Virus record (IMG/VR): IMGVR_UViG_3300032331_003609
Location: 62,001-126,000 of that record
Strand: one strand, 5' to 3'
DNA: 64,000 nt
Below the pieces are notes generated by a model that saw nothing but the letters and a program-made list of their open reading frames with translations, had not been told where the DNA came from and ran no database searches. How positions within the stretch are numbered: the first letter of the stretch is position 1; the number at the start of each line of letters is the position of its first letter. Position numbers and translations under genes: made by a program. This document shows, piece by piece, positions 1 through 64,000 of this stretch.

Positions 1-285
1 AACTTCTATCACCTCATTATTCGCTTTTAGATCCTCCCTAATTGCACGATAAGGACAAACCATACTTATCACTACATCATGTCCCTTTTGGCTCATAAAG
101 CGAGCTATAGTGAACGATTTTTCGATGTTTCTGATCCTTCCAGAGTATGAATAATCGGTATTTGGGAAGATCTCTCTTAGATCATCTCCATCTATCCAAA
201 TAGTGCTATTCCCAAGTTTTTTTACCAGCCTGCTAGCCATCTCGGTCTTTCCCGTTCCTGGCTGTCCGATGAATAAATAAATCAT
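1..285 (-). CDS. cysC: Adenylylsulfate (APS) kinase-like P-loop kinase, runs off window start
   Basis: Hand translation (not in ORF track): MIYLFIGQPGTGKT...IWIDGDDLRE...GRIRNI...VVISMVCPYRAIRE; P-loop plus DGD-x-LR and S-x-V/I-x-PY motifs of CysC. Confidence 0.8.
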   Translation of the reverse strand, partial: MIYLFIGQPGTGKTEMASRLVKKLGNSTIWIDGDDLREIFPNTDYSYSGRIRNIEKSFTIARFMSQKGHDVVISMVCPYRAIREDLKANNEVIEV

Positions 286-296
286 ATGCTTAAAAT

Positions 297-413
297 TTAA
301 TGGTTATATGTAAATGGATCTCTTTTTCTAATTTCTTCTATTTTTTTTAGAAATTCTTTCTTTTTTTTCCTTTTTTGGAAGTAATTTTTAATCCAGTTGA
401 TTAGTTTTCTCAT
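297..413 (-). CDS. Small basic hypothetical protein (38 aa, MRKLINWIKNYF...RDPFTYNH)
   Basis: Internal ATG of track ORF 297..539; co-directional with cysC. Confidence 0.5.
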   Translation of the reverse strand: MRKLINWIKNYFQKRKKKKEFLKKIEEIRKRDPFTYNH

Positions 414-514
414 TGCATTTATTATATTAATTATATATTTTAAGTTTCCCACCCTATATGGCATATTATTTCGGAATTTTATTGCATTTTGCTCTAAAAT
501 ATTAAAATATAAAT

Positions 515-1741
515 ATGGTCTGGAATTACAAAGACACATTGCTAGTTCACGTTGAGCTTTCTAATATGTGTAATGCTGCTTGTCCGCTTTGTCCAAGATA
601 CGTGAATAACTCATTAAGAGTCAATCCCGAGCTTGATTTGGGTAGTGTTTCATTAGAAGATTTTAAAAAATGGTTCCCCTTAGATTTTGTTCAGAAAAGT
701 AAAAGCTGGATATTTTGCGGAACCAATGGTGATCCTATAATGGCAAGGGATGTTTACGAAATACTGGAATATGTACTTCGCAATTCGGAAGCGAAGGTTC
801 AGGTAAACACTAACGGATCCATCAGAGATGGGGAATTTTGGGAAAAAATGGGAGCATTATTTGCAGAACCCTGTGTCAATAGTAGATACGTTGTTTTTTC
901 AGTCGATGGATTGGAAGACACAAATCACATCTATAGAAGAAACGTCAAATGGGATAGGGTGATGGAAAATATGGGAGCATATTCCAAATCGGGTTCTACC
1001 GGAATTTGGGATTTTTTAATATTTAAACACAACGAACATCAGTTAGATGAGGCAGAGGCACTTTGTAAAAAAATAGGATTAGCGTTTTCTCCAAAAAGAC
1101 CTTTCGGGTTTGAGACAGGAAACCCAGATGAATATCAGGATCTAATGGTTTATGATTTAGATGGCAATTTTTTATACAGGATAGAACCTGCTAGCGAAGA
1201 GTGGAGATTAAACAGATCCCTCAATAAATTTCAAAAAGGGGAAGAAAAAATATGGGTTCCCGGGAAGGAGAAAAAAAGTAAGGATCAGACAGAAGAAAAA
1301 TGGAACGGATTAATAGAAAGAGATCTTCCTAAATATCAATTTCCAGAAAGATTCAAGGGAAAATCTGTTAGCTGTAAATCATGCCATCCTATAGGAAAGG
1401 AAATATACGTTGACTGTAAGGGTAATGTTATGCCTTGCTGTTTTGTAGGAACAATGTACAATAGTGATTTTCAACACCACGAAGCATTGCAGATCAAAAA
1501 GCACTTACAAGATTGGGGGTTAGATAAAATAAATTTAAACAACCATTCTCTTGAAGAAATATTAGACAGCAAGTATTTAGACGATGTATTTGCAAATAGA
1601 TGGGATGGTGCTAAAAAGGATGAGGATAAAATGGGATATTGTTTCAATACATGTTCGGTTGATCATATGAAAGACCTTTTCGTTAGAAAGGAGGAATTAC
1701 CTATATCCCCGGAAAAACACGAGATAAAAAGTCTTATATAG
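515..1741 (+). CDS. Radical SAM protein with SPASM/twitch-type C-terminal Cys cluster
   Basis: CNAACPLC CxxxCxxC motif, GTNGDP, TNGS, FSVDG, C-terminal C..G.VMPCC..C. Confidence 0.9.
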   Translation: MVWNYKDTLLVHVELSNMCNAACPLCPRYVNNSLRVNPELDLGSVSLEDFKKWFPLDFVQKSKSWIFCGTNGDPIMARDVYEILEYVLRNSEAKVQVNTNGSIRDGEFWEKMGALFAEPCVNSRYVVFSVDGLEDTNHIYRRNVKWDRVMENMGAYSKSGSTGIWDFLIFKHNEHQLDEAEALCKKIGLAFSPKRPFGFETGNPDEYQDLMVYDLDGNFLYRIEPASEEWRLNRSLNKFQKGEEKIWVPGKEKKSKDQTEEKWNGLIERDLPKYQFPERFKGKSVSCKSCHPIGKEIYVDCKGNVMPCCFVGTMYNSDFQHHEALQIKKHLQDWGLDKINLNNHSLEEILDSKYLDDVFANRWDGAKKDEDKMGYCFNTCSVDHMKDLFVRKEELPISPEKHEIKSLI

Positions 1742-1769
1742 AGGTATTTTTTAGTCGATATATAAAAAT

Positions 1770-4265
1770 ATGAACAATACTATAAATTTAGTTTATGATG
1801 ATTGGCCATTAGATCAGGATCATCCCAATCCTAATGGTGATAAATATTTTCCCGAACCTAATGCGTGGATGACAGGAGATGGTCCGATGGAAACCCTTAG
1901 ATATGATAATTATGTTCACAGAAGAATGGAGGACGTTGATAAGTATCAAGAGGAAAATTTCTTCTATGTTGTTTGGCATAGGCATTCTCTATACAATAGA
2001 TTTTTGCACTTTGACAGACTACCGATAGGTGATGACATGATTGGGCATTTTCAAAGAAAGCCTAATTTATTTCTTCTTTTGATAAATGATCAGGAAATCG
2101 AACCAAGAGAAACCATAAATAAACTTGATTTAGCTCTTGAAAGAAATAATATAGATCCAAGAAAAGTATTTTTAGTTAACAACAATTCAAGAAACTGGGA
2201 ATATAAAAGAGAACTTGGAAGTAACATCAATGTTCATAGCTGTAGAGCAATGCCCCTAGCTCTTGCAAAAACCCCCAAAAGTGTTTTCGTAGAGAATAAA
2301 GAGGGGTCATTTTTCATGTCACATAATCATTCTTTGAGAGAAAGCAGATCTGCTTTTGTTTGCCTTCTTAAGAAATATAATTTGATTGATGATTTTGATT
2401 GGTCCTATTTAAAACTCTGGAGAATGCCAACACAGGACTGGGAGACAATCTATAGAAGGATATTTAATGACTCTGATATGGAATTTTTAATGCCTGAGAT
2501 TGAATATTTCAATGCGTACGGGGTTAAGAAAAGCAATTATGAATCACATTTTCCATGGCTTGATGAAATAACCATGGATAGTCCTTCCTGGTGGGAAACA
2601 TTTAATCCTCAGCAGTACGAAAATACTTATTTCAATGTGACTGTAGAGACCCAATATTTCGGAAGGGATCTTCATATAACCGAAAAATCATTCAAGCCGT
2701 TTATACATTTGCAATTTCCTATGATACTAGCTTCTAGACATCATATTAAACATATGCGTGAATATTATGGCTACGATTTCTTTGATGATGTAATCAATCA
2801 TGATTATGATAACGTTAAGAGCGATAGAGATAGAATTTTTAGGTTTATAGAGGAATTAAAAAGGATTCAGGAAAATAAAGAATTCTTCATAGAATTTTAT
2901 AAGAATAATAAAGAAAGATTCTTAAAAAATCAAGAAATGGTTTATTCTTTTACTAATGAATATGATGCCAGCTATTTTTCTGCACTAACAAAATTTGATC
3001 ATCCAAAGGAAACGCTTAATTTAGTTTATGATAATTGGGACATGGAGACTAATCGTCCTATAAGGGGAAACTCTGAAGACCTATACACTAATACTTTTCA
3101 TATGAATTTGGATAGCGTTGTAGGATCACTTCAATTTGATAGGAGATTAATCAGAAGATTCAGACTAGAGGACGTTCCAAAAATGAAAAATCAAATATTT
3201 TTCTATTTCATAACTTTAATCCCCGGTATTTTATCCGAAAATATAAAAGCAGGGAAGCTTCCGATAAACAAAGATGCTATTAACACACTAAAGGAGTGTC
3301 CAAACTTTAATGTTATAATAATGAATGAACAGGAAGCTGAGAGGAAAGAAGCATTGGTACTTCTAGACAAATGGACAAGAGAAACAGGATTAGATCAGGG
3401 GCAAATATGGTTTTCCAATAACAATCCAAGGCTTGAAGAATTTAAGGAAGAAATAGGAACGGGAATAAACGTACATTCGACTGTTAGATTAGCTAACTTC
3501 ACTGCTAATTCTGTTATACATTCTGTAGGTAGAGTGGAATTTAAACCTAATAAAGATGGTGAATTTTTTATGTGTCATAACAGAAGACCAAGACCACATA
3601 GATATGGACTACTTTGCTTGCTTAAAAAGACAGGAATTTTAGAAGATGTTGATTGGTCCTTAGTTCAAGGATTTCAATTCAAGGATAATAAACACCCAGA
3701 AGCATTCTTTGGAGAAATATTCAACGGTGATGATATAGCAAATATGAGAGAAGAGATTGATTATTTTTCTAGCATCGAACAAAAGAAAAGTAGATATGAA
3801 GAGGAAAGAACATGGTTTGATGACAGAGATAATGAGAATAATGTTCCATGGAATGAAACATACGATAAGAATCAATTGGAAAATTCCTATTTTAATATCA
3901 CGACGGAAACGGAATTTGCTTCTGATTTAACACATATATCTGAGAAATCGTTTAAATCGTTTTGCGCAATGCAATTTCCATTAATACTTGCATCTGCACA
4001 TCATATTAGAGAAATTAAAAAGAAATATGATTTTGATTTCTTTGATGATGTTATCAATCATGATTATGATGAGGAGGAAAATCACAGAGATAGACTTTTT
4101 AAATTTGTTAAAGAGATAAAAAGAATAAATGACAATAAGGAATTCTTTATAGACTTTTATAAAAATAATAGGATGAGATTTGAAGAAAATTTAAGAAAAA
4201 TAGAAGAGAAGGTTAAGGATCAAACGGATTCAGATTTTCTTAAAAAAATATCAGGCATAATATGA
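1770..4265 (+). CDS. Tandem two-domain protein, putative GT-B glycosyltransferase-like (GT10-like ET...TEK motif)
   Basis: Internal duplication (NLVYDDW / NLVYDNW; YFNVTVET..ITEKSFK / YFNITTET..ISEKSFK). Confidence 0.55.
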   Translation: MNNTINLVYDDWPLDQDHPNPNGDKYFPEPNAWMTGDGPMETLRYDNYVHRRMEDVDKYQEENFFYVVWHRHSLYNRFLHFDRLPIGDDMIGHFQRKPNLFLLLINDQEIEPRETINKLDLALERNNIDPRKVFLVNNNSRNWEYKRELGSNINVHSCRAMPLALAKTPKSVFVENKEGSFFMSHNHSLRESRSAFVCLLKKYNLIDDFDWSYLKLWRMPTQDWETIYRRIFNDSDMEFLMPEIEYFNAYGVKKSNYESHFPWLDEITMDSPSWWETFNPQQYENTYFNVTVETQYFGRDLHITEKSFKPFIHLQFPMILASRHHIKHMREYYGYDFFDDVINHDYDNVKSDRDRIFRFIEELKRIQENKEFFIEFYKNNKERFLKNQEMVYSFTNEYDASYFSALTKFDHPKETLNLVYDNWDMETNRPIRGNSEDLYTNTFHMNLDSVVGSLQFDRRLIRRFRLEDVPKMKNQIFFYFITLIPGILSENIKAGKLPINKDAINTLKECPNFNVIIMNEQEAERKEALVLLDKWTRETGLDQGQIWFSNNNPRLEEFKEEIGTGINVHSTVRLANFTANSVIHSVGRVEFKPNKDGEFFMCHNRRPRPHRYGLLCLLKKTGILEDVDWSLVQGFQFKDNKHPEAFFGEIFNGDDIANMREEIDYFSSIEQKKSRYEEERTWFDDRDNENNVPWNETYDKNQLENSYFNITTETEFASDLTHISEKSFKSFCAMQFPLILASAHHIREIKKKYDFDFFDDVINHDYDEEENHRDRLFKFVKEIKRINDNKEFFIDFYKNNRMRFEENLRKIEEKVKDQTDSDFLKKISGII

Positions 4266-5959
4266 AAACAGTATTAATTACCGGATGTAACGGTTTAGTC
4301 GGAAGTTATCTTAGGGATATGTGTCTGAATAACGGATGGAAAGTTATTGGGGTCGATAGGAATTCGACGAAAAGAATCACAAAGAATTTAAATTACACAT
4401 TTAAAAAACTTGATCTTCTTTCAGAGATTAACATAATAAATTTATTTAAAGATTATAAATATGATGTTGTTTTTAATTGCTTTGGAATCAAAGGATCTCC
4501 GATAAAAGCAAAAGATAATCCGGCAGATTTTCTATATCCATCATTTAAAATAAACACCGAAATAATAAATCAGTGTTATCTGAATGATTCTTGGTTAGTT
4601 TTTGTCAGCTCTGTTGGTGTTTACAGTCCAGCAGAAAAATTCACGGAAGGAGATGTTTGGAAAACATTACCGTCAGAATCTGATTGGTTTCCTTCCTGGT
4701 CTAAAAGAATGGGAGAATTATTACTGGAATCATATAAAGTTCAGTATGGATACGATAAATGGACAATAGTAAGACCTGCAAATATTTTTGGGGAATACGA
4801 CGATTTTAGTGGAGGCGGAACCTTGATCTCAACGATGGTTAAAAAAGTATACGAAGCTAACGGAGAGATCGAAGCTTGGGGAGATGGTACTCCAATCAGA
4901 GATTTTATCTATGGAAAAGATGTCGCGTCTGCTTTAATTAAAGTGTATGAAAGAGGAGTAAGAGATATAGTAAATTGTGGATCTGGTATTGAGGTATCAA
5001 TAAAAGAGGTTATAGAAGAAATAATAAAAGCAAGCGGTAAACAAATATCTATCAATTGGAATTCATCCAAACCGAATGGGGATTTAAGAAGACTAATGGA
5101 CACAGATAAACAAGAGATACATGGTATAATGCCAGAAACTAAGTTTGAAGATGCTATTAAAAATGTATATGATTACTACATAAGATCTATTAAGGGGGAA
5201 GATCCAATAATACCAGCAAGCGATATATTAAAAGAAGGAGCATATTTGGGTAAAATATCAGATTTTTTAGAAGAAGACGAGCTAGAAAAATTCAAGGAAA
5301 TGATAAAATCAGTTAAAGAATATTCATCTGAAGATATAGAAAATAGACTTGTTTGTAGATATAATTATGACGATCTTGAAAATCCATATGATCATGCAAT
5401 TCCTCCAAGTAAAGTTCCGGAGAGGGATGCTTGGGTAAGGAAGAATAATTTTCATGTTTGGCAAAAGTGGTGGGAGTTTAAATACCCAGATCATGAATAT
5501 TTTGATAATATAGCAATTAAGATAATAAAGAATCTTTATCCCCAGGTATCGGAACATCTTGATAATCCTAGCAATGTAGATTCTAGGGGTAATATGGCAC
5601 TTTTTGAAGATGGACATTATATTGATATCCATAACGACGGAGCTAATGCTGGAAGATTATGTGTGATTATATTTTATTTATCTGACGAAAGCACATATCG
5701 TGACGGGGGTGGACAGCTTAAGATAATCACAAACTCAGGTAAAGAATGTTATATAGATCCATTTTTCGATAATTTTTGTGTTATGGATTTTGCTAGAAAT
5801 AATATAAAGCACGAAGTTAAGATGGTAAATAATGGATTTAAAAGGTACACGTATATAAATTTCATTAAATTCGAGGATAGCTCTCTTTTAGAAACTATCT
5901 TCCCGCCCATAGTAAAAGAGATTACTGAGACAAAAATAGAAAAGAAAAAAATAATATGA
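4262..5959 (+). CDS. NAD-dependent epimerase/reductase (GDP-fucose synthase-like) fused to a C-terminal 2OG-Fe(II) oxygenase domain
   Basis: TGCNGLVG, SSVGVY, WSKR, RPANIFG, WGDGTPIRDFIY; C-terminal HND...HEV...R..Y 2OG triad. Confidence 0.8.
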   Translation: MKTVLITGCNGLVGSYLRDMCLNNGWKVIGVDRNSTKRITKNLNYTFKKLDLLSEINIINLFKDYKYDVVFNCFGIKGSPIKAKDNPADFLYPSFKINTEIINQCYLNDSWLVFVSSVGVYSPAEKFTEGDVWKTLPSESDWFPSWSKRMGELLLESYKVQYGYDKWTIVRPANIFGEYDDFSGGGTLISTMVKKVYEANGEIEAWGDGTPIRDFIYGKDVASALIKVYERGVRDIVNCGSGIEVSIKEVIEEIIKASGKQISINWNSSKPNGDLRRLMDTDKQEIHGIMPETKFEDAIKNVYDYYIRSIKGEDPIIPASDILKEGAYLGKISDFLEEDELEKFKEMIKSVKEYSSEDIENRLVCRYNYDDLENPYDHAIPPSKVPERDAWVRKNNFHVWQKWWEFKYPDHEYFDNIAIKIIKNLYPQVSEHLDNPSNVDSRGNMALFEDGHYIDIHNDGANAGRLCVIIFYLSDESTYRDGGGQLKIITNSGKECYIDPFFDNFCVMDFARNNIKHEVKMVNNGFKRYTYINFIKFEDSSLLETIFPPIVKEITETKIEKKKII

Positions 5960-6930
5960 TAAACAAGAATTCAAGAATTTTGATTACCGGTGGATCTGGA
6001 TTGGTTGGGCAAAACCTAACTGAAAGATTGGTTGGGGAAGGCTATACAGATTTAAGAGTAAATCTTCACAGAAGAGGAGTTAGAAAAGTTCATGATAGTG
6101 TTAATTACACTTATCACGATCTTCAAACATATGACGGATGTCAAATTGCAACGCGAGATGTAGATGTTGTTTTTCATGCTGCTGCTTCCACGTCAAATGC
6201 TGTTGATACGGTAGTTGATCCACTGGCTCATGTTACACCAAATGTTGCAATGAATAATTTTCTTATTGATGCAGCTTGGAGAAATAATGTTCAGCATTAT
6301 ATTTTCATATCTTCCAATACAGTTTATCCTCCAAAAGGAGATGAGCCAGTGATCGAAACTGATTTTTTGTTTGACGAGCCATATCCTGTTTATTTTCCGG
6401 TTGGCTGGATGAAGAGATACGCAGAGGTTCAATGTGAACTGTATGGCAAATATCTTCCAAGAAAAATGAAATCAACTGTAATAAGACCAGCTAACCTGTT
6501 CGGTCCACATGACAAGTATGATTTTAATAAATGTCACGTTACACCAGCAACAATAAGAAAGGTAGCAGATAGGATGGATCCAATACCGGTATGGGGAGAC
6601 GGATCAGAATTGAGAGACCTTCTTTATATAGACGATTTCGTAGAAGCATTACAGACAGTGATGGAAAAAGAGACCGAAATGTTCGAAGTATATAACGTTG
6701 GATCTAATAAGGTATATTCAGTTTTAGAAGTTCTCGAAAAAATGAAAGAAATAGCACAGCATAATGCACCAACAGAGTTCATTAGTGGTAAACCTTCTAT
6801 GATACCTACTAGAAAAATAGATTCTAATAAGATTAAAGATAAATTAGGATGGGAAGCTAAAACACCGCTAGAAGATGGATTACTTAGTGCATATCAATGG
6901 TACTTAGAGAACAAAAAAGAATTTGAATAG
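5956..6930 (+). CDS. NAD-dependent epimerase/dehydratase (Fcl/WcaG-like extended SDR)
   Basis: TGGSGLVG, SSNTVYP, RPANLFGP, WGDGSELRDLLYIDD, YNVGS. Confidence 0.85.
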   Translation: MINKNSRILITGGSGLVGQNLTERLVGEGYTDLRVNLHRRGVRKVHDSVNYTYHDLQTYDGCQIATRDVDVVFHAAASTSNAVDTVVDPLAHVTPNVAMNNFLIDAAWRNNVQHYIFISSNTVYPPKGDEPVIETDFLFDEPYPVYFPVGWMKRYAEVQCELYGKYLPRKMKSTVIRPANLFGPHDKYDFNKCHVTPATIRKVADRMDPIPVWGDGSELRDLLYIDDFVEALQTVMEKETEMFEVYNVGSNKVYSVLEVLEKMKEIAQHNAPTEFISGKPSMIPTRKIDSNKIKDKLGWEAKTPLEDGLLSAYQWYLENKKEFE

Positions 6931-7834
6931 TATGAAAGGATTAATTTTTGCTGGATGTTCATTCACTTGGGGACAGGGATTGTATTACTATTCGGGTCTT
7001 GATACATTAGTTGAACCTGCACCAGATTGCTATGATGCTAAACTTGTTACCGATGCCCATAAAAAATATATGGAGACATTAAGATACCCAAGATTGGTTG
7101 CAAATCATTTTAAAACGTTTGAGGTTGTTTCTAAACAAAATGGAGGATCCGAAGAAACATCCGTACACTTTATAAATTCAGCATTTAATCCCGTTAATAA
7201 ATTTGATTTTCTGATAGATCAAACTTTCTCTTTTAGCGAGATCGAGTATGTAATAATACAAACTTCTCAGCCTAATAGAAATTCTTTTTATTTTGAATAT
7301 AAGGGAGAAGAGTGCCAATTTTTAATTCACGAGAAAACTACTAAGGGTAAGTTCTATGAATGGTTAATCGAAGAAAGAAAAATAACAATTGATGAATGGT
7401 TCGAAGATCATAAGAAGGATTATTTTGAAAAAATATCATCTTTAATGAAATTTCTAGAATCTAATGGGGTTAAAACAAAAATCCTTTGCTGGGAGGAAGA
7501 CTATTTAGATCTTATTAGATCTGATATTTTTATATACAATAGATTTATACCGATTAAATACAGAGATGAAAATTTTGATTCTATAAGAAAGATGATGGGT
7601 AAACATCCGCATCTCACTATAAATTCGGATTATGATAATTTTTCAGATCCCCCTAAGGATCATCACCCATCGAAAGAATGTCATCAAGTTATTTCTGAAT
7701 CTATAATTAATTCCATACAAAAAGATCTAGATAACAAAAAAGAATCTTACGTTTTTGACGGATCAAAAGAAGCGATAAAAGATTTTACTAGTACAATTCA
7801 ACCAATTAGAAAAAAAATAAAGAGTCTTATATAA
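6923..7834 (+). CDS. SGNH/GDSL hydrolase-like protein
   Basis: FAGCSFTWG block I and C-terminal DHHP (DxH-type) motif. Confidence 0.65.
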   Translation: MNSMKGLIFAGCSFTWGQGLYYYSGLDTLVEPAPDCYDAKLVTDAHKKYMETLRYPRLVANHFKTFEVVSKQNGGSEETSVHFINSAFNPVNKFDFLIDQTFSFSEIEYVIIQTSQPNRNSFYFEYKGEECQFLIHEKTTKGKFYEWLIEERKITIDEWFEDHKKDYFEKISSLMKFLESNGVKTKILCWEEDYLDLIRSDIFIYNRFIPIKYRDENFDSIRKMMGKHPHLTINSDYDNFSDPPKDHHPSKECHQVISESIINSIQKDLDNKKESYVFDGSKEAIKDFTSTIQPIRKKIKSLI

Positions 7835-9272
7835 TCTTCTCCGGAGGATATGGGTATGTTCCTGTTTCAAAATGTGTTATTCTTCCATCATTCAAATTAA
7901 CAACAGGAATTGATTGATCTACTTTTATAGTTTCGTACCATTCTGATAATTCGGGAAACGTCTCTTTGAAATTTTTTCCTCTTCTGCTATCATACTGAAC
8001 ATAAAAGCTTTTGAAGTCGTGGTGTAACACTGATTTATCATCTTCTGTTGTTGTGTGACCTTTTTCTACTACCTGAAGATAATCTAACAGTCTTTGCATT
8101 TGTGCAAATTCCCCTACACTAAATAGATTAGGTGTCATTTTTTCGTTAAACCATTTACTTATTTTCGAATGAAGTTCTATCTTTATCTCGTCAGGTAAAA
8201 CTAAGGGTGACATGAATGCTGGCCATCTTAGAATATTAAGATCCACGTTTGGCTTATTAGCTCCATACTTCTTTTTTAATACTATCATATCATCTAAGAA
8301 ATCTGTAATGCTAAATAAACAAAGACTATTGATTGTCATCATGATGGTCAATGATCTTAACTTGGCTCTTTCTAACAAACTAACTAAATTGTTTCTCCAT
8401 GTTTCATACACCAATCCATCTCTAATATACTCTGCATGTCTTCCGTAAGATTCGTTGCTGGTATAGATGTCCATTTCTTTAATGTCCATCGTATTTGACA
8501 TCTCAATCATTTTTTCCAGTGTCTGTTCTGTCATCCCAAGATTTGAGTTAACAGCAAGCCTTAAATTAGGTGCAGGGCTGGATTTAAGTATTTCTATAAA
8601 ATCCCAAAAATTATGGCTTAATGAAGGTTCTCCCCCTGTGATTCTAATCTCTTCTAATGTTTGAGATAATTCTGGCCACCATTCAAAAAATGCTTGAACG
8701 AATGGATTTCTTTCGTTATGTTTTCCAAATATCTCTGACCAAGATCCATCACTTCTGTAAGCACCCGCAGAATCAGTTCTCATTTTTTGGTATGGACCAA
8801 ATTTCTGAATTTCCTTTCCCCATGTTGTGCTATATCCAGCATTACAATAACTGCAAGCAAAATTACACGTTCTGTCAAAACTTATTTCTAGGGTCTTTAA
8901 AAGAACATCATCTCTGTAATCCATTTCTTGAATTTTAGAAATGTCATCTTCGTCATAAATGATACTCTTATAAACCCTATCTGATACGTTATTTCTTCCA
9001 ATATCCTCTATCTTCCAGCAATATGAGCACTCAGCAGGTCTAATCCCAGTTAGCATCATTTTCCTCATCTGTTTCTTGTGCTTAGTATTATGGATTGCTG
9101 AGGGGTTTGTTTTTATCTCCTCCAGATCTATTGGGTGGGGAAGAGGTAGATGACACGAACCCGTATACCCGTGGCCAAGATGTATGCTTGCATTGTACCA
9201 TTTTGCTGCACAAAAGCTTTTACTGACCTTATTTAGATTCTTTTCTCTCCATTCTATTAGTTCTTTTGACAT
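7827..9272 (-). CDS. Radical SAM protein with N-terminal twitch-like domain
   Basis: N-terminal CAAKW..CH..C..CW cluster; CNFACSYC; ITGGEP. Confidence 0.9.
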   Translation of the reverse strand: MSKELIEWREKNLNKVSKSFCAAKWYNASIHLGHGYTGSCHLPLPHPIDLEEIKTNPSAIHNTKHKKQMRKMMLTGIRPAECSYCWKIEDIGRNNVSDRVYKSIIYDEDDISKIQEMDYRDDVLLKTLEISFDRTCNFACSYCNAGYSTTWGKEIQKFGPYQKMRTDSAGAYRSDGSWSEIFGKHNERNPFVQAFFEWWPELSQTLEEIRITGGEPSLSHNFWDFIEILKSSPAPNLRLAVNSNLGMTEQTLEKMIEMSNTMDIKEMDIYTSNESYGRHAEYIRDGLVYETWRNNLVSLLERAKLRSLTIMMTINSLCLFSITDFLDDMIVLKKKYGANKPNVDLNILRWPAFMSPLVLPDEIKIELHSKISKWFNEKMTPNLFSVGEFAQMQRLLDYLQVVEKGHTTTEDDKSVLHHDFKSFYVQYDSRRGKNFKETFPELSEWYETIKVDQSIPVVNLNDGRITHFETGTYPYPPEKII

Positions 9273-9281
9273 GTGTCTAAA

Positions 9282-9863
9282 TTATATTTGGTGTAAAAAA
9301 TTGCAATTATCTGTTAGATCATAGCTTTTACCGTGTATGAACTCTTCGAATATATGCTTACTTATAGTTTCTTCGTCTCTTATTATTTCCAATTCATGAA
9401 TATTTACCCCTAAATAATTCAAATTAAATCCATTTTTTGGAAAATTCCCTGCTCCAAAGATGATATGGGAATTTGGATCTGCTGCTAATTTATTATTTAT
9501 AAAGTAAAGTGTTAAAGCATTTCCGTCTATATAAACAGTAATCGCATCTTGACCTTTCGTTATCAGCAGTTCATATCTTACATTTGCTTCCCACTGGAAA
9601 TTACATGTTAGATATTCGGTTTTTCCTGTGCTGTCTGTTACTATTAATAGAATCCCATATTCCTCTAAATCTATTCCAAAATAGCTAGGCAATTTTGCAA
9701 ATAGCGTAGACTTCTTTGTTACTGGTTCATCAAGTTCGAACACAAGCTTAAAACTAAAATCACCTTCATAATCAAATATGTGATTAGCAGGATCTTTTAT
9801 AAATTTTTGACCTAATATATTAGGCCACATTATCCAGGGTTCTCCCTCTTTAATTTTTAACAT
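9282..9863 (-). CDS. Hypothetical protein, LamG/concanavalin-like beta-sandwich
   Basis: Beta-rich, VYIDG, IFGAG motifs. Confidence 0.4.
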   Translation of the reverse strand: MLKIKEGEPWIMWPNILGQKFIKDPANHIFDYEGDFSFKLVFELDEPVTKKSTLFAKLPSYFGIDLEEYGILLIVTDSTGKTEYLTCNFQWEANVRYELLITKGQDAITVYIDGNALTLYFINNKLAADPNSHIIFGAGNFPKNGFNLNYLGVNIHELEIIRDEETISKHIFEEFIHGKSYDLTDNCNFLHQI

Positions 9864-11235
9864 CTTCGTAGAATTTTTTTAACTCGGGAAATGTCTTTAA
9901 AAAGTCAGTTCCTCTTCTTTTATCATGTTCGTCAACAAATGCTATAAAATCTTTTCTATTTTTTTCAACATCAAATCCGTCATCTGATATAGCATAATCA
10001 TAAGTTCTTTTTATCTTCTGTATTTCAACATCAGAGAATCCGTAATTATCATGATTGAATTCCGGTGTTGCATAATAGAATGCTTTTTGTGCGGCTTTAA
10101 ATATAAGCTCTTTATGTTCATCATTTAGGATTTTAACAGATTGATGCTCCGGCCATCTTAAATATGATGTATCAAGCTGTATTGCAGAAATCCAATATCT
10201 TTCCTTGTTCTGATATTTTTTCTTTAGCTGGAATATTTTTTCTATCAATTTAGAATATCCGAATACAGACATAGCATTAAAGGTTGCCATAACGTTCACT
10301 GTCACCTTTGGTAATTCAGATAAGATCATTTCTATGTTTTCAAAGAAGTGGTCAAAATCGAGCCCAAAACGTATGTACTCTGCTTGTTCTTTCCATGCTT
10401 CACATGACGTAAATACTATAAGCTCATTTACCCTTCCTTCTTCTATTATTTTCTTGCAAAGGCCAACAAATTTTTCCACCAAATTCTTAGGAATTCCGAG
10501 ATTAGTATTAATTGACAGATTTAAATTTCTATTAGGCTGGTCAGTGTTTGCTATGAATTCTAATAGCTTCCATGTATCCTTAGATAAAAGAGGTTCTCCT
10601 CCAGTTATTCTAAATGTGTGAAGATCCTGATAGAGATCTGGCCACCATTCCCAGAATGCTGCAACATAGGGATTTTCTTCCGAATGCTTATATGGTATTT
10701 GTCCTGTTTTTCTTGGCCAATCAAGATCGTTAAAATTTGTGGATGTTGGATATCCCCCGTGGGTTTCTATTTCTTCCATCCACTTAGATGAAAACATAGG
10801 ACTACAGTATGAGCATTTAAAGTTGCACGTATTGGAAAAATTAACTTCTACGTATTTTGGATTATAATCTTCGCTCCATCTTGATTCTTTAATTTCTTCC
10901 ATGTGAGGAAAGGACCAAGGTTCTGAGCTTTTAAAAATTCTATCAGAAAATGATTCAGAGTTATCTTCCACCTTCCAACAGTAATTACACTCTTCCGGTC
11001 TTTTACCCATCAACATTTCTCTTCTTACCTTCTTTTTGTGTTTGGTATTATGAAGAGCGGATGGATTATTTTCTAGTTCAGAAAGAGGTACCTTATGTGG
11101 TATAGGATGATGGCAAGAATGTGTCATTCCGTTATGTAAATGCATAGTTACCTGTGTCCATTTAGCTAGGCACATTCCACATCCTGTAGAATTTAGTTCA
11201 TTTCTCGTCTCCTCAAAAATTCTTTGATCGCTCAT
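9850..11235 (-). CDS. Radical SAM protein with twitch-like domain (paralogue of 7827..9272)
   Basis: CLAKW, CNYCW, CNFKCSYC, ITGGEP. Confidence 0.9.
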   Translation of the reverse strand: MSDQRIFEETRNELNSTGCGMCLAKWTQVTMHLHNGMTHSCHHPIPHKVPLSELENNPSALHNTKHKKKVRREMLMGKRPEECNYCWKVEDNSESFSDRIFKSSEPWSFPHMEEIKESRWSEDYNPKYVEVNFSNTCNFKCSYCSPMFSSKWMEEIETHGGYPTSTNFNDLDWPRKTGQIPYKHSEENPYVAAFWEWWPDLYQDLHTFRITGGEPLLSKDTWKLLEFIANTDQPNRNLNLSINTNLGIPKNLVEKFVGLCKKIIEEGRVNELIVFTSCEAWKEQAEYIRFGLDFDHFFENIEMILSELPKVTVNVMATFNAMSVFGYSKLIEKIFQLKKKYQNKERYWISAIQLDTSYLRWPEHQSVKILNDEHKELIFKAAQKAFYYATPEFNHDNYGFSDVEIQKIKRTYDYAISDDGFDVEKNRKDFIAFVDEHDKRRGTDFLKTFPELKKFYEDVKN

Positions 11236-12677
11236 TATGCTTTACAATTTATTAAAAGTACATTATTTCCAAGATCTTTTGTTGTAATTAGTTCATAATT
11301 CATGCTATTAATTCCATCTTTTTTGTAATCTATATTTCTTCTTTGCATTTCTGTTACAAATCTTCTCTCGTTCTTAGCTGTTGTTTTTCCCTTTGCCCAT
11401 TTATTATCAACAAATCCCTCGTCAACATGGGGCATACATTCAAAATCTCCTTCCCTTCTAAAAGGTATAGGCATATCAGTAACCGAAAAATCTCTCCTGC
11501 CAAAAAATACATTCTTGCAGTCTGCTCTTATGTCATTTATATTATCAAAAGTTTTACAGTCTTCTTCGTTTTCGAAATCAAAATGAACTATTGGTTTTAT
11601 TTTTCCGTTATGAAAATCTGAGATCTTAGATGGATCATCTATAAATTTATCAAATATAAGTAGTTCCGCAATTTCTCCTTTAAAATTTATAGGATTTGAT
11701 TTATCAGCATTAGTACCTAAGTACATTGGACTTGAATCGTCATAATTAAACATGCATTCTCTGATGTAAGTTGATTTTTTTTCTTTTATACCTTTATCAT
11801 TAGATCTTCCAAGCTCATCATTAAGAAAGAAACTAAACTTATACTCAGATTCGTTATACGATGTTGTTACCCACGACCAAACTTCATCGCTTCTTTTTAA
11901 CCAATTATAAATCATCCCTTTATTTTGTGTATGTATTATACTAGTAACAGATCTTGAATTGTTAAAATTTATTGAATAAGGACAATAGCTTTGTTTTCTA
12001 AACACTGGGAATTCTATAAATTTTTTATTATCCTCGCCTATTAGCCATTCGTTATATTTTTCATTCTGTTGTTCTGCCTTAAACAATACAGCAACTGTAT
12101 GATCTTTATTAAACAGATCCTTTATTTCTTTTCTAGCTGGAATTTTTATTGACGAATTATCTCCATTAAATATTGCTACACCTTTTTTCTTGTACTTTTT
12201 ATAGGTTCTGCAATCTGAATATCCTTCAAAATGAGCTCTATAGAAAAGGTCGTCGTCTTCCATACCCCAATCCCAGTAGTTATTGGAATACCCGTTTGTT
12301 TTTTCTACGTGTTCTTTTGTGAATAAAACAACGCCGCCAAAATATTGTTCATAATTTAGTTTAAAATCATACTTAGAAAGTTTTGTTGCGATATGAACTG
12401 GATCCTTTTCAGGATAAGAGTAGTCACAGTCTTCCGAAATTGGTATCATGTCAATATCATGCCATGCTATGTAATCACATCCATCATCGAATGCAAATTT
12501 AGCAGCAATATTTTTCATCAATCCCCGATTAAACAATTTATCGTCTATTTGATGTGCAACATAAAATTTGTGTTCTATCCCTTTCTTATTTAAAAACTCA
12601 GTTAGATGTGGAACTAGCTTTTGCAAATGCTCGTATCTATTTCTATATGGTATACAGATTCCTAATTTATGACTCAT
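11235..12677 (-). CDS. GT7 galactosyltransferase-like protein with inserted LamG-like domain
   Basis: IPYRNR, FNRG, HDID, YFGGV, GYSN.YWDWGMEDDD. Confidence 0.85.
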   Translation of the reverse strand: MSHKLGICIPYRNRYEHLQKLVPHLTEFLNKKGIEHKFYVAHQIDDKLFNRGLMKNIAAKFAFDDGCDYIAWHDIDMIPISEDCDYSYPEKDPVHIATKLSKYDFKLNYEQYFGGVVLFTKEHVEKTNGYSNNYWDWGMEDDDLFYRAHFEGYSDCRTYKKYKKKGVAIFNGDNSSIKIPARKEIKDLFNKDHTVAVLFKAEQQNEKYNEWLIGEDNKKFIEFPVFRKQSYCPYSINFNNSRSVTSIIHTQNKGMIYNWLKRSDEVWSWVTTSYNESEYKFSFFLNDELGRSNDKGIKEKKSTYIRECMFNYDDSSPMYLGTNADKSNPINFKGEIAELLIFDKFIDDPSKISDFHNGKIKPIVHFDFENEEDCKTFDNINDIRADCKNVFFGRRDFSVTDMPIPFRREGDFECMPHVDEGFVDNKWAKGKTTAKNERRFVTEMQRRNIDYKKDGINSMNYELITTKDLGNNVLLINCKA

Positions 12678-14086
12678 ATTCCTACGTTAATTTGTGTTAT
12701 ATTAGAGTTCACTATTTTCCCATGCTCTGTGAATTTTAGATCCCTTAAACCGTCGCCTTTTATCAAGCTCTCATTATTATATAGTACCTCGTTATGAAAT
12801 CTTAATTGATTCCATCTAGTTGATTTATCCTTCCATTTATTTTCAAAGAATCCATTCTCTTCGTGCTTTAATGATTCAAATGTGCATTCTCTTCTCATAG
12901 GAACATCTATATCTTGGAATTTATCTACGTTTCTTTCTACTATTTCACATTTGAATATAGATCCATCATTCCCATTTCCTGAAAGGTCTTTTAACTTATA
13001 AGATTCTATAAAATTAGAATCGTAATGTAAGTGTAGATCCCCCGAATTTTTATACTCTGAAAAATCCAATGTTTTACAAAGGCGTAAAATCTGATCTGGT
13101 GATAGTTCTTTTTCTATCACACCAAATGTGTCTATGAATCCTGAATAAAAATTAGGATCACCTTTTCTCTTAGGATTGCCTGCTCCTAGATAAAAATATC
13201 TTTGATCCTCATATGAATATGCATTTTCAAATCCCCCGGTTTCACCTAGGCATATACCATCTTGATAAACAAAAATCTTCCTAGATTTAGCATTTATTGT
13301 AACACAAATATTAGTTTGATAGTTAGGCTTTATCTCGGAGTTAACATAATATGCATCTCCGTTTTCGTCGAATGTGCAAAAATTATATCTCATAAATGAA
13401 TTATAAGATATTGCAGTATCATATCCAGGAATACTAAACGCAGTGAAATTATCAAAGTCCTTTTCAGGATCGTACATCATGCCAACAGGATTGAATGATA
13501 GAAATATTGTTATATCTTTATCAATGTCTATAGTGTTCTTTGCTCTTACATATGAATCTTTCCCGTTAAATAACAAAGAAGAGAAATTCCCGCTTCTTGA
13601 ATTTTTTAATTTCTTTGTATCAATCAATAAATTATTTCTTTTACACCTAAGAAATAAATCATCATCTTCAAATCCCCATCCCCAATATTTGTTAGAATAT
13701 CCATCTATTCTTCTAAATTCATCCATTGAAAAAAGAGTGACCCCTCCAAAATATTGATCAGCTGCAATCTTTAATTCTTTAGTATCTCCGTCAATAACCT
13801 TTGTTGCTAAATGTACAGGATAATCGGAATATGAATAATCAACATCTATCGGAATAAGATCTACATCATGAAATACAACATAATCACATCTAAGTTTTCT
13901 AGCATACTTAAATCCAATATTTAGAATCATTCCTCTATTGAATTGTCTAGCATCATCCTGATTTATTATTATGAATTCAAATGGGATTTTTTTATCCCTT
14001 AGATACATTGATATCTTAGCTCTAAATAAATTTAAATGATCCCATCTATTTCTATGTGGAATTATTATGCCTAGTTTTTTACTCAT
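12674..14086 (-). CDS. GT7 galactosyltransferase-like protein with inserted LamG-like domain (paralogue)
   Basis: IPHRNR, FNRG, FHDVD, YFGGV, WGWGFEDDD. Confidence 0.85.
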   Translation of the reverse strand: MSKKLGIIIPHRNRWDHLNLFRAKISMYLRDKKIPFEFIIINQDDARQFNRGMILNIGFKYARKLRCDYVVFHDVDLIPIDVDYSYSDYPVHLATKVIDGDTKELKIAADQYFGGVTLFSMDEFRRIDGYSNKYWGWGFEDDDLFLRCKRNNLLIDTKKLKNSRSGNFSSLLFNGKDSYVRAKNTIDIDKDITIFLSFNPVGMMYDPEKDFDNFTAFSIPGYDTAISYNSFMRYNFCTFDENGDAYYVNSEIKPNYQTNICVTINAKSRKIFVYQDGICLGETGGFENAYSYEDQRYFYLGAGNPKRKGDPNFYSGFIDTFGVIEKELSPDQILRLCKTLDFSEYKNSGDLHLHYDSNFIESYKLKDLSGNGNDGSIFKCEIVERNVDKFQDIDVPMRRECTFESLKHEENGFFENKWKDKSTRWNQLRFHNEVLYNNESLIKGDGLRDLKFTEHGKIVNSNITQINVGI

Positions 14087-14288
14087 TTATATTGTCCTTC
14101 TTTTTTCCGGAAGCTATTTCTAAGAATACAGAAAGATAATGTTGGATTCTATTGCTCCATTCATCTTTGTCAATGTCTTCCATCCACATTGAAATGTCTT
14201 CTAAAGAATTAGATATTTTTTCTAAAGCCTTAACTTTACGAATTTCTAATTCTGATCCTTCTTCGATTGTTTTTTTAGATACTGCCAT
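14079..14288 (-). CDS. Hypothetical protein
   Basis: Internal ATG (MAVSKK) of track ORF; fills operon gap. Confidence 0.6.
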   Translation of the reverse strand: MAVSKKTIEEGSELEIRKVKALEKISNSLEDISMWMEDIDKDEWSNRIQHYLSVFLEIASGKKKDNINE

Positions 14289-14299
14289 GATTTTTTGTT

Positions 14300-15145
14300 T
14301 TATATGGATATAATTGTTTTGATTAGTTTTTTCCATGATGTGTATCCATCATAGCTGTTTACATTCTTTTCGAACATAAATGCAGGATTATACACATCAA
14401 GCTTATTCTCTATTATAGCATCATACATCTTTTTATATTCAAGAGAAAATGCATATTGGGAATTTACGTCTGCTACAGCCTTGATTCTCTCCAGGCACGT
14501 AGAATCCCATTTGAAGTGGTGTACTTGAACGGAGTATTTTTCTACCGGAGCAATTAATGGATGATCCCAGCCTTGCCATTTCCATGTAGTGTATCCGTCT
14601 ATCTTTGCGTAATGTTGTCCGGGCGTTATTTCAACGTATCCTTTCATTAGGCACACCTTGTTCGGACAGGCATCACTTAGTGGATATCTAAAAAATCCTG
14701 CAAAAGGGAATTGTGAAAAAATATCTTTGTTCCTTCTTACTCTTGGAAATTCCCCATCCATTCCTATTCTATCTATAAATCCTCCTCTAACTAAATCCCA
14801 TCCATTAGTTTCGCAGTCACTTGCTATTCTTCTTGGGTGATCGTTATAAAGATGAAATTCGTCAATATCTGCAACGATCCACCAATCATTAGGATGCTCC
14901 AATTTACACAAATTGTAAATTCTAGTTACTTCTTCCCAATCAAAAATTCTGCTTTTTTGAGATCCGCAAATTTTTACATTGCTGTAGTCCTTTATTTTTT
15001 CTGAAACTAGTCTTTCTAAATCTGGATAAAGATCCGATTCGTACACATATAACAAAATTTCATCAACATTAAATTTATTATAATGTTGGATAAAATGAGG
15101 TATAAGATCAACCCCGTGTCCTATTACTGATATGACTCTAAGCAT
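14300..15145 (-). CDS. GT2-like (GT-A fold) glycosyltransferase
   Basis: HFIQHY, WWIVADIDEF DxD motif, GQH, HHFKW. Confidence 0.7.
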   Translation of the reverse strand: MLRVISVIGHGVDLIPHFIQHYNKFNVDEILLYVYESDLYPDLERLVSEKIKDYSNVKICGSQKSRIFDWEEVTRIYNLCKLEHPNDWWIVADIDEFHLYNDHPRRIASDCETNGWDLVRGGFIDRIGMDGEFPRVRRNKDIFSQFPFAGFFRYPLSDACPNKVCLMKGYVEITPGQHYAKIDGYTTWKWQGWDHPLIAPVEKYSVQVHHFKWDSTCLERIKAVADVNSQYAFSLEYKKMYDAIIENKLDVYNPAFMFEKNVNSYDGYTSWKKLIKTIISI

Positions 15146-15869
15146 TTTTTCTTTTTAGTATAGTTATACCGCTTGAAGCTGGTTTTTCTTTTAATCTACC
15201 ATAATTAAATAGATTAAAAAATTCCCATTCTTTATTATTAAAATCTTTTACAAATTGAGAAGGTCCTGAAAAATCATGGAAATCTTTCTTCTGGTCTTCC
15301 GTTACTATATAATTCTTTGAAAAGTTCGGATCGGTGTCGTGTATAGCAATTATTCCGTCCTTTTCCATTATCGTACTGTACAAATTAAAATCATTAGAAA
15401 CCCCATCATACGAATGATCCCCGTCTATAAATAAGAAGTCTATTTTAATATCCTGCATTATAAAGAAATCATAGAATGCCTTTTCCGATGTTTCTTTTAT
15501 AAATCTTGGATGAAAATTAGATCTATAAAAACCGGATTCGTCCAGCATATTAGATTGTCCTCCTATTCCATTACATGGATCTACGACATATGTTGCTCCA
15601 ATATCACCCCAATTATAATCGGGATTTCCTTCAAATATTCCCGATGAATGAAGATCTATCCTGGCCTGTGTTATAATTCTTGGAATAAATCCCCCGCCAC
15701 TTCCTATACAAACACAGTTCTTAGATCTTGTAAATTGAATTAATGAATATACTAGCAGGCCATCTCCCATATCTGTATCCGTTGCACCGTGTGACCAGCG
15801 GAAAGGTACCGGAATTTCCCCGTCGTTTGTTATCTTCCTCCTAATATAATCTGTATTCAATACCATCAT
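15138..15869 (-). CDS. Class I SAM-dependent methyltransferase (Methyltransf_24-like)
   Basis: IGSGGGF, IDFLFIDGDHSY, IIAIHD. Confidence 0.8.
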   Translation of the reverse strand: MMVLNTDYIRRKITNDGEIPVPFRWSHGATDTDMGDGLLVYSLIQFTRSKNCVCIGSGGGFIPRIITQARIDLHSSGIFEGNPDYNWGDIGATYVVDPCNGIGGQSNMLDESGFYRSNFHPRFIKETSEKAFYDFFIMQDIKIDFLFIDGDHSYDGVSNDFNLYSTIMEKDGIIAIHDTDPNFSKNYIVTEDQKKDFHDFSGPSQFVKDFNNKEWEFFNLFNYGRLKEKPASSGITILKRKNA

Positions 15870-15974
15870 TTTATTTTATCAATTCAAACGGAAAGATTTC
15901 ACCAAAATGAAACTTAGCAATAGATATAGAGTACTACATTGTATAAACGCGCGGAATTATATTACATTTACACC

Positions 15975-16757
15975 ATGGGGATAAAGATAATGACAATAGG
16001 GGATGTTCACGGAAGAGATACCTGGAAGTTTATGACCCATGGTAGTAGCTATGAGTTCGATCTATGGGTTACTATGTTAAACGAGGGTGCAAATCCAGAA
16101 GATGAGCTTTTTAAAGAAGATTACCCATATTTTGGAGTAGATAAGATTGTTTTTATTGGAGATTATGTAGACAGCTTTACAATTAGCAATGTTGAGATCA
16201 AGAAAAATTTAGAGGATATTATACTTTTTAAAAAAGCACTTCCTGATAAAGTTGTTTTACTCTGGGGAAATCATGATGTTCAGTATTTCATTCCTAATCA
16301 AATATGCAGTGGATTTAGAGCAGAGGCAAAATGGGATTTACACATTCTCTTTGAACACAATAAGGATCTTTTTCAAATGGCTTATCAGATCGACGATTAC
16401 CTTTGGACCCATGCTGGTGTTCTAAAACCCGTTCTTTCTGATATGCTAAAGATGTATCCTGAATTAAAAGAGTTTAAAACAGAAATGGACATTCTGAATC
16501 ATGCTTTTGAAATGGAAATACCGCAGATCTTTCAGGTTGATGGAGCAAGCGGAGGATGGAGCATGTATGGTGGTCCGCTCTGGGTAAGACCCAAACAGCT
16601 TGAACAATATGGTCTTAAATTAAATCAAATAGTTGGGCACACGCCACAAAAGAAATTAATAGAAATAGAAATGGGACACGGGAATAAAATTTGGTTAACT
16701 GACTATATTGAGCATAATGAAGAGTCTGATCTTATTCCATTTATATTAGAGATATGA
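15975..16757 (+). CDS. Calcineurin-like metallophosphoesterase
   Basis: IGDVHG, FIGDYVD, WGNHD, THAG, VGHT. Confidence 0.9.
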   Translation: MGIKIMTIGDVHGRDTWKFMTHGSSYEFDLWVTMLNEGANPEDELFKEDYPYFGVDKIVFIGDYVDSFTISNVEIKKNLEDIILFKKALPDKVVLLWGNHDVQYFIPNQICSGFRAEAKWDLHILFEHNKDLFQMAYQIDDYLWTHAGVLKPVLSDMLKMYPELKEFKTEMDILNHAFEMEIPQIFQVDGASGGWSMYGGPLWVRPKQLEQYGLKLNQIVGHTPQKKLIEIEMGHGNKIWLTDYIEHNEESDLIPFILEI

Positions 16758-17035
16758 AAAAAGAAATAAAAGAAAAAGCTAAAATGATAGCTAATGGAAC
16801 ATATACACCTCCCGAGAAGGAGAAGGTAGAATTGACTTTCGGGATAACAGAGAAGCAATATAAAAAATACCAAAGATGGCGAAATGCAAAAAAGAAAAAA
16901 GAAGGCGAACTTTATGTTGGTGCAATAGGTGGTGCATATTCATTCTGTTTCACGTCAACCGGTATTGGTGAGATAGTGACAGTGAAAGCAGCAGACGGTG
17001 ATGAATTAGATTTAACAGATTATAACACATGGTAA
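16754..17035 (+). CDS. Hypothetical protein
   Basis: ORF with overlapping start/stop inside operon. Confidence 0.7.
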   Translation: MKKEIKEKAKMIANGTYTPPEKEKVELTFGITEKQYKKYQRWRNAKKKKEGELYVGAIGGAYSFCFTSTGIGEIVTVKAADGDELDLTDYNTW

Positions 17036-17634
17036 TGAAAGTAATATTTTTAGATCACGATGGTGTGATATGTCTTTCCAATAACTGGGGAGGCAGAGCA
17101 AAGAAACAGAAGGAATATGGCAGAAAGATGAGTCAATCTATTAATGAACTTCCGGTAGAGGTTAGATTTGACGATTTTGACAAAAAAGCTATTGACGTTC
17201 TTAATTTAATTTTAGAAGAGACAGGAGCTGAAATAGTAGTGAGTTCAGATTGGAAGCGCTGGGCTTCAGCAGATGAACTTGGAGAATATTATGAACAGCA
17301 AGGTATTATAAAAAAACCAATTGCCTGCACTCCTTTTTTTAGGGATCTTCAGGCTGCAGGTAAAATACCAGGGTATGATGATTTTGTATGGAACAGAACA
17401 GATCAATTGGAGCAAGAAAGACATTTTGAAATTCTTGAATGGTTAAAAGAACATCCAGAGATAACACATTGGGTAGCAATAGATGATTTGAATATGGGTA
17501 TACCGGTTAGCACACATCACTACGGAGATTTTGATAGAGAATGGGGTTTAACAAATTTTGTTTGGACACCACAGGAATCCGAGGGAATCAAACAATCGGG
17601 TAAGAAAGAAAAGATTTTAGAATTTTTAAAATAA
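17029..17634 (+). CDS. HAD phosphatase, Swiss-army-knife RNA-repair type (HAD_SAK_2-like)
   Basis: IFLDHDGV, IVVSSDWK, WVAIDD. Confidence 0.75.
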   Translation: MVMKVIFLDHDGVICLSNNWGGRAKKQKEYGRKMSQSINELPVEVRFDDFDKKAIDVLNLILEETGAEIVVSSDWKRWASADELGEYYEQQGIIKKPIACTPFFRDLQAAGKIPGYDDFVWNRTDQLEQERHFEILEWLKEHPEITHWVAIDDLNMGIPVSTHHYGDFDREWGLTNFVWTPQESEGIKQSGKKEKILEFLK

Positions 17635-17639
17635 TAATT

Positions 17640-17990
17640 ATGGAATATGTACCAGTTTTTGCTTTAATGTTTGTCTTCATTGGATTAATCTCTTGGTCGT
17701 GGGTTAAAGGAATTGACCACATGAAAGAGAATCATCCAGATTATAAAGGCGATGATTTTTTGAATTGGGGAAATGAAAAGATCGACGATGAATTTAGTAG
17801 ACAAGCTCGAGCAAATCAGCCTGAGATTCTTGGTAAAAAACCTAAGACCCAGACTGATTATGCAAGGGAGCATAGCAAACCAAATCCCAAACAATTTGAT
17901 GGGATTGAAAGTGAAGAACCTTTTGTGAAAACTAGAAAGAAGAAGAAAAGAAATTGGGAAGATGAAATAGATATTGGAGGTTCAGAATAG
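17640..17990 (+). CDS. Hypothetical protein with N-terminal TM helix
   Basis: Hydrophobic N-terminus followed by charged tail. Confidence 0.6.
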   Translation: MEYVPVFALMFVFIGLISWSWVKGIDHMKENHPDYKGDDFLNWGNEKIDDEFSRQARANQPEILGKKPKTQTDYAREHSKPNPKQFDGIESEEPFVKTRKKKKRNWEDEIDIGGSE

Positions 17991-18041
17991 AAACTAAATC
18001 TATCATCGAATATATAACTCTCAATTAGTTCTTTAAAATAT

Positions 18042-18466
18042 GGGTCCGTCTGGCTTTGATCCGGATGCGAATGGTAATACTACACGCAGAGGTATGGTAC
18101 TCATCCTCTTTAATCTCGGTACAAACCAATAAACGACAACACAATAGCTCGTCAAGAAATCGGTGCATCAATTATCAACATGGCGTTTGCGAACGCTCCT
18201 GTTGCTTTAGCAGCGTAATTCTTCCCCTGGTGACTTGGGTGGAACAGTAAGTCATAAACCGGTATAGCAATATGCCAAACAGTTTTATCCTTTTTTACAA
18301 AATGGATTGGTGGTTAACGTACTTAAATCGTACGGCCCTTACTGATCAGCTTAAAACGTAGATCAAAAAATACGGAGCAGAATTAAAAACTCAGTTCTAA
18401 GCGTGTGAGACGTTAGTGTTATGATTACTTTCGGAGACAGGGGTTCGAATCCCCTCGGATCCACCA
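18042..18466 (+). ncRNA. ssrA: tmRNA with 27-aa tag DNTIARQEIGASIINMAFANAPVALAA
   Basis: 5' GGGTCCG pairs with 3' CGGATCC-ACCA; T-arm GGGGTTCGAATCCCC; tag ORF 18135..18218 after AATAAAC, ending ALAA-TAA. Confidence 0.92.
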
Positions 18467-18472
18467 TTATAT

Positions 18473-18547
18473 CGTAGGGTAGAGCAGTGGTAGCTCGACG
18501 GGCTCATAACCCGTAGGTCGGAGGTTCGAATCCTTCCCCTGCAACCA
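18473..18547 (+). tRNA. tRNA-fMet (CAT), initiator
   Basis: C1:A72 mismatch, GGG/CCC anticodon stem, encoded CCA. Confidence 0.92.
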
Positions 18548-18558
18548 AATTAAAAATC

Positions 18559-18942
18559 ATGTCTACAAATTGCAATATTTGCAGCGATAAATGTTTCGGG
18601 AAAGAGGGATATGATGGAAGTTGCTGTACAATAGAAGGACGTGACTATATTATAGGTCCTCATAGAGACGCTAAAGAATTCATTCAATCATTATCATTAA
18701 AGCTAGGAAGATCGATCAGCTATGAGTCAATATTCATAGATTATGAAGAAGGGAAAAGACTTTTTCCTGACAAATCTGCGTGGCAAAATCCTAATTCCTA
18801 TCCAGCATTTAGAGTCGATTTAAATAATTCTAGAAAACCCTGTATTTTTTATAACACAGTGGTTAAATCGTGTATGGTGTATGATATTAGACCAGAAACC
18901 TGTGAGGTGTATCAATGTGATTATCTTAAAGGTCAGATCTAA
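18559..18942 (+). CDS. YkgJ-family cysteine-cluster protein
   Basis: CNIC..C...CC and C-terminal PCIFY...CMVYDIRPETC..YQC. Confidence 0.8.
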   Translation: MSTNCNICSDKCFGKEGYDGSCCTIEGRDYIIGPHRDAKEFIQSLSLKLGRSISYESIFIDYEEGKRLFPDKSAWQNPNSYPAFRVDLNNSRKPCIFYNTVVKSCMVYDIRPETCEVYQCDYLKGQI

Positions 18943-19122
18943 TTCATTTTTCTTTCGTTGCTAAGTTTAGAAAACAAATTACAGAGGATATTTTTAACCT
19001 TAATATTTTATCCATCTAAGGACGTTTCTGTCCGTTATAAAATAAAATCGCCTTCTTTCCTGTTTAACTTAATTTCTTGAATATATAAATGAACTCGATA
19101 GAGTCAAAATTCAAAGAAATAG

Positions 19123-21612
19123 ATGCCATTAATTTTAAGAAATGTAAAGGGTTCAGCTTTAACCATCCAAGAGATGGATAATAACCTTGAGTATTTATAC
19201 AATAGAACATCCGTTGGAACTTCTGGATCTTCGGGTACTTCTGGTGTTCAAGGAGCTCAGGGTAATACTGGATCTACCGGAGCACAAGGAGCAGCAGGAT
19301 CGGGTGCTCAGGGAGCAGCAGGATCAACGGGAGCACAGGGTAATACTGGATCTACTGGAGCACAAGGAGCAGCAGGTGCAGGAGCACAAGGAGCAACAGG
19401 AGTTGGAGCACAAGGAGCACAAGGATCAACTGGGGCACAAGGTAATAGTGGATCGACAGGAGCACAAGGAGCAGCAGGTGCAGGAGCACAAGGAGCAGCA
19501 GGTGCAGGATCACAAGGAGCAGCAGGTGGAACAGGAGCACAGGGTAGTATTGGATCTACAGGAGCACAAGGATCTAAGGGAGACACAGGAGCTGGTGCTC
19601 AGGGAGCTACGGGAGCACAGGGTAATACTGGATCTACAGGAGCACAAGGATCTAAGGGAGACACAGGAGCTGGTGCTCAAGGAGCAGTAGGCGGAACAGG
19701 AGCACAAGGGGATACAGGATCTACAGGAGCACAAGGAGCAGCAGGTGCAGGAGCACAAGGAGCAACAGGATCAGGTGCTCAAGGAGCAGCAGGTGGAACA
19801 GGAGCACAGGGGGATACAGGATCTACAGGAGCGCAGGGAGCAGCAGGTGCAGGAGCGCAAGGAGCAGTAGGCGGAACAGGAGCACAAGGGGATACAGGAT
19901 CTACAGGAGCACAAGGAGCTAAAGGTGATACCGGAGCTGGTGCTCAGGGAGCACAAGGAACAGCGGGTGGAGAAGGAGCCCAAGGAGCAACTGGATTACA
20001 AGGAGATACAGGAGCTCAAGGATCTGATGGAGCACAAGGAGCTCAAGGATCTGATGGAGCACAAGGAGCTCAAGGATCTGATGGAGCACAAGGAACTAAA
20101 GGAGATAACGGAGCACAAGGTGACACAGGAGCACAAGGTACTAAAGGAGACGCTGGAGCACAAGGAGCTAAAGGAGACAACGGAGCACAAGGAGATACAG
20201 GAGCACAAGGTACTAAAGGAGACGCTGGAGCACAAGGAGCTAAAGGAGACAACGGAGCACAAGGTAACAATGGATCTGATGGAGCACAAGGAACTAAAGG
20301 AGATATAGGATCACAAGGATCAAAAGGTGATACTGGGGCACAAGGAGCTTCAGGAGCACAGGGATCAACAGGAGCACAGGGAACTGACGGAACATCAATT
20401 AAGTGGATGGGCGGATGGGTAAATAATATACCATATGGAAGAAATGATGTAGTTCAGTATAACGGGGATACCTATATAGGTCAAATTGATTCCATCACGG
20501 TCGGAACTTCCCCAGATAATAATTTGGCACAGTGGGATATATTTGTTCTTTCCGGAGAAGGAGCACAGGGAACAACTGGATCTAATGGAGCACAAGGAGC
20601 AACTGGATCTAATGGAGCACAAGGAGCAACTGGATTTGATGGAGCTCAGGGTGCTAAAGGGGATACAGGAACACAGGGAGCAGCTGGACCTCAAGGAGAA
20701 GCAGGAACATCAGGCGCTAGTGGAGCACAGGGTGTTGCAGGATCTTCTGGCATCACCGGTACATCAGGATCTTCTGGTAGTGCTGGTACATCAGGAAGTT
20801 CGGGTAGTACTGGAACATCAGGAAATTCTGGTAGTGCTGGTACATCAGGAAGTTCAGGAAGTTCGGGTAGCACTGGAACATCAGGAAGTTCGGGTGCTAC
20901 TGGAGGAGCAGGAACCTCAGGAACCTCAGGAACAAGAGGTACGTCAGGAAGTTCTGGGACTTCCGGTGCTACAGGAACCTCAGGAACATCAGGAGCAGTA
21001 GGAGCACAAGGAGCAGCAAATACAGGAGCACAAGGTTCAGACGGTGCACAGGGTGCTAAAGGAACTTCAGGAACATCTGGAGCTGTTGGGGGTGCAGGAA
21101 CATCAGGGACATCCGGTGCTAGTGGAGCACAAGGAGCAGCAAACACAGGAGCACAAGGAGCACAAGGAGCAACAGGAGCACAAGGAGCAGCAAACACAGG
21201 TGCACAAGGAGCAACCGGGTCTGGATTCTCAACAATCACTAGTTATTCAGATGGTAGAATCCTAATTTCAGATGGTGGATCTAATACTGCTAAATGTAAC
21301 TCTAGTGTTACAGTAAGTGGAAATAATATTTATGCAGATGCTTTCTATCAGAATTCAAGTATTCTATTAAAAACAAACGTAGAGACATATAAAGATAGCG
21401 CTATAAATCTATTAAAGGGAGTTGAAGTTGTTAAATTTAATTACAAACACGATTTAGATGTTAATCATATTGGATTTATAGCAGAAAATACTCCAGAGGA
21501 ATTATCTACATCAAAAAGAAATACTATGGATGTTCCCTCTGTTGTTGGTGTTTTAATTAAAGCTATACAAGAATTATCTGATAAAATAGAAGAGCTAAAA
21601 AATAAGAATTAA
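19123..21612 (+). CDS. Collagen-like tail fibre with C-terminal intramolecular chaperone (peptidase S74-like)
   Basis: Long Gly-X-Y (GAQ/GAT/GKD-type) tracts; C-terminal SS..LKTNV...IGFIAE coiled-coil end. Confidence 0.85.
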
Positions 21613-21617
21613 GTTTC

Positions 21618-24602
21618 ATGGCAAATGTTCAATGGTTAGGAGAATGGATTAGTAGCAGCCCTTATGGGAGAGGTGATATAGTTTCGTATCAAGGTATTAC
21701 GTATATCTTATCACCGCTAGATCCAGGAATCAATGGTGTGCCTGCATTTTCACCAAATCCGTATACTGATACTGCAAGTTGGAACGTGGTAGTTACTAGT
21801 GGAACTTCAGGATCTGCTGGATCTGCTGGATCATCAGGATCTGCTGGATCATCAGGATCGTCTGGATTTTCAGGAGCACAAGGGGATTCGGGATTACAGG
21901 GTGCTCAAGGATCTAATGGAGCACAGGGAGCAACAGGTTCAGGAGCACAGGGAGCAACAGGTTCAGGAGCACAAGGAGCTGCTGGAGCACAAGGCAATAC
22001 AGGATCTAATGGAGCACAAGGAACTAAAGGAGACACAGGAGCACAGGGATCAACAGGTTCAGGAGCACAGGGAGCAACAGGAACACAAGGAACCAAAGGT
22101 GACACAGGAGCACAAGGAACTAATGGATCTGATGGAGCACAAGGAGCTAAAGGCGACACAGGAGCACAAGGCAATACAGGATTTGATGGAGCACAAGGAA
22201 CTAAAGGTGACACAGGAGCACAGGGAGCAACCGGATTACAGGGAGCACAGGGAACTAATGGAGCACAAGGAGCAACCGGATTACAGGGAGCACAAGGAAC
22301 CAACGGAGCACAAGGAGCAACCGGATTACAGGGAGCACAAGGAACCAACGGGGCACAAGGAGCAACCGGATTACAGGGAGCACAAGGAGCACAGGGTGAC
22401 ACAGGAGCACAAGGTTCGGAAGGAGCACAGGGTACTAAAGGAGATACAGGAGCACAAGGATCAGTAGGAGCACAAGGATCTAAGGGTGAAACTGGATCAC
22501 AAGGATCTGATGGACTTCAGGGAGCACAAGGATATGGTGGGGATCACGGAGCACAAGGCGAGTCTGGTTTACAGGGTGCTCAGGGATTAACAGGAGCACA
22601 GGGATTAACAGGAGCGCAGGGCACTAAAGGTAGCACCGGATCCACAGGAGCACAAGGAGCAGCAGGAACTTCCGGAACATCAGGAGCAGTAGGAGCGCAG
22701 GGAGCAGCTAACACAGGAGCACAAGGAGCATCAGGAACTTCTGGAACATCAGGGGAAACAGGAGCACAAGGAGCAACTGGATCAGGAGCACAGGGATCAA
22801 CCGGGTCTGAAGGAGCACAGGGTTCTAAAGGAGATACAGGAGCACAAGGATCAGTAGGATCAGGAGCTCAAGGAGCAACAGGATCAGGAGCTCAAGGAGC
22901 GGCAGGATCTAGTGGATCTTCAGGATCTAGTGGAACATCAGGAACTAGTGTAAGTTTCAATACAACTTCTAATACGTCTTTAACCCTTTGTGGTAGTTTA
23001 TGTAATGACTATGATATAACTGATAGTACTTCAACAAGTACCTATTATGTATATCCAACAAGACAATTAGATTATAGCAGCTTTGTAGGAACAATAACAA
23101 TAAACTGGGAAGCATTTGATAACCCAAATAGATTTACAATAAAGGATGCAGCGGGTTCAACAGTTTGGACAAGTAACTGGGTTGGTTATGCAAGTTTTGC
23201 TGGACCGTGGGGAGCAAGTATTAACACGGTAACTACTGGATATACAACATTCAGTGCTTCAAATCAGATTTACACATTACTGGTAGAAACATCAGGTGAC
23301 GGAGGAGGGACTAGCGATGCATGGCACGTGTCTTCAACCTGTACTGGCGGCGGAAGCAGTCAGAGAACGATGACTGTAGGCAGCGGTCTTTCTTATGTTC
23401 CTGGCCATACTATTATAGTTAGCTATAATTCTTCTAACTATATTATTGGAACTGTAGTTTCGTATTCAGGATCAACCTTGATATTCAATGTTAATTCATG
23501 TTACGGATCTGGAACATACACTAACTGGTCAATAACACTATCAGGATTAAGGGGATTTGATGGCACATCAGGTACATCCGGAATATCAGGGTCTTCAGGT
23601 AGCAACGGATCATCAGGATCTTCTGGTAGTAATGGATCATCAGGATCCTCTGGCAGTAGCGGATCCTCGGGAGCTTCAGGAGTACAAGGATCAACAGGAG
23701 CACAAGGTGCTAAGGGAGATACGGGAGCACAGGGAACTAAAGGTGATACTGGATCTCAGGGAGCAGCAAATACTGGAGCACAAGGAGCAGCGGGAGCGCA
23801 GGGAACTAAAGGTGATACAGGTTCACAAGGGCTACAAGGAGATCCTTCACCAGTAGGTGCACAAGGAGCAGCAGGAGCCCAGGGAGCTCAAGGGCAAACT
23901 GGAGCAGGAGCGCAAGGAGCAGCAGGAGCGCAAGGAGTTAAAGGAGACGGAGGTGGAACCGGAGCACAGGGAGCACAAGGAGTTAAAGGAGCACCCGGAG
24001 TAGGAGATATAGGAGCACAGGGAGCAGCAGGAGCACAGGGAGCAGCAGGAGCACAAGGAGCTAAAGGAGACGCCGGTGGAACTGGAGCACAAGGAGCTAA
24101 AGGAGACGCCGGGGGAACTGGAGCACAAGGAGCTAAAGGAGATGCTGGTGAACCTTCACCAGCGGGAGCGCAGGGAGCAGCTGGTGGATTCACTACCGAT
24201 TCAAATGCCCAAGTTAATTCTCTAGGCGTTGGTGTTGGACCATCAGGAACCAAAGGAAGTATTATAGCAACAAACGATATCATAGGATATTACTCATCAG
24301 ATGAGAGATTGAAAGAAAATATCAAATTAATTCAAGGATCTTTGGAAAAGATGAAACAGATAGGAGGCTACGAATTTGATTGGATTCCCAACATAGGAAT
24401 ACACTCAAACGAAGGTCATGATGTTGGGGTAATCGCTCAACAAATAGAAAAGATCCTACCAGAGGTCGTAACCACTAGAGATAATGGATACAAGGCTGTT
24501 AAATACGAAAAAATAGTAGCTCTTCTGATTGAGGGTATTAAGGATTTACATTCTATGGTTCTTGATTTACATAAAGAAATTGAAAAAATTAAGAATGCTT
24601 AA
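21618..24602 (+). CDS. Collagen-like tail fibre with S74 chaperone domain
   Basis: Gly-X-Y tracts, central globular domain, [10 protein letters not shown]...[15 protein letters not shown]...AVKYEK. Confidence 0.9.
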
Positions 24603-24605
24603 GAA

Positions 24606-25448
24606 ATGGCAAGAGCAATAAAAGCACTAATTACCAGGCAGGATTTAATAGACATGGCTAATGATGGACTGGTACTTCTTCGCCCAGGATCGGGAATAGA
24701 AAGTTCTGGAAACTATATTAACAAAGTGTTATCAAGAGAAGAGATTGCTAATTTTGCTTATATTTATGGAGGAAATTATGATTTAGGAGGAGGGGTATTT
24801 ACAAGTAGCGTTGTTTTTACCGGGCCTGAAACAACAGCGCCAACTCCTGGATTTGCTTATGATCTTGCTACTGTTTCTATATTCAAACCTGATCCATCAG
24901 TAGACGGAAAGAATCCAAATTCGGGATCAATTACGGATGTTTACACAGGTATTCCCCAAGATAAAAATAGAATGACACATTATGGTACAGATGCTAGGTT
25001 TAGCGATACTATAGTTTCACCAACAGTGGGTGTCTACAGTAAAACGGTTCATATAAATAATCAAAGAGCAGAACAGGGTCTTTTTACAGCGACCCTAACT
25101 GTAGGAAAGAGCGGAACAACACCAACAGCTACATACACTAGATCTAGTGTCGGATCAACGGACCTTTCGGGTAACATTAGACTCGGTAATTTGGTAAATT
25201 TTAGTTTGGTTCCGCCATCCGTTTGGACTACTCCGGGAACGTTAATTCTGGAGGTGTTTGAAAATAGTGTTTTACAGTATAGCAAAAGCTTAGCAATTGC
25301 AGGATATAGTACAGGGTCGCTATCAATAACTAACTATCCAATAAGATTTGGCATAAATTATGAATTTAAAGGAAAATCAACAATGGTAACAGAATTCACT
25401 GGGGCATTTAGTAATGTAACGGGTCAAAGAGCTTGTAACTTATTGTAA
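24606..25448 (+). CDS. Putative virion/tail-associated protein
   Basis: Thr/Ser/Gly-rich beta composition, co-transcribed with fibres. Confidence 0.5.
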   Translation: MARAIKALITRQDLIDMANDGLVLLRPGSGIESSGNYINKVLSREEIANFAYIYGGNYDLGGGVFTSSVVFTGPETTAPTPGFAYDLATVSIFKPDPSVDGKNPNSGSITDVYTGIPQDKNRMTHYGTDARFSDTIVSPTVGVYSKTVHINNQRAEQGLFTATLTVGKSGTTPTATYTRSSVGSTDLSGNIRLGNLVNFSLVPPSVWTTPGTLILEVFENSVLQYSKSLAIAGYSTGSLSITNYPIRFGINYEFKGKSTMVTEFTGAFSNVTGQRACNLL

Positions 25449-25459
25449 AACAATTTAAA

Positions 25460-27067
25460 ATGGCAGCAACTACAACAACAATAACATTTGATTTTACAAA
25501 AACCAACCCGTTAAAAAGATGGCAGTTTAATCCAAATGGTGCAACATCTTATTTGTTTAGTGATACCACAATTAGCGGGCCAACGGCTCAAACAGTTGCT
25601 GATGGAAGTCTTTTTAAAATATCCAGATCCGACGATCAATATAACGGATTAACAGAGGGAACCGGAGCATCTATTTCTCTTGATGCGTCCATGAATGAGC
25701 TATTGGGTATATCAAGTACTAATACCTTTGTTAAACGTCTAATAATAGTTCCGCATTTTAAAGTGTTTAATAACTGGTCAGGCATGAACACATCAGCTTT
25801 ACAGACTATAGGAGAAGCGGGTAGATGGATTAATACAAACCAGCCCCTGTCAGTAATGTTTAAATCTAAGATCCGATTTATAAACAGATCTGATGGCTAT
25901 TATATGCAAGCCTGGCCTGCTAATGCTGGTGGATTTAATATTAGTAATACTGGTTGGGCTAATTTTGATACTGATATTAATCTTCTTTCTGTTGGATATG
26001 ACACAGTTGAATCCTATGCAGCAAATACTGAGGCATTAGATTATGTTGGAAATTCTGCTTCAAATGCTATCTTCATAGATGATTTTAACAACTATAGATA
26101 TACCTCAGATACTAGAATATTTAATACCGGAAAAATTAGTAACAGTGTAACTTCCAGTAGTGTTGCAACTCAGTATAAGGTTTTAAATTTTTCCCCAAAT
26201 AATTTTGATACTGCAACTCTTGAAGCAAGTAGCGATTTTGGTGAATATTGGGCATATCCTCTATTGACAACAGATAAAGTTAGATTTGAAATACCATTTG
26301 CTATAACAATTCCTCAATTCCAACACGTTTGGACAGATTGGCCATGGAATAAATCGAGAAAAACCCTAACCACCGATTTAGTATTTACAAAGATTGAATT
26401 CAAAGTGATGTATGATACGATATCAGAATATAAAGCTAAATTTTATGCACCAGTAGATCCAATATTTTCAGCTAATGTCGCTCCAGGTCAGGTGTGGCTA
26501 GATCCAGAAAAAACAATTCTTGTTCCTGCTGGATATTTGGCAAGAAGTGGAAAATACGCTCTTGTAAATGAATTCGGTGTAGCTAATGGATTAAGAAATT
26601 GCCAAGCTAAAATTATTCTTACCGCCTCTGATAACGGAACAGTATCATCATCATATCCAACAGCAGTAAGTGGTTATGGGGATTACAATTTTAATCCTGA
26701 TGTTTCTTATATCACATTAGATGCAGCTCCTAATTATCCGATAGTTTTTGACAGCTGGGAAGCTACAGATTTTGATGGTAATGTTACAACATTAAGCTAT
26801 GATTCAACAATTAATGTTTATAATGGACTTTACGCAAGTATAAAACCAATATTCACAGAGAGCACTCCTGGTCCAAGCCCAAGCCCAACTCCTGGACCAA
26901 CTCCTGGTGGATCCTGTAATCAATATATGACAACGTACGCAGGAACATACACATATACGAATTGTTATGGTAGTTCACAAACATCATATGTCGGAAGTGG
27001 TCAAGAAATATGCGCACAAGCTGCACCAGGTGTTCCTGCAGGTGGAGGATTCTGTCCGCAACCTTAA
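25460..27067 (+). CDS. Putative virion protein with Pro/Thr linker and small Cys-rich C-terminal domain
   Basis: TPGPSPSPTPGPTPGG linker then C..YTYTNC..C..C. Confidence 0.5.
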   Translation: MAATTTTITFDFTKTNPLKRWQFNPNGATSYLFSDTTISGPTAQTVADGSLFKISRSDDQYNGLTEGTGASISLDASMNELLGISSTNTFVKRLIIVPHFKVFNNWSGMNTSALQTIGEAGRWINTNQPLSVMFKSKIRFINRSDGYYMQAWPANAGGFNISNTGWANFDTDINLLSVGYDTVESYAANTEALDYVGNSASNAIFIDDFNNYRYTSDTRIFNTGKISNSVTSSSVATQYKVLNFSPNNFDTATLEASSDFGEYWAYPLLTTDKVRFEIPFAITIPQFQHVWTDWPWNKSRKTLTTDLVFTKIEFKVMYDTISEYKAKFYAPVDPIFSANVAPGQVWLDPEKTILVPAGYLARSGKYALVNEFGVANGLRNCQAKIILTASDNGTVSSSYPTAVSGYGDYNFNPDVSYITLDAAPNYPIVFDSWEATDFDGNVTTLSYDSTINVYNGLYASIKPIFTESTPGPSPSPTPGPTPGGSCNQYMTTYAGTYTYTNCYGSSQTSYVGSGQEICAQAAPGVPAGGGFCPQP

Positions 27068-27085
27068 TGATATATAAAATCAATT

Positions 27086-27307
27086 ATGAAAACATACTTT
27101 AATAAAGATTCATCTTTTTTCTGTCTAGACGACATAGAGCAATCGTACACACAGATAAATGTATTTGGTGATGAAAATGTTATAGTTAAAGGAACTAAAA
27201 CCCAAATCTTTGAGTATTTAATGAGCATAGCATCAGATTCTACAGAATCATCGGCAGGAGAATTTCTTCAGAAAAAATTAGATGCTTTAAATAATATTGG
27301 TCTTTAA
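27086..27307 (+). CDS. Hypothetical protein
   Basis: ORF preceded by GATATATA motif at 27069. Confidence 0.6.
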   Translation: MKTYFNKDSSFFCLDDIEQSYTQINVFGDENVIVKGTKTQIFEYLMSIASDSTESSAGEFLQKKLDALNNIGL

Positions 27308-27332
27308 TTCTCTCTTTATCGTAACTTTTTCT

Positions 27333-27370
27333 TATATTTGGATATAATTTAAATAGGGAAACGATATATA
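27333..27370 (+). promoter_or_regulatory. Promoter region of tRNA operon 1: TATATTTG (Bacteroidota -7 type) and GATATATA motif
   Basis: TATATTTG 27333-27340, GATATATA 27363-27370. Confidence 0.55.
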
Positions 27371-27377
27371 AATTAAA

Positions 27378-27470
27378 ATGAACAAAAGCTTCTACATATT
27401 GCCGCTTCACACTACGTCATCATCTTCATCAAGAAGACCGATAACTCATGTGGAGATACTGGGTAATTAG
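27378..27470 (+). CDS. Leader peptide 1 MNKSFYILPLHTTSSSSSRRPITHVEILGN (putative attenuator)
   Basis: 30-codon ORF between promoter motif and terminator; below ORF-track cutoff. Confidence 0.75.
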   Translation: MNKSFYILPLHTTSSSSSRRPITHVEILGN

Positions 27471-27495
27471 AAGAAACTTAAACTCATTTTCGTCT

Positions 27496-27533
27496 AAAAA
27501 GCCTAGATCCCTAATAAGATTTAGGCTTTTTTT
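27496..27533 (+). terminator. Intrinsic terminator/attenuator upstream of tRNA operon 1
   Basis: GCCTAGATC-loop-GATTTAGGC 9-bp stem plus T7. Confidence 0.85.
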
Positions 27534-27568
27534 ATTGGGTTCTTTGACATGGTGGGAAATTAAAAATT

Positions 27569-27656
27569 GGAGAGATGGCAGAGTTGGTCGATTGCGTCAG
27601 TCTTGAAAACTGAAGAACGGGAAACTGTTCCGTGGGTTCGAATCCTACTCTCTCCG
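27569..27656 (+). tRNA. tRNA-Ser (TGA)
   Basis: GGAGAGA/TCTCTCC, long variable arm, TTCGAAT, G73. Confidence 0.95.
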
Positions 27657-27699
27657 CAGGCGCAATTTCGTACCTTATACAGATATAGGGTATGAATAA

Positions 27700-27771
27700 G
27701 CATCTTAAGCATTGCAGGCGATGCGCCAGATTTGTAATCTGGATAACTCGGTTCGATTCCGGGCGGATGCT
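27700..27771 (+). tRNA. tRNA-Thr (TGT), atypical D-loop
   Basis: CCAGA-TTTGTAA-TCTGG anticodon arm, TTCGATT T-loop, GCATCT/GGATGC acceptor. Confidence 0.75.
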
Positions 27772-27864
27772 CAATACTAACGTAAAATAAGTACACTAAC
27801 ATAATATCTGTTAGAATACAAAAGTTCGGTAGCAAGGTTATTAACGCGTTTTATAAAGATATAG

Positions 27865-27985
27865 GCCGGTGTGGCGGAATGAATAATCTTGAATTCGAAT
27901 AGAGATTATTAGACGTCCCGTAATTCTAGAAAAGGTGGTGTATCCGAAATGGACATCGTGAAGGTAGTCAACCCTTCCACCGGCA
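27865..27985 (+). pseudogene. tRNA-Leu-like element with 30-nt D-loop hairpin insertion and no clear anticodon arm
   Basis: GCCGGTG/CACCGGC-A acceptor, TGGCGGAAT..AGACG, variable arm, GAAGG/CCTTC T-stem. Confidence 0.55.
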
Positions 27986-28094
27986 CCTTATTTAAGATAT
28001 TCTAAGAACAGCGTCGAGCCGGATTTTGCGTCGGTCTTAGATTAGATTTGTCCAATGGGAGAGCCGGCCGCGACCCCGGACAAATCACTATATT

Positions 28095-28168
28095 GGTTCT
28101 GTAGCTCAGTTGGATAGAGCGCCACCCTTCTAAGGTGGATGTCATTGGTTCGAATCCAATCGGGATCA
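28095..28168 (+). tRNA. tRNA-Arg (TCT)
   Basis: Canonical cloverleaf, CCACC-CTTCTAA-GGTGG. Confidence 0.93.
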
Positions 28169-28173
28169 CAATT

Positions 28174-28308
28174 AAGGTTGATTGGGGAATGGTTATGTCT
28201 ATAGCTCGAGCGTGGATACTGGCTGGCATAATCGGAGTTTGGAGGTATTCACCTAAGTAATGCCAATCGTAAAAGAGATCGTCCACTGAACCATCTTTCT
28301 CTTTCCTT
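28174..28308 (+). ncRNA. Candidate structured ncRNA inside the tRNA operon
   Basis: Nested helices AAGG/CCTT, ATGGTT/AACCAT, GTGGA/TCCAC, TGGCAT/ATGCCA, AGGT/ACCT. Confidence 0.5.
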
Positions 28309-28315
28309 AAAATAT

Positions 28316-28390
28316 GTTGGATGTAGCCTAATGGTAGGGCAAATGCTTGTGGCGCATTACGCGTGGGTTCGATCCCCATCATTCAACCCA
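28316..28390 (+). tRNA. tRNA-His (GTG)
   Basis: G-1:C73 8-bp acceptor, AATGC-TTGTGGC-GCATT, CCA. Confidence 0.93.
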
Positions 28391-28394
28391 ATAT

Positions 28395-28470
28395 CTAGAT
28401 GTAGAGGAGCCAAGTTTATCTCGCTGCTTTTGGAAAGCAGAGCACGCTGGGGCGGAGCCAGCCATTTAGA
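28395..28470 (+). tRNA. tRNA-Pro (TGG) with non-canonical D- and T-loops
   Basis: C1:G72, A73; CTGCT-TTTGGAA-AGCAG; T-arm GCTGG-GGCGGAG-CCAGC. Confidence 0.7.
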
Positions 28471-28538
28471 CAAAAAGATCAAAGAGACCGCTAAATCGAG
28501 TTAGTGAAAATCTACATTCTCTTTGGTCTTTTATATTA

Positions 28539-28612
28539 GGACTTGTAACTCAGTTGGTTAGAGTGCAACACTCATAATGTTGAAGCCCCTGGTTCGAGCC
28601 CAGGCTGGTCCA
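28539..28612 (+). tRNA. tRNA CAT, probably Ile2 (lysidine-modified, reads ATA); elongator Met not excluded
   Basis: Canonical cloverleaf CAACA-CTCATAA-TGTTG; G1:C72. Confidence 0.85.
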
Positions 28613-28698
28613 CGAAATAGTGTCTTGGTACGCTCTGAAGAAATTCAACGACAAGGTCTCGGTAAGCGAAACGCGTTCGATCTTGCCCAAAATATAAA

Positions 28699-28780
28699 GG
28701 CCCCCTGTTGTAATTGGTAGCCAATTCAGATTTAGGATCTGATGTCGCAAGACGTGTCGGTTCGAGTCCGACGGGGGTCA
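28699..28780 (+). tRNA. tRNA-Leu (TAG)
   Basis: TCAGA-TTTAGGA-TCTGA, variable arm TGTC-GCAA-GACG, TTCGAGT. Confidence 0.92.
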
Positions 28781-28852
28781 CAACAAGATTAGGTACAAAA
28801 AGATATTAAGAAACTAAACCTAAAAACGATATATAATATTCAACTAAACAAA

Positions 28853-28936
28853 ATGAGAAACCAGAATCAATATAATTATTACCCAATGCCTGAACAAGGT
28901 AATGAGGGAAATTATATGGACACAGATCTGGGATAA
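28853..28936 (+). CDS. Leader peptide 2 MRNQNQYNYYPMPEQGNEGNYMDTDLG (putative attenuator)
   Basis: 27-codon ORF after GATATATA (28828-28835) and before terminator. Confidence 0.75.
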   Translation: MRNQNQYNYYPMPEQGNEGNYMDTDLG

Positions 28937-28956
28937 CATTTTTTAAATATATTTTG

Positions 28957-28989
28957 AAAACCCAGATCTCAATAAGGTCTGGGTTTTTT
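28957..28989 (+). terminator. Intrinsic terminator/attenuator upstream of tRNA operon 2
   Basis: CCCAGATC-TCAATAA-GGTCTGGG stem plus T6. Confidence 0.85.
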
Positions 28990-28993
28990 ATTT

Positions 28994-29066
28994 GGGGATG
29001 TAGCTCCAGCGGTAGAGCGCGTGACTGTTAATCACTAGGTCGTAAGTTCGAATCTTACCATCCCCT
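28994..29066 (+). tRNA. tRNA-Asn (GTT)
   Basis: GGGGATG/CATCCCC, CTGTTAA loop, TTCGAAT. Confidence 0.93.
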
Positions 29067-29071
29067 CAGAT

Positions 29072-29145
29072 TGCAAGATAGTTCATTTGGTGAGAACACT
29101 GGATTCATAACCCAGAGGTGATGAGTTCGAATCTCATTCTTGCGA
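29072..29145 (+). tRNA. tRNA-Met (CAT), probably elongator
   Basis: TGCAAGA/TCTTGCG, TTCATAA loop, TTCGAAT. Confidence 0.85.
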
Positions 29146-29150
29146 CAAAT

Positions 29151-29222
29151 GCTCCCGTCGACTAGCGGTTAGGTCACCTCCCTTTCACGGAGGTAGCACG
29201 GATTCGAATTCCGTCGGGAGTA
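29151..29222 (+). tRNA. tRNA-Glu (TTC)
   Basis: CCTCC-CTTTCAC-GGAGG. Confidence 0.92.
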
Positions 29223-29227
29223 CAAAT

Positions 29228-29308
29228 TGGGATATCGCATAGTGGCAATTGCGGCTGACTGTAAATCAGCTCTCTTTGAGTTCGGCGGTTCGAGTCCGTC
29301 TATCCCAA
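29228..29308 (+). tRNA. tRNA-Tyr (GTA)
   Basis: GCTGA-CTGTAAA-TCAGC, long variable arm, TTCGAGT. Confidence 0.93.
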
Positions 29309-29314
29309 CAATAC

Positions 29315-29439
29315 GAGTTAACTGTCCAGTGAGGGAACTGGGGCCTGCCGGTAAATCAGGCGTCGCAAGATCAAGGTTAGTAAGTGATTCTGATACCTGC
29401 AGTACAACAGATCACGTGGTTCGAATCCCCCTTAACTCA
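29315..29439 (+). ncRNA. Enlarged tRNA-like element, anticodon ambiguous
   Basis: GAGTTAA/TTAACTC acceptor, GGTTCGAATCC T-loop, extra hairpins. Confidence 0.5.
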
Positions 29440-29502
29440 CTAAATCAGAAGCGGTAAAAAAGCGTGATATATAGGATAAATTAATCACGAATATAGCAAT
29501 CA

Positions 29503-29673
29503 ATGAAAATTGCTGACATTAAAACACATTTAAAAGGGAAAGGCCAGTATAAAGCCGAAATGATTCTAAGCGAAAAATTTGAGGGAGAAAATGTTTTTAC
29601 GAATGACAATGTCTCTATTCAACCCCAAAAATGGTTGTTATACACTATCACTTTAAAGGAGGATATTAAATAA
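29503..29673 (+). CDS. Hypothetical protein (56 aa, MKIADIKTHLKG...)
   Basis: Hand-found ORF after GATATATA at 29466. Confidence 0.55.
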   Translation: MKIADIKTHLKGKGQYKAEMILSEKFEGENVFTNDNVSIQPQKWLLYTITLKEDIK

Positions 29674-29712
29674 CTAATCAACTGAATTAATCTATATTCA
29701 TTTTATGCTCAT

Positions 29713-30879
29713 ATGAAAATTGATTTTTGGTATAGCAATATTATTCCAAAATCCGGAATTCAGGATCTACTTGAAGAAATAGACGAGGATGTTTTATTTA
29801 AGAATATTGATACTGATACAGTAAATACTAATAAATTAAATTTTTTAGTCTTTACGTGGGAAACAAAATGGGCATTTTCCAACACCTACTATACACATTC
29901 CGACGAGTTTATAAGATTACTATCAAGACTTCAGGATAAAGATTTTTATTTTATAGCAGATTTTTCTGGAGAAGCTCACACACGTCCTGACGAAAATAGT
30001 TTATTGTTCCTAAATAAATTAAGGGATAATAAGATCAATATAAATCGGATAATTGTTGCAAACAATGATTCTTCCAAAATAGGAATTAATAAAATAAGAT
30101 ATGAATCATTTATACTTAACACGTGCTTTTTTCCTAATTTCTTTTTGTCAACATGTAATCATCTGGATAATATCCTAGGTAACCAGCAAATAAAAAATTC
30201 TATAATACCTGATAAAAAATTCTTATGTCTCAATCGTAGAATGTTCCATCATAAGTACAAAGTTATAGAGGAATTATTCCATAGAGGATTATTAGAAGAT
30301 ACTAGATTTAGCTGGGTAGATAATAAGGATAAAAAAAATCTATTCAATAAAAATCTGAACTCATATTTAGGGATAGACATAAATAATTTTAAATCAATTC
30401 AATTAGAAGGTGATGTAATGTATGGTAGCGATTTATCAAGACATGAAGAATATCTTTATACTGTAAATCCTGATTGGTATTATAAGAGTAAAGTTAATAT
30501 TATCACTGAAACAATATTGGAGGGAAAAGAAATTCACATAACAGAAAAAACGTGGAAGGCAATTTATTTAGGAATTCCTTTTGTGATTTATGCATCAAAG
30601 AATCATCTTAAGATCCTAAGAGAAATGGGGTTTAAGACATTTAACACATTGATCAACGAAGATTATGATGAAATGATTGGAGATGCTAAACTAAAACAGA
30701 TTATAGATAGTGCTGAAGAATTAGCTAGAATTTATAATACCCCAGAAGTTTTAGAGATATGCAGATTTAATCAGAAAATTTATTCAGATAAAATACATCG
30801 TAAGAATATTTGTAAAAATTCTTTTTTGAATAGGATAGTTGATATTAAAAATAATACTATTAAATTAAAGATCTTTTAA
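29713..30879 (+). CDS. Single-domain paralogue of the 1770..4265 repeat (GT10-like ET..TEK motif)
   Basis: KFLCLNRR, SKVNIITET..IHITEKTWKAI..GIPFVI. Confidence 0.55.
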   Translation: MKIDFWYSNIIPKSGIQDLLEEIDEDVLFKNIDTDTVNTNKLNFLVFTWETKWAFSNTYYTHSDEFIRLLSRLQDKDFYFIADFSGEAHTRPDENSLLFLNKLRDNKININRIIVANNDSSKIGINKIRYESFILNTCFFPNFFLSTCNHLDNILGNQQIKNSIIPDKKFLCLNRRMFHHKYKVIEELFHRGLLEDTRFSWVDNKDKKNLFNKNLNSYLGIDINNFKSIQLEGDVMYGSDLSRHEEYLYTVNPDWYYKSKVNIITETILEGKEIHITEKTWKAIYLGIPFVIYASKNHLKILREMGFKTFNTLINEDYDEMIGDAKLKQIIDSAEELARIYNTPEVLEICRFNQKIYSDKIHRKNICKNSFLNRIVDIKNNTIKLKIF

Positions 30880-31489
30880 CTATAGGTTTGGTGTATCTAG
30901 TTTTGAAAATTTCAGCCAATTCGCTGTGTCCAACCTCACCATAATGTCCATCATCAACTTCACCTTCAGATTCTTCTGAAACTGTTAGGCATCTTATAAA
31001 TTCACATTTTGTTATAGCTCCTCCAAAAGGTGTCCAATGAATTATGTCATTATTAGGAAGAGCCTTGTTTATTAATCTTATCCAAGAATCCACTTCGTGT
31101 GCAAATTTATACGAAGATCTATTTAACATTATTTCGTCTATTGATTGCTTAGATAAATGATTGAAAAGAGAAAGATCATAATCATCACCAGGTCTTAGAC
31201 TAACCCATGTATCGTTTTTTGTCGTTAGTCTAAATCTAACTGGATTTGACCATCCGATTATAACAAAGTCATTTTCTTTTATTTCCCAGATATTTTTACA
31301 GATGTTTTCGAAAATAGCATAATTATCAGAGCCTCCTTCCCCTATATTCTTTTTAATGAAACTAAGATCCCTAGATAGAATATCAGAAAAGTTAAGAGGT
31401 TTATAACCCTTCCATTCTATGTATTTTTTTGCCCAGTGTCCAAATCCCTCTGTGTATGAGTCACCAAATGTCCAAAGTGTGTTCGCCAT
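30860..31489 (-). CDS. SGNH/GDSL hydrolase-like protein
   Basis: LWTFGDSYT, GSDN, DGHY; start moved to MANTLW. Confidence 0.7.
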   Translation of the reverse strand: MANTLWTFGDSYTEGFGHWAKKYIEWKGYKPLNFSDILSRDLSFIKKNIGEGGSDNYAIFENICKNIWEIKENDFVIIGWSNPVRFRLTTKNDTWVSLRPGDDYDLSLFNHLSKQSIDEIMLNRSSYKFAHEVDSWIRLINKALPNNDIIHWTPFGGAITKCEFIRCLTVSEESEGEVDDGHYGEVGHSELAEIFKTRYTKPIVKRSLI

Positions 31490-31558
31490 GTTGATAATAT
31501 ATACTATAGAAGTTAAAACTAAAATATTCCAACTATCATATATAAAATAAAACCCCGC

Positions 31559-32335
31559 ATGTTTAAATATCTTACAAGGGAGGAAGTTCAACAGCTTTCT
31601 TTCGATTGGAAATATAAAGGATACTCCGTAATAGATCTAATCACATCAGAAGAGGCTGATTTAATATCAGAAGATCTTGATAATCTAAGAAAAAGAAGAA
31701 ATTCAGTAGATGATAAGTACGGGGAGTATGATCCTTATATCCATCCTCACAAAGAATCAGAGATGGTTGAAAAAATTCTTGTACACCCTAAGATAGTGGA
31801 AGCCATGGAATTTATAATAAATTCTGAGATTCAAGGAATACAAACGTGGGCTTATTTTAAACCTCCGGGTGAACTTGGTAGAGACGCACACCAAGATGCT
31901 TTCTATGCTCAAACCCAATGGAATAAGACTGCTAATGTTAGTATATCTCTGGACGATACTGATGAGTCAAATGGAGGTATTTGGTTTTATGAGGCTTCTC
32001 ATTTACTTCCAATTCTACCTATAGGGATAGACGAGGAAAGAGCTAAGCTTAATCCTATTAGATGGAGAAACGAGAGAGGTAAGGCATGTGTTATGCCTGA
32101 AGGACATAATTTTACTAGAATAACCCCATCGATCAGAAAGGGACAAGCAGTTTTCCTGCATTCACATATAGTTCATGGATCTAATGAGAATAAAAGCGAT
32201 CGTTTCAGAAGATCTATTCTGAGCGGATATACAGGCAAAGGATCTCCATTCAGAAGCGGAGAACATATGAAAAGGGAACCAATTGACATTTATGAACTAA
32301 AATTAAAATACTGGGAGGTAAAAAAACTCCAATAG
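31559..32335 (+). CDS. Phytanoyl-CoA dioxygenase (PhyH)-like 2OG-Fe(II) oxygenase
   Basis: AHQD, LDD.DESNGG, HSHIVHGS..N.S..FRR. Confidence 0.85.
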   Translation: MFKYLTREEVQQLSFDWKYKGYSVIDLITSEEADLISEDLDNLRKRRNSVDDKYGEYDPYIHPHKESEMVEKILVHPKIVEAMEFIINSEIQGIQTWAYFKPPGELGRDAHQDAFYAQTQWNKTANVSISLDDTDESNGGIWFYEASHLLPILPIGIDEERAKLNPIRWRNERGKACVMPEGHNFTRITPSIRKGQAVFLHSHIVHGSNENKSDRFRRSILSGYTGKGSPFRSGEHMKREPIDIYELKLKYWEVKKLQ

Positions 32336-32342
32336 ATTTTGA

Positions 32343-33554
32343 ATGAAGCTAATACACACATTTGTTCCGAATAAGTTTGATCTAAAAAACGAGAAGGATA
32401 AAAACATAATCTGGAAGGATTTAATGTATGTCCAGATGCTTAGTGTTTTGCTTGCTAATAGGGAATATGGAGGTATTTCATTGTACACCAACAACACAAT
32501 AAAAAAACAAATATTAGATATAGGTGTTCCCTATTCTGACATAGACACTGACATATTACAAGACACCACATCAGATCTATTTTGTATACCTAAACTCAGG
32601 ATTTATAGAGAAATAAAAGAACCTTTTGTACATATTGATACAGATACTCTTATCTATAATAAGATAGATTTTTCAAAATTTGATTCGTCCGTAGTTTATT
32701 CACATTCGGATATTAGACCTCCGTTACATAAAAATGGCGACGATAAACTCTATGAGATCTTTAATAATTATCCATCCCTAGGAGATTCAGATTCGTTCTT
32801 TAAATCTGCTAAAATAACATACCTAGATCTGTTTAATAGATTGAATAATGATCATTCAGAATTTAAATTAAACAACATAAGGGTAGGTGATATACCTAAT
32901 ATGAATATTATAATTGTTAATGACCATGACAATTTTAATAAGGCATCTCAAATGTCCCTGGATCATTATATAAGAAATAAGGAAGTTATAGACAGCACTA
33001 AAAATGGGGAATGTTACATAGAGCAGCTAATGATACACCTGAATATGATGGAGATTAGCGAAAAGTATAGGGAAGAAGTTATAGCAAAAAAGACCTTCAT
33101 TCTTAAAGATTCACCATTTATGCTAGATGCTGATTTTGGGTCTCATTTAGATGATTTAAAATTTCCATTCACCATGATACACAATTCTCATAAAGATGTA
33201 GAAATAGATGAAACAATTCATATTAATGGAGTATTATATTCAAGGGCTCAAGAATATCACGAGCATTACGGTAGAACGACTAAGGTAAATTCGATGGAAG
33301 ACATTATAAAATTATTTGATTTTGATTTTTATGGTCTTTCCCACCTAACATTCTATAAATGGTCTGAATTTTTTCAAGCAATTGTAATAGGATATATTGT
33401 AAAAAACTTCGGAGAAGAATATGTTAGAAGTGTTTACGAATATTATAAAACAATTTATCCTGTAGTTTATAGTTTTCCTAGATTATCAAAAGGAGAAACA
33501 TTATACCAGGATCTAACAGGATTTAAATTTGAAAAGATAAAAAGCTTGGTCTGA
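32343..33554 (+). CDS. Hypothetical protein, glycosyltransferase-like (DxD)
   Basis: PKL.IY...EPFVHIDTD. Confidence 0.5.
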   Translation: MKLIHTFVPNKFDLKNEKDKNIIWKDLMYVQMLSVLLANREYGGISLYTNNTIKKQILDIGVPYSDIDTDILQDTTSDLFCIPKLRIYREIKEPFVHIDTDTLIYNKIDFSKFDSSVVYSHSDIRPPLHKNGDDKLYEIFNNYPSLGDSDSFFKSAKITYLDLFNRLNNDHSEFKLNNIRVGDIPNMNIIIVNDHDNFNKASQMSLDHYIRNKEVIDSTKNGECYIEQLMIHLNMMEISEKYREEVIAKKTFILKDSPFMLDADFGSHLDDLKFPFTMIHNSHKDVEIDETIHINGVLYSRAQEYHEHYGRTTKVNSMEDIIKLFDFDFYGLSHLTFYKWSEFFQAIVIGYIVKNFGEEYVRSVYEYYKTIYPVVYSFPRLSKGETLYQDLTGFKFEKIKSLV

Positions 33555-33562
33555 ACAAAAAA

Positions 33563-33635
33563 GCGGGAGTAGCTCATTTGGTAGAGCGATAGCCTTCCAA
33601 GCTATAGGTGGCCAGTTCGAGCCTGGTCTCCCGCT
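33563..33635 (+). tRNA. tRNA-Gly (TCC)
   Basis: GCGGGAG/CTCCCGC, U73, ATAGC-CTTCCAA-GCTAT. Confidence 0.95.
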
Positions 33636-33698
33636 CCGCCCTAAACCAGAATATGTCTAATAAACTATTCTGGTTTATTATTATAAAATAGGTTTAGC

Positions 33699-34244
33699 GT
33701 GGATATAGATCAATACTTACAAACAGAAAATTGGTTTGATTATCATTCTTTTTATGATTTTGTATCAGAAAAGAATTATAAAAAACTTGTAGAGGTTGGG
33801 GTCTGGAAAGGGCATTCAGTATCCTATCTGGCTGCTAAGAATATGAATAGTAAAATATATGCGGTGGATCTTTTTGAGTTATCGAGGGAATTGTTTCATG
33901 GGGAAATACAAAAACAGATCCCTTACATATATGACATCTACAATAAGAATCTTGAATTAACTGGAACAAGAAAGACAATTAGGGATATAAAGGGTCTATC
34001 GTGGGATGTTGCAAATCACTTTCAGGATCAGACGGTTGATTTTGTTTTTCTTGATGCTTCTCATAATTATGAGAGTGTTACAAAAGATATTAATGCATGG
34101 TTTCCTAAAGTTAGATCAGGAGGTATAATAGCAGGACATGACTATAGTTGGGATGGTGTTAATTTTGCAGTAAAAGAATTTGCAGGAGAAGAATTGGAAA
34201 TACTGACTTACGAAGGAAGTGTTTGGTATATAAATAAAATATAA
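33699..34244 (+). CDS. Class I SAM methyltransferase (Methyltransf_24-like)
   Basis: VEVGVWKG, DFVFLDASHNY, GGIIAGHDY. Confidence 0.88.
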   Translation: MDIDQYLQTENWFDYHSFYDFVSEKNYKKLVEVGVWKGHSVSYLAAKNMNSKIYAVDLFELSRELFHGEIQKQIPYIYDIYNKNLELTGTRKTIRDIKGLSWDVANHFQDQTVDFVFLDASHNYESVTKDINAWFPKVRSGGIIAGHDYSWDGVNFAVKEFAGEELEILTYEGSVWYINKI

Positions 34245-34249
34245 AAGAT

Positions 34250-34480
34250 ATGATTTGGATTATTTACATTTTAAGCGTGGGGTATTGCTTATACAAGTTA
34301 GCAAAAAGACATCAAAAAAATGATCTAGGTGGAGGTATTGGTACATCTCCTGGATTGGATACTATTATGGTAGTCGTATTGGCTCCTTTGTTGACCGTAG
34401 TGGACGTATCGTTAACATGGATCAGAATATATAAGGAAGCTGAAGAAGCAAGGCGTAGGAGAACTAATACAATGCTTTAA
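34250..34480 (+). CDS. Small membrane protein, hypothetical
   Basis: Two hydrophobic segments. Confidence 0.6.
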   Translation: MIWIIYILSVGYCLYKLAKRHQKNDLGGGIGTSPGLDTIMVVVLAPLLTVVDVSLTWIRIYKEAEEARRRRTNTML

Positions 34481-34493
34481 TAATTAAATACAC

Positions 34494-34654
34494 TGGCCGG
34501 TGATGAAAAGCGTACGCACGGCAGACATACCCTCCTGTCTCGGGGGCGCGGATAACAAGACAGATAAATGGTAATGGGTTGACCACACGCTTGCAAGCAT
34601 AAGTGCCATTTATTGAATTGCCGCATGGAGGTTCGAATCCTTCCTGGCCAGCCA
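34494..34654 (+). tRNA. tRNA-Asp (GTC) with very large variable-region insertion
   Basis: TGGCCGG/CTGGCCA, G73, CCA; CCCTC-CTGTCTC-GGGGG; GGAGG-TTCGAAT-CCTTC. Confidence 0.75.
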
Positions 34655-34680
34655 CTAGAAATATTCTGGATAAATTTGAA

Positions 34681-35673
34681 ATGAAAGAAATAATAATCGT
34701 AGGATCTTATTGTAATACTGAAAAAAAACTTCTCTGCCTAATTGATCTGATTGCTAAGGCCAAAGAAAATAATATGGACATATTGGTCTATGGAAGATAT
34801 CCTATTCCCGAATACGTCCAATCCATGTGCGACTATTGGATTTATGACAAATCCAATCCAGTATTTAAAACAGATAGAAAAAATTTCATTTGGTATAAAA
34901 ATTTTGGTAAAAAAATAATTAGAACTGTAGAGAATGACTGGGGATTTGCAGCAATAGAGCAAATTATAAAATCTCTAGGAGTAGTTAAAGCTTTCAGCTA
35001 TGAAATTGCTTACTGGGTTAACTATGATGTTGATCTAACTAATTTTCAAAAATTTAAATCTTTATGCTCTGAAAATTTTAAATCACATAGCTGTGTAATG
35101 TATCCCTGGTCAAATAATGGAATAGGGGTTTGTCTAACATCAATAGGATTTAAAATTAATGAATCATATGCTAGATTAAAAGGGGTTATAACAAAAACAA
35201 ACTATATCTCAATTTTTAAAAGTGACAATTTTATTCCGGAAGATATTTTTAGAAAGATGGTAGAAAGCTCTGAATTGGATTATTTTATATCAGAAGAGTA
35301 TACACCGATGAGGGCTTCAATTAACTCTGAAGGTGAAAGATTAAATGGAGAAATTCCCGAAGAGTTTAAGAAAACAAAATCGTATTTTGGGAGATGCTTT
35401 ATAGGAACAAGCAGAAATAGCGGTTCTAAGGTAGTTTACATGTCATCGGTTAGAGAGGAAATAAAAGAAATAGTTTTAAATTTTGGTAGTGATGATATCA
35501 CATTTTATGATTTGCAACTGGACAAGTACGGAGCAACTGAAATAAAAATTCCAGATGTCTTCCCCAAGAAGCTTTTGATCAAATCTATCAATGGGAATTC
35601 TATTGATGAATTATTGGACGATAAACTAGACGATGATTATTTTAGACTTAATGAGATAGAAAATATAATATAA
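34681..35673 (+). CDS. Hypothetical protein, GT-like
   Basis: Start moved to MKEII (track start lies inside the tRNA); YWVNYDVD. Confidence 0.55.
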   Translation: MKEIIIVGSYCNTEKKLLCLIDLIAKAKENNMDILVYGRYPIPEYVQSMCDYWIYDKSNPVFKTDRKNFIWYKNFGKKIIRTVENDWGFAAIEQIIKSLGVVKAFSYEIAYWVNYDVDLTNFQKFKSLCSENFKSHSCVMYPWSNNGIGVCLTSIGFKINESYARLKGVITKTNYISIFKSDNFIPEDIFRKMVESSELDYFISEEYTPMRASINSEGERLNGEIPEEFKKTKSYFGRCFIGTSRNSGSKVVYMSSVREEIKEIVLNFGSDDITFYDLQLDKYGATEIKIPDVFPKKLLIKSINGNSIDELLDDKLDDDYFRLNEIENII

Positions 35674-35726
35674 GAATAAAGTATGATTTGGATTATTTAC
35701 ATCGTAAGTGTGAAATAATAAGAATT

Positions 35727-35761
35727 AAAAAAAAACCCAGATCTTTTAGGTCTGGGTTTTA
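35727..35761. terminator. Bidirectional intrinsic terminator between convergent genes
   Basis: A-run, CCCAGATC-TTTTA-GGTCTGGG, T-run. Confidence 0.8.
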
Positions 35762-35781
35762 TTTTGAGAAAAATTTTATAT

Positions 35782-36492
35782 TTATGGGTAAGCATTATAT
35801 CCTTGGGCAAATTCGGTTAACTCACCAAAAATGTTTATTCTACATGTGTAGAATGAACCACCTCCTTGTGGTGAAATCCTGTAAAAATTACTTGAATTAC
35901 TATCACCCACAAAGTAAAGACCAGATGGTTTGCTATTAGTTACATCTTGTTGAGTGTATAAATATTGGTACTGGTTTATTTCATATCCTCCTTCTTGATA
36001 AACTGTTGTTCCTGGAGAAGAATCATTAGCAGCATCAGATCTTGTGCTGTACATAGTAGAGACACTAAGCATTCTTACCGGATCTGCTTCTCCGAATGAT
36101 GAATAAAATCCATTACCTCTTAGCCAGAAATCTGCATCATATCCAGTTGTAAACACATTCGGCTTAAATATTGGAATTTTATTTGCAAGTTCTACAAATG
36201 ATGCTTCGGTTTTTTCGTCCGATTTAAAAAATCTAAGTCTAGGCGAACCTGATACTACACCAGTTCCTCCTCCTGTTGGTCTTGATGTCGTTGAATACGT
36301 AGTAGAGGTTTCTCCTATAATGACATATCCGAACATATCAGATTTTGCTCCTCCTGTCCATTCTCCTACTGAATAGTTGACTGTTCCGGATTCTGCTGTT
36401 TGGTTGCCAGCAACTACAACATTGCCAAATATCTGACATCCTGCTATAGGATAAGAGTCTGCTCCTATATGTTTTGCATCAAATCTTTTCAT
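35782..36492 (-). CDS. Hypothetical, putative virion protein
   Basis: Gly/Ser/Thr-rich; GATATATA upstream on minus strand (36516-36523). Confidence 0.55.
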   Translation of the reverse strand: MKRFDAKHIGADSYPIAGCQIFGNVVVAGNQTAESGTVNYSVGEWTGGAKSDMFGYVIIGETSTTYSTTSRPTGGGTGVVSGSPRLRFFKSDEKTEASFVELANKIPIFKPNVFTTGYDADFWLRGNGFYSSFGEADPVRMLSVSTMYSTRSDAANDSSPGTTVYQEGGYEINQYQYLYTQQDVTNSKPSGLYFVGDSNSSNFYRISPQGGGSFYTCRINIFGELTEFAQGYNAYP

Positions 36493-36534
36493 ATTTTCTG
36501 TTTAATATTATGATCTATATATCTTAATGACCCC

Positions 36535-37143
36535 TTATTTTGAATGCATTTTTTTATCCGAGCATTTAATTTCAGATTTTTCCCATTCAACTAAAGGTCT
36601 TTCATTAGGAAAAGAAAAACATCTCCACTTCTTTTGTTTTTCGAAATAAATATGCTCTTTTAATATGGAGGGAATAGCAGCATTTGTCTCAACTCTTTTT
36701 GCTGGATTATCAAAAATTAAATCGATTATAACAGTAATACTTTCAGTATCATCCCATTTACGAATTTGTTCTTCAAGAAGTCTCCATTCTCCCCTATTTA
36801 GGTATTGGTTTTGTAATATACTATTTAAGTATGAAAAAGTTTGTCTAAGATTTTCCATATTATCAGAGAACGTTGCAGCAGGAGCTCCGTGACCTTTGTC
36901 ATAAACATTTGATCTATAGTCATCCTCGTCTGATGTTTTAATATTTGGCTCTTTATAGAAATCCATCGATCCTCTATTCACATTTGTTGGTCTATTAGTA
37001 GATCTATACTTGATCCATACTGGTTGTTCTAATTTTTGGGAATAAAGAATTTCAAAAACTTGATTCTTTACTCTAACTGTATCCTCTGCATTAACACCTA
37101 TTGATAGTGTTATAATTAATAATAATGCTAGAATTTTTTTCAT
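36535..37143 (-). CDS. DNA/RNA non-specific endonuclease (His-Me finger) with signal peptide
   Basis: MKKILALLLIITLSIGVNA signal; YDKGHGAPAA, N..LQ...LNRG.W..LE. Confidence 0.88.
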   Translation of the reverse strand: MKKILALLLIITLSIGVNAEDTVRVKNQVFEILYSQKLEQPVWIKYRSTNRPTNVNRGSMDFYKEPNIKTSDEDDYRSNVYDKGHGAPAATFSDNMENLRQTFSYLNSILQNQYLNRGEWRLLEEQIRKWDDTESITVIIDLIFDNPAKRVETNAAIPSILKEHIYFEKQKKWRCFSFPNERPLVEWEKSEIKCSDKKMHSK

Positions 37144-38762
37144 CTGTTTAATTTTAATTTATTAACCGGAACATTTACATGTTTACCGAATGGCATCTTA
37201 TGACTAGTAGTCATTGCCCATATCATCTTTCTGTGCCATTTTGGTTTCTCTGGATCTTCTGCCCCTCCGTCAGTGAAGTAAATCATGCAAGCTAAATCTT
37301 TACCTTTTTTGATTAGATTTTCTTCTACCCACTTAATAGGAGGATCGAATCCACCTCCGTTACCCCCAGTAGACATTTGTTTAGATTTATCTAATGGCTG
37401 AGCTGCAGATGCTAATCTATCAATTCCTCCAGAAGGAGGTTCCATACCATCGCTGCAGTAAATGATGTATATCTCTTTTGGCTGGAACGTCTTTAATACA
37501 CTTCTAGATTCTGCTAAGAAAGTATTATATTCATCCTGACCTATACTTCCTGACGTATCAACTGCAATAACTACAGTTCCGAATCCCTCTTCCTTTCCCT
37601 TTAATCCCGGAAGATATATGTCTCTTGATGCATATCTTCTATTAGGTATCTTATACATAGTAGGATCATCATCAGATTCAGATACGTATCTTTGTAAAAT
37701 TTTTCTCCAATCAACCTGTGGGTTTACTAAGTCCTCTATGAATTTCCTAAGAGCCGGAGAAACCCCTCCGCCACCTGTTCCTTTATTGGCTGCTCTTTCT
37801 GTTATCTCCTGTATTTTCTTAGAAATGTCTTTTTTATCTACTGGTTCTTTCTTCTCTATTTTCTCGTCCCAGTCTTTTTTATCCTTGTCTTCACCTTCAT
37901 CACTCCACTCTTCACCAGGTTCTCCCTCTTCGTCAGATAGCTCACCGTCTTCTCCTTCACCATCTCCAGGTTCACCATCTTCACCCTCACCATCTCCGGG
38001 TTCGCCATCTCCAGGTTCGCCATCCCCAGGTTCGCCATCTTCACTCTCACCATCTCCAGGTTCACCGTCTTTACCGTCTCCCTCTTCATCAGATGGCTCA
38101 CCGTCTTCCCCTTTGTCATCTTCTTTACCGTCTTCCTTCTTTTTGTCAAATTCTTTTTTGTCTAATTCTTGATCTTCACCCCTTACAGAATCAAGTTCTC
38201 CCATTATTGTTTCCGATGTTTTTTCTGTGTTTATTTCACCAGGTTCTAAAACATCACAATATGATTTATATGAGCTGTCTCCTCCTGATTTTTCTAATTC
38301 AGAATATATTTCTTCTGCAGATTTTCCTTCAAATTTAGGATCTTTGTATTTAATAGGAAGTATAGATTTTCCTATTCCTTCTAAATATGGCTCAGCTGCT
38401 ATATCGCATGCTTGATTCCATATAGATTGATCCTTATCTTGTTTTCTATCAAAGTGCTGTAGTGCAAGATGTATAATCCCCTGGTTAATTGCCCAGATGA
38501 CTTCATCATCACTCATTTCTAGTACATTTTCTGGATTAAATATAAAAACAGTTCCATCAGTTGAAAAGAATTTGCATTCTTTAGAAACTGCTACTGGAAT
38601 TTCTGATAGTACATTTCCAAAAAATCCTCCTTTCATTAAGATTTTAGAAATACACCTTTTCACCTTCATGATGGATTTTTCGTAATCCTCCTGTGTCATT
38701 CCATAATTGGAAAAGTTTTCCTTTAATAATTGATACTCTTTAAAATTTCTTAGTCTTCTCAT
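37140..38762 (-). CDS. VWA-domain partner of MoxR ATPase (degenerate N-terminal metallopeptidase-like domain, acidic linker, C-terminal VWA)
   Basis: FSTDGT, N.ACDIA, DGEPG repeats, VVIAVDTSGSI, MIYFTDG. Confidence 0.85.
   Translation of the reverse strand: MRRLRNFKEYQLLKENFSNYGMTQEDYEKSIMKVKRCISKILMKGGFFGNVLSEIPVAVSKECKFFSTDGTVFIFNPENVLEMSDDEVIWAINQGIIHLALQHFDRKQDKDQSIWNQACDIAAEPYLEGIGKSILPIKYKDPKFEGKSAEEIYSELEKSGGDSSYKSYCDVLEPGEINTEKTSETIMGELDSVRGEDQELDKKEFDKKKEDGKEDDKGEDGEPSDEEGDGKDGEPGDGESEDGEPGDGEPGDGEPGDGEGEDGEPGDGEGEDGELSDEEGEPGEEWSDEGEDKDKKDWDEKIEKKEPVDKKDISKKIQEITERAANKGTGGGGVSPALRKFIEDLVNPQVDWRKILQRYVSESDDDPTMYKIPNRRYASRDIYLPGLKGKEEGFGTVVIAVDTSGSIGQDEYNTFLAESRSVLKTFQPKEIYIIYCSDGMEPPSGGIDRLASAAQPLDKSKQMSTGGNGGGFDPPIKWVEENLIKKGKDLACMIYFTDGGAEDPEKPKWHRKMIWAMTTSHKMPFGKHVNVPVNKLKLNR
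37900..38115 (-). repeat. Low-complexity (DGEPG)n coding repeat
   Basis: About 15-nt tandem units inside the VWA gene. Confidence 0.8.
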
Positions 38763-38763
38763 A

Positions 38764-40254
38764 TTAGATTTCTTTCATGAAACCCTTATATTTAGTAACA
38801 AAAGGTGTTACATATTGTTCAAGAGAAGTATCTCCTAAATAGTTTTTAACTTCTGGATGTGTTCTCTTAATCATATTTAATCCGCTCATTGCAATTTCTC
38901 CAGAGTTTAAATTTGTTAGATAAGTGATGAAATTGGTAAATTCATCTTTGCTTAACTGCTGTCCCGAATTATATTTAGAAATCATATACATAACAGCATA
39001 AGATTTTCTTAGGTCATATTTGCCAGAGGAAGACATTGGTAATTGTATAGTTGGATCTGTCGGATCAGAAAACACTTTAGTGATTCTATTAATAGGCCAA
39101 ACCTTAGTTGTCTCTAAGAAGTCTGTGATAACTGAAGATACTTTTTTTCCAAGATGCTTATTGAATATCTTAGATATTTCCAATTCACTTAATTGAGTAC
39201 CGTTTGTCTCTGCTTCTTCTTTTCTGTCCTGATATTCTCTAGCTGCATAATCCCATGCTCTAGGTGTAACACCCATTGTTGTATCATAGGATGATAAAGA
39301 TCCTGGCATCATATAGAAATACTCCTGCATTAAATCAACAAATGAAACCACATCATCGCTTAATCCTTTTTTTCTTGCCCAGCCTGTCCAACTCGAAGGA
39401 TCAGATATAAGATTTACCTGTGCAAATCTATTAGCAAGTGCAAAACTCATTGGTCTAATTAATCCTCCTGGTTCATCTTCTGGTCTATTTGCAGCAGCAA
39501 GAATTAACCATTTGCTAGGTATCTTATAATTAGCACCTGCGATTTCTCTGTCTAGTACAACTTTAAGCATTGCAGCTTGAACCGACGGATGAGCTCTGTT
39601 GATCTCATCTAGGAATATAATTCCGCCTTTATCATCTGGACCATTATCTAATGGCCATATCATAGGAAGGTAATTTACAGATCTTTTAACATCACCATAT
39701 TTTTTATCAGCTTCTGCTCCAGGTAGACCTGCAACGTCAGTTGGCTCCATCAGACTAAGAATAACCTCTATTACAGGAACACCCATATCTTCAAGACCAA
39801 ATGACTTTACTATCGAGGTTTTTCCTATTCCAGGAGCACCCCAAATTAAAAGGGGTCTTCCAGATTCTGGGTTTTTAAAATGATATGTTAACTCCTTTTT
39901 AAGTTCAGGTGCGCTGACATCATCTATTTCTGGATCTTGTGTCTTTTGTGCAATCTTCCAAGCTGGATCTGATTCGCTCATTTCGTTTTCAAATTTTCTT
40001 GTGAATTTATAATCGCTTCCTTTTGCTCCTTCAGGAAGATGTATCTTTATGAATGGCTCTGGTGATGCCTTGTCATCAAAGCTTTCCGATTCAGGATTAT
40101 ACTTCTTATCCCTAACAGGAATTTCATTCTTATCCTGAGCTTTTACTAAATTCATTAGCCAATTTCCAGCTTTTCTAGCAATATCAACCCCTTTCGAAAA
40201 AAGATTAGCCTCATTTACCGAGTTGAATGTTTTAAAGTTCTGTATTCTTTTCAT
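38764..40254 (-). CDS. MoxR-family AAA+ ATPase
   Basis: WGAPGIGKT, IIFLDEINRA, AAANR, ALANRF. Confidence 0.92.
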   Translation of the reverse strand: MKRIQNFKTFNSVNEANLFSKGVDIARKAGNWLMNLVKAQDKNEIPVRDKKYNPESESFDDKASPEPFIKIHLPEGAKGSDYKFTRKFENEMSESDPAWKIAQKTQDPEIDDVSAPELKKELTYHFKNPESGRPLLIWGAPGIGKTSIVKSFGLEDMGVPVIEVILSLMEPTDVAGLPGAEADKKYGDVKRSVNYLPMIWPLDNGPDDKGGIIFLDEINRAHPSVQAAMLKVVLDREIAGANYKIPSKWLILAAANRPEDEPGGLIRPMSFALANRFAQVNLISDPSSWTGWARKKGLSDDVVSFVDLMQEYFYMMPGSLSSYDTTMGVTPRAWDYAAREYQDRKEEAETNGTQLSELEISKIFNKHLGKKVSSVITDFLETTKVWPINRITKVFSDPTDPTIQLPMSSSGKYDLRKSYAVMYMISKYNSGQQLSKDEFTNFITYLTNLNSGEIAMSGLNMIKRTHPEVKNYLGDTSLEQYVTPFVTKYKGFMKEI

Positions 40255-40266
40255 TTATTATTTTTA

Positions 40267-41082
40267 TTAATCTTCAAAAAATCCTGCTGATTTTAGATCA
40301 CTAAGATTGTCTATTGTTTTTGCAACCTCTTCGGTTCCAGTTTCTTTTGCTAGTGATGATATTTTTTCAAATGTTCCTTCTGAGAAGTTTAGTTCTACAA
40401 ATCCTGAAGGATTTTTTGTGAACATCTTTAGTAGAAGCTCTGTAGAATCATAATTTTTAGCTATTTCTTGATCCTCAAACTTTAATCCAATATCTTCAGA
40501 GCTTGCTGCAAATAATTCTTTAATAAGTTTAGCAGCTTCCTCTATTCCACCAAATGCCAAATATGTTAGGGTTTTATTGGAGGAAAATCCATTTCCTATT
40601 TTTCTTCCCTTAATATCGTCAATATTCTCTTCGTCCCATCCTTCTTTTTTCATTAACTCCTCTAGAATTAATGCGTTTCCTGATTTAAAGTAATATCCTG
40701 CGTTTTGCCCAAATCCAGGGACTTTAGCAGTTATTGATGCTACACCTGTTGCTGCACCTGTAGTAAATTCGTCTCCGCCATTCATTACTATAATTCCATC
40801 ATTTGCTGGGGATTTTGTATATCTCATATGCCCTGATACCCCATATTTAGCTCCCATCATATATGGGCTTTTCATTAATTCATTTGTTTCTACAGTTGCA
40901 GGTACAACCAAATAACCAGCTACGCCAGCATTACTTCTTTGCGAAGGCAATAATAGTTTAGAATTCGGGATGTCAGTATCTACAGATTTAAAATTCTTAT
41001 CTACTGGGACAAATACAAATGCACTTAATGATCCAAATGCACCCTCATTTAAAAATCCTTTAAAATTTAAAACTTTTCCCAT
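40267..41082 (-). CDS. Hypothetical protein with capsid-targeting-like N-terminus (MGKVLNFKGFLNE)
   Basis: Start placed 5 nt after GATATATA (41088-41095, minus strand). Confidence 0.65.
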   Translation of the reverse strand: MGKVLNFKGFLNEGAFGSLSAFVFVPVDKNFKSVDTDIPNSKLLLPSQRSNAGVAGYLVVPATVETNELMKSPYMMGAKYGVSGHMRYTKSPANDGIIVMNGGDEFTTGAATGVASITAKVPGFGQNAGYYFKSGNALILEELMKKEGWDEENIDDIKGRKIGNGFSSNKTLTYLAFGGIEEAAKLIKELFAASSEDIGLKFEDQEIAKNYDSTELLLKMFTKNPSGFVELNFSEGTFEKISSLAKETGTEEVAKTIDNLSDLKSAGFFED

Positions 41083-41165
41083 TTGTTTATATATCAAAAA
41101 ATAAATGCCTGATGTTTGAAATATTTCTTCCTTTTTGGGATAGAAATACAAGATAAAACACCATA

Positions 41166-41945
41166 ATGAAGGCTTTCGGAAAATTTAACACCGCTATTGA
41201 TTGGACAAAAGATAAAATGAATGACTTCTGCTATGAGGTTCACACAGAAAAATGGCAAGGTAAGGATATAAAAAATGACGATAAATTCGCCATGATTGAG
41301 ATCCTAAATCATTCATTTACATGCACTATGGTAGAAGATATTCCGGAATTAGTGGAGCAGATTAAGCCTAACCTACCATGGGCAGATGATCATTTTGAAG
41401 AAAGGGTCAGCGGCAAACCATTAAATCCTCCTCCATCTCACAATTGGTGGCCATTTGCTCAAAAGAATAATGCAGAATTTGGGGGAACAACTAAATTTTC
41501 CCATACCTACCCCGAAAGAATGTGGCCAAAGTATGCTAATGATGCAGAAATACCTCACGAGGGAATAAGATTTAATTACGGCGATTTTGATGATGTTATA
41601 GATTTATTGACCAAAGAACCTTTTACCAGGCAGGCATTTTTACCTATTTGGTTTCCTGAAGATACCGGAGGGGCAAACGGAGAAAGAGTCCCGTGTACAA
41701 TTGGCTATCATTTTATCAGAAGACATAACTATCTCCACATTGTTTACTATATTAGATCTTGCGATTTCTTTAGACATTTTAGAGACGACATCTATTTAGC
41801 ATGTAGGAAGGTTATTTGGCTTCTTGAAAGATTAAGAGAGAAAGATCCAGATTCTTGGAATGACGTGAAGCCTGGTATGTATACGATGCATATAACATCA
41901 TTACATGCATTTAAGCACGAAAAATTCTTATTGAAGAAAAAGTAA
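41166..41945 (+). CDS. Thymidylate synthase-family enzyme, likely dCMP-modifying
   Basis: TRQA, VPCT, YIRSCD..HFRDDIY. Confidence 0.85.
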   Translation: MKAFGKFNTAIDWTKDKMNDFCYEVHTEKWQGKDIKNDDKFAMIEILNHSFTCTMVEDIPELVEQIKPNLPWADDHFEERVSGKPLNPPPSHNWWPFAQKNNAEFGGTTKFSHTYPERMWPKYANDAEIPHEGIRFNYGDFDDVIDLLTKEPFTRQAFLPIWFPEDTGGANGERVPCTIGYHFIRRHNYLHIVYYIRSCDFFRHFRDDIYLACRKVIWLLERLREKDPDSWNDVKPGMYTMHITSLHAFKHEKFLLKKK

Positions 41946-42000
41946 AACATTTTTATCTGTCGAATAATCTTTTTATATTTACGTCTAAACTTTAAAATAA

Positions 42001-42252
42001 ATGGCCGATTTTTGTAACAAATGCGCTGAAGAAATGGGATTTCCAACCCCTGATATTGATGTGTATAAAATATTTGATTCTTTACAACCTGGATTTTTTG
42101 AAAACCATATTTGTGAAGGATGCGGATTTGTTGGAATAGCAAAGAGCGAAAATGATGAGCTATTTGTGATACACCAAAACGGAGATGGTGAATCAGTTTT
42201 TTACAACTATGAAAAATATGAGGGATTAAAAACAGACGACAATGAACGATAG
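42001..42252 (+). CDS. Hypothetical Zn-finger-like protein
   Basis: CNKC ... CEGC. Confidence 0.6.
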   Translation: MADFCNKCAEEMGFPTPDIDVYKIFDSLQPGFFENHICEGCGFVGIAKSENDELFVIHQNGDGESVFYNYEKYEGLKTDDNER

Positions 42253-42787
42253 CCCATCATACCTTAGAGCATCATTAAAGACTAACAAGCCTCTCGTATA
42301 TGTTGACATGGACGGGGTGTTATGTGACTTTGATAAAAGACATGAAGAATTGATGTCCAAAGGAATAAATCAATTCCAAGCATTTAATCACGCATTTGCT
42401 TTTAAGGATTTAGATCCAATACCAGGAGCAATAGAAGCCTGGCAATCTTTACAAGAAAAATATGATACCTATATTCTTTCTACTGCTATGTGGTCTAATA
42501 CGTATGCATGGACAGATAAAAGAATATGGGTTCAAAAGTACTTAGGAAAAAGTGCAAACAAAAAACTAATACTATCGCACAATAAAGGATTATTAAGAGG
42601 CGATTATTTAATAGATGATAGAATTGCTAACGGTGTAGCGGATTTCGAGGGTGAACATATACATTTTGGAACTGAAAAATTTCCATCATGGAAACAGGTT
42701 TTAGACTATTTACTAACCACAGAGGAAAAAGAGAATGAAGAAAATCAAAACGATGATATGGCACAGAATAAAGCGTTATCTAAGTAA
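42242..42787 (+). CDS. 5'(3')-deoxyribonucleotidase (NT5C, HAD)
   Basis: YVDMDGVLCDF, K.LL.GDYLIDD. Confidence 0.9.
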   Translation: MNDSPSYLRASLKTNKPLVYVDMDGVLCDFDKRHEELMSKGINQFQAFNHAFAFKDLDPIPGAIEAWQSLQEKYDTYILSTAMWSNTYAWTDKRIWVQKYLGKSANKKLILSHNKGLLRGDYLIDDRIANGVADFEGEHIHFGTEKFPSWKQVLDYLLTTEEKENEENQNDDMAQNKALSK

Positions 42788-43160
42788 GAGAAGAAAATTT
42801 GAATTTAGAAAAGCTATTTCCGGTTTAAAAGAGAACCAATCTAAAATAGTAGACATAGCAAATTATTTAATGTCCAACAAAGGATCTAAATTAGTTTATT
42901 CGGCTATTTCAGAAACTTTCTTCATAGAGTATAAGGATGTAATTTGCCGAATAGAGAGTGATAGAATTATTATAACCAACGGATTATATTCATACGATAT
43001 TTCAATACCACATGCTATAACACTTGATTTAACTAAAAGATTTTTAAACCATTTGGAGTCAAGAAAAAGAGCAGTAGAGAGAAAAATAAATCTAAAATTG
43101 ACATCCTCTTTAGGGAAAGTACATCAACAAATAATTTCCGTGTCTGAGTCTGGTATTTAA
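42735..43160 (+). CDS. Hypothetical protein
   Basis: ORF in operon context. Confidence 0.6.
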   Translation: MKKIKTMIWHRIKRYLSKRRKFEFRKAISGLKENQSKIVDIANYLMSNKGSKLVYSAISETFFIEYKDVICRIESDRIIITNGLYSYDISIPHAITLDLTKRFLNHLESRKRAVERKINLKLTSSLGKVHQQIISVSESGI

Positions 43161-43169
43161 AAAAATATA

Positions 43170-43862
43170 TTATGTTGGCTGTGGAGGCATTGATCTTATA
43201 AATTCTGCCCAGCTTTCATCTCCGGTTGAAGCAATTCTAGGATCCATCATTTTTTCTGCATACGATGCCTTTCCCCCCGGAATGAGCCATTCTCCAACCT
43301 TTATCATAGTTTTATATCCTCTTCTTCCTCCTGCAGTAGCAATTTTTCCAAGTGCACCAGTTGTTTTTCCGGTGGCCGAAAATTCTTTAAGGGATACTAA
43401 CATTTTATCAGTATACTTTCCAATTCCTTTGAATTTGGAAAGAAATGATGAGCTTTTGAAAAATCCAACAATTTTTGGGAAGAATTTTCCTACCAATTTA
43501 ACAACAGGTGAAAGGATCTTAGCCCCTATTTTTCCTCCTCCTCTTAAAGCCTTTATAAGAAGTGATCCCCCTGCTCCAATATATTGCCCGAATATCGGAA
43601 TAAGTCCTATTGCACATAATCCAGCAAGTAGGTATTCCCCCTGTTTAGCATAAGAAACAAGATTTATTCCTTCAAAAAATGATCCAATACCCGGTATTAA
43701 AGCTGCAAAATCGAACACCGTGTTCCACCAATGTTCAAAAAGATTCTCACTGAAATCAACAGATTCAAACATCTTAAGATTTTCTGATATCTGATCCTTG
43801 CTAAATTCAAAGCTTTCTATTAGGCCTGATCTATATTCGCTATAAGTAGACAAAAAATTCAT
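43170..43862 (-). CDS. Protein with capsid-targeting-like N-terminus and pre-toxin TG-like hydrophobic domain
   Basis: FDFAALIPGIGSFFEGIN..Y..QGEY..AGL..IGLIP.FG. Confidence 0.55.
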   Translation of the reverse strand: MNFLSTYSEYRSGLIESFEFSKDQISENLKMFESVDFSENLFEHWWNTVFDFAALIPGIGSFFEGINLVSYAKQGEYLLAGLCAIGLIPIFGQYIGAGGSLLIKALRGGGKIGAKILSPVVKLVGKFFPKIVGFFKSSSFLSKFKGIGKYTDKMLVSLKEFSATGKTTGALGKIATAGGRRGYKTMIKVGEWLIPGGKASYAEKMMDPRIASTGDESWAEFIRSMPPQPT

Positions 43863-43904
43863 ATTTTTATATATCCGCTACTGTATTTAAATATATATAA
43901 TCAG

Positions 43905-44564
43905 ATGAAAACTTTAAAGACATATAAAAACTTTCTTAACGAAGGAATTTTAGATCAGATCTTTGGCGGGGAGGTCGACCAGAAAGCAAATACTGAATTA
44001 GTTCCTCAGGAAAAAGAGGTGGCAACACAGCAATTAATAGATTTTTTAGGTAAAAAAATAGGAAATGCTGAAGATTCCCCGATTTATGTTTTTAGTCAGT
44101 CCGATTCGGTTCAAGACCTCTACATATCAGTTGAGCTTTTTAATGAAGCTAGGAGATTAGGGTTTGAGGCTGAGAAACAAGGCACTCTATACACTGCATC
44201 AGGGAGATATTCATATTCGGTTTTGGATTGTTCTTCTATGCAATCATTTGACCTAGAAGGAGTGAGATCTGGCCTTTATAACATAATAAAAAAGAACGAG
44301 TCAGGCGGGATAAAAACAATTATCGAATTTGCAAATATTTCATCGCTACAAAAAGATCAGATATCCAATATATGTGATATTATATCCTCCAGACAAATAT
44401 CTGACCATTCATTAAAATCCGGGGATTTTTTCATTTTATCCGATAATAGTAGCAATCGCAAGGGGGGAAAGGACATTTCAAATTTTATCCCATCTTTATT
44501 TCCCAAAATAGCAGTAGAAAAATTTAAACACATATTTTTAACACAGGTTAAAGATCCAGCATAG
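43905..44564 (+). CDS. Degenerate (probably inactive) MoxR-AAA paralogue with capsid-targeting-like N-terminus
   Basis: By-eye alignment to 38764..40254; Walker motifs lost. Confidence 0.55.
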   Translation: MKTLKTYKNFLNEGILDQIFGGEVDQKANTELVPQEKEVATQQLIDFLGKKIGNAEDSPIYVFSQSDSVQDLYISVELFNEARRLGFEAEKQGTLYTASGRYSYSVLDCSSMQSFDLEGVRSGLYNIIKKNESGGIKTIIEFANISSLQKDQISNICDIISSRQISDHSLKSGDFFILSDNSSNRKGGKDISNFIPSLFPKIAVEKFKHIFLTQVKDPA

Positions 44565-44610
44565 ATTTGAAACATTTTTTAAATTCGTAAAATCCTTGTA
44601 TATTTGTATC

Positions 44611-44838
44611 ATGGAAAATATAAATATCATAAAGGAAGATATTCAGATAATAGATGATTCTATATCAGAAGCTTATAACAATCTATACGAGTGCTTAGAA
44701 TCGCCTAATATAGATTATATTCTTTTAAAAAATGATGCAAAGAAGACATTAAGATCCATGCTAGATCATTTTAGTAATCAGGAAGAATACGAGAAATGCT
44801 CATTAATTTCCTCTATTTTAAAAAAATACGAACAATAA
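44611..44838 (+). CDS. Hypothetical protein with UVR-like C-terminal helix
   Basis: EEYEKCSLI; TATATTTG at 44599. Confidence 0.55.
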   Translation: MENINIIKEDIQIIDDSISEAYNNLYECLESPNIDYILLKNDAKKTLRSMLDHFSNQEEYEKCSLISSILKKYEQ

Positions 44839-44905
44839 GAACAATTTTTAAGGGAAATTATTGGAGTAAGGAATATATAAGACGTAAAGAAATATAAAAC
44901 ATTCT

Positions 44906-45289
44906 ATGCAGAACTTAAAACAAATGGAGGATTACAAAAAAGATAAGCTTTCCAAAGCAGCTCAAGGTGATGATTTAAATACACCTGATGTATCTGCTGA
45001 TACTGATATGGGTATGGAGCCAGAAATCGATTCTACTGACGAATTTCCAGTAGATGAGCCAGCAACAGATACATTTTCTGCTGAGGACCCTGCTCATTTA
45101 GAGGTAGAAGCTAATGCTCCTAGACCTTATATGGTAATTACTAATCTTAAAAAGATCGCAGATCAAGCTAATCAATTAATAGGAATGGTACAGGCATCAG
45201 GTAAAGTTGAGCAATGGGCAGTAGATCACATCACGACATCTGCTGATGACGTTGAAGAAGTATTCAACTATTACAAGTATAAAGATTAA
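44906..45289 (+). CDS. Hypothetical protein (acidic linker)
   Basis: AATATATA upstream, terminator downstream. Confidence 0.65.
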   Translation: MQNLKQMEDYKKDKLSKAAQGDDLNTPDVSADTDMGMEPEIDSTDEFPVDEPATDTFSAEDPAHLEVEANAPRPYMVITNLKKIADQANQLIGMVQASGKVEQWAVDHITTSADDVEEVFNYYKYKD

Positions 45290-45307
45290 CTTTTTTAACT
45301 AATATTT

Positions 45308-45336
45308 AAAAGCCTCGGAAACCCCGGGGCTTTTTT
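45308..45336 (+). terminator. Intrinsic terminator
   Basis: GCCTCGG/CCGGGGC stem plus T6. Confidence 0.8.
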
Positions 45337-45364
45337 ATTGTATAATAGTTAAATATAAAAAAGC

Positions 45365-45634
45365 ATGATCGACCGTAATTTCAGAAAAGTTAAAAACATC
45401 GAAAAAGATCTCCAAAAGTATTACAGAGATTATTTTGAAAGAAATGCAACAAAATTTATTTGGAAGTGGCCTTATAAGATGTCGGATCTAGGAGCAACCT
45501 TTATCTACGAAAATGAGGAATACACATTAATTGGTCAAATAAGCGAGGCAACATTTTTTCTTAAAAAAAGCGATGATGAATCTCAATGGTTTGTTGCTGG
45601 CCATATATTTCAGGATAAATTCACTAGAAAATAG
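45365..45634 (+). CDS. Hypothetical protein
   Basis: ORF track. Confidence 0.6.
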   Translation: MIDRNFRKVKNIEKDLQKYYRDYFERNATKFIWKWPYKMSDLGATFIYENEEYTLIGQISEATFFLKKSDDESQWFVAGHIFQDKFTRK

Positions 45635-45645
45635 AAAAATAATAG

Positions 45646-46107
45646 GTGTCAGTGAGGGAGTTTAAAAAAATTGGCAGTAGCGAAACTGTGGACCTATTAA
45701 AATATGTTAAATACATATTAGAAAAAAATCCAGAGACAAAAATCTATATTGGATGTGACAGCCAGAGCTATTCGGGTAAAACCATTTACGTAACAACTGT
45801 TGTTTTTAGATATGATAATAGGGGCGCACATGTTATTTATAAGAAAGAGATACTTCCCAAGGTAAAGGATATGTGGACCAAATTGTGGGGGGAATTACAA
45901 AGATCTATAGATATTGCGGGTTACCTTAGGATAGAAGGAGGTATTAATATACATCAAATAGATCTAGATTATAATAATAACCCAAAATATAGATCTAACA
46001 TGATTGTAAAGACAGCTATTGGATATATGGAAAGCATGGGATATAACTATGCAATAAAACCAGAAACACTTATAGCTATTAGCGTTGCTAATGAACTTTG
46101 CAGATGA
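45646..46107 (+). CDS. RNase H-like YkuK/DUF458 family protein
   Basis: IYIGCDSQ, L..E..RS, IDLDYN. Confidence 0.8.
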   Translation: MSVREFKKIGSSETVDLLKYVKYILEKNPETKIYIGCDSQSYSGKTIYVTTVVFRYDNRGAHVIYKKEILPKVKDMWTKLWGELQRSIDIAGYLRIEGGINIHQIDLDYNNNPKYRSNMIVKTAIGYMESMGYNYAIKPETLIAISVANELCR

Positions 46108-46153
46108 AACAATAGATTGAAATGGATATATAATACTTAAATTAAAAACAATT

Positions 46154-46324
46154 ATGAAAAAAACACTAGCAATTTTAGCAGTTTTAGCATTAACATCATG
46201 TGGAAACGGAGCTAACAATGAGGCAACTGCAGATTCAACTGCTGCTCAAGTTGATTCATCTGCAATATCTGCAACTGATTCTACAACTGCGCAAATTCCA
46301 ACAGACAGCACAGAAAAGAAATAA
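46154..46324 (+). CDS. Small lipoprotein (56 aa) with repeated D-S-T motifs
   Basis: MKK-hydrophobic-LTSC lipobox; DST x3; GATATATA upstream; terminator downstream. Confidence 0.8.
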   Translation: MKKTLAILAVLALTSCGNGANNEATADSTAAQVDSSAISATDSTTAQIPTDSTEKK

Positions 46325-46341
46325 CTGGTCTTAAAAAATAG

Positions 46342-46369
46342 AAAAGCAGGTTTTTACCTGCTTTTTTTT
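46342..46369 (+). terminator. Intrinsic terminator
   Basis: GCAGGT/ACCTGC stem plus T8. Confidence 0.8.
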
Positions 46370-46447
46370 GTGGGTAATGAAAATGGTTCAATAAAATCGG
46401 AAATCTAATCAGTCTATTGTCTATAATGATCAAATAATTAATGAATT

Positions 46448-47629
46448 ATGGCTAAAGAAAAATCAGCGTCCAAGAAGGAATTCTCTTTCTTAGACTTGGA
46501 TAAACAACTTTCAAAAATCGAAGGATTTGAAGCAGGATCTATTTTAGAAGAGAATGAATTCTCTGAAGTTTCCGATTGGATTGGAACAGGCAATTATGTT
46601 TTAAATGCACAACTTTCTGGAAGTCTTTTTGGAGGGGTAGCTAATAACAGATCAATGGGAATTGCAGGAGATCCACAAACAGGAAAAAGCTTCCTCTGTA
46701 TGAATATTGTAAGAGAATCTCAAAAACAGGGATACAACGTAATATATTGTGATACTGAAGGAGCTATAGATAAATCAATGGCAAAGAAATTTGGAATTGA
46801 TACCACTACAGTCAGATATCAGCCAATTAAATCTATTTCAGATTTCAAAATATTTGTTGCTAATTTAGTAGATAAGGTAAAAGCACTTCGTAAAGATGGT
46901 GCAGAACCTAAACTACTTTTAGTTCTAGATTCTTTAGGAATGCTTACCACAATGAAAGAATCTGCAGATGCTTTAAAAGGAAAAACTGCAATGGATATGG
47001 GTATTAGATCCAAAGAACTTCGTGGTTTATTTAGAGAGATAACATTGGATCTTACTGGTGTTAGAATTCCATTAATTTGTACCAATCACACGACGACAGC
47101 AGGAATAGGAAGCTTTATGACAACAAAAGAAGCTTCAGGCGGTGATGGTCCTATATTCTCTATGAGCAATGTTATCATGCTATCTAAAGCTCAATTAAAA
47201 GATAGTAATGATAAAAGAACAGGAATTATTGTTACGTCCACGCCAAAAAAGACCAGATTCACCAGACCATATCCTACTAAATTTCATATTTCCTTTATTA
47301 ATGGTATGAATCCATATGTAGGATTAGAGGAATTTGTTTCTTGGGAAACGTGCGGAATTGAAAGAGGTAAATTGGAAGTTGATAAAAAAACTGGAGAATT
47401 GGTATTTACTGCTAGTGCATCATCAACCAAATGGGCTATTGCTCATTTAGGAAAAAGTATATTCTCATCTCAGTTGTTTACACCAGAGGTTTTCACTGAA
47501 GAAGTTTTAAGAAAAATAGACGAAAAAGCAATTAAGCCGCATTTCTTATTGCCAGATCTTTTTGATATAAAAGAACTTGATGCTATAATTAACGGTGAAG
47601 AAGAAACTGAAGAAGATGGAGAAGAATAA
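46448..47629 (+). CDS. uvsX: UvsX/RecA-like recombinase
   Basis: TGNYVLNAQLSG, GDPQTGKS, DTEGA, LDSLGML, NHT, GG. Confidence 0.93.
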   Translation: MAKEKSASKKEFSFLDLDKQLSKIEGFEAGSILEENEFSEVSDWIGTGNYVLNAQLSGSLFGGVANNRSMGIAGDPQTGKSFLCMNIVRESQKQGYNVIYCDTEGAIDKSMAKKFGIDTTTVRYQPIKSISDFKIFVANLVDKVKALRKDGAEPKLLLVLDSLGMLTTMKESADALKGKTAMDMGIRSKELRGLFREITLDLTGVRIPLICTNHTTTAGIGSFMTTKEASGGDGPIFSMSNVIMLSKAQLKDSNDKRTGIIVTSTPKKTRFTRPYPTKFHISFINGMNPYVGLEEFVSWETCGIERGKLEVDKKTGELVFTASASSTKWAIAHLGKSIFSSQLFTPEVFTEEVLRKIDEKAIKPHFLLPDLFDIKELDAIINGEEETEEDGEE

Positions 47630-47909
47630 AATCAAAATGAAATATCATATGGGAATATGGAAAGAACTTCCAGCATATCCCACAGAAGAAGATATAATTT
47701 TTGAGTTGAATAGCTATTTAATCAGAGACGGAAGACCACATGGCGAATTTTCAGAGCAAACATTTAATTCTTTTTTACCTTCAGGATGGGAAAATAGTAA
47801 GCACGGGGAACTAGTAAAATCCCTAATAGAAAAAGGAACATTTAGTAAACAAAAAGAAAAACAAAGCGCTAAGACTGTTTATAAAATCAAAGATAACCCC
47901 CATTATTAA
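47616..47909 (+). CDS. Hypothetical protein
   Basis: Couples uvsX to helicase; start moved to MEKNK. Confidence 0.65.
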   Translation: MEKNKIKMKYHMGIWKELPAYPTEEDIIFELNSYLIRDGRPHGEFSEQTFNSFLPSGWENSKHGELVKSLIEKGTFSKQKEKQSAKTVYKIKDNPHY

Positions 47910-47911
47910 TT

Positions 47912-49216
47912 ATGATTAATTCCCATTTAGAGAATGTATGGTTCTGTAGTATAGTCTCAGATGCAATATATGTTGAATCTGCTAAGCCTTCATTTTTTAA
48001 AGATGTTAGATACCAAGAGGCATTTAAGATCGTAAAATCTTTCTGGAAAAAATATTCGCAAATCCCTTCGACACAGCAAGTTAAAGAGATTGTAAAAATG
48101 CTTAAACTTGGGGATAAGCTTCCTGAAAATCAGGTTGATACAATATTTGATATTAAGCTAAGTGAATATGATCCTGAATGGTTAAGAGAAAATACTGAAT
48201 CTTGGATAGAATGGAAAAATCTGGAGCAAAGTGCAATGGATGCCATAACCTATATTAAATCGACAGAGGTTAGCCCAGAAAATATCAAAGACGTAGTTAA
48301 TACATTTAAAACTATTGTTAATGAAAGAAATAGTTTAGATTTCTCATTTGATCTTGGATTGGATTTTACTGATCCTGAGAATCACAAACAACCCAAATCC
48401 AGCACATTTTCTTCTGGATATGACTTCATAGATCTTGTTCTTGGCGGAGGTTTTTCTGCTAAGAATCTTTACGTGTTTTTAGGACAGCCTAAAGTCGGTA
48501 AAACACTATGGCTTGGAAATATAGCAGCACAGGCTATTAGAGCTTCTAGTAATGTTGCTGTAATAACTTTAGAATTAAGTGATAGAAAATACATGAAGAG
48601 AATGGGATCTAATCTCTTAGGTATTAAAATGTCTGATTATAATAATGCAACAGAGGATGGAGAGATCATTAAGAAAAAGATTAGAAATTTAGCTTTTGAT
48701 AACTTAGCAACACCCGGTCAATTATATGTTAAAGAATTTGGAACAAGCCAAGCATCAGTTTTAGACGTTGAAAAATGGTTAAGAAAGGTAGAGGAGGTTA
48801 AAGGAATTAGATTTAAGATCGTTGTTATTGATTATATCAATATTATGAAGAACTGGAGAAATCCAAATACAGAAAATACTTACATGAAGATCAAACAGAT
48901 AGCAGAAGATCTAAGAGCAATGGGACAAAGAAACGAATGGGCTATTGTTACTGCAACACAGACAAAACAATCTGAATTTGATGCAACAGATCTTTCAATG
49001 AATTCAGCTTCTGAATCTTCAGGATTAGTTGCAACGGTTGATGGTATGTTTGGTATTATACAGGATCCTTTAATGTATTCAAATAATGAATATAAAATAA
49101 AAGTTCTTGCAAATAGAGATGAAGGATATAAAAATTCATACAAAAAATTTATAGTAGACTATACACATATGAGGATCACAGAGGATCCCAACTCCCAAAT
49201 AATGAATGAAAATTAA
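47912..49216 (+). CDS. gp41: DnaB-like replicative helicase (T4 gp41-like)
   Basis: GQPKVGKT, TLEL, VIDYINIM, ATQT, SESSG. Confidence 0.92.
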   Translation: MINSHLENVWFCSIVSDAIYVESAKPSFFKDVRYQEAFKIVKSFWKKYSQIPSTQQVKEIVKMLKLGDKLPENQVDTIFDIKLSEYDPEWLRENTESWIEWKNLEQSAMDAITYIKSTEVSPENIKDVVNTFKTIVNERNSLDFSFDLGLDFTDPENHKQPKSSTFSSGYDFIDLVLGGGFSAKNLYVFLGQPKVGKTLWLGNIAAQAIRASSNVAVITLELSDRKYMKRMGSNLLGIKMSDYNNATEDGEIIKKKIRNLAFDNLATPGQLYVKEFGTSQASVLDVEKWLRKVEEVKGIRFKIVVIDYINIMKNWRNPNTENTYMKIKQIAEDLRAMGQRNEWAIVTATQTKQSEFDATDLSMNSASESSGLVATVDGMFGIIQDPLMYSNNEYKIKVLANRDEGYKNSYKKFIVDYTHMRITEDPNSQIMNEN

Positions 49217-49674
49217 TGAAACAAAAAAAGCTAATCGAGGAAGTAGAGGTTCCTGAAACAGAAGCAATCCCGATAGATCCTTCATATGCTGAATATCTAC
49301 AAATAGAAGACACATCAAAAGACTATAGATCTTTCAAATCATCAAGAGACGAAGATGATGAAGATTATTTACATCTTGCTGCTTTAAATGATCTTGTTTA
49401 TGAAATTTTTCACAGATCAAGATGGTCTGCGCTTGGTCCTAATAAGAAAATACCAAAAGATCTGATACCTTTTTTATTCCAGGATCTATTAGAAGAAATG
49501 GCAGAAACTGAATTTAGCACGGTAGAAAAATTTGTTGCAATATGTGATTTTATGAATGTTGGTTATTTAAAAGCCTATGAATTAATCCATATGAAGTATA
49601 AAGAATTAATAGTTAACGAAATGGATCAAAAATTTGGGATAGTTTCCAAAAAGAAGATCAAGAAAATATTTTAG
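49216..49674 (+). CDS. Hypothetical protein
   Basis: Translationally coupled ORF. Confidence 0.7.
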   Translation: MKQKKLIEEVEVPETEAIPIDPSYAEYLQIEDTSKDYRSFKSSRDEDDEDYLHLAALNDLVYEIFHRSRWSALGPNKKIPKDLIPFLFQDLLEEMAETEFSTVEKFVAICDFMNVGYLKAYELIHMKYKELIVNEMDQKFGIVSKKKIKKIF

Positions 49675-49675
49675 A

Positions 49676-50773
49676 ATGAATGTAGCGAAAGCAAAAAGGG
49701 TTTGGATGGTAACGGACACCCATTTAGGAGTTAGGAATAGCTCAGAAGAATGGATACAGATCATGAGAAAATACTTTTTTGAATGGTTTATACCATTGGT
49801 TAAAAAAGAATACAAACCCGGAGATATCCTAATCCATCTGGGAGATGTTTATGATTCCAGACAAAGTATTAATTTAAAGGTTTTAAATCTTTGTGTTGAA
49901 ATTTTTGGTGAGTTATCCAAAATATTTTCCGATGGTGTTTATGTTATAGTAGGAAATCATGACATTTATGCAAAAGAATCCAACGAAATAAATTCATTAG
50001 CTTCCCTTAAATGGATTCCAAATATTAATATATTTGAAGATCCAGTATCTATGAAGCTTGGAAAAAGAACGGCTTTCATGATGCCATGGAGATCAAATGA
50101 AGAAGTTGCAGTGGAATTATTGGCAGAAACGGAAAAACATGATTATCTTTTTTGTCACTCGGATATCAGGGGTTTAAGTTTTAATAAATACACCAAGATT
50201 GAGGATGGAATAGGCTATAATAAATTAGACAATTTTGATAGAGTATATTCTGGGCATATTCATTACTCTCAGAATTTTGGTAAGGTCCGAATGTTAGGAT
50301 CACCATATCAGTTAACAAGATCTGATATGGATAATAGAAAGTCAATTCTAGTATTAGATTTAGATTCACAAGAAGAAATTCTTTACGATAATAACTTCTC
50401 ACCTAAGTTTATTAAAATTGGGTTTGATCAGGTCTTAGAAAAAACACCTTTTGAATTAGAGGATATGTTCAGAAACAATTTTGTGGATGTTTTAATCGAT
50501 CCTAAGATAGCAGTTAAAGCTTCATTAGGGATATTAACAGAAATGGTAGCTACACAGCTTAAAACCACCTTTACACCGATTAAGGATGTAGAGATGATAG
50601 ATCAAAATTTAGAAGATGCACTTTTCAATCTTGACGGTAAGAATTTTTCAATTGTCGATTTCGCAGATGAATACATTAACGCCTTAAATGAGCCTGATGA
50701 GGTAAAAGATAAAATGAAAAAAACAATTAGGGTACTATATAAAAGAACAACAGATAAAGAAGTAGAAGCATGA
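49676..50773 (+). CDS. gp47: Recombination endonuclease, Mre11/SbcD-like (T4 gp47)
   Basis: TDTHLG, HLGDVYD, VGNHD, YSGHIH. Confidence 0.93.
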   Translation: MNVAKAKRVWMVTDTHLGVRNSSEEWIQIMRKYFFEWFIPLVKKEYKPGDILIHLGDVYDSRQSINLKVLNLCVEIFGELSKIFSDGVYVIVGNHDIYAKESNEINSLASLKWIPNINIFEDPVSMKLGKRTAFMMPWRSNEEVAVELLAETEKHDYLFCHSDIRGLSFNKYTKIEDGIGYNKLDNFDRVYSGHIHYSQNFGKVRMLGSPYQLTRSDMDNRKSILVLDLDSQEEILYDNNFSPKFIKIGFDQVLEKTPFELEDMFRNNFVDVLIDPKIAVKASLGILTEMVATQLKTTFTPIKDVEMIDQNLEDALFNLDGKNFSIVDFADEYINALNEPDEVKDKMKKTIRVLYKRTTDKEVEA

Positions 50774-52434
50774 GATTAACCAAAATAGAATGGAGGAATT
50801 TTGCATCGTATGGTAATAAGATCCAAAATTTATCTTTTGATGAAAATACAGGATTATATTTAGTAGTTGGGGAAAATGGTGCAGGTAAATCAACAATTTC
50901 CGATGTTATAACATATGGGCTATATGGAAAATTAGAAGGAAAAAAACTTAAAGATATTCCAAACAGAATTAATGGTAATGCATGGGTAAGAATAACTTTC
51001 ATTTCTAATGGGGAAGAATATAGTGTAGAAAGAGGAATAGACCCATCTATATTTAATCTTTATGTCAATGGAAATTTATACGATAAAGCAGGGTCTAGAT
51101 CGGTTCAAGAATATCTAACCGACGATATTATACAAATACCTAATTACGTTTTTAATAACACAATATCCCTCTCGATTAATGATTTTAAAAGCTTTCTTAA
51201 AATGTCTCCTGCTGATAAGAAATCTATCATTGATAAAATATTTGGATTCTATGTGATTAATGAAATGAGAGATTTGTTGAAAGAAGAATCCAAATCGATC
51301 AAAGAAAACATGGCTAGGCTAAATGGTGAAATAGATGGCCTTACAAGAACTCTTTCTAGAACACAAGAAGAATTACAATCTCTGTCAGAAAAAATAAAGG
51401 AAGATTCTAAAGACAAAATAGGTGATTTAGAAGATAAGATTTCTAAATTCTCATCCTTATTGGAAATACACAAAGAAAAGGTTAAAGAATTCAATCAACT
51501 GGATTTAGAAATTTCAGGGCAGGTAAAATCTGCATACAGAGCTTTAACCACAGCAAAGGAATCTAAAAGAACTATAGAACAAAAAATTAGACTTTACGAA
51601 AATGATAAATGTCCAACGTGCACCACAGATCTTTCCGGAGCATTTCATCAAAGTTTAAAGGATGATCTTAATAAACAGCTTAATGATTTTGAAGATAGCA
51701 TAAAATCTTCTCAAGATAGTTATGACGAAGCCCTAGAGAAAGAATCGGAGGTAAGAAAAGAAAAAGCATCTATAACCGAAAAGGGAAATAGAATAATGGT
51801 TAATATAAATTCAACCAAAGAGGAGCTTAAAAAAATAAAATCAGCATCTGCAATACAGGGATTAGATTCTCTAAAAAGGATATCAGAAGAAACAAGAGAT
51901 AGCATTCAGGATTTCTCACAGGAGAGAGTTAAAGAGGATAAAAAATCTGAATGGATAAAAAAGATAGAGGATATTCTTGGAGACAGAGGAGTTAAACAAT
52001 TAGCTTTGAAAACTATACTTCCTTCTCTAAACGGAAATATATCAGAATTAATGGAATCCCTACATCTTCCATATACTGTTACGTTCGATGAGGATTTTAA
52101 CGCATCGGTTGTTCATATGGGTGAAGAGATATCAACATCTACTCTCAGTACTGGTGAAATGAAGAAAGTTGATTTTGCAGTGCTTTTATCGGTTATAAAA
52201 TTGATGAAAATAAGATTTAGCTCAATTAATTTGCTTTTCCTAGATGAGATTTTCAGTTCGGTGGATCCTGATGGTGTTTATACTATACTAAACACACTTA
52301 GAAAAATATGTGATGATCTTGGTTTAAATGTTTTTGTTATAAACCATGCCCCAATGCCTACTGAGATATTTGATTACAAGATGGAAATACAGAAAAGAAA
52401 CAACTTTTCTGACCTTCTTGTAGAGAAGGTATAG
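50770..52434 (+). CDS. gp46: Recombination ATPase, Rad50/SbcC-like (T4 gp46)
   Basis: GENGAGKST, CPTC hook, LSTGE, LFLDE, H-switch. Confidence 0.95.
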   Translation: MRLTKIEWRNFASYGNKIQNLSFDENTGLYLVVGENGAGKSTISDVITYGLYGKLEGKKLKDIPNRINGNAWVRITFISNGEEYSVERGIDPSIFNLYVNGNLYDKAGSRSVQEYLTDDIIQIPNYVFNNTISLSINDFKSFLKMSPADKKSIIDKIFGFYVINEMRDLLKEESKSIKENMARLNGEIDGLTRTLSRTQEELQSLSEKIKEDSKDKIGDLEDKISKFSSLLEIHKEKVKEFNQLDLEISGQVKSAYRALTTAKESKRTIEQKIRLYENDKCPTCTTDLSGAFHQSLKDDLNKQLNDFEDSIKSSQDSYDEALEKESEVRKEKASITEKGNRIMVNINSTKEELKKIKSASAIQGLDSLKRISEETRDSIQDFSQERVKEDKKSEWIKKIEDILGDRGVKQLALKTILPSLNGNISELMESLHLPYTVTFDEDFNASVVHMGEEISTSTLSTGEMKKVDFAVLLSVIKLMKIRFSSINLLFLDEIFSSVDPDGVYTILNTLRKICDDLGLNVFVINHAPMPTEIFDYKMEIQKRNNFSDLLVEKV

Positions 52435-52454
52435 AAATTTCAATATATAGGAGT

Positions 52455-52775
52455 ATGGCAATATCATCTAGAAACGATATAGAAAAATACTCTTATTTCT
52501 TTGTTACAAAGAATAATAAAAGATCGCTCTCAAATCTCCCTGCAAGCGAATTTCTAATTTACAAATTCGAAAATCCGGTGTCTGCCCAAAGAGGAAAGAC
52601 CTTTTTGACCGATGAATATGTTACTAATGTATACGAGCTAGGAGATAATACATATAATGAAGGGTCATTTCTTCATCCAAAATACACGAATCAGAAGAAT
52701 TTGCCCATAGAATTCAAATATAATGAACTCCCTGTTATAGATGTATTTGTAGAGGAGAGTAGAAACATAAAATAA
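52455..52775 (+). CDS. Hypothetical protein
   Basis: AATATATA at 52442 upstream. Confidence 0.65.
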   Translation: MAISSRNDIEKYSYFFVTKNNKRSLSNLPASEFLIYKFENPVSAQRGKTFLTDEYVTNVYELGDNTYNEGSFLHPKYTNQKNLPIEFKYNELPVIDVFVEESRNIK

Positions 52776-52780
52776 AATTT

Positions 52781-53578
52781 ATGAATTTTTTAGATAAATT
52801 TAATAGCGATGATATCTTCTTTAGGGGGCTTATCATAGGTATGCTTAAGTCGTTGAATGAAAAAATAACATACTTCCAAACAACTAGCGGAGGTAAAATA
52901 CAAGAGATTTACATTCCCTTCTTTTATTCTTTAGCTGGAGATGAATCTTTTTTGCAGGATTTCTACATAAATTACGGGGATTGCGACGGTAATCCAGCTT
53001 TTGCAGAAGGAAATTATGATGTTATACCTAGGGGGGTTTTAGAATATTCAGGATCTAGGGTTAATAATGCATCTACGACGAATAAGTATGTAAGGGGAAC
53101 ATACGAAAAAGAAATCATGCAAGATAGCGGGGGTTCCGAAATGAGAGCGTATTCGGCTTATCTTGCGCCTATTCCAATTGATGCAGCATTTAATCTTAAA
53201 ATTAAAGTTGATACCACGACGGATGCACTTAAAATACAAGCAAGGGTAATTGAGGTTCTATTTAAAAATTTCATCTATTACTTTGAATACAACGGATTTA
53301 GAATTCCAGTCCAGGTTTCTTTGCCAGATACTGTTCCAGAAAAAACACCAAATCAGTTTAATTTCAGCTATGGAAGTACTAGAGGGGAGGGAATAACATT
53401 ATCTCTTTCCGTAAATACCGAGACCTATCTTCCTCAGTTAGATATGTCCACTGAAAGATTTAGGGGTAATTTGATGCAAGGGGGCATTAAAGTAAAAACA
53501 GAGCTTGGTGTAGTTCCCGATGATAATTCTACTATTTTAAAGGGGATTGATATCCTTTCCGAAAAGACCATTAAATAA
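52781..53578 (+). CDS. Tail terminator / sheath stabiliser (T4 gp15-like)
   Basis: P..PIDAAFNLKIKVDTTTDALKI resembles gp15 motif; morphogenesis context. Confidence 0.6.
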   Translation: MNFLDKFNSDDIFFRGLIIGMLKSLNEKITYFQTTSGGKIQEIYIPFFYSLAGDESFLQDFYINYGDCDGNPAFAEGNYDVIPRGVLEYSGSRVNNASTTNKYVRGTYEKEIMQDSGGSEMRAYSAYLAPIPIDAAFNLKIKVDTTTDALKIQARVIEVLFKNFIYYFEYNGFRIPVQVSLPDTVPEKTPNQFNFSYGSTRGEGITLSLSVNTETYLPQLDMSTERFRGNLMQGGIKVKTELGVVPDDNSTILKGIDILSEKTIK

Positions 53579-53598
53579 TTCGCTGATATATAGAAGCG

Positions 53599-55761
53599 AT
53601 GACAGATCCTATCATATTTTCGTCTATAGGTAACTATAGAATCATAAACTACAATGCTCCGTTCAAAGGCGTTGAAAAATTCAATGGGTGGATTATAGAG
53701 ACAGAGGAGGAGCAAGAGCCAAGTAGTTATTTATTAAAAGAATTCAGATGGAGTACCAATAATAGCAATTGGTCCCTATGGATGCCACTTCATCAAGAAG
53801 TTATAGACGGATTGGAATTAAATCCAGATAAAGATCTTTATTTGGAATTTAAATTTACTGCTCATTCTAACGAGGATTCAAGTCCATATCTTTCGGAGGG
53901 GACCAATTTACATCCCCAGATAGTGTTAAACAACTTTGATTTGGATCTTAAATATAAGGTCATAGATTACAGAGATCTTGCTACTAAACCTGCAATAATG
54001 TGTTCTAAAGAGCTATACACAAAGTCTATTATTTTTAATAGTTGCTCTCCTGATAAGCTTTTTAAACCTTACGATGTGAATAGGGGTATAAATATCTACC
54101 AGGATCTAAGTAAGACAGTAAACACGCTATTTGGACATGAAGTTAGTTATTACTCAGTTCAGCCTAATGGTAGAGGTAAAGATGTTGTATTAAAAGAATA
54201 CAGCTTATTTGATGTTGTTGATGAGAAGTGCATTAAAGTAATGGTTCCTGGAAATAACTTCCCTGATAATAAACCAATATTCGACACATTTGGTATTCAA
54301 TTTGAACAACCATTAGAGATACACATAGACAGAAAATACTTTGAAGAATTTTTTGGAAAGGGTGCTGCTCCTAGAAAAAGAGATATTATTTTCTTCCCTT
54401 TAACGAATAGGATCTATCAGATAGAATCTACCTATCTGCACAGAGATTTTAATCTATATCCGGTTTACTTCAAATGTCAACTGATGAAGTATGAGGTAAA
54501 ACAAAATACTCAGTTTAATAATAAAGTTGCAGAAAAAGAGCTCCTTGATTACACGGTAAACACCCAAGATCTTTTTGGCGAAGAGACCAAGAATGAAATA
54601 GAAAAGGTAACTAAAAAGCAACAGTATTTCGTTTCATCTCAAAGAAGAAATGAGGATCCTACCAGATCTTATATTGACCATTATCTCCCAATCATAGAAT
54701 TTGATTTAAATAACAATTGGACTATCATATTAAATAGCTATTACGATTTAGAAAGATTTGTTTATGACGATCCTAATGCTACTAGTAAATCTGAGATAGA
54801 AAGACAAGCTGTTAGATATAAATCAATTCCTGCTTTAAACGATGGTGAAGAATTATCTTTCACGTGTTGGTTTAAAACTAGAAATTATATAGACAAAACA
54901 AAATTAGTTAATAGACCAGCAGCTAAGGCTTCAATATCATCGTACACACAAGGAGCTGGATTTATAACATATTCAACGTGGCCCAATACACACAAATTAA
55001 CAACATCTGATGAGTATATTTCTATACTAGCCGATGCTCCGAGATCTGGAGGATTCCGTATATTAGAAATTCCTGACGAATACACATTTAAGGTAAAAGA
55101 TAACGGAACCGAGATAACAGCATCTCTTGCAACATGGAAAGTACAGAAGGCACAGGCTAGAACATTAGTATACGGCAGAAACGATCATAATAAAGGGATC
55201 TGGATACAAATGATCTGGTCAGGAACAAATACAACACCAACAAGCACTGAATATATTCAAACGGGATCATTCAGAATTTTGGTTAATGACCTTGAAATTC
55301 TATCACCATTCGGAGCAGGAACCCCGACAGCAAACGGAAATTTCATTCCATCCCTTGATGAATGGTACGGATTTGTATTTAATTTCTCAAATATTTTTAA
55401 ACAATATTCTATTAATGTTTGGCAAATGCTTTATGATCCCGAAAATCCAGAAGCACAAACATCAGATTTGGGAATTGTACATTACAAAGAGGGATTAAAT
55501 ACAGATAAGTATACATACACCTTAGAATCTAACGTCGAGTCAGATAACCAAAAGGTAACTTGGGGTACAGATAATAATGCATATAAAGTTTTGGGAGGAC
55601 CCCTATATTTAAGCAATTTAAGAATCTTCCAAAATATGATAGAAAAAGAAAAACAATCAGCAATCTTAAACCAAAACGTAGTTGGGGATTCACAATTAGC
55701 AATCATAATAGATAATGCTAAACCTGTTCTGAAATTACCTAAGATTGCTAAAAACCGATAA
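53599..55761 (+). CDS. Neck/head-completion protein (gp14-like core) with extra domains
   Basis: LFGHEVSYY, FGIQF..., DIIFFP..NRIYQI. Confidence 0.55.
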   Translation: MTDPIIFSSIGNYRIINYNAPFKGVEKFNGWIIETEEEQEPSSYLLKEFRWSTNNSNWSLWMPLHQEVIDGLELNPDKDLYLEFKFTAHSNEDSSPYLSEGTNLHPQIVLNNFDLDLKYKVIDYRDLATKPAIMCSKELYTKSIIFNSCSPDKLFKPYDVNRGINIYQDLSKTVNTLFGHEVSYYSVQPNGRGKDVVLKEYSLFDVVDEKCIKVMVPGNNFPDNKPIFDTFGIQFEQPLEIHIDRKYFEEFFGKGAAPRKRDIIFFPLTNRIYQIESTYLHRDFNLYPVYFKCQLMKYEVKQNTQFNNKVAEKELLDYTVNTQDLFGEETKNEIEKVTKKQQYFVSSQRRNEDPTRSYIDHYLPIIEFDLNNNWTIILNSYYDLERFVYDDPNATSKSEIERQAVRYKSIPALNDGEELSFTCWFKTRNYIDKTKLVNRPAAKASISSYTQGAGFITYSTWPNTHKLTTSDEYISILADAPRSGGFRILEIPDEYTFKVKDNGTEITASLATWKVQKAQARTLVYGRNDHNKGIWIQMIWSGTNTTPTSTEYIQTGSFRILVNDLEILSPFGAGTPTANGNFIPSLDEWYGFVFNFSNIFKQYSINVWQMLYDPENPEAQTSDLGIVHYKEGLNTDKYTYTLESNVESDNQKVTWGTDNNAYKVLGGPLYLSNLRIFQNMIEKEKQSAILNQNVVGDSQLAIIIDNAKPVLKLPKIAKNR

Positions 55762-55765
55762 TTTT

Positions 55766-56560
55766 ATGCCGAGAAGACCCCCAAAAAATACCACAGAAAA
55801 GCCTAATATAGAAGAGGCTCTTAAAAAGAAACAGCAGCTAGAGGACCTTATTTTTTCGAATGAGACATTAGATGGATTAACTTCACCTGATATTCCAGCG
55901 ATGAGACCAGAGAGGATAATGAATTTTGATGCTCTGAAAACAGAGGTTGAAGCAGAGTCAAAAGCTATATTGAATTCTTTAATCAAATTTCACATGGATA
56001 CTGATGTTATCAGTGAGGATGATTATGTTAATTATAGAGCTAAGATTGATGCATTAAGTATTTCTACTATGGCATTTCAAATCAGAACAGCTCAGCACGC
56101 AGTTACTAAGATGCTTGACGAAATTGATGCAGGTGGTCAATATCAGGCAAGAAATTTTGAGGTATTAACATCTATGCAGAATCAATTAATGCAAATGCCT
56201 ATAAAATTTCAGGAGTATCTTTCAAAGATGGAAAAGACCTATAAGGATCTAAACAATGAAGCAAAAAATTCAGGTAATGTCCAACAAAGAGAAATAACAG
56301 ATAGCGAGGGAAATCCTGTTATGATACCAGGGATAAACGGAGAAGGTGGAACAGTAAAGGTGAGAGGGAATAAAACCCTAATGGAAGGATTACAGAATGT
56401 TATTAAAACTGAGGTTATAATTAAGAAGGCTCAGATAATAGAAGATGAAGATAAAAATCTAATCGATCCTAAAATGAAGGATCTAATAACTCCAGAAAGT
56501 GAACTAAAACAACAAATGGAAGACGAGACTAGAATAGATCTCGACGACGATTTATTTTAA
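55766..56560 (+). CDS. Hypothetical helical protein upstream of terminase (possible small terminase)
   Basis: Position only; start moved to MPRRPP. Confidence 0.45.
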   Translation: MPRRPPKNTTEKPNIEEALKKKQQLEDLIFSNETLDGLTSPDIPAMRPERIMNFDALKTEVEAESKAILNSLIKFHMDTDVISEDDYVNYRAKIDALSISTMAFQIRTAQHAVTKMLDEIDAGGQYQARNFEVLTSMQNQLMQMPIKFQEYLSKMEKTYKDLNNEAKNSGNVQQREITDSEGNPVMIPGINGEGGTVKVRGNKTLMEGLQNVIKTEVIIKKAQIIEDEDKNLIDPKMKDLITPESELKQQMEDETRIDLDDDLF

Positions 56561-56563
56561 TAT

Positions 56564-58372
56564 ATGGCCGAGGAAAAACAAGTAAGTAATTATTGGACAA
56601 CTGAGAGGGTCAATAAAATTATCCAGAATGCGGATGAAAATGGGGTAGATTTTAAAGATGTCGACAATCCATTTCATGAGAACGATCCTGAGTTAAGAAG
56701 GGGTGGAATATTATACGAATATACCGAATGGGAGGTTGATGAATTTAAAAAATGTGCTTCTGACGTTACTTATTTTGCTAATACCTATTGTAATGCTATG
56801 ACTGATGAGGGTATTAGAAAGATCACTCTTAGGGATTATCAGGAGCAAATTCTTACCCAATACCAAGAACACCGGTTTAATATATTTTTAAGCCCCAGAC
56901 AAAGTGGTAAGACCGTTACATCTTCTATATTTCTTCTCTGGTACCTTCTTTTCAATTTTGATAAGAATGCCATGATTCTTGCAAATATCGGTGATACTGC
57001 AACTGAATTAATGGATAAGATTAAGATTATTATGAAGGGTCTGCCATTCTTCTTAAAGCCTGGTGTATTTGTGTACAATGTCATGACCATGAAGTTTGAT
57101 AACGGATGTAGAATAATGGCTAAGACGACAACTAAACAGTCCTCTATTGGTTTTACTGTTCACTTCTTGTATATGGATGAGTTTGCACACATCAATCCTA
57201 ACTTTATAGGCCAATTCTTTAAATCTGTATATCCTACTATATCATCATCTAAAATATCAAGGATCATTATTACATCCACACCAAACGGGATGAATAAGTT
57301 CTATGAGATCTATAAATCTGCTATCGAAGGTCATAATGAATTTAATCCAATCAGGGTGGATTGGTGGCAAGTTCCTGGAAGAGACGAGGAATGGAAAAAG
57401 AAAGAGATAGCCAATTTAGGATCGGAAGAGGATTTTAACCAGGAATATGGAAATCAATTTTTAAGTTCATCTAAGCTATTATTGGATTCATACACTCTTA
57501 AAAAATTAAAGAAGACTGAGGTACAATTTGTTCATAAAGAACTTTTGCCTTTTCAAAATTCAATCATAGATTATAAAGACCTGACTTGGCATCCTAGTTT
57601 TGATCCCTGTAATTTATGGGAAGATGGGGAAAACAAAAGATTTATAATTTCAGTAGATACTGCAGGGGGAGGGGGAGGTGATTATAGTGTGGTCAATATA
57701 TTAAAGATATCGCCAAAGCCTCTGGCAATGATCGAGGAAAAGAAATTTTTTGAAGACGAGTCTGATTTTTTCTCCCTTCTTCAGGTTGGTTTATTCAGAT
57801 CTAACCTGATACAAATAGAAGAATTGAAGGTATTTTTAGAAATTTTATGCACCGAGGTATTTAATCCGGAACAAATAAAGATAGTAATGGAGGTTGACTA
57901 TAGGGGGGAATATTTAATTGAAAAATTATTAAGTGGTGAAAAACTATTTTCCGAAATGTTCGTCTACACAAAACACACTGAGAGTTCTAGACAAATGAAG
58001 ACTGGCGTTAAAGTTACACCTAAGACAAAAGAAAAGTATTGTGAGGACCTAAAAATTAACACAAGAAATTCAAGAATTATCCCAACAGAAATAAATACTA
58101 TCCTAGAATTGAGCAATTTTGGTGAATCTAGTAAGGGAATTTACCAAAGCCAAATAGGTAAGGATGATATAGCAATGACCCTAGTTAACGCAAATTCAGT
58201 TTTTGAGTACCAAGATTTCATGTATCTAGTCATGGATATTTATGATACAGTTTCAGAAAAATACAAAAATGCAATCAATAAAAAGATAGCAGAATCCGGC
58301 GAAGGAGGCCTATCCGGAGATGCTGGAGCAAGGGAAATGGAAACTTATAATGTTTTTAGAGACTTCTTTTAG
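56564..58372 (+). CDS. gp17: Terminase large subunit (T4 gp17-like)
   Basis: LRDYQ, PRQSGKT, YMDEFAH, TSTPNG, SVDTAGG, DDIAM. Confidence 0.96.
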   Translation: MAEEKQVSNYWTTERVNKIIQNADENGVDFKDVDNPFHENDPELRRGGILYEYTEWEVDEFKKCASDVTYFANTYCNAMTDEGIRKITLRDYQEQILTQYQEHRFNIFLSPRQSGKTVTSSIFLLWYLLFNFDKNAMILANIGDTATELMDKIKIIMKGLPFFLKPGVFVYNVMTMKFDNGCRIMAKTTTKQSSIGFTVHFLYMDEFAHINPNFIGQFFKSVYPTISSSKISRIIITSTPNGMNKFYEIYKSAIEGHNEFNPIRVDWWQVPGRDEEWKKKEIANLGSEEDFNQEYGNQFLSSSKLLLDSYTLKKLKKTEVQFVHKELLPFQNSIIDYKDLTWHPSFDPCNLWEDGENKRFIISVDTAGGGGGDYSVVNILKISPKPLAMIEEKKFFEDESDFFSLLQVGLFRSNLIQIEELKVFLEILCTEVFNPEQIKIVMEVDYRGEYLIEKLLSGEKLFSEMFVYTKHTESSRQMKTGVKVTPKTKEKYCEDLKINTRNSRIIPTEINTILELSNFGESSKGIYQSQIGKDDIAMTLVNANSVFEYQDFMYLVMDIYDTVSEKYKNAINKKIAESGEGGLSGDAGAREMETYNVFRDFF

Positions 58373-58454
58373 TGAATTATTTGATATATAGTTAAAGAGC
58401 AGGACTCCCCAAAGTTCTAGCCTCGAAAAGATATATACAAGTAAAAAATACAAA

Positions 58455-61400
58455 ATGGCAAAGAAGTTAACTCTGGATCTATCCGTTTTTAAAAGTTCTG
58501 GTGTCTACACCTTAGAATTTGATGCTTCTGAAAATATTGTAGTAAATCCTCAGACAGTTAGATTGGTGGTTGGTTTTTCAACCAAAGGGCCTTTCAACAC
58601 TCCGGTTTATGTACCTGATGTTCAGACAGCACTTAAAGTTTTTGGCGATATCGACAGATCTTTAGAGAAAAAAGGATCATTCTTTCATCGATCAATATTC
58701 ACTTGCTTAAACAGCGGTCCTGTTTTTGCTTTGAATCTATTAAAATTAAATAACACCGTTACTGAATTATCAGAGCCTGATGTAGCAAACGGTGCTGATG
58801 TTGCAAGATACAGATCTTTCTCTTTAGATACAGCGGAAGTGAATGGTTTAAATCCAACAGAAGAATACACGAAAACAAATGCTAATCTTCCTAACCAGGA
58901 TAAATTAGTATCATCATATTACAATAAAGAGAAATTTTGGTTTCCTGATCCTAATATGCTTCTTGCCACGGTACATACAACGGACAAATCAAAATTGTTT
59001 AGCTTAGTTAATATAAGCCAAAACCCAATAAGCGTAATAATCAAGAAATCAGTTGATTCTAGATTGCCTATTAAAGGTTTTGATATAACTGCTAAAGAAT
59101 ATTTTGGAGCTAATAACGTTCCTTCTTTCATAAACCCTAACGATTACATCTCTGATTATTTTGTAGATGTTATTGCAGTAAGTGGAAATTGGGCTAATTA
59201 TTCAAAATTATCTCTAGATCCTTTATACTCTAGCTATTTCACATCAAAAGGATTTATTAAAGATCAGATTGATAATTTCTTATCACTTAAAGAAGTGAAT
59301 GTAGTTTTCTCTATTACAGGATGTTTAATTCCTGATTTTATAGATCAAAACGGAATTACCCAATACATAAAGACATTAATAAATAATCAAATAGGAAGCA
59401 CAGGAATTTTATGTGCTGTTAACGAAGAAGGATTAGATGATCTTGAATCTGGAGAATATTCATATTTAGATCTGGTTGGACACCACTTAACTGGGGTATT
59501 GGATCCTTCTAATCCTGTAATCACCGAAATTGATTTCTTAAGTTATAGTTCTCCTCTATCTGCAGATTTAACATATCAAATAGACGAACCAAATTCTCTA
59601 AATGATGCTAATAATCCTTCAGAGGAATTAGCAGAGGTAGCTACTGTATTCAGTTCTGAGTTTGAATCACCATCAACAACTGGTATCAATAAAGATGAAT
59701 TTGTTACATACAGTAGTTCAGCATTAGATGGCGGATATCCTTATTTACAAACATCTATCAGCGGAGCTACTAAAGCAGATAAGTTAGCAGCTCTTAAGAG
59801 CTTCTTAACAACAACAGCAGGATCACCTTCACCTAAATTTATAGTAGGTAAAGTTACTGGAAATTTAACGGGCAATTCTAATGCATTAATAGATTTTGCA
59901 AATAATGATCTAGTTAAATTAAAAGTTGTAGAGGTTAAAGAAGTAACAGTTGCACCAGGCAATGTTCAATTAAGAATTAAATGGTCTCACCCTTTATTCA
60001 CATCTTCTGCTCCTTTAGTTAGTCCTTATTATGATACTAGTTTATCTGATAATCATTATCAATTCTGTAAATCAGATTATTTTGATCTTATCACAGATCC
60101 AACCACAACTAAAGATGCTTATTACGGATACGAGGAATCTCCTATCTATATGGATTATGAAAAGGGTGTTATTAGCACGGGAGACGTTATTCATAAAACG
60201 TATGATGGATCTTCAGTTCAATACGTTAAATTTGAAAAATCTATCGACAGAGACGATTTCAAAATTATAGAAATGAAAGCTTATGTAGATGACGTATTTA
60301 CTACAGTAGAAGACGTAGTTGGATGGAACGCTAGTTACATGATTAATTCTAACGGATCAGGAGATACTGTAGGAAATCACATTACAAAGGCAGCTGGTTT
60401 AAATATTATCTCTTTAATAGGTAATTTAAATGAATATGTAGATATTGTTGGACCTATCACAGACAATCAGGTAGAAATGACAACGACTCAGGTTGCTGAC
60501 TCAGGTTTAAAAGTTGGTGATTATCTTGTTTCAGAGGAAACCGATCTATTCAGCAACTCAGCAGGTAACTACTTAAACAGATTAACAAAAATTATTGAAG
60601 CAAAGAGGGTTGCAGTACCGGGATCTCCTGGAAATTATACGATCTACGTTAAAACAGATAGACCTATTAAATTATTCTCAGGAAAGGTAAATAAATTTAA
60701 GCCTATTCACCAATTCATTGATACATTCAAATTTACATATCTTCCAGGATTTCAATTGAAAGCCAGCCATAGACCAAACGGAAGCGATGATAGATTAGAT
60801 GAAATACTTAATGTTCTATCAGAAACTAACATCTCTAAGACATTATCAGACAGAAATATTATCACATTTAGATATGTGGTTGATACATTCGATGGTCAAG
60901 TACAGACTAATTCTAAATACCAATTAGCATTGCTTGCTAAGAACAGACAAAAATGCTTAGCAATCATAAATGCTCCTTCTATGGAGAAATTCAAAAATTC
61001 AGTAGATCCTAGATTTACCGAATCACCTTCATCAACTAATCCTTCACCTTTATTAAACGCGAAGTATATTGCAGATGGTGGTAACTTAGAATTAAATCCT
61101 TCATTCAGATTTACACTACCTGATGAGGACAGTGGCGCTAAATTCTGCGGTGTATTTGCTCCGTTCTTAACAATTAGAGAGAATGGTAAGAATTTCAATA
61201 TACCTCCAGCAGCACACGTAAGTAATAACTTTATTAGAAAATTCGTTACAGGCGAACCTTATTCAATCGTAGCTGGTCAAAAAAGAGGTGTATTATCAGG
61301 TTCAAACTTAGTAGGTTTAGAATATGATTTCTCTCAGGACGATAGGGATTACTTAGAACCATTCGGAATTAATCCGATCGTAAGAAAAAGGAATATTGGA

Positions 61401-61787
61401 TTGGTAATCTTCGGTAACCAAACAGGATATCAAAGAACTAACTCAGCATTTAATAACTTACACGTTAGAGATTTATTAATCACACTTGAAGAGAGTGTAG
61501 AAGATATCTTAGCTAACTATGTGTTTGACTTCAATGAAGATTCAATTAGACTTGAAATTAAGACTATAGTAGACAACTACTTATCAGGCGTTAAAAACGT
61601 AGGTGGTATTTACAACTTCTTGAGTATTATGGATTCTTCGAACAATACTCCAGCTATTATCGACCAAAACATCGGTATTATTGATATCATTATCGAACCA
61701 GCTAGAGGTATCCACAAGTTTATCAACAGAGTAACTGTTGCTAGAACAGGCGGTATTGCTTCAGGAGGATTCATTCAATTTAGTTAA
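58455..61787 (+). CDS. gp18: Tail sheath protein
   Basis: SSGVYTLEFDAS, KGPFNTP, C-terminal INPI...GNQT...VRDL..FDFN. Confidence 0.93.
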   Translation: MAKKLTLDLSVFKSSGVYTLEFDASENIVVNPQTVRLVVGFSTKGPFNTPVYVPDVQTALKVFGDIDRSLEKKGSFFHRSIFTCLNSGPVFALNLLKLNNTVTELSEPDVANGADVARYRSFSLDTAEVNGLNPTEEYTKTNANLPNQDKLVSSYYNKEKFWFPDPNMLLATVHTTDKSKLFSLVNISQNPISVIIKKSVDSRLPIKGFDITAKEYFGANNVPSFINPNDYISDYFVDVIAVSGNWANYSKLSLDPLYSSYFTSKGFIKDQIDNFLSLKEVNVVFSITGCLIPDFIDQNGITQYIKTLINNQIGSTGILCAVNEEGLDDLESGEYSYLDLVGHHLTGVLDPSNPVITEIDFLSYSSPLSADLTYQIDEPNSLNDANNPSEELAEVATVFSSEFESPSTTGINKDEFVTYSSSALDGGYPYLQTSISGATKADKLAALKSFLTTTAGSPSPKFIVGKVTGNLTGNSNALIDFANNDLVKLKVVEVKEVTVAPGNVQLRIKWSHPLFTSSAPLVSPYYDTSLSDNHYQFCKSDYFDLITDPTTTKDAYYGYEESPIYMDYEKGVISTGDVIHKTYDGSSVQYVKFEKSIDRDDFKIIEMKAYVDDVFTTVEDVVGWNASYMINSNGSGDTVGNHITKAAGLNIISLIGNLNEYVDIVGPITDNQVEMTTTQVADSGLKVGDYLVSEETDLFSNSAGNYLNRLTKIIEAKRVAVPGSPGNYTIYVKTDRPIKLFSGKVNKFKPIHQFIDTFKFTYLPGFQLKASHRPNGSDDRLDEILNVLSETNISKTLSDRNIITFRYVVDTFDGQVQTNSKYQLALLAKNRQKCLAIINAPSMEKFKNSVDPRFTESPSSTNPSPLLNAKYIADGGNLELNPSFRFTLPDEDSGAKFCGVFAPFLTIRENGKNFNIPPAAHVSNNFIRKFVTGEPYSIVAGQKRGVLSGSNLVGLEYDFSQDDRDYLEPFGINPIVRKRNIGLVIFGNQTGYQRTNSAFNNLHVRDLLITLEESVEDILANYVFDFNEDSIRLEIKTIVDNYLSGVKNVGGIYNFLSIMDSSNNTPAIIDQNIGIIDIIIEPARGIHKFINRVTVARTGGIASGGFIQFS

Positions 61788-61827
61788 TTTGATATAAAAA
61801 TCCGAAAGGAAATATATAAAATAAAAA

Positions 61828-62400
61828 ATGGCAGGATTACCACATTATACATCTTCTAAGGCAGCGGTTAATAAATTTGAACCGATTTTTACTAATCAGT
61901 TCGAGGTATTGATCACTCCGCCTACTGCTGTAGTTCCCCCACAGGGAAGTCCTAATAACGGGAACATACTTTTAGAGCATGTGAAGAGTATAGAGGGATT
62001 AGCAGTTGATCAAAACCCTGGTGAGATCACTCAACAGTATAAGAATGCTAAAAGATATTATGCAGGAGCAAGACCACAAAGAACCGGTCTTGATCTTACT
62101 ATAAATTTTGAAGTTAACTTAGATGAAAACAATTCGATGTATGTTTTCAAAACTATGAGACAATGGGCAGATTTAATCTACAACCCATTAACAGGAGCAT
62201 TGGGTCTTAAAAAAGACTATACTGGAAATATACTTATCAGTGTATTTAATAAAGCAGGCGACGTACACAGAAGAATAAGTTGCAAAGATTGCTTTATTAT
62301 GACCCCATTATCACAAATGGATTTAAACTACACCAATACTAACTTGTTTGCTTTAAGAGTTACATGGGCAGTTGATTATTTCGATGACGTATTTATATAA
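61828..62400 (+). CDS. gp19: Tail tube protein
   Basis: Follows sheath; NQFEV..., WADLIYN, tube-like fold. Confidence 0.75.
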   Translation: MAGLPHYTSSKAAVNKFEPIFTNQFEVLITPPTAVVPPQGSPNNGNILLEHVKSIEGLAVDQNPGEITQQYKNAKRYYAGARPQRTGLDLTINFEVNLDENNSMYVFKTMRQWADLIYNPLTGALGLKKDYTGNILISVFNKAGDVHRRISCKDCFIMTPLSQMDLNYTNTNLFALRVTWAVDYFDDVFI

Positions 62401-62409
62401 AAATAAAAA

Positions 62410-62988
62410 ATGGCAGGATTACCACATTTTACTAGTGCAAAAGCGGCAGTAAGCCTTTACGAACCGGTATATTTAAACCAGTTCGAGGTTATTATTCAGC
62501 CACCTGCTGCGGTTTCTAACCCAGCTGGTACTGCGGGAAGAACCTTAATGGTAGAGAATGTAACACAGATTGGCGGATTAGCAGTGGATAAAACTCCAGC
62601 ACCAGTAATGCAAAACTATAAATTTGCAGGAAGAAGATACGCAGGTGCAGCAGTTGATGATACTGGTGTTAAGATCACAGTTAACTTTCAAACAAATTTA
62701 GACGATAATAACTCTAACTATGTCCACAAGACACTTAGACAATGGAGTGATTTAGTTTATAACCCATTAACGGGTGCTATGGGAATTAAATCTAACTATG
62801 CTGGCGGAACGTACATTCTAATTAGCATATTTAATAAACAAGGAGATGTTTTTAGAAGAATGAAATTCTTAAATTGCTTTCCGACTAAAGCTATAGATCC
62901 TATGCCACTTACATATGACAATGGAGCAAATATGTACACGATTGCTGCTGAATTTAGAGCAGATTATTTTGAAGATGTGTTCAATTAA
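62410..62988 (+). CDS. gp19: Tail tube protein paralogue
   Basis: MAGLPH start; W..LVYNP..G; FPTK.IDPM.L.Y. Confidence 0.75.
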   Translation: MAGLPHFTSAKAAVSLYEPVYLNQFEVIIQPPAAVSNPAGTAGRTLMVENVTQIGGLAVDKTPAPVMQNYKFAGRRYAGAAVDDTGVKITVNFQTNLDDNNSNYVHKTLRQWSDLVYNPLTGAMGIKSNYAGGTYILISIFNKQGDVFRRMKFLNCFPTKAIDPMPLTYDNGANMYTIAAEFRADYFEDVFN

Positions 62989-63009
62989 GAATTACTTAAA
63001 ATGATATAT

Positions 63010-63039
63010 AAAAGGCTTATCCTACCGATAAGCCTTTTT
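63010..63039. terminator. Intrinsic terminator
   Basis: AAAA-GGCTTATC/GATAAGCC-TTTTT. Confidence 0.8.
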
Positions 63040-63041
63040 AT

Positions 63042-63323
63042 TTGCACATCATTTTAAAAAGGAATAGAACTCCAACATGGACGACCCCGGTGATAGAAAA
63101 AACAATCAAAAAATACAAAGAAAAAGAAAAAAGACTAGTCTTTTACAAAGATACGTCCCTAATGTTAGCTATGTTCTTTCTCCCATTTGGCTACGACGCA
63201 TTGTTCAAGTTAATAATGGACATGAGTGGTTCATATTGGGTAGCAGATATTGTTTTTTATTCAATTTCAGGTTGCTTCTGGTTGTCGTATATCTTACTTA
63301 CGAAACGTTTAAGTAGAAAATAG
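63042..63323 (+). CDS. Small membrane protein, hypothetical
   Basis: Two TM-like segments; start uncertain. Confidence 0.5.
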   Translation: MHIILKRNRTPTWTTPVIEKTIKKYKEKEKRLVFYKDTSLMLAMFFLPFGYDALFKLIMDMSGSYWVADIVFYSISGCFWLSYILLTKRLSRK

Positions 63324-63404
63324 GATAAAACCCTTGCATTTTCTGAATTATATTTTGTCTTAGATACTAAAAGAGTATAGATAGATAAAATATAAAATAG
63401 CTTC

Positions 63405-64000
63405 ATGGAAGATAATTTAGACGAGATAGCTTTAAAGCATTTGTCACAAAAAGAAAGCGAAAGCGGATTAGAGTATGACAATATCCCAGAAATTCAAGAA
63501 CCCCCTAAATCTTTAGGTAAAGCTTCATTTGTCCAAGAGATCGAAGAAACAGCATTAGGAATGGAATCTCCATGGAAAAAGATTCCGTTTACAAATTTAC
63601 CCTCAGAAGGGTTTGGCTATCCTCCGGAAACTGAAATAACAATCAGATCAGCAGAGGTAGGAGAAATTCGTCATTTTTCAACAATAGATGAAAACGATCC
63701 TATTGATATAGATGATAAAATAAATCATATAATTTCTAAATGCTGTGTAATTAGATGGAAGGAAGGCGTTTTAAATTACATGGACATTTATCAAGAAGAT
63801 AGATTCTATATCTTTATGTCTGTCAGGGATTTGACATTTGTCAAAGGAGAGAACCGAATTTACATCCCTGTTCAAAAAACTTGCGATAAAGATGAGTGTC
63901 CTATTCCGAGCGATATAGAATTGACATCTGCTATACTTTCTAATTTTAAGCTGGATCTAAAATTAAAGAAATATTATGACCATGAAAATGGATTCTTTCA
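63405..64000 (+). CDS. Baseplate hub assembly protein (gp26-like), partial
   Basis: Hand translation MEDNLDE...NLPSEGFGYP..ITIRSAEVGEI; runs off window. Confidence 0.55.
   Translation, partial: MEDNLDEIALKHLSQKESESGLEYDNIPEIQEPPKSLGKASFVQEIEETALGMESPWKKIPFTNLPSEGFGYPPETEITIRSAEVGEIRHFSTIDENDPIDIDDKINHIISKCCVIRWKEGVLNYMDIYQEDRFYIFMSVRDLTFVKGENRIYIPVQKTCDKDECPIPSDIELTSAILSNFKLDLKLKKYYDHENGFF

Follow-up and report, generated by a model that had tools for sequence, protein, structure and literature searches.

A putative leader-peptide attenuator in front of a tRNA operon of a T4-like jumbo phage

Introduction

Classical attenuators are found in front of enzyme operons such as trp, his, leu and pheA. 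In these systems, a short open reading frame (ORF) lies between the promoter and the regulated genes, and it carries a run of codons for one amino acid located 5' of an antiterminator segment. The 5' arm of the terminator has two possible partners, its own 3' arm and the end of the leader ORF, and in the absence of leader translation a further pairing between regions 1 and 2 (1:2) ensures that transcription terminates. The principle has been described previously (PMC1183508, PMC3082878). Multivalent attenuators are also known, wherein the leader carries codons for two or three metabolically linked amino acids and a shortage of any one of them relieves termination. Examples are the leaders of thr (Thr and Ile) and of ilvGMEDA and ilvBN (Ile, Leu and Val). 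A leader of this type has been reported for ilvBNC (PMC11857589).

Similarly, attenuation can act on components of the decoding machinery. The genes pheST, with their leader pheM, encode a synthetase for a single amino acid and are controlled by the level of the cognate charged tRNA. A leader with His codons precedes hisS paralogues in bacilli (PMC2965389). T-box riboswitches also switch between terminator and antiterminator structures in response to the state of a specific tRNA, wherein the uncharged tRNA is bound directly, by a specifier codon together with the T-box sequence, and no translation is involved. The tRNA genes of phage T4 form a cluster with two subclusters and the stable RNAs called species 1 and 2. 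To our knowledge, T4 tRNA clusters are not preceded by a leader ORF and terminator, and no published precedent for leader-peptide attenuation of tRNA genes was found in the literature searched.

Herein we describe a candidate for such control in a 64,000-nucleotide stretch of DNA (the window). It belongs to the genome of an uncultured T4-like jumbo phage of 245 kb, and the T4-type assignment rests on TerL. On balance, we favour the view that a phage tRNA operon is gated by nucleotides 28825-28989 acting as a transcription attenuator of the ribosome-mediated (leader-peptide) type, with promoter activity, translation, termination, readthrough and the response to tRNAs all being inferred.

Architecture of the two leader modules

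The element, called module 2, consists of a promoter-like motif, a small ORF and an intrinsic terminator, followed by tRNA-Asn (Table 1). This first tRNA begins 4 nt past the T-run, and therefore there is no space for a separate promoter. An earlier note made from the sequence alone had described these features, and all of them held, each at its proposed position. Its count of leader codons was also correct, with five Asn, four Tyr, two Glu and two internal Met codons (13 of 26), one codon each for Arg, Thr and Leu, and two for Pro. The tRNA-Gly that it had placed at 33563 was likewise confirmed.

Table 1. Predicted features of the two leader modules and their tRNA operons (window coordinates).
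Feature	Coordinates	Strand	Details	Basis or remark
Module 1	27361..27533	+	GATATATA 27363-27370; leader ORF 1 27378-27470 (30 codons); terminator 27496-27533	Paralogue of module 2
tRNA operon 1	27569..28781	+	Ser(TGA), Thr(TGT), Arg(TCT), His(GTG), Pro(TGG), CAT tRNA, Leu(TAG)	ARAGORN, Rfam
Promoter-like motif	28825..28837	+	AACGATATATAAT; core GATATATA 28828-28835	Core invariant across leader-2 and leader-1 homologues; promoter function inferred
Leader ORF 2	28853..28936	+	27 codons plus TAA; ATG start; peptide MRNQNQYNYYPMPEQGNEGNYMDTDLG	Translation inferred
Region 1	28859..28865	+	AACCAGA (codons 3-5)	Partner of region 2 in the minimum-energy fold
Region 2	28924..28932	+	AGATCTGGG; final leader codons; 5' arm of antiterminator	Complement of 28961-28969
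Intrinsic terminator (regions 3 and 4)	28957..28989	+	A-tract; stem CCCAGATC (28961-28968)/GGTCTGGG (28976-28983); loop; T6 (28984-28989)	Folding energy
tRNA operon 2	28994..29309	+	Asn(GTT) 28994-29067; Met(CAT) 29072-29146; Glu(TTC) 29151-29223; Tyr(GTA) 29228-29309	ARAGORN and Rfam tRNA matches
Conserved tRNA-like RNA of unknown kind	29315..29439	+	Last element of operon 2 in the window	Near-identical in L080 and L003

GATATATA occurs 13 times in the window, and 12 of these copies sit 5-39 nt 5' of an ATG. At the copy located at 63003, a hairpin comes next and is followed by a TTG-started ORF at 63042. A Shine-Dalgarno-like motif is present in just 1 of 45 genes of this phage, and its genes generally lack Shine-Dalgarno sites, so the absence of such a site from leader ORF 2 is normal for the phage. 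Module 1 shares the promoter motif and the layout of module 2, and the ORFs of the two modules have diverged to different codon sets.

The tRNA-like RNA at the end of operon 2 is not called a tRNA by ARAGORN at default settings and has no Rfam match. Relatives have tRNA-Gln (and tRNA-Asp) after this RNA. Conserved non-tRNA RNAs are also interspersed among the tRNAs of operon 1, and a relaxed ARAGORN search of the conserved RNAs between tRNAs yielded only unconvincing, intron-containing calls. An Rfam cmscan of 17500-34500 at E <= 1 gave only tRNA, tmRNA and chance-level matches, with no leader family, T-box or other cis-regulatory family. A third type of leader was sought 5' of tRNA-Gly, the tmRNA, tRNA-Arg(ACG) and the Asp-Gly-Gly group of the relatives, and none was found; protein genes directly precede these RNAs.

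Each leader is enriched in codons read by the tRNAs of its own operon

The earlier note had proposed that each leader tracks its own operon to a degree that makes coincidence unlikely, and this claim held when the probability of the composition was computed. The 13 matching codons in leader 2 compare with a background fraction of 0.192 for codons read by the tRNAs of operon 2 (binomial P = 4e-4), and leader 1 has 19 of 29 codons read by the tRNAs of operon 1 versus a background of 0.253 (P = 6e-6). Background frequencies were drawn from 17,689 codons in the long ORFs of the window. Among the window's 240 ORFs that start with ATG and have 20-45 codons, leader 2 has the highest fraction of codons for its operon, with the runner-up at 0.39, and leader 1 similarly ranks first of the 240 small ORFs for the codon set of operon 1. 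Cross-matches between each leader and the other operon are at background. In every variant, and for both leaders, 11-20 codons match the leader's own operon versus 3-5 for the other operon.

The match in leader 2 is also specific to the reading frame, with 13 matches in the ORF frame versus 5 and 3 in the other two, and the matched codons end at the start of region 2. Both the wobble rules and the choice of ATG or ATA for the CAT tRNAs were picked post hoc, and the enrichment survives all rule variants tried. Leader 1 has three ATA codons and no internal ATG, leader 2 shows the opposite pattern, and on this basis the CAT tRNA is predicted to be Ile2 (AUA) in operon 1 and Met in operon 2.

Leader 2 also carries Gln codons, which the earlier note had reported as having no matching tRNA in the operon. 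This discrepancy is resolved by close relatives that have an identical or near-identical leader, wherein tRNA-Gln (along with tRNA-Asp) is found further down the operon. One or both of these tRNAs are present in the operon of L003, L052, L070 and L080. The homology of the window to its relatives ends just past the tRNA-like RNA, and the window has lost the Gln/Asp end of operon 2, which explains why its leader has Gln codons without a local tRNA. When the leader of the window is scored with the larger tRNA set that includes Gln and Asp, 18 of 26 codons match versus an expected fraction of 0.293 (P = 3e-5).

Competing RNA structures

The earlier note had identified a 9-bp complement between region 2, AGATCTGGG, and the segment CCCAGATCT (28961-28969), which is indeed perfect. 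A complement of this length never arose in 5000 dinucleotide shuffles of the 104 nt upstream. The resulting antiterminator pairing stops 1 nt short of the TAA codon. A simple terminator scan listed neither leader hairpin, and folding energies were used instead. The terminator hairpin, with an 8-bp G+C-rich stem, has a folding energy of -17.2 kcal/mol (core -12.7), and the antiterminator hairpin with its inner stem has -15.5 kcal/mol. Terminator and antiterminator are alternative structures of similar energy.

The 1:2, 2:3 and 3:4 pairings are retained in all variants of module 2, and all three occur in the six variants that were folded. The terminator stem is invariant, and the antiterminator pairing of region 2 is 92.6% paired across variants. 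The pairing between regions 1 and 2 is present in the minimum-energy fold of all six folded variants; it is 81% paired, has only three invariant core pairs and shows no covariation. The helices of leader 2 are nearly invariant, and therefore covariation is uninformative for or against them. In leader 1, the antiterminator is 98% paired, and one pair varies among A-U, G.U and G-C in a compensatory manner. The corresponding shuffle control for leader 1 was not significant (133/500).

The hairpin of module 2 recurs near 35736-35760, where it acts as an ordinary terminator between convergent genes. PeSL-like cassettes of T4-type phages consist of a stem-loop followed immediately by a promoter, and they are repeated and flank variable ORFs. 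A mobile cassette of this kind was considered for module 2 and was rejected because the order of the module is promoter, ORF, stem-loop and tRNA, and because the hairpin copy at ~35736 has no adjacent copy of the promoter motif or ORF.

Conservation and co-variation among related phages

Further relatives were gathered through the 535-aa gene upstream, and leader 2 was compared among nine sequence variants from related phages. No GenBank phage matched the tRNA region or either leader module (megablast and blastn), and tRNA clusters are absent from the unrelated loci L005-L045, so the breadth of this arrangement rests on related phages only. GTDB genomes were scanned with both leader-peptide alignments and gave zero relatives, and thus there is no clue to the host from these genomes.

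Module 2 always adjoins the first tRNA of its operon (Asn or Cys) in the nine variants, with a gap of 4-10 nt, and in L002 the leader and operon 2 are missing together. The reading frame of leader ORF 2 is under selection. There are 27 codons in seven variants and 28 in two, pN/pS is 0.25-0.55 for most pairs, columns with synonymous changes only occur, and there is no frame-breaking indel. Between the window and L003, high DNA conservation extends over the whole segment and is not limited to the coding part.

The codons of leader 2 co-vary with tRNA content only in part. A Cys codon is present in all five variants whose operon has tRNA-Cys (L055, L061, L070, L078 and L079), each of which begins with that tRNA, and in none of the four distinct leaders without it. 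The leaders of L070 and L003 differ in just two codons, 9 and 24, and at codon 9 the change is TAT to TGT. Similarly, all three variants with tRNA-Lys have a Lys codon within codons 3-22, each at a different position, and the five without this tRNA have none there; L052 and L070 do have a Lys codon at the variable position 24 despite having no tRNA-Lys. Permutation of the operon sets among seven variants gave p = 0.044. The numbers of Met, Asp and Gln codons do not track the presence or absence of their tRNAs among the variants, and there are still two internal ATG codons where the operon lacks tRNA-Met. In addition, the Phe and Thr codons of L050, L055 and L061 have no cognate tRNA in operon 2. 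The variants share a phylogeny, so these counts exaggerate the independence of the associations. For leader 1, tandem TTA TTA codons are confined to variants that have tRNA-Leu(TAA), with L074 as an exception wherein this tRNA is present and leader 1 has no TTA codons.

Neither leader peptide matches a PHROG family at E <= 1. The conserved peptide core of leader 2, QMPEQGN..YM..DLG, could also reflect a function of the peptide itself.

A proposed mechanism

The earlier note's interpretation of this locus as an attenuator is supported by all in silico tests, several of which are independent of the observation on which that note was based, and function remains inferred. Transcription would begin at the GATATATA-type promoter, and translation of the 27-codon leader would, like that of the other genes of the phage, proceed without a Shine-Dalgarno site. 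An unhindered ribosome would reach the TAA codon and cover region 2 (28924-32), the terminator (28957-89) would form, and the transcript would stop 4 nt before tRNA-Asn. Perhaps, when tRNAs for Asn, Tyr, Glu, Gln, Met or other codons are scarce, the ribosome stalls earlier and occupies region 1 or its vicinity, which would leave region 2 free. Free region 2 would then pair with the 5' arm of the terminator, and RNA polymerase would continue into the tRNA genes. In the absence of a ribosome, regions 1 and 2 would pair with each other and the terminator would form. Operon 1 would be governed by the paralogous leader, which is written in the codon set of that operon. The sensing codons are read by tRNAs encoded downstream, and the circuit would therefore constitute negative feedback on the supply of those tRNAs.

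The sensing codons are scattered over many tRNA species and include few tandem runs, so the response to any single tRNA should be weak.

A bolder interpretation is that the virus runs its own tRNA genes through self-referential attenuators, which are on only when those exact codons are decoded slowly, and whose leaders are recoded along with each gain or loss of tRNA genes. We see no firm reason either to accept or to dismiss this broader proposal. Under it, slow decoding might conceivably arise from a mismatch in codon usage with the host, or from host anticodon nucleases that cut those tRNAs.

If this bolder interpretation is true, tRNA genes would for the first time be shown to be under ribosome-mediated attenuation, and the leaders would directly report the tRNAs that limit phage translation. 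The attenuator interpretation touches on the open questions of how phage tRNAs are regulated and why phages carry particular tRNA sets. If it is correct, the supply of tRNA would be a regulated quantity in the phage, with feedback for each operon, and the leaders would disclose from sequence alone which codons the phage 'worries' about. Leader-peptide attenuation would be extended to viruses, to genes whose products are RNAs and to hosts that work without Shine-Dalgarno sites. Such a leader would also be a small, transferable device for sensing how well chosen codons can be decoded, and thus a potential part for synthetic biology.

Alternative explanations

One alternative, which we consider unlikely, is that leader ORF 2 is simply the gene of a small phage protein and has a promoter and a terminator of its own. 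In that case, the tRNAs would be made by constitutive leak-through of a weak terminator or from long upstream transcripts, and the codon match would be a by-product of co-adaptation with the (late) genes of the phage. In favour of this view, the peptide core is conserved with synonymous changes, the hairpin of module 2 also terminates ordinary genes, and the Met, Asp and Gln codons fail to co-vary with tRNA content. Moreover, GATATATA is followed by a hairpin and T-run without a leader ORF at 63003-63043, so promoter-then-hairpin arrangements do exist in this genome. However, general co-adaptation does not explain why the repertoire is split between the two leaders (11-20 versus 3-5 matches, with each leader ranked first of 240), nor why Cys and Lys codons are gained alongside those tRNAs. 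It also leaves unexplained the 9-bp complement lying exactly over the final codons and the constant abutment of the module on the first tRNA, and the lack of a PHROG family for either peptide counts against it as well.

It is also unlikely that the element senses translation generally, such as a global slowdown or ribosome loading in the manner of ermC-like leaders, with the specific codons mattering little. The many codon types, each present only 1-5 times and with few tandem runs, are in keeping with this possibility, and a 1:2 / 2:3 / 3:4 layout reacts to ribosome position regardless of what causes the stall. The strong frame- and operon-specific codon enrichment and the co-variation of Cys and Lys codons would nevertheless be left unexplained. 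Least plausible, and in our judgement very unlikely, is an untranslated 5' leader in which the ORF is fortuitous and the hairpin is the terminator of operon 1 or an element for processing or stability of the tRNA precursor. The window has no terminator between tRNA-Leu (28781) and the hairpin of module 2, which could therefore end operon 1 transcripts, and whatever precedes tRNA-Asn must be removed by RNase P. The high conservation of the whole segment between the window and L003, which extends to non-coding DNA, also fits this explanation. Yet the retained ORF length, the absence of frameshifts, pN/pS < 1, the synonymous-only columns and the restriction of the enrichment to one frame all speak against it. 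A role for the hairpin merely as the terminator of operon 1 is rejected because five relatives (L052, L050, L055, L061 and L078) have the module kilobases from operon 1, yet abutting operon 2.

Relationship to known systems

The leader-peptide attenuator that we favour has a trp-like layout. As in the classical attenuators, its ORF is situated between the promoter motif and the genes presumed to be regulated, its matched codons precede the antiterminator segment, the 5' arm of its terminator has the same two alternative partners, and its predicted 1:2 pairing, the least well supported of the helices, could enforce termination in the absence of leader translation. Unlike those systems, the phage module would regulate tRNAs rather than enzymes, and the molecules sensed would be the operon's own products. 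Its sensing codons span 4-9 tRNA species rather than forming a run for one amino acid. The phage element is also viral, has no Shine-Dalgarno site, has a very short 5' UTR and matches no Rfam leader family.

Codons for several amino acids within one leader are a property shared with the multivalent attenuators. In the phage, however, the set is defined not by metabolic linkage but by the tRNA genes downstream, and it shifts with their gain and loss. The synthetase-gene attenuators are similar in that a component of decoding is placed under the control of charged-tRNA levels, but they are cellular, and the product of the viral operon is the tRNAs themselves. With T-box riboswitches, the element has in common a leader switch between terminator and antiterminator that would respond to tRNA state. 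In contrast to a T-box, which is lacking among the Rfam matches, it has a conserved ORF that we take to be translated.

The arrangement of the genes is reminiscent of T4, with two tRNA subclusters, interspersed conserved non-tRNA RNAs and a T4-like repertoire (Ser-UGA, Thr-UGU, Arg-UCU, Pro-UGG, Leu, a CAU tRNA, Gln and Gly-UCC). By inference from these comparisons, we lean towards the view that the locus represents a known mechanism, ribosome-mediated attenuation, directed at a new target, a tRNA operon.

Architecture and conservation of the leader-2 module

The leader-2 module consists of a promoter-like motif, a short ORF (leader 2) and an intrinsic terminator, followed by the tRNA genes of operon 2. 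An earlier note had interpreted this arrangement as an attenuator, and all of the elements that it listed are found where it had placed them. Its interpretation is supported to the limit of sequence analysis.

Positions of features in the window and in loci from related phages (L numbers)
Feature	Position	Details
GATATATA, example sites	window 1757, 27069, 29466, 43875 (-), 53585, 58430	
GGTTCTTTGACAT	window 27537-27549	past leader-1 terminator; all variants
GGTTCTTTGACAT and shorter form GGTTTGACA	L003 ~5497-5510 and 5846-5856	GGTTCTTTGACAT before tRNA-Glu, GGTTTGACA before tRNA-Gln
Leader 1	window 27378-27470	
Operon 1	window 27569-28781	tRNA-Ser, Thr, Arg, His, Pro, CAT, Leu
Leader 2	window 28853-28936	
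Region 2 of leader 2	window 28924-28932	antiterminator 5' arm
Terminator 5' arm, leader 2	window 28961-28969	
Operon 2	window 28994-29309	tRNA-Asn, Met, Glu, Tyr
CAT tRNA, operon 1	window 28539-28613	C4-G69
CAT tRNA, operon 2	window 29072-29146	U1.G72, mismatched 31-39 pair
CCCAGATC/GGTCTGGG hairpin elsewhere	window ~35736-35760; L002 ~9933; L003 ~9459(-); L050 ~5156(-)	
Conserved structured RNAs	window 27865-27985, 28005-28088, 29315-29439	
Protein genes within tRNA clusters	L078 8838-9533; L055 ~1800-2480; L050; L061	
tmRNA	window 18042-18547	tag ARQEIGASIINMAFANAPVALAA; third CAT-anticodon tRNA 6 nt downstream
High-G+C block	window ~18000-24600	44-49% vs ~33%; large ORFs 19123-21612 and 21618-24602; many nested ORFs, both strands

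Searches of GenBank phages and GTDB genomes gave no similar sequence. Uncultured relatives were gathered via the upstream 535-aa gene plus one neighbouring gene, and also by using a tRNA-Leu 20-mer (metagenomes) and peptide patterns (IMG/VR). There are nine sequence variants of leader 2, with 27 codons in seven and 28 in two, and no change breaks the frame. The ORF always has the promoter motif upstream and the CCCAGATC/GGTCTGGG terminator downstream, with 4-10 nt separating the T-run from the first tRNA, be it Asn or Cys.

Leader 2 peptides
Locus	Peptide
window = L080	MRNQNQYNYYPMPEQGNEGNYMDTDLG
L003	..YYQ...GDYMVN..
L070	..NCYQ...VK..
L052	MKAQNQ...
L050	MKTQFTYNFNQ...
L055	...NCNQMPKQ...
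L061-65	...NCNQMPEQGNKG...
L078 (= L072/73)	MRNQSPYNNCYQMSEQDNKMDYMRTDLV
L079	MVNQSTYNNCYQMSEQGNEM...

Pairwise pN/pS values are 0.25-0.55 for almost all leader-2 pairs and 0.0-0.75 for pairs of leader 1, the paralogous ORF preceding operon 1. Some columns exhibit only synonymous changes (e.g. AAT/AAC, CAA/CAG and GAT/GAC), wherein each pair corresponds to one tRNA. Thus, the leader sequence evolves as codons, and this coding constraint, like the anatomy and conservation of the module, is shown by the data. That the ORF is translated remains an inference.

Leader codons match the downstream tRNAs

By standard wobble rules, which were used throughout, 13 of the 26 codons of leader 2 match operon 2 tRNAs (background 0.192, P = 4e-4), and only 5 of 26 match those of operon 1 (background 0.253; not enriched). 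Leader 1 shows the reciprocal specificity, with 19/29 matches to operon 1 (background 0.253, P = 6e-6) and 4/29 to operon 2 (background 0.192; not enriched). Other treatments of the CAT tRNAs shift these counts and leave the overall picture the same. Over its six frames, the window contains 240 ORFs of 20-45 codons that start with ATG; among them, each leader ranks first for its own tRNA set, and the enrichment is limited to the ORF frame.

The earlier note had left the Gln and Gly codons of leader 2 unmatched. The Gln codons are explained by operon 2 of the relatives, which extends to tRNA-Gln and tRNA-Asp in L003 and also carries both in L052 and L070, and a tRNA-Gly is found together with tRNA-Gln in L050. 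L080, whose leader is identical to that of the window, has a tRNA-Gln. In the alignment, window homology to relatives breaks just past the third conserved structured RNA, which is tRNA-like, and a promoter motif with a small, unrelated ORF takes the place of the Gln end of operon 2. When Gln and Asp are added to the set, window leader 2 has 18/26 matches (0.293 expected, P = 3e-5), and the L003 leader has 19/26 against the larger set.

Leader 1 lacks internal ATG codons and has ATA three times, whereas leader 2 has two internal ATG codons and no ATA. The operon 1 CAT tRNA is therefore predicted to be of the AUA-reading Ile2 type, and that of operon 2 to be tRNA-Met.

A Cys codon (Cys is 0.9% of background residues) appears in the leader of all five variants whose operon starts with tRNA-Cys; the four distinct leaders from operons without this tRNA have none. 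The L070 leader is of the L003 type save for codons 9 and 24, and its codon 9 is changed from TAT to TGT. Similarly, core Lys codons (codons 3-22) occur in 3/3 variants with tRNA-Lys, at positions 14, 18 and 19, and in 0/5 without. When operon sets are permuted among seven variants, 4.4% of permutations match or exceed the own-match sum. Codons 14-15 of leader 1 are TTA TTA only in variants with tRNA-Leu(TAA); they are TCA TCA in the window and L002, where tRNA-Ser(GGA) and tRNA-Leu(TAA) are cleanly deleted.

There are also counter-examples. L074 carries TCA TCA despite having tRNA-Leu(TAA), L048 and L053 have AGC codons with no tRNA-Ser(GCT) detected, there are two internal ATG codons regardless of tRNA-Met, and the Phe and Thr codons of three leader-2 variants are unmatched in operon 2. 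Asp and Gln codon counts do not track tRNA content among the leader-2 variants. Moreover, the variants share kinship, and these counts are not independent events. The co-variation is real, but partial.

Alternative RNA structures

The leader-2 terminator hairpin has a folding energy of -17.2 kcal/mol, A/U extension included. The competing antiterminator, in which region 2 pairs with the terminator 5' arm and an inner A/U stem forms, has a value of -15.5 kcal/mol. The perfect 9-nt complement claimed by the earlier note holds, and when the 104 nt upstream were dinucleotide-shuffled 5000 times, none of the shuffles produced one. When the whole leader is folded to minimum energy, CCAGA in codons 3-5 is paired with the region-2 UCUGG and the terminator is formed, whereas the ensemble centroid carries the antiterminator in its place. 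These predicted pairings suggest a four-segment layout, as in trp-type attenuators.

All three pairings are retained in each of six folded variants (antiterminator -10.5 to -19.5, terminator -15.9 to -18.3 kcal/mol). Over the alignment, 96% of terminator and 93% of antiterminator positions are paired, vs at most 64% in slid controls. Both elements are near-invariant, and covariation speaks neither for nor against them. The leader-1 antiterminator is 98% paired in seven variants, and one pair varies as A-U, G.U and G-C because L055 swapped its terminator for the CCCAGATC type; its shuffle control is not significant (133/500). Matched codons stop at the start of region 2 in both leaders. The attenuator model needs this, since stalling any further along would place the ribosome over region 2. 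The alternative pairings are shown; termination itself is inferred.

Putative promoter, host and genomic setting

There are 13 copies of GATATATA in the window, of which 12 are on the coding strand and precede an ATG by 5-39 nt, often by merely 5-9 nt. The motif is unchanged across all homologues of both leaders. The T4 late promoter is TATAAATA, and by analogy we read GATATATA as a putative phage promoter yielding very short 5' UTRs. A Shine-Dalgarno-like motif precedes just 1 of 45 genes, and so the host likely starts translation without such sites, as in Bacteroidota. A CHU_C-domain gene in the relative L076 points in the same direction. The spacing of GATATATA and the rarity of these motifs suggest a late-type phage promoter producing leaderless or near-leaderless mRNAs in such a host; that the promoter is used is inferred.

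At the copy at 63003 (segment 63003-63043), a hairpin (GGCTTATC/GATAAGCC) with T5AT3 begins 3 nt past the motif without an intervening leader ORF, and a TTG-started ORF follows at 63042; a putative promoter here directly adjoins a terminator. Separately, GGTTCTTTGACAT, which includes TTGACA, is repeated just upstream of several tRNAs and could serve as a host-type -35 element or as a processing signal.

The contig (IMGVR_UViG_3300032331_003609) is 244,850 bp, and the window (its bases 62001-126000; G+C ~33%) codes for a T4-type large terminase, DnaB, an SbcC-like nuclease, 13 tRNAs and one tmRNA. The nearest terminases are from huge uncultured phages and T4-like phages of Sphingomonas, Tenacibaculum and Flavobacterium. 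The window also includes a block of elevated G+C content.

The tRNA genes are interspersed with three conserved structured RNAs that escape tRNA calling. The ends of two of them are like those of a tRNA (GCCGGTG...CACCGGC and GAGTTAA...GGTTCGAATCC...TTAACTC) and lie some 120 nt apart. These RNAs are kept in relatives even beside deleted tRNAs, and they resemble the stable RNAs of the T4 tRNA cluster.

The tRNA clusters of relatives are interrupted by protein genes, which marks them as insertion hot spots. One such gene, with DUF559/MTES_1575 homing-endonuclease-like domains, sits between tRNA-Cys and tRNA-Asn, and another between the leader-1 terminator and tRNA-Ser.

Alternative explanations

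One possibility is that the module merely forms the end of operon 1. This is ruled out by five relatives wherein the two are kilobases apart, and the module therefore belongs to operon 2. L002 lacks both module and operon 2. The distant relative L076 retains its tRNAs without leader 1, which indicates that the leaders are accessory and not required. Elsewhere the CCCAGATC/GGTCTGGG hairpin with flanking A/T runs separates convergent genes, where it serves as an ordinary terminator that apparently works in both directions, and thus the proposed attenuator reuses the standard terminator of this phage group.

Another possibility is that the peptide itself is functional, and the coding constraint is compatible with this and with selection on tRNA identity alike. 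For the attenuator reading, codon specificity is shown, and the response to tRNAs is inferred from sequence alone. On balance, we lean modestly towards leader 2 specifically sensing tRNA supply.

Comparison with known systems

An Rfam search places the leader-2 element in no curated leader family, nor in the T-box family. Leader-peptide attenuation of tRNA genes or phage tRNA clusters is unreported in the full-text literature searched, which excluded subscription-only papers, and to our knowledge no case has been described. If the tRNA-sensing function is correct, the element would be a known attenuation mechanism in a new form, applied to a tRNA operon. Its inferred manner of working is that of trp/his-type attenuators, and it is likewise similar to the multivalent thr/ilv leaders. 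The closest in logic is leader-peptide control of synthetase genes, namely pheST and paralogues of hisS (PMC2965389).

Follow-up and report, generated by a model that had tools for sequence, protein, structure and literature searches.

A giant tRNA-Asp-like RNA family of freshwater jumbo phages with an inferred self-pairing helix and apparently no decoding role

Phage tRNA clusters encode, besides ordinary tRNAs, several stable RNAs that resemble tRNAs or lie among them. The class II tRNAs (Leu, Ser and Tyr) possess a 3-bp D stem, a 13:22 mismatch and a variable arm emerging after position 44, while bacterial tRNA-Asp is a class I tRNA with a 4-5-nt variable loop, and its strong, evolutionarily conserved identity determinants are G34, U35, C36, C38 and G73 (PMC9976931). 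The tRNA cluster of phage T4 encodes species 1 RNA (rnaC) and rnaD, oversized stable RNAs of unknown function, and tmRNA, which has no anticodon arm, uses the G3-U70 alanine identity and carries a tag ORF and pseudoknots, is another tRNA mimic. Bacterial and phage Y RNAs (YrlA) mimic tRNA as well, with their 5′ and 3′ ends forming a Ro-binding stem and the gene lying next to rsr, which encodes a Ro60 (TROVE) protein (PMC4201824). The allo-tRNAs found in metagenomes are class II-like tRNAs with G73, 8/4 or 9/3 acceptor/T domains and diverse anticodons including GUC, and are serylated (PMC7609411). Non-proteinogenic tRNAs, such as cell-wall tRNA-Gly, are dedicated to aminoacyl transfer off the ribosome, and the phage Mu Mom enzyme uses Gly-tRNA as a co-substrate for a non-ribosomal reaction (PMC13219725). 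Palindromic pairing, as in HYER1, is an accepted RNA homodimer motif (PMC12990946), and ROOL and GOLLD are homo-oligomeric RNAs encoded near phage tRNA clusters. Here we describe a 161-nt tRNA-shaped RNA gene that founds a family for which our literature searches found no description.

The gene lies at positions 34494-34654 of the 64,000-nt window, the whole stretch of phage DNA analysed, which is part of a 244,850-bp phage record (IMG/VR IMGVR_UViG_3300032331_003609) containing a single copy of it. The initial annotation had described it as a tRNA-Asp with an intact acceptor stem, G73, CCA, GTC anticodon arm and T arm, a lengthened D loop and a large branched insertion in the variable region, and this observation was confirmed. 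The features are as follows.

34494..34654 (+), the whole RNA gene, 161 nt including the encoded CCA, with a pyrimidine at -1.
34494..34500 (+), 5′ strand of the acceptor stem (UGGCCGG), pairing with 34644-34650 (CUGGCCA) in 7 of 7 pairs.
34503..34528 (+), D arm with a 3-bp stem (AUG/CAU) and a loop AAA[insert]CGGCAGA carrying A14, A15, G18, G19 and A21.
34510..34517 (+), D-loop insert GCGUACGC, a perfect 8-nt palindrome.
34530..34546 (+), anticodon arm with a 5-bp stem (CCCUC/GGGGG) and a 7-nt loop (CUGUCUC), the anticodon GUC at 34537-34539 and C38 at 34541.
34548..34624 (+), the 77-nt variable-region domain, comprising P1a (34548-34551/34621-34624; GCGG/CCGC), P1b (34556-34558/34618-34620), an internal loop (34559-34562/34615-34617; family consensus AAUA/GAA), P1c (34563-34573/34604-34614) and a three-way junction bearing P2 and P3; the variable region includes the helix AUAAAUGGUA/UGCCAUUUAU.
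34575..34587 (+), P2 hairpin with the invariant core GGGUUGACCAC.
34589..34598 (+), P3, the self-complementary 10-mer GCUUGCAAGC, an inferred intermolecular dimerisation helix.
34627..34643 (+), T arm (GGAGG, UUCGAAU, CCUUC).
34644..34654 (+), 3′ strand of the acceptor stem (34644-34650), discriminator G73 (34651) and CCA (34652-34654).
34250..34480 (+), a 76-aa ORF with two predicted membrane helices, a frequent upstream neighbour.

Single-sequence evidence alone would not separate this RNA from chance. ARAGORN did not call it, with or without intron search, Rfam (including the tRNA model RF00005) gave no match even at E<=10, with RF00023 matching only the true tmRNA at 18042-18466, and the thermodynamic fold was no better than that of shuffled sequences (z = +0.25). 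In contrast, the comparative evidence was decisive. By nhmmer and a covariance model built for the family (R1), one copy was found in each of 95 distinct loci, which scored 123-165 bits against 20-45 bits for ordinary tRNAs, and the window copy scored 151.4 bits over 34494-34652; the IMG/VR scan returned at least 119 matches. In the alignment of the 95 members, every helix named in the initial annotation covaried, with 99.1% of cells paired and changes on both sides in 30 of 40 pairs, whereas none of 500 shuffles reached this and slid controls gave 42-54% paired. All seven acceptor pairs formed in all of the first 36 homologues with many compensatory changes, which also distinguish close relatives, and the D stem covaried as GC/AU/UA/GU types. 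The top mutual-information pairs all coincided with predicted pairs, plus the tRNA 26:44 pair (A:C 48, G:U 30), and conserved G-U pairs fixed the + strand as the RNA strand. A decaying pseudogene, which the initial annotation had named as the refuting outcome, was thereby ruled out, since the RNA is 96.6% identical to a relative whose flanks are only 75-82% identical and is conserved with covariation in more than 100 contigs.

The RNA is close to core in these phages, with one copy per genome in 19 of 22 large related phage records and in 11 of 12 complete ones. A blastn search of two family members against 50,697 GenBank phage records gave no match, so no cultured phage carries it at that sensitivity, and a scan of bacterial genomes mostly returned chance pattern matches, with seven true members, all on short contigs binned into MAGs. 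A search of sequencing runs returned only DNA metagenomes, from lakes and other fresh water, and no RNA run, so that expression, size, charging and oligomeric state are inferred from sequence alone.

The interpretation in the initial annotation was only partly supported. The RNA is tRNA-shaped with an Asp (GUC) anticodon, G73 and a large structured variable-region domain, and is not a group I intron, as had been proposed; among the options offered, an ncRNA built on a tRNA scaffold or a decoy is closer to the evidence than a functional tRNA-Asp. However, it is not a class I tRNA-Asp that acquired an insertion. The conserved tertiary nucleotides U8, A14, G18, G19, G53, U54, U55, C56, A58 and C61, as well as A15, are invariant in 95/95 members and A21 occurs in 94/95, but the core is that of a class II tRNA, with a 3-bp D stem, a 13:22 mismatch and a D arm nearly identical to that of the phages' own tRNA-Leu. 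In addition, the first pair is U1-A72 (94/95) rather than the G-C of bacterial tRNA-Asp, full CCA is encoded in only 9 of 95 members, and one of the described terminal hairpins is a self-complementary dimerisation element, as inferred below, rather than a hairpin. The D-loop insert, which lengthens the loop by about 10 nt in the window copy, is absent in 25 members, short (11-17 nt, often palindromic) in 37 and a long non-palindromic hairpin in 33, and about 18 of 95 members carry a bulged base in the T stem. An alternative pairing of AGAC in the D loop with GUCU in the anticodon loop was rejected, because C36 is invariant while the proposed partner column varies G/A/U.

The five strong aspartate determinants are kept, with G34, U35 and C36 in 95/95, C38 in 90/95 and G73 in 94/95 members, even though 76 members were retrieved with a pattern blind to the anticodon. 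Conversely, the loop positions flanking the anticodon do not follow the rules of decoders: position 33 is U in 46, C in 40 and A in 9 members, and position 37 is U in 85, C in 8 and A in 2, compared with U33 and a purine at 37 in 498/500 each of the canonical tRNAs of the same loci. These positions are not free, as position 37 is mostly U and position 33 mostly a pyrimidine, so some other reader of the loop may exist. The RNA coexists with canonical tRNA-Asp(GUC) in 8 loci and in 8 of 14 large genomes, and it persists in six genomes with 0-6 tRNAs in the 20-40 kb examined. A genuine decoding isoacceptor, in which the altered loop and the large domain confer resistance to, or shield it from, host tRNA-Asp-directed anticodon nucleases, is therefore considered unlikely, although it could draw on the full tRNA core with all five determinants, the location in tRNA operons, RNA-repair-type domains near the phage tmRNA, the U33 of the window copy itself, and the absence of a canonical tRNA-Asp from the window's own phage record, which is, however, only 86% complete; phage tRNAs are proposed to escape anticodon nucleases through loop mutations (PMC10264068). 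Besides the loop and the bulged T stems, an 18-bp rod plus a three-way junction and a dimer interface is far beyond any V arm known to enter the ribosome.

Within the variable-region domain, all three P1 helices covaried. The P2 hairpin, with the consensus GGGUWGACCAC, is the most invariant stretch of the RNA, with G83, G84, U86, G88, A89, C90, C91, A92 and C93 in 95/95 members and a closing pair covarying as G-C 57 / U-A 7, and the 11-mer occurs once in the whole phage genome. P3 is a perfect 8-12-nt palindrome in about 91 of 95 members, with 28 distinct 12-mers, and its central pairs covary (UA13/GC7/CG5/AU3 and GC24/CG4) although they are sterically impossible within one strand. An isolated P3 hairpin was calculated to be worth 0 to -4 kcal/mol against -16 to -27 kcal/mol for the duplex, and full-length cofolding gained -15 to -19 kcal/mol, implying a homodimer. 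The palindrome alignment was centred on the palindrome, so its pair statistics are partly built in, and a DNA-level cause of the palindromes is unlikely but not formally excluded; however, the long D-loop hairpins of the same RNAs have non-palindromic loops, so loops do drift when they are not selected.

The invariance of P2, and the finding that the domain never occurs with another anticodon or outside this scaffold in the loci searched, could also suggest that the tRNA body is only a chassis for processing and stability and that the function, as a protein- or RNA-binding module, lies wholly in the domain. This is doubtful, as a chassis would not keep G34, U35 and C36 invariant, C38 and G73 nearly so, and U1-A72 over about 100 diverged sequences while the neighbouring loop positions and stems vary. 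It is very unlikely that the domain is an intervening sequence removed to leave a class II-type tRNA-Asp of about 95 nt. The domain is closed by a helix directly at the V-arm position, and a 4-nt bulge, a 3-bp helix and a 3-nt loop strand distantly recall a bulge-helix-bulge motif, but the geometry is not a true (3-4-3) one, no group I or II intron matched in Rfam, no splicing endonuclease or RtcB was found in the phage, and bacteria lack the endonuclease, as the controls showed; a search for Rnl1 (RNA_lig_T4_1) likewise found nothing but was uninformative, because its control was not detected. An invariant hairpin and a selected palindrome also argue for a role in the mature RNA.

The context suggests maturation like that of the neighbouring tRNAs. 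Spacers of 4-5 nt separate the RNA from adjacent tRNA-Ser and tRNA-Leu in many loci, the -1 base is U in 82 and C in 13 of 95 members, C74 occurs in 95/95, and the 3′ context, G73-C74-A, is the same as in the phages' canonical tRNAs. Among the neighbouring genes only the 76-aa membrane ORF recurs, on the same strand and a median of 98 nt upstream in 50 of 95 loci; part of this is ascertainment, because 35 of the loci were found through this ORF, and it does not demonstrate a functional link. No enzyme recurs.

Some features argue against charging by AspRS. U1-A72 replaces the G1-C72 that is strictly conserved in bacterial tRNA-Asp and helps position the 3′ end in E. coli AspRS, and G10 occurs in only 57/95 members, although G2-C71 is present in 93/95. 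Class II synthetases approach tRNA from the variable-loop side, so that an 80-nt domain there could block AspRS rather than be tolerated. Serine identity is not excluded either, since SerRS reads G73 plus a long variable arm, and the RNA has G73, G2-C71 and a large variable region; it would then be a recoding or toxic tRNA at Asp codons. This reading is very unlikely, because C72 is absent (A72 in 94/95) and C11-G24 occurs in only 25/95, so the Ser set (G73, C72, C11-G24 and the V arm) is incomplete; SerRS ignores the anticodon, which would leave the invariance of GUC and C38 unexplained; the 7/5 acceptor/T architecture is not allo-tRNA-like; and the loop is unfit for decoding. G73 also departs from the A73 of Leu and Tyr identity.

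No partner enzyme was found. Searches of the phage genome detected no AspRS-type (tRNA-synt_2) domain, tRNA_anti-codon OB fold, PolyA_pol/CCA-adding enzyme, GatB, DUF2156 (LPG_synthase_C), FemAB or Leu/Phe-transferase (Leu_Phe_trans) domain, and the search for LanB-C (Lant_dehydr_C) domains also found none but was uninformative, as its control was not detected. A GatCAB reading of U1-A72 is considered unlikely, since the Bacteroides control genome lacks GatB as well. An ATE_C-like aminoacyl-tRNA transferase gene lies 0.7 kb from the RNA in one phage but is present in only 1 of 23 large records, so it is not a family-wide partner. A Y-RNA-like partnership with Ro60 was prompted by a 553-aa ORF of the window's phage with a weak TROVE match (27.5 bits), and the Bacteroides control genome has a TROVE protein. 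This was rejected as very unlikely, because none of 22 other large records has TROVE or a relative of that ORF, while 19 of them carry the RNA; the ORF lies 48 kb away, the RNA has no GNCGAAN0-1G motif and no 5′/3′ Ro-binding stem, and no Rfam Y RNA matched.

A decoy or sponge that need not be charged, mimicking tRNA-Asp to neutralise a tRNA-Asp-directed defence nuclease or AspRS itself, with the dimer giving avidity for a dimeric target, is possible but unlikely. It is consistent with the conserved anticodon and C38 amid altered flanking positions, the inferred dimerisation and the persistence of the RNA independently of the tRNA repertoire, and a viral tRNA is reported to neutralise the PARIS defence system (PMC11464382). 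However, an anticodon-nuclease decoy would not need G73, C74, U1-A72, G2-C71 and a perfect 7-bp acceptor stem, yet all are conserved; no tRNA-Asp-specific defence nuclease is known in the presumed Bacteroidota hosts; and sequestering AspRS would also starve phage translation.

Taken together, we interpret the locus, with moderate confidence, as encoding a mature, structured RNA of about 160 nt that is processed like a tRNA, recognised by AspRS, dimeric and not used in decoding. What the analysis establishes is the anatomy: a complete class II core with a 7-bp acceptor stem, U8, a 3-bp D stem, A14, A15-U48, G18G19, A21, the 26:44 pair and a canonical T arm; an anticodon loop always carrying G34 U35 C36 and nearly always C38; G73; and a domain made of an 18-bp rod with its internal loop, an invariant hairpin and a self-complementary 8-12-mer. 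The mechanism, including expression, charging and dimer formation, is inference. In this view, the RNA would be transcribed inside the phage tRNA operon, cut by RNase P after the -1 pyrimidine, trimmed at its 3′ end and given its CCA by the host; host AspRS would recognise and probably aspartylate it, as exactly the five strong determinants are held fixed; it would not be an ordinary elongator, since selection for U33 and purine 37 is gone, some members have a bulged T stem and the bulky domain sits on the variable-loop face; two molecules would join through P3 into a two-fold symmetric dimer; and P2 would be a docking site for an unidentified partner. Its net role would be that of a dedicated, non-ribosomal tRNA-Asp mimic, either a carrier of activated aspartate for a non-ribosomal reaction or a high-avidity ligand for a dimeric tRNA-Asp-binding protein such as AspRS. 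More tentatively, and unlikely on present evidence, two complete, aspartate-charged tRNA-Asp bodies held in two-fold symmetry could engage both sites of the dimeric AspRS at once or hand activated aspartate to a phage reaction, which would be a new functional class of phage RNA beside tRNA, tmRNA and Y RNA.

As tRNA detectors and Rfam are blind to it, a widespread ncRNA has gone unannotated inside the tRNA arrays of these freshwater jumbo phages, and since a second kind of oversized tRNA-like RNA lies in the same clusters, such arrays may hide more tRNA-derived RNAs. The conservation pattern separates what an aminoacyl-tRNA synthetase needs (anticodon, C38, G73) from what the ribosome needs (U33, R37), making the family a ready test system for tRNA identity outside translation. 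The palindromic helix predicts a symmetric tRNA dimer, a natural object not described in the literature that we could search. If the RNA is charged, it points to an unknown use of aspartyl-tRNA by phages, or to a new way of manipulating a host synthetase or a defence nuclease.

Compared with the described systems, the RNA shares with bacterial class II tRNAs, especially tRNA-Leu, the cloverleaf with a 7/5 acceptor/T architecture, the D arm UG-NUG-GAAUUGG(U/C)AGA-CAN, the A15-U48 Levitt pair and a variable arm emerging between positions 44 and 48, and tRNA-Leu is the best non-family hit of the model (38-45 bits); it differs in the 77-nt variable region with a three-way junction instead of a single short hairpin, G73 instead of A73, the GUC anticodon, the lack of the U33 and R37 rules and a D loop that may carry an extra hairpin. 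With canonical tRNA-Asp(GUC) it shares the five determinants, G2-C71 and a similar anticodon arm (CC.CC-CUGUCAC-GG.GG against CCCUC-CUGUCUC-GGGGG), but it is class II, and all 20 distinct canonical phage tRNA-Asp start with G1. T4 rnaC is analogous in location, as is rnaD, and has a canonical T arm, CCGGGUUCGAAUCCCGG, near its 3′ end, but there is no homology, as R1 scores rnaC at 15.2 bits, covering only the T-arm region, and rnaC has no GUC anticodon arm, P2 motif or palindromic P3. The concept of a chargeable tRNA kept away from translation, or used off the ribosome, is that of the non-proteinogenic tRNAs and of Gly-tRNA use by Mu Mom, but those are normal-sized class I tRNAs with known transferases, whereas here no transferase was identified and a giant extra domain and an inferred dimer are present. 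The allo-tRNAs have a 12-bp acceptor domain in 8/4 or 9/3 form, ordinary V arms and highly diverse anticodons, while this family is 7/5 and always GUC. As in homo-oligomeric structured RNAs, a self-complementary segment is conserved as a palindrome through sequence change, implying symmetric self-assembly in a phage-associated, tRNA-adjacent setting, but the RNA has no sequence or structure relationship to them, is five to ten times smaller and is built on a complete tRNA. Finally, YrlA and tmRNA, like this RNA, are tRNA mimics with T-arm and D-arm features that are processed, here by inference, by tRNA enzymes, and tmRNA is encoded in the same phage clusters, but here the ends form an acceptor stem rather than a Ro-binding stem, the gene is not adjacent to rsr, an anticodon arm is present, and there is neither G3-U70 nor a tag ORF.

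The DNA belongs to a 244,850-bp IMG/VR virus record, of which the window covers bases 62001-126000 and which was estimated as 86% complete. The record represents a jumbo myovirus, with a tail sheath, a large terminase and collagen-like fibres. By terminase, its nearest cultured relatives are distant ones at 30-35% identity, namely Sphingomonas phage PAU, Tenacibaculum PTm1 and a Flavobacterium phage, while the nearest uncultured relatives are 'huge phage' records. The DNA was found in lake and other freshwater metagenomes only. A tmRNA and 13 tRNAs are carried in the window, but none of them is a tRNA-Asp, and none was found anywhere in the record. The features bearing on the locus are as follows.

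15939-16757, a calcineurin-like phosphoesterase ORF just upstream of the tmRNA.
17029-17634, an ORF with the HAD domain of 'Swiss Army Knife' RNA-repair proteins, which together with the preceding ORF suggests an RNA-repair module.
18042-18466, the tmRNA (tag ARQEIGASIINMAFANAPVALAA), followed 6 nt later by a tRNA-Met, the two spanning 18042-18547.
27569-29309 and 33563-33637, a cluster of 11 tRNAs plus a separate tRNA-Gly, including Asn, His and Tyr but no Asp.
29713-30879, a 388-aa ORF, at the place where a canonical tRNA-Asp sits in the close relative L006.
34250-34480, a 76-aa ORF with two predicted membrane helices, conserved in at least 80 viral contigs.
34464-34655, minus strand, a 63-aa antisense ORF that overlaps the RNA gene.
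34681-35673, a 330-aa ORF.
36535-40254, minus strand, a DNA/RNA non-specific endonuclease ORF followed by a DUF2201 metallopeptidase/VWA-like protein and an AAA-type ATPase, which looks like a VWA-ATPase pair; this block is conserved with L006.

The 161-nt element lies in a 200-nt gap between the 76-aa and the 330-aa ORFs. The observation in the initial annotation held, as every structural element it listed is present at the locus, whereas its interpretation was supported only in part. The element was not called by ARAGORN with or without introns, nor by Rfam at E<=10, and its minimum-free-energy fold was no better than those of shuffles (z = +0.25), so the case rests on comparison. The antisense ORF is spurious: it clusters across 40 loci only because the RNA is conserved, and should not be annotated as a gene.

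To search for homologs, the 76-aa ORF was first used as a query and retrieved 80 viral loci, and nhmmer with the 161 nt hit about 40 of them just downstream of that ORF. All 36 non-redundant copies have a 7/7 acceptor stem with many different sequences. A MAFFT alignment yielded an RNAalifold structure of 40 pairs, 28 of them with compensatory changes, and a covariance model (R1) built for the family separated members from ordinary tRNAs cleanly (123-165 bits versus 20-45 bits); E-values from R1 are rough because calibration was shortened, but the bit scores are not affected. IMG/VR was then scanned with a pattern taken only from the extra domain and the T loop, and so blind to the anticodon, which returned at least 119 stretches, and 76 of 80 loci examined contain a member. 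On those 76 members (68 distinct), 99.1% of cells pair and 30 of 40 pairs change on both sides; no shuffle out of 500 reached these values, and sliding the partners dropped pairing to 42-54%. A mutual-information scan on 95 distinct members ranked predicted pairs at the top and added two pairs, one extending the hairpin P2 and the other being the tRNA tertiary pair 26:44 (A:C 48, G:U 30). Conserved G-U pairs fix the strand.

Among 22 large related records, 19 carry exactly one copy, including 11 of the 12 that are at least 90% complete. By contrast, no GenBank phage was found to have it, and in 185,579 prokaryote genomes only seven true copies appeared, all on short contigs binned into MAGs, six of which are Bacteroidota; this is a weak pointer to the host phylum. 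There is no cultured phage or host. Compared with a close relative, the RNA is 96.6% identical while the flanks are 75-82% identical, and the few differences in the acceptor stem are compensatory. The upstream 76-aa ORF lies a median of 98 nt upstream of the RNA in 50 of 95 loci.

The core of the RNA is a complete tRNA, with U8, A14, A15, G18, G19, U48, G53, U54, U55, C56, A58 and C61 invariant in 95/95 members and A21 in 94/95. It is a class II core: the D stem has 3 bp with a 13:22 mismatch, and the D arm is almost the same as that of the phages' own tRNA-Leu, which is also the best non-family hit of R1. The D loop varies, carrying no insert in 25 members, a short and often palindromic insert in 37 (as in the window), and a 20-29-nt hairpin in 33. 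The long hairpin variant GGGUUGU-CUCAGUU-AUGACCC, e.g. in the family member at L090:2645-2815, has a covarying 7-bp stem and a conserved 7-nt loop, and may be a second functional module in a subfamily. The variable region is a 77-nt domain made of a rod of 4 + 3 + 11 bp, interrupted by a 5′ bulge and a conserved AAUA/GAA internal loop, and of a three-way junction bearing the hairpin P2, whose 11-mer GGGUWGACCAC is invariant, and the element P3. The internal loop resembles the AGUA/GAA loop-E or sarcin-ricin consensus, although this is only our inference.

In about 91 of 95 members P3 is a perfect 8-12-nt palindrome, from which we infer a dimerisation element. There are 28 distinct 12-mers, for example GCUUGCAAGC, AGCCGGCU, GCCGGCCGGC, GCUAGCUAGC, UAGCGCGCUA and GGCGGCCGCC. 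The two innermost pairs covary (UA13/GC7/CG5/AU3 and GC24/CG4), yet they enclose 2 and 0 nucleotides and so cannot form within one strand. Because the alignment was centred on the palindrome, these statistics are partly built in; as an independent control, shuffled P3 segments reached 8 nt or more in only 4% of trials. Computed energies agree with this reading, in that P3 is worth 0 to -4 kcal/mol as a hairpin but -16 to -27 kcal/mol as a self-duplex, and full-length cofolding gains -15 to -19 kcal/mol. The long D-loop hairpins of the same RNAs have ordinary, non-palindromic loops, so palindromy is not a general mutational habit of these genomes. Palindromic pairing is a recognised RNA homodimer motif (PMC12990946).

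In the anticodon arm, G34, U35 and C36 are invariant, and C38 occurs in 90/95 and the discriminator G73 in 94/95 members, whereas position 32 is C/U, position 33 is U46/C40/A9 and position 37 is U85/C8/A2. The five fixed positions are exactly the strong aspartate determinants conserved across life (PMC9976931), while the relaxed positions are the ones that a decoding tRNA cannot relax: among 500 distinct canonical tRNAs in the same loci, U33 and purine 37 each occur in 498. Roughly one member in five also has a bulged base in the T stem. Deviations from tRNA-Asp are U1-A72 (94/95), canonical phage tRNA-Asp always starting with G1, and a variable position 10. The family coexists with a normal tRNA-Asp(GUC) in the same cluster in 8 loci and in 8 of 14 large genomes, and persists in six genomes that have only 0-6 tRNAs in the 20-40 kb examined. 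Therefore, it is neither a replacement for tRNA-Asp nor a codon-supply gene, and behaves as a near-core ncRNA of this phage group.

The genomic context is suggestive of tRNA-like maturation. In many loci the RNA is separated by 4-5 nt from tRNA-Ser upstream and tRNA-Leu downstream, and relatives carry tmRNAs with tags such as ...MTFEDLMSFVGADYAVAA in the same clusters as the giant RNA. The -1 base is a pyrimidine in 95/95 members, the 3′ context G73-C74-A matches that of the neighbouring tRNAs, and CCA is encoded in only 9/95. This fits RNase P cleavage, 3′ trimming and CCA completion by the host. The phage has no CCA enzyme of its own.

Taken together, the conserved family, its covarying fold and its complete tRNA core are established by the sequence comparison, whereas maturation, charging, dimerisation and function are inferred without RNA evidence of any kind, the oligomeric state and charging being predictions. 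Our preferred reading is a dedicated tRNA-Asp mimic that would be recognised by AspRS, stay off the ribosome and work as a symmetric dimer, with P2 as a docking site. It could either carry aspartate to a non-ribosomal reaction, for which the use of Gly-tRNA by phage Mu Mom is a precedent (PMC13219725), or act as a ligand or decoy. Three points count against aspartylation: U1-A72; the approach of class II synthetases to tRNA from the variable-loop side; and the fact that G73 plus a long arm is also the SerRS signature.

A search for a partner gave nothing consistent. No AspRS-like, OB-fold, GatB, DUF2156, FemAB or L/F-transferase genes were found in the phage. A 553-aa ORF of the same phage record, outside the window (G000:C1:47237-48898, i.e. 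L324:9237-10898 +), has a weak but above-threshold TROVE (Ro60) match, but no Rfam Y RNA lies within 20 kb, and the ORF is absent from the 22 related large phage records used for the co-occurrence tests (0 of 22). In one complete 130-kb phage (L335), a 224-aa ORF (L335:10793-11467, minus strand) matching Pfam ATE_C (arginine-tRNA-protein transferase, C-terminal domain; 27.8 bits) lies 0.7 kb upstream of the RNA (L335:9926-10096, minus strand), but such a gene was present in only 1 of 23 large records.

A second kind of oversized tRNA-like RNA, 96-144 nt long, was observed in related phage tRNA clusters (L012:573-712, L013:2219-2362 and L008:2650-2745). It has the acceptor AGUCAGG/CCUGACU with A73, a canonical T arm and the same D arm with a hairpin insert, and is not called by ARAGORN. 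The L008 copy has the loop UCGCUUG, again with C33 and U37, while the longer copies replace the anticodon region with a domain of about 65 nt.

Literature searches found no description of the giant RNA. tRNA-derived RNAs as such are already known, and what we rate as new here is a distinct form of them, which would move towards a categorically new one if the charged dimer is confirmed. The RNA is built from, and in our reading works like, a tRNA, but it fails the defining tests for an elongator tRNA-Asp, for the Leu/Ser/Tyr class II identities, and for allo-tRNA, tmRNA, YrlA and tRNA introns. It likewise fails those for phage T4 rnaC (L084:4909-5047, minus strand); this T4 species 1 RNA folds far better than shuffles (z = -4.6) and ends with a canonical T arm, so it too is a tRNA-derived RNA in a tRNA cluster, though unrelated in sequence.

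What the first reader, a model, noticed from the sequence alone, without database searches (positions are those of the whole stretch)
37140..44564. Block of proteins with a T4-like capsid-targeting N-terminus, including a MoxR-VWA chaperone pair
N-termini: MRRLRNFKEYQLLKE (VWA), MKRIQNFKTFNSVNE (MoxR), MGKVLNFKGFLNE, MNFLSTYSEYRSGLIE, MKTLKTYKNFLNE. These resemble the T4 internal-protein targeting sequence MKTYQEFIAE, which the prohead protease cleaves after Glu (established). Three of the five have the late motif directly upstream. Inference: a MoxR AAA+/VWA system and partners are packaged in the head and injected, or help build the head core.
Basis: partly seen in the sequence, partly recalled or inferred. 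Interest (0 to 1): 0.65.

Follow-up and report, generated by a model that had tools for sequence, protein, structure and literature searches.

The report
T4-style capsid address tags on MoxR-VWA
A 245-kb freshwater jumbo phage carries the same kind of short N-terminal tag that phage T4 uses to load proteins into its head on at least eleven late genes, including a MoxR ATPase and its VWA partner, so these proteins are probably built into the prohead core and trimmed by the head protease; this is inferred from sequence only.

Summary
All five ORFs exist and begin as quoted. The motif is h-x-[N/T/S]-Ar-x-x-Ar…h-x-E, starting at residue 6-7, and is far commoner at N-termini than chance allows.

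- The genome is an uncultured 244,850-bp phage whose capsid protein is closest to Lak megaphages and Tenacibaculum phage PTm1.
- It encodes a homologue of the T4 head protease gp21 fused to a scaffold, and a gp23-like capsid protein.
- The scaffold holds 14 repeats of Y-x-x-Y-[L/I/V]-x-E. T4's tag (YQEFIAE) and the T4 gp23 site FGSFLTE have the same spacing.
- The tag is kept in homologues of all five proteins, down to about 30% identity.
- One related lineage has lost it from MoxR and VWA together.
- A promoter-like GATATATA[A/G] motif sits before the protease-scaffold and other structural genes. It also sits before three transcription units here; MoxR and VWA lie inside one of them.
- The block is not unique: at least eleven genes carry the tag genome-wide.

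No proteomic evidence exists. Packaging, cleavage, and the choice between injection and an assembly role are all inference. The VWA protein's peptidase motif is degenerate (QGxxH instead of HExxH). I rate this a new variant of a known kind.

The parts
37140..38762 (-). VWA partner protein, 540 aa. It has a DUF2201_N peptidase-like domain with a degenerate motif (QGIIH where HExxH is expected), a roughly 120-aa acidic Gly/Asp/Glu linker, and a DUF2201 VWA domain with a DTSGS MIDAS motif.
   Evidence: Pfam PF13203 at 99 bits and PF09967 at 40.4 bits; PHROG 1314; alignment with homologues; linker is 47% D+E.
38718..38762 (-). Predicted propeptide of the VWA protein: MRRLRNFKEYQLLKE, followed by N.
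   Evidence: These residues, through Gly21, are missing in the L007 orthologue and have no counterpart in the N4-like JA-1 homologue. L006 has MNNVKSFNQYVLILES and LR756500 has MKYIKSYENFIFEN.
38764..40254 (-). MoxR-like AAA+ ATPase, 496 aa. Walker A is GAPGIGKT and Walker B is IFLDE. It has an N-terminal extension of about 130 aa that cultured-phage homologues lack.
   Evidence: Pfam AAA_3 at 36.4 bits and AAA_5 at 36.5 bits; PHROG 1297; matches in cultured phages begin at about residue 135.
40210..40254 (-). Predicted propeptide of MoxR: MKRIQNFKTFNSVNE, followed by A.
   Evidence: 69 of 96 full-length homologues match a strict tag regex. The subclade P0023-P0039 lacks it.
40267..41082 (-). 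p271, the first gene of the operon. It has an alpha/beta domain plus a C-terminal helical bundle, with no known fold or family.
   Evidence: No Pfam, PHROG or NCBIfam hit. AF2 pLDDT 82 and pTM 0.81, with residues 1-14 disordered. No fold match. Syntenic in L006.
41044..41082 (-). Predicted propeptide of p271: MGKVLNFKGFLNE, followed by G. It has the exact T4 spacing F-x-x-F-L-x-E.
   Evidence: L5, F10 and E13 are invariant, and M1, F7 and N12 are at least 90% conserved, in 26 sequences down to 41% identity.
41086..41095 (-). GATATATAAA promoter-like motif, 4 nt before the p271 ATG. It would drive the operon p271-MoxR-VWA-endonuclease.
   Evidence: The motif is about 20-fold enriched upstream of starts and also precedes the protease-scaffold, a head-closure-like gene and a tail-fibre-like gene.
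36535..37143 (-). Endonuclease_NS with a predicted Sec signal peptide. It is the last gene of the same operon, overlaps the VWA stop by 4 nt, and has no tag.
   Evidence: Pfam PF01223 at 68 bits. Conserved after VWA in L006 and L007.
43170..43862 (-). p230, a basic protein (pI 9.5 after the predicted cut) with an invariant hydrophobic Gly-rich core at residues 43-99. It belongs to a widespread phage family of unknown function.
   Evidence: 161 homologues; invariant columns; pI and hydropathy; AF2 model is low-confidence and all-helical; Atlas gives a weak PT-TG lead only.
43815..43862 (-). Predicted propeptide of p230: MNFLSTYSEYRSGLIE, followed by S.
   Evidence: The family consensus is MNNILSIEDFLxE, followed by a second conserved QI[K/R]E-S site.
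43866..43875 (-). GATATATAAA promoter-like motif, 4 nt before the p230 ATG.
43893..43900 (+). ATATATAA promoter-like motif, 4 nt before the p219 ATG.
43905..44564 (+). p219, an acidic protein of unknown function from a small family (11 representatives among 1.84 billion proteins).
   Evidence: The Atlas gives only sub-threshold leads.
43905..43943 (+). Predicted propeptide of p219: MKTLKTYKNFLNE, followed by G. It is the closest of the five to T4's MKTYQEFIAE.
   Evidence: It is the top hit of the independent PSSM. Ten of the eleven family-sized homologues begin M-x-[N/K]-[L/I/M]-K-x-Y-x-x-F, and the eleventh starts MIFSYSQFIGE.

Best explanation
The five N-termini are capsid-targeting propeptides of the T4 type.

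Proposed mechanism:
1. Late in infection, three transcription units are expressed together with the head genes: p271-MoxR-VWA-endonuclease, p230, and p219.
2. The first 13-16 residues of each tagged protein form a short amphipathic element with aromatics at i and i+3. This element lets the protein co-assemble with the scaffold core, which is itself built of 14 repeats with the same aromatic and hydrophobic-x-Glu pattern.
3. Once the gp23-like shell has closed, the gp21-family protease, which is fused to that scaffold, cuts after the Glu of the h-x-E motif. This frees mature MoxR (about 54 kDa), VWA (about 58 kDa), p271, p230 and p219 inside the head.
4. Folded proteins of this size cannot leave through the shell, so they would stay with the DNA and be ejected into the next host. 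They may also act on the core during maturation.

What is shown: the motif, its statistics and its conservation; the protease, capsid and scaffold homology; and the link between the tag and the promoter motif.

What is inferred: binding to the core, the cleavage position, presence in virions, ejection, and what the MoxR-VWA pair actually does.

Because the peptidase motif of this VWA protein is degenerate, I expect the pair to act as an ATP-driven remodeller and adaptor, not as a protease.
For: (1) T4 logic. In T4 the tag is a 10-19 residue propeptide; residues 4 and 7 (Tyr, Phe) serve targeting and residues 8 and 10 (Ile, Glu) serve processing (PMC9026906). The T4 sequence is MKTYQEFIAE (PMC8442874). 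p271 (NFKGFLNE) and p219 (TYKNFLNE) have the same spacing, and the T4 gp23 sequence FGSFLTE-AE fits it too.

(2) Machinery is present. PF03420 (gp21 family) scores 38 bits, above its cut-off. BLASTP against T4 gp21 gives 27% identity and E = 1e-9, with the GELxHP and SSR motifs conserved. PF07068 (gp23 family) scores 127 bits. The protease is fused to a scaffold with 14 Y-x-x-Y-[LIV]-x-E repeats.

(3) Non-random position.

(4) Conservation of the tag in homologues: MoxR, p271, p230, p219 and VWA. In a phage whose capsid protein is only 44% identical (LR756500.1), both MoxR and VWA and two nearby genes downstream of VWA carry it.

(5) A natural loss experiment. The L007 lineage keeps a 71-73% identical MoxR and a 57% identical VWA, but both lack the tag, and p271 is absent. 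A second, tagged MoxR-VWA pair is present in the same contig.

(6) Timing. 8 of 11 tag candidates have ATATATA[AG] within 60 nt upstream, against 36 of 262 other genes (Fisher p = 2.9e-5). Two of the three exceptions lie inside an operon. The same motif precedes the protease-scaffold, a head-closure-like gene and a tail-fibre-like gene.

(7) The AF2 model of p271 leaves residues 1-14 disordered in front of a confident fold.

(8) Precedent. The MoxR ATPase p618 is a major virion component of Acidianus two-tailed virus and binds the VWA protein p892 (PMC4124505).

(9) One other tagged protein in the genome matches an endolysin-type PHROG. That is a typical kind of ejected cargo.
Against: There is no direct evidence. 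No virion proteome or N-terminal sequence exists for this phage or for any relative that carries the pair, and PTm1, the nearest cultured relative, lacks MoxR.

A PSSM built from the scaffold repeats does not retrieve the N-termini. The resemblance between tag and scaffold holds only in a reduced alphabet.

Three of the five tags (VWA, MoxR, p230) have 2-4 extra residues between the aromatic pair and the h-x-E, so the cleavage site is a guess.

The tag-less L007 MoxR still has GATATATAAA directly upstream, and that subclade is conserved across many contigs. The pair therefore functions without being tagged.

In cultured phages the homologous pair has no tag and lies among replication and nucleotide-metabolism genes.

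The assignment of the promoter motif as 'late' rests on three weakly annotated structural genes.

The complex prediction gave no answer and counts neither way.
Confidence: 0.62

Rival explanations
1. Assembly-only role. The tags bring MoxR-VWA and their companions into, or onto, the scaffold core, where they act as a chaperone and adaptor for building or dismantling the core of a very large head. They are then degraded or expelled and are never delivered to the next host.
For: Iyer et al. 2021 proposed a virion-assembly role for the MoxR-vWA-metallopeptidase pairs of jumbo phages (PMC7824862). ATV p618/p892 act in virion morphogenesis. The tag-less L007 pair keeps the same promoter motif, which fits a job done late in the infected cell.
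Against: The peptidase motif is degenerate here. Folded proteins of 23-58 kDa, cut once near the N-terminus, have no obvious way out of a closed shell. T4 clears its core by cutting it into small peptides (PMC5694885), and a full map of h-x-E sites within the mature bodies of these five proteins was not made. Homologues in cultured phages lie among replication genes, not morphogenesis genes.
Confidence: 0.2
2. The N-terminal motif is a real, selected peptide signal, but for something other than the prohead. It might be a shared late-protein localisation or membrane-association signal, a zymogen-type inhibitory propeptide, or a degron. On this view the likeness to T4's tag is convergent.
For: The scaffold-repeat PSSM does not find the N-termini. 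Spacing to the Glu varies. One MoxR subfamily uses a quite different conserved N-terminus, MKKLVPESIEE...SLNEG. p230 has a hydrophobic segment that suggests a membrane link.
Against: The motif co-occurs with a gp21-family protease and with scaffold repeats of the same pattern. The aromatic spacing matches T4 exactly in four proteins. The motif is tied to the promoter shared with head genes. There are no signal-peptide features.
Confidence: 0.12
3. The motif is an artefact. It reflects AT-rich codon bias at gene starts (Lys, Asn, Phe, Tyr, Ile codons), a nucleotide-level translation signal, or recent duplication of a 5' cassette.
For: The genome is 34% G+C. The promoter-like motif lies only 3-8 nt before many ATGs, so 5' ends may be under nucleotide-level constraint.
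Against: Internal Met-anchored and any-position controls from the same proteome give about 6 expected matches against 18 observed for a loose pattern, and about 0.1 against 4-7 for the strict ones. The five coding 5' ends share only 7-14 of 21 bases and use different synonymous codons. The peptide motif persists in homologues at 30-40% identity and in a 24.6% G+C genome.
Confidence: 0.04

Closest known systems
Capsid-targeting sequence of phage T4 internal proteins IPI/IPII/IPIII and Alt (Mullaney & Black 1996; reviewed in PMC9026906 and PMC3012670)
   Same: Both are short N-terminal propeptides with aromatics at i and i+3, followed by hydrophobic-x-Glu. Both occur in a phage with a gp21-family protease, a gp23-family shell and a scaffold core. 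In both, the cargoes are unrelated to each other and share only the tag, some cargo genes sit in variable loci, and the genes are late-expressed.
   Different: The tag here is 3 residues longer at the front (M-x-x-h-x-N/T-Ar...). Three of the five have extra residues before the h-x-E. Most cargoes are acidic and large (54-58 kDa enzymes), not small basic proteins. The host phage belongs to a distant lineage related to Lak megaphages and PTm1. Nothing has been shown experimentally.
MoxR AAA+ / vWA-metallopeptidase chaperone pair of group 2.2 jumbo phages (Iyer, Anantharaman, Krishnan, Burroughs, Aravind 2021, PMC7824862)
   Same: The two-gene architecture is the same: a MoxR-like ATPase followed by a protein with an N-terminal DUF2201_N peptidase-like domain, a low-complexity linker and a C-terminal VWA domain. 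A role connected with the virion was proposed for those pairs.
   Different: Neither passage that mentions MoxR or vWA in that paper describes an N-terminal targeting tag, and the paper does not contain the phrase 'capsid targeting'. Homologues in cultured phages start at about residue 135 of this MoxR. Here HExxH has become QGxxH, so the peptidolytic part of that proposal does not apply to this copy.
Acidianus two-tailed virus p618 (MoxR) and p892 (VWA) (Scheele et al. 2011; PMC4124505)
   Same: A MoxR-type ATPase that is a virion component works with a VWA partner.
   Different: That is an archaeal spindle virus with no prohead, scaffold, protease or tag. Its pair acts in extracellular tail growth. 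No homology beyond the family level was tested.
Propeptide-processed ejection proteins of phiKZ-like giant phages (SPN3US, phiKZ; PMC5694885)
   Same: Many head-internal proteins are cut after Glu in a short motif by a gp21-related protease. Paralogues share near-identical N-terminal propeptides. Large enzymes, such as the virion RNA polymerase, are packaged and ejected.
   Different: The cleavage motifs differ (A-x-E or S-x-E), the propeptides are long, and the phages belong to another lineage. No MoxR-VWA cargo is reported in the passages read.

Membership tests
T4-type capsid-targeting (CTS) propeptide | A short N-terminal segment of 10-19 residues that precedes the mature protein. | tested here: met
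   The motif lies within residues 1-16 in all five proteins. AF2 leaves residues 1-14 of p271 disordered. VWA residues 1-21 are absent from the tag-less orthologue.
T4-type capsid-targeting (CTS) propeptide | Two aromatic residues at i and i+3, the targeting determinants (T4 residues 4 and 7). | tested here: met
   F7/Y10, F7/F10, F7/F10, Y7/Y10 and Y7/F10. T4 rule from PMC9026906.
T4-type capsid-targeting (CTS) propeptide | A hydrophobic-x-Glu processing site directly after the second aromatic (T4 residues 8 and 10). | tested here: inconclusive
   The spacing is exact in p271 and p219. In VWA, MoxR and p230 the h-x-E lies 2-4 residues further on.
T4-type capsid-targeting (CTS) propeptide | The phage encodes a gp21-family prohead protease and a scaffold core. 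| tested here: met
   PF03420 at 38 bits, above its cut-off of 27. BLASTP against T4 gp21 gives E = 1e-9. A scaffold domain with 14 repeats is fused to the protease.
T4-type capsid-targeting (CTS) propeptide | Expressed together with the head genes (late). | tested here: inconclusive
   A shared GATATATA[AG] motif precedes the protease-scaffold and other structural genes. No transcript data exist; no RNA run holds the locus.
T4-type capsid-targeting (CTS) propeptide | The tag is necessary and sufficient for incorporation into proheads, and it is removed by the protease. | not testable with these tools
   This needs virion mass spectrometry or reporter fusions in a cultivated relative.
MoxR-type AAA+ ATPase | An AAA+ core matching the MoxR-type Pfam models above their curated cut-offs, with intact Walker A and B motifs. 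| tested here: met
   AAA_3 at 36.4 bits (cut-off 27) and AAA_5 at 36.5 bits (cut-off 22). GAPGIGKT and IFLDE are visible in the sequence. bpMoxR is below its cut-off.
MoxR-type AAA+ ATPase | A VWA-domain partner gene lies adjacent. | tested here: met
   The VWA gene starts 1 nt after the MoxR stop. The pairing is conserved in L006, L007, LR756500 and PBECO4.
MoxR-type AAA+ ATPase | The structural hallmarks of the clade (helix-2 insert and pre-sensor-1 hairpin). | not tested
   No model of the ATPase was built. There is no sequence match in the PDB.
DUF2201 VWA / metallopeptidase co-chaperone | DUF2201_N plus a DUF2201 VWA-like domain. | tested here: met
   99 bits and 40.4 bits, both above their cut-offs. 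The MIDAS motif DTSGS is present.
DUF2201 VWA / metallopeptidase co-chaperone | The HExxH zinc-peptidase motif. | tested here: not met
   The window protein and its L007 orthologue have QGIIH where LR756500, JA-1 and PBECO4 have HEVLH, HEAWH and HEILH. The pair-B copy in L007 keeps HELLH.
T4 internal proteins IPI-III (as a protein family) | Small, highly basic proteins homologous to IPI, IPII or IPIII. | tested here: not met
   No Pfam or PHROG match. Predicted mature pI is 4.5-5.7 for four of the five; only p230 is basic, at pI 9.5.

The most novel reading that the evidence does not exclude
A large clade of freshwater jumbo phages related to the Lak megaphages pre-loads an intact ATP-driven MoxR-VWA remodelling machine, plus a changeable set of at least ten other tagged proteins, into the capsid and injects them with the DNA. 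If so, the tag would let the whole ejected proteome of uncultured phages be read directly from sequence.
Probability: 0.3. Interest if true: 0.8.

Novelty: new variant of a known kind. Interest (0 to 1): 0.6.

Why it matters
If the tag works as it does in T4, three things follow.

1. The T4 capsid-addressing system is far older and more widespread than the Tevenvirinae. It would reach the lineage that contains the Lak megaphages.
2. Head-internal and ejected proteins of uncultured jumbo phages could be listed from sequence alone, by combining the N-terminal motif with the late promoter motif. That gives a handle on a class of proteins, including anti-defence and take-over factors, that is otherwise invisible in metagenomes.
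3. The function of the widespread phage MoxR-VWA(DUF2201) pair is unknown. Here it would be placed either inside the prohead or at the very first moment of infection. The natural tagged and untagged variants offer a ready-made comparison.

Tried and rejected
- **Scaffold-repeat PSSM.** A PSSM built from the 14 scaffold repeats and scanned over the proteome did not retrieve the N-termini. I therefore dropped the stronger claim that the tag is a copy of a scaffold repeat. Only the reduced pattern is shared.
- **Complex prediction.** A run of the scaffold repeat domain with residues 1-40 of p219 gave no answer (score 0.00). It is not evidence either way.
- **Fold searches with the p271 model.** Foldseek against PDB and BFVD, and VIA-align wide, gave no match beyond a generic helical bundle for residues 208-271.
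- **AF2 of p230.** The model was of low confidence (pLDDT 59.6), so I ran no fold search on it.
- **ESM Atlas leads.** AAA-fragment clusters for p219 and PT-TG for p230 scored below 0.9. Pfam at E <= 10 did not confirm either.
- **Other database searches.** NCBIfam, and a PDB sequence search with MoxR, gave nothing useful. Megablast of the block against GenBank phages found no match.
- **Cultured relative.** PTm1 has no MoxR homologue and a different scaffold repeat, so I did not pursue its proteomics.
- **MoxR C-terminus.** YKGFMKE-I fits the pattern, but it is equally conserved in the tag-less subclade and is Asp in some members. I take it for part of the fold, not a C-terminal propeptide.
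- **DNA-level explanations.** Duplication or codon bias was rejected.
- **Reads.** No RNA run holds the locus, and I did not use read laying.

Full report
**1. What is there**

The window is bases 62001-126000 of a single 244,850-bp virus contig. It has 34% G+C, is classed as linear, and CheckV estimates it as 86% complete. DNA nearly identical to the locus turns up mainly in freshwater and lake metagenomes.

| Name | Coordinates | Length | Identification |
|---|---|---|---|
| VWA | 37140-38762(-) | 540 aa | DUF2201_N (99 bits) plus DUF2201 VWA-like (40 bits) |
| MoxR | 38764-40254(-) | 496 aa | AAA_3 and AAA_5 above cut-off; Walker A GAPGIGKT, Walker B IFLDE |
| p271 | 40267-41082(-) | 271 aa | no family |
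| p230 | 43170-43862(-) | 230 aa | no family |
| p219 | 43905-44564(+) | 219 aa | no family |

The first three genes, plus a signal-peptide-bearing Endonuclease_NS (36535-37143), are packed with gaps of 12 nt and 1 nt and an overlap of 4 nt. They read as one operon. p230 and p219 are a divergent pair 2 kb away. Between the two groups lie untagged genes on the other strand: a thymidylate-synthase-like gene, a small Cys-rich ORF, an NT5C nucleotidase and a 141-aa ORF.

**2. Is the motif more than chance?**

Yes. Four controls agree.

- A regex for the motif gives 28 hits in 273 crude gene calls. Seven of those begin at residue 6 or 7 of a protein, and five more are in one scaffold protein.
- The strict T4 spacing Ar-x-x-Ar-[LIVM]-x-E occurs 32 times in 77,018 residues: 14 in scaffold repeats, 4 at residue 6-7 of proteins, and 14 elsewhere. 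About 0.1 would be expected at those two positions.
- A PSSM trained only on N-termini of MoxR and p271 homologues from other metagenomes puts p219 above every one of 65,552 internal windows. It recovers nine proteins outside the training families at per-window p <= 6e-4, where about 0.65 are expected.
- The coding DNA of the five N-termini is only 7-14 of 21 bases identical and uses different synonymous codons. The resemblance is therefore in the peptide, not a duplicated cassette or codon bias.

The block is the densest cluster, but it is not unique. Tag-like N-termini also occur elsewhere in the genome:

- G000 3742, 7434, 15211, 49589 and 49857.
- 165829 and 166941, directly after the capsid gene.
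- 173750.
- 244459, a second DUF2201_N gene cut by the contig end.

**3. The context that makes the T4 reading credible**

The genome encodes a gp21-family prohead protease. PF03420 scores 38 bits, above its cut-off. BLASTP against T4 gp21 gives 27% identity over 113 residues, E = 1e-9, with GELxHP and SSR conserved. There is also a gp23-family capsid protein (127 bits).

The protease is fused to a scaffold domain that contains fourteen 14-residue repeats. Their consensus is I-S-Y-S-E-Y-L-A-E-N-L-D-K-N.

In T4 the tag is MKTYQEFIAE (PMC8442874). Residues 4 and 7 matter for targeting, and residues 8 and 10 for processing (PMC9026906). All internal head proteins join the core through such a tag and are cut after Glu by gp21 (PMC5694885).

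The pattern Ar-x-x-Ar-h-x-E is thus shared by four things:

- T4's tag.
- The T4 gp23 sequence FGSFLTE-AE. From general knowledge of T4, not from a tool result here, this is the site at which gp23 is matured.
- This phage's scaffold repeats.
- The N-termini of p271 (NFKGFLNE-G) and p219 (TYKNFLNE-G).

VWA, MoxR and p230 have the aromatic pair but reach the h-x-E 2-4 residues later.

I must add a caution. A PSSM made from the scaffold repeats themselves does not pick out the N-termini. The likeness is one of pattern, not of sequence profile.

**4. Evidence from relatives**

*MoxR.* Among 96 full-length homologues down to about 30% identity, 69 match a strict tag regex. Three more match once a mis-called start is discounted. 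About 19 carry a different conserved N-terminus, MKKLVPESIEE...SLNE-G.

*Cultured-phage homologues.* N4-like phages, PBECO4-like phages and others match only from about residue 135 on. They lie among replication and nucleotide-metabolism genes.

*The other families.*
- p271: M-[KR]-[KR]-[IV]-L-x-F-x-x-F-[LI]-N-E persists down to 39% identity, and L5, F10 and E13 are invariant in the 26-sequence alignment.
- p230: MNNILSIEDFLxE, followed by a second conserved QI[K/R]E-S site.
- p219: ten of the eleven family-sized representatives among 1.84 billion proteins start M-x-[N/K]-[L/I/M]-K-x-Y-x-x-F, and the eleventh starts MIFSYSQFIGE.

*L006.* In this 255-kb relative (MoxR 59% identical) the same operon reads MERLLGFNQFINE-G, MEKIKNFGEFSEIYE-A and MNNVKSFNQYVLILE-S.

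*LR756500.1.* This 462-kb uncultured phage has a capsid protein only 44% identical. There VWA begins MKYIKSYENFIFE-N and MoxR begins MSFKNFTQYSEHISINLLAE. Two nearby genes downstream of VWA begin MKYIQTYKDFL[I/L]E, and its scaffold has degenerate repeats of the same kind.

*The natural loss experiment.* The most telling case is L007 and the subclade P0023-P0039. MoxR is 71-73% identical but starts at our residue of about 94. VWA is 57% identical but starts at our residue 22, so it lacks exactly the tag region. p271 is absent. These are at least two separate deletions. The same contig also carries a second MoxR-VWA pair in which both proteins are tagged (MRRVSNFETF... and MGKFIKYGSFKSF...INE-S) and HExxH is intact. 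The tag therefore behaves as a module that both partners gain or lose together.

**5. Timing**

An upstream motif, GATATATA[A/G], is about 20-fold enriched before starts. 44 of 273 genes have ATATATA[AG] within 60 nt upstream, out of 70 copies in the whole genome on both strands.

It precedes the protease-scaffold gene, a gene with head-closure PHROG matches (window 53599-55761) and a tail-fibre-like gene. It does not precede the UvsX-like or DnaB-like genes.

It lies 4 nt before the ATG of p271, p230 and p219. Eight of eleven tag candidates have it, against 36 of 262 other genes (p = 2.9e-5). Two of the three exceptions are MoxR and VWA, which sit inside the operon. Calling the motif 'late' is an inference from these associations.

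**6. What the cargo looks like**

- After the predicted cuts, MoxR is 54 kDa (pI 5.7) and VWA is 58 kDa (pI 4.5). VWA has a 120-residue linker that is 47% Asp+Glu.
- The MIDAS motif DTSGS is intact.
- The zinc-peptidase motif is QGIIH here and in the L007 orthologue. LR756500, JA-1 and PBECO4 have HExxH at that position. This copy is probably not a protease.
- p271 folds confidently (pLDDT 82) into an alpha/beta domain plus a helical bundle, with no detectable relative.
- p230 is basic, has an almost invariant hydrophobic Gly-rich core, and sits at a conserved position next to the UvsX/DnaB module in distant relatives.
- The p230/p219 pair is nevertheless missing from relatives whose MoxR is 93-95% identical. 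This recalls the variable internal-protein loci of T-even phages.

**7. Mechanism and its rivals**

The best reading (confidence about 0.6) is that the tags address these late proteins to the scaffold core and are removed after Glu by the gp21-like protease. The mature proteins would be left inside the head.

Whether they are then ejected to act at the start of the next infection, or do their work during core assembly and maturation, cannot be decided from sequence.

- For ejection: untagged homologues sit among early or middle replication genes. One other tagged protein looks like a cell-wall hydrolase. Folded proteins of this size have no exit from a closed shell.
- For a late, cell-internal role: the untagged L007 pair keeps the same promoter motif. 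There is also the published proposal of an assembly chaperone (PMC7824862) and the ATV precedent, where a MoxR ATPase is a major virion component that binds a VWA protein (PMC4124505).

A non-capsid signal, or a compositional artefact, is much less likely, as set out in the rival explanations.

**8. Comparison and novelty**

The tag-and-protease logic is T4's, and the MoxR-vWA-peptidase pair in jumbo phages has been described. In the literature I could search, the phrase 'capsid targeting sequence' appears in 21 papers. Going by the 18 listed titles, these concern T4, P1, P22 and phiKZ-like phages. I found no report of such tags on a MoxR-VWA pair, or of the system in the Lak/PTm1-related lineage.

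I therefore rate it a new variant of a known kind. It rests on consistent but entirely computational evidence.

Noticed in passing
window 18042-18466 and 18473-33637: A tmRNA gene (tag peptide ARQEIGASIINMAFANAPVALAA) and 13 tRNA genes, most of them in an array at 27569-29309.
   Followed up: no
window 19123-24602: Two large collagen-repeat proteins (829 and 994 aa) with C-terminal Peptidase_S74 intramolecular-chaperone domains, probably tail fibres. They account for the G+C rise to 44-49% in this stretch.
   Followed up: partly
window 36535-37143 (-): A DNA/RNA non-specific endonuclease with a predicted Sec signal peptide (MKKILALLLIITLSIGVNA). It is co-transcribed after VWA and is conserved there in L006 and L007. 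A periplasmic nuclease made late might serve superinfection exclusion or clearing of DNA from the lysate.
   Followed up: partly
window 38430-38480 region (VWA residues ~94-100): The HExxH zinc-binding motif of the DUF2201_N 'metallopeptidase' domain reads QGIIH in this protein and in its tag-less L007 orthologue. It is intact in LR756500, N4-like JA-1, PBECO4 and the second pair of L007.
   Followed up: yes
whole genome; in the window e.g. 41086-41095, 43866-43875 and 43893-43900: The promoter-like GATATATA[AG] motif ends only 3-8 nt before the ATG in about 16 genes, and 13-22 nt before it in about 18 others. The first class may give leaderless or near-leaderless mRNAs.
   Followed up: no
window 43170-44564, compared with L003, L004 and L005: The divergent p230/p219 pair is present in the 98% relative L003. 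In L004 an unrelated 275-aa gene takes its place, and in L005 nothing does. The site is an indel hotspot between the 141-aa and 80-aa genes.
   Followed up: yes
G000 161872-163953 (outside the window; L001/L002): The prohead protease is fused to the scaffold, which carries fourteen 14-residue repeats (consensus ISYSEYLAENLDKN). The 841-aa gene just upstream (159315-161840) has an internal SFGDFSKILTE-A at residue 457 and might be cut in two.
   Followed up: partly
G000 244459-244850 (contig end, outside the window): A second DUF2201_N gene, tagged MSKLVKWKDYSKIYE and truncated by the contig end. It is 36% identical to the pair-B VWA of L007. No second MoxR was found in the 86%-complete contig.
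   Followed up: partly
G000 15211-16164 (outside the window; L024): A tagged protein (MKHLKLFTPFINE-Q) matches PHROG 181 'endolysin' (E = 1e-15) but no Pfam family. It is a candidate ejected cell-wall hydrolase.
   Followed up: partly
window 38764-38790 (MoxR C-terminus): The MoxR protein ends ...KYKGFMKEI, which fits the Ar-x-x-Ar-h-x-E pattern one residue from the C-terminus. It is conserved in tagged and untagged relatives alike, and is Asp in some, so it is probably structural.
   Followed up: yes
L006 11566-13620: In the 255-kb relative the VWA gene is called as two ORFs (391 and 289 aa), split within the acidic linker. This could be a frameshift, an assembly error or a genuine split.
   Followed up: no
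window 41166-41945 (+): The thymidylate-synthase-like protein falls below the Pfam cut-off (21.3 against 24.3 bits) but matches PHROG 160 at 5e-27. It may be a dNMP hydroxymethylase-type enzyme, which would point to modified DNA. An NT5C nucleotidase lies next to it.
   Followed up: no
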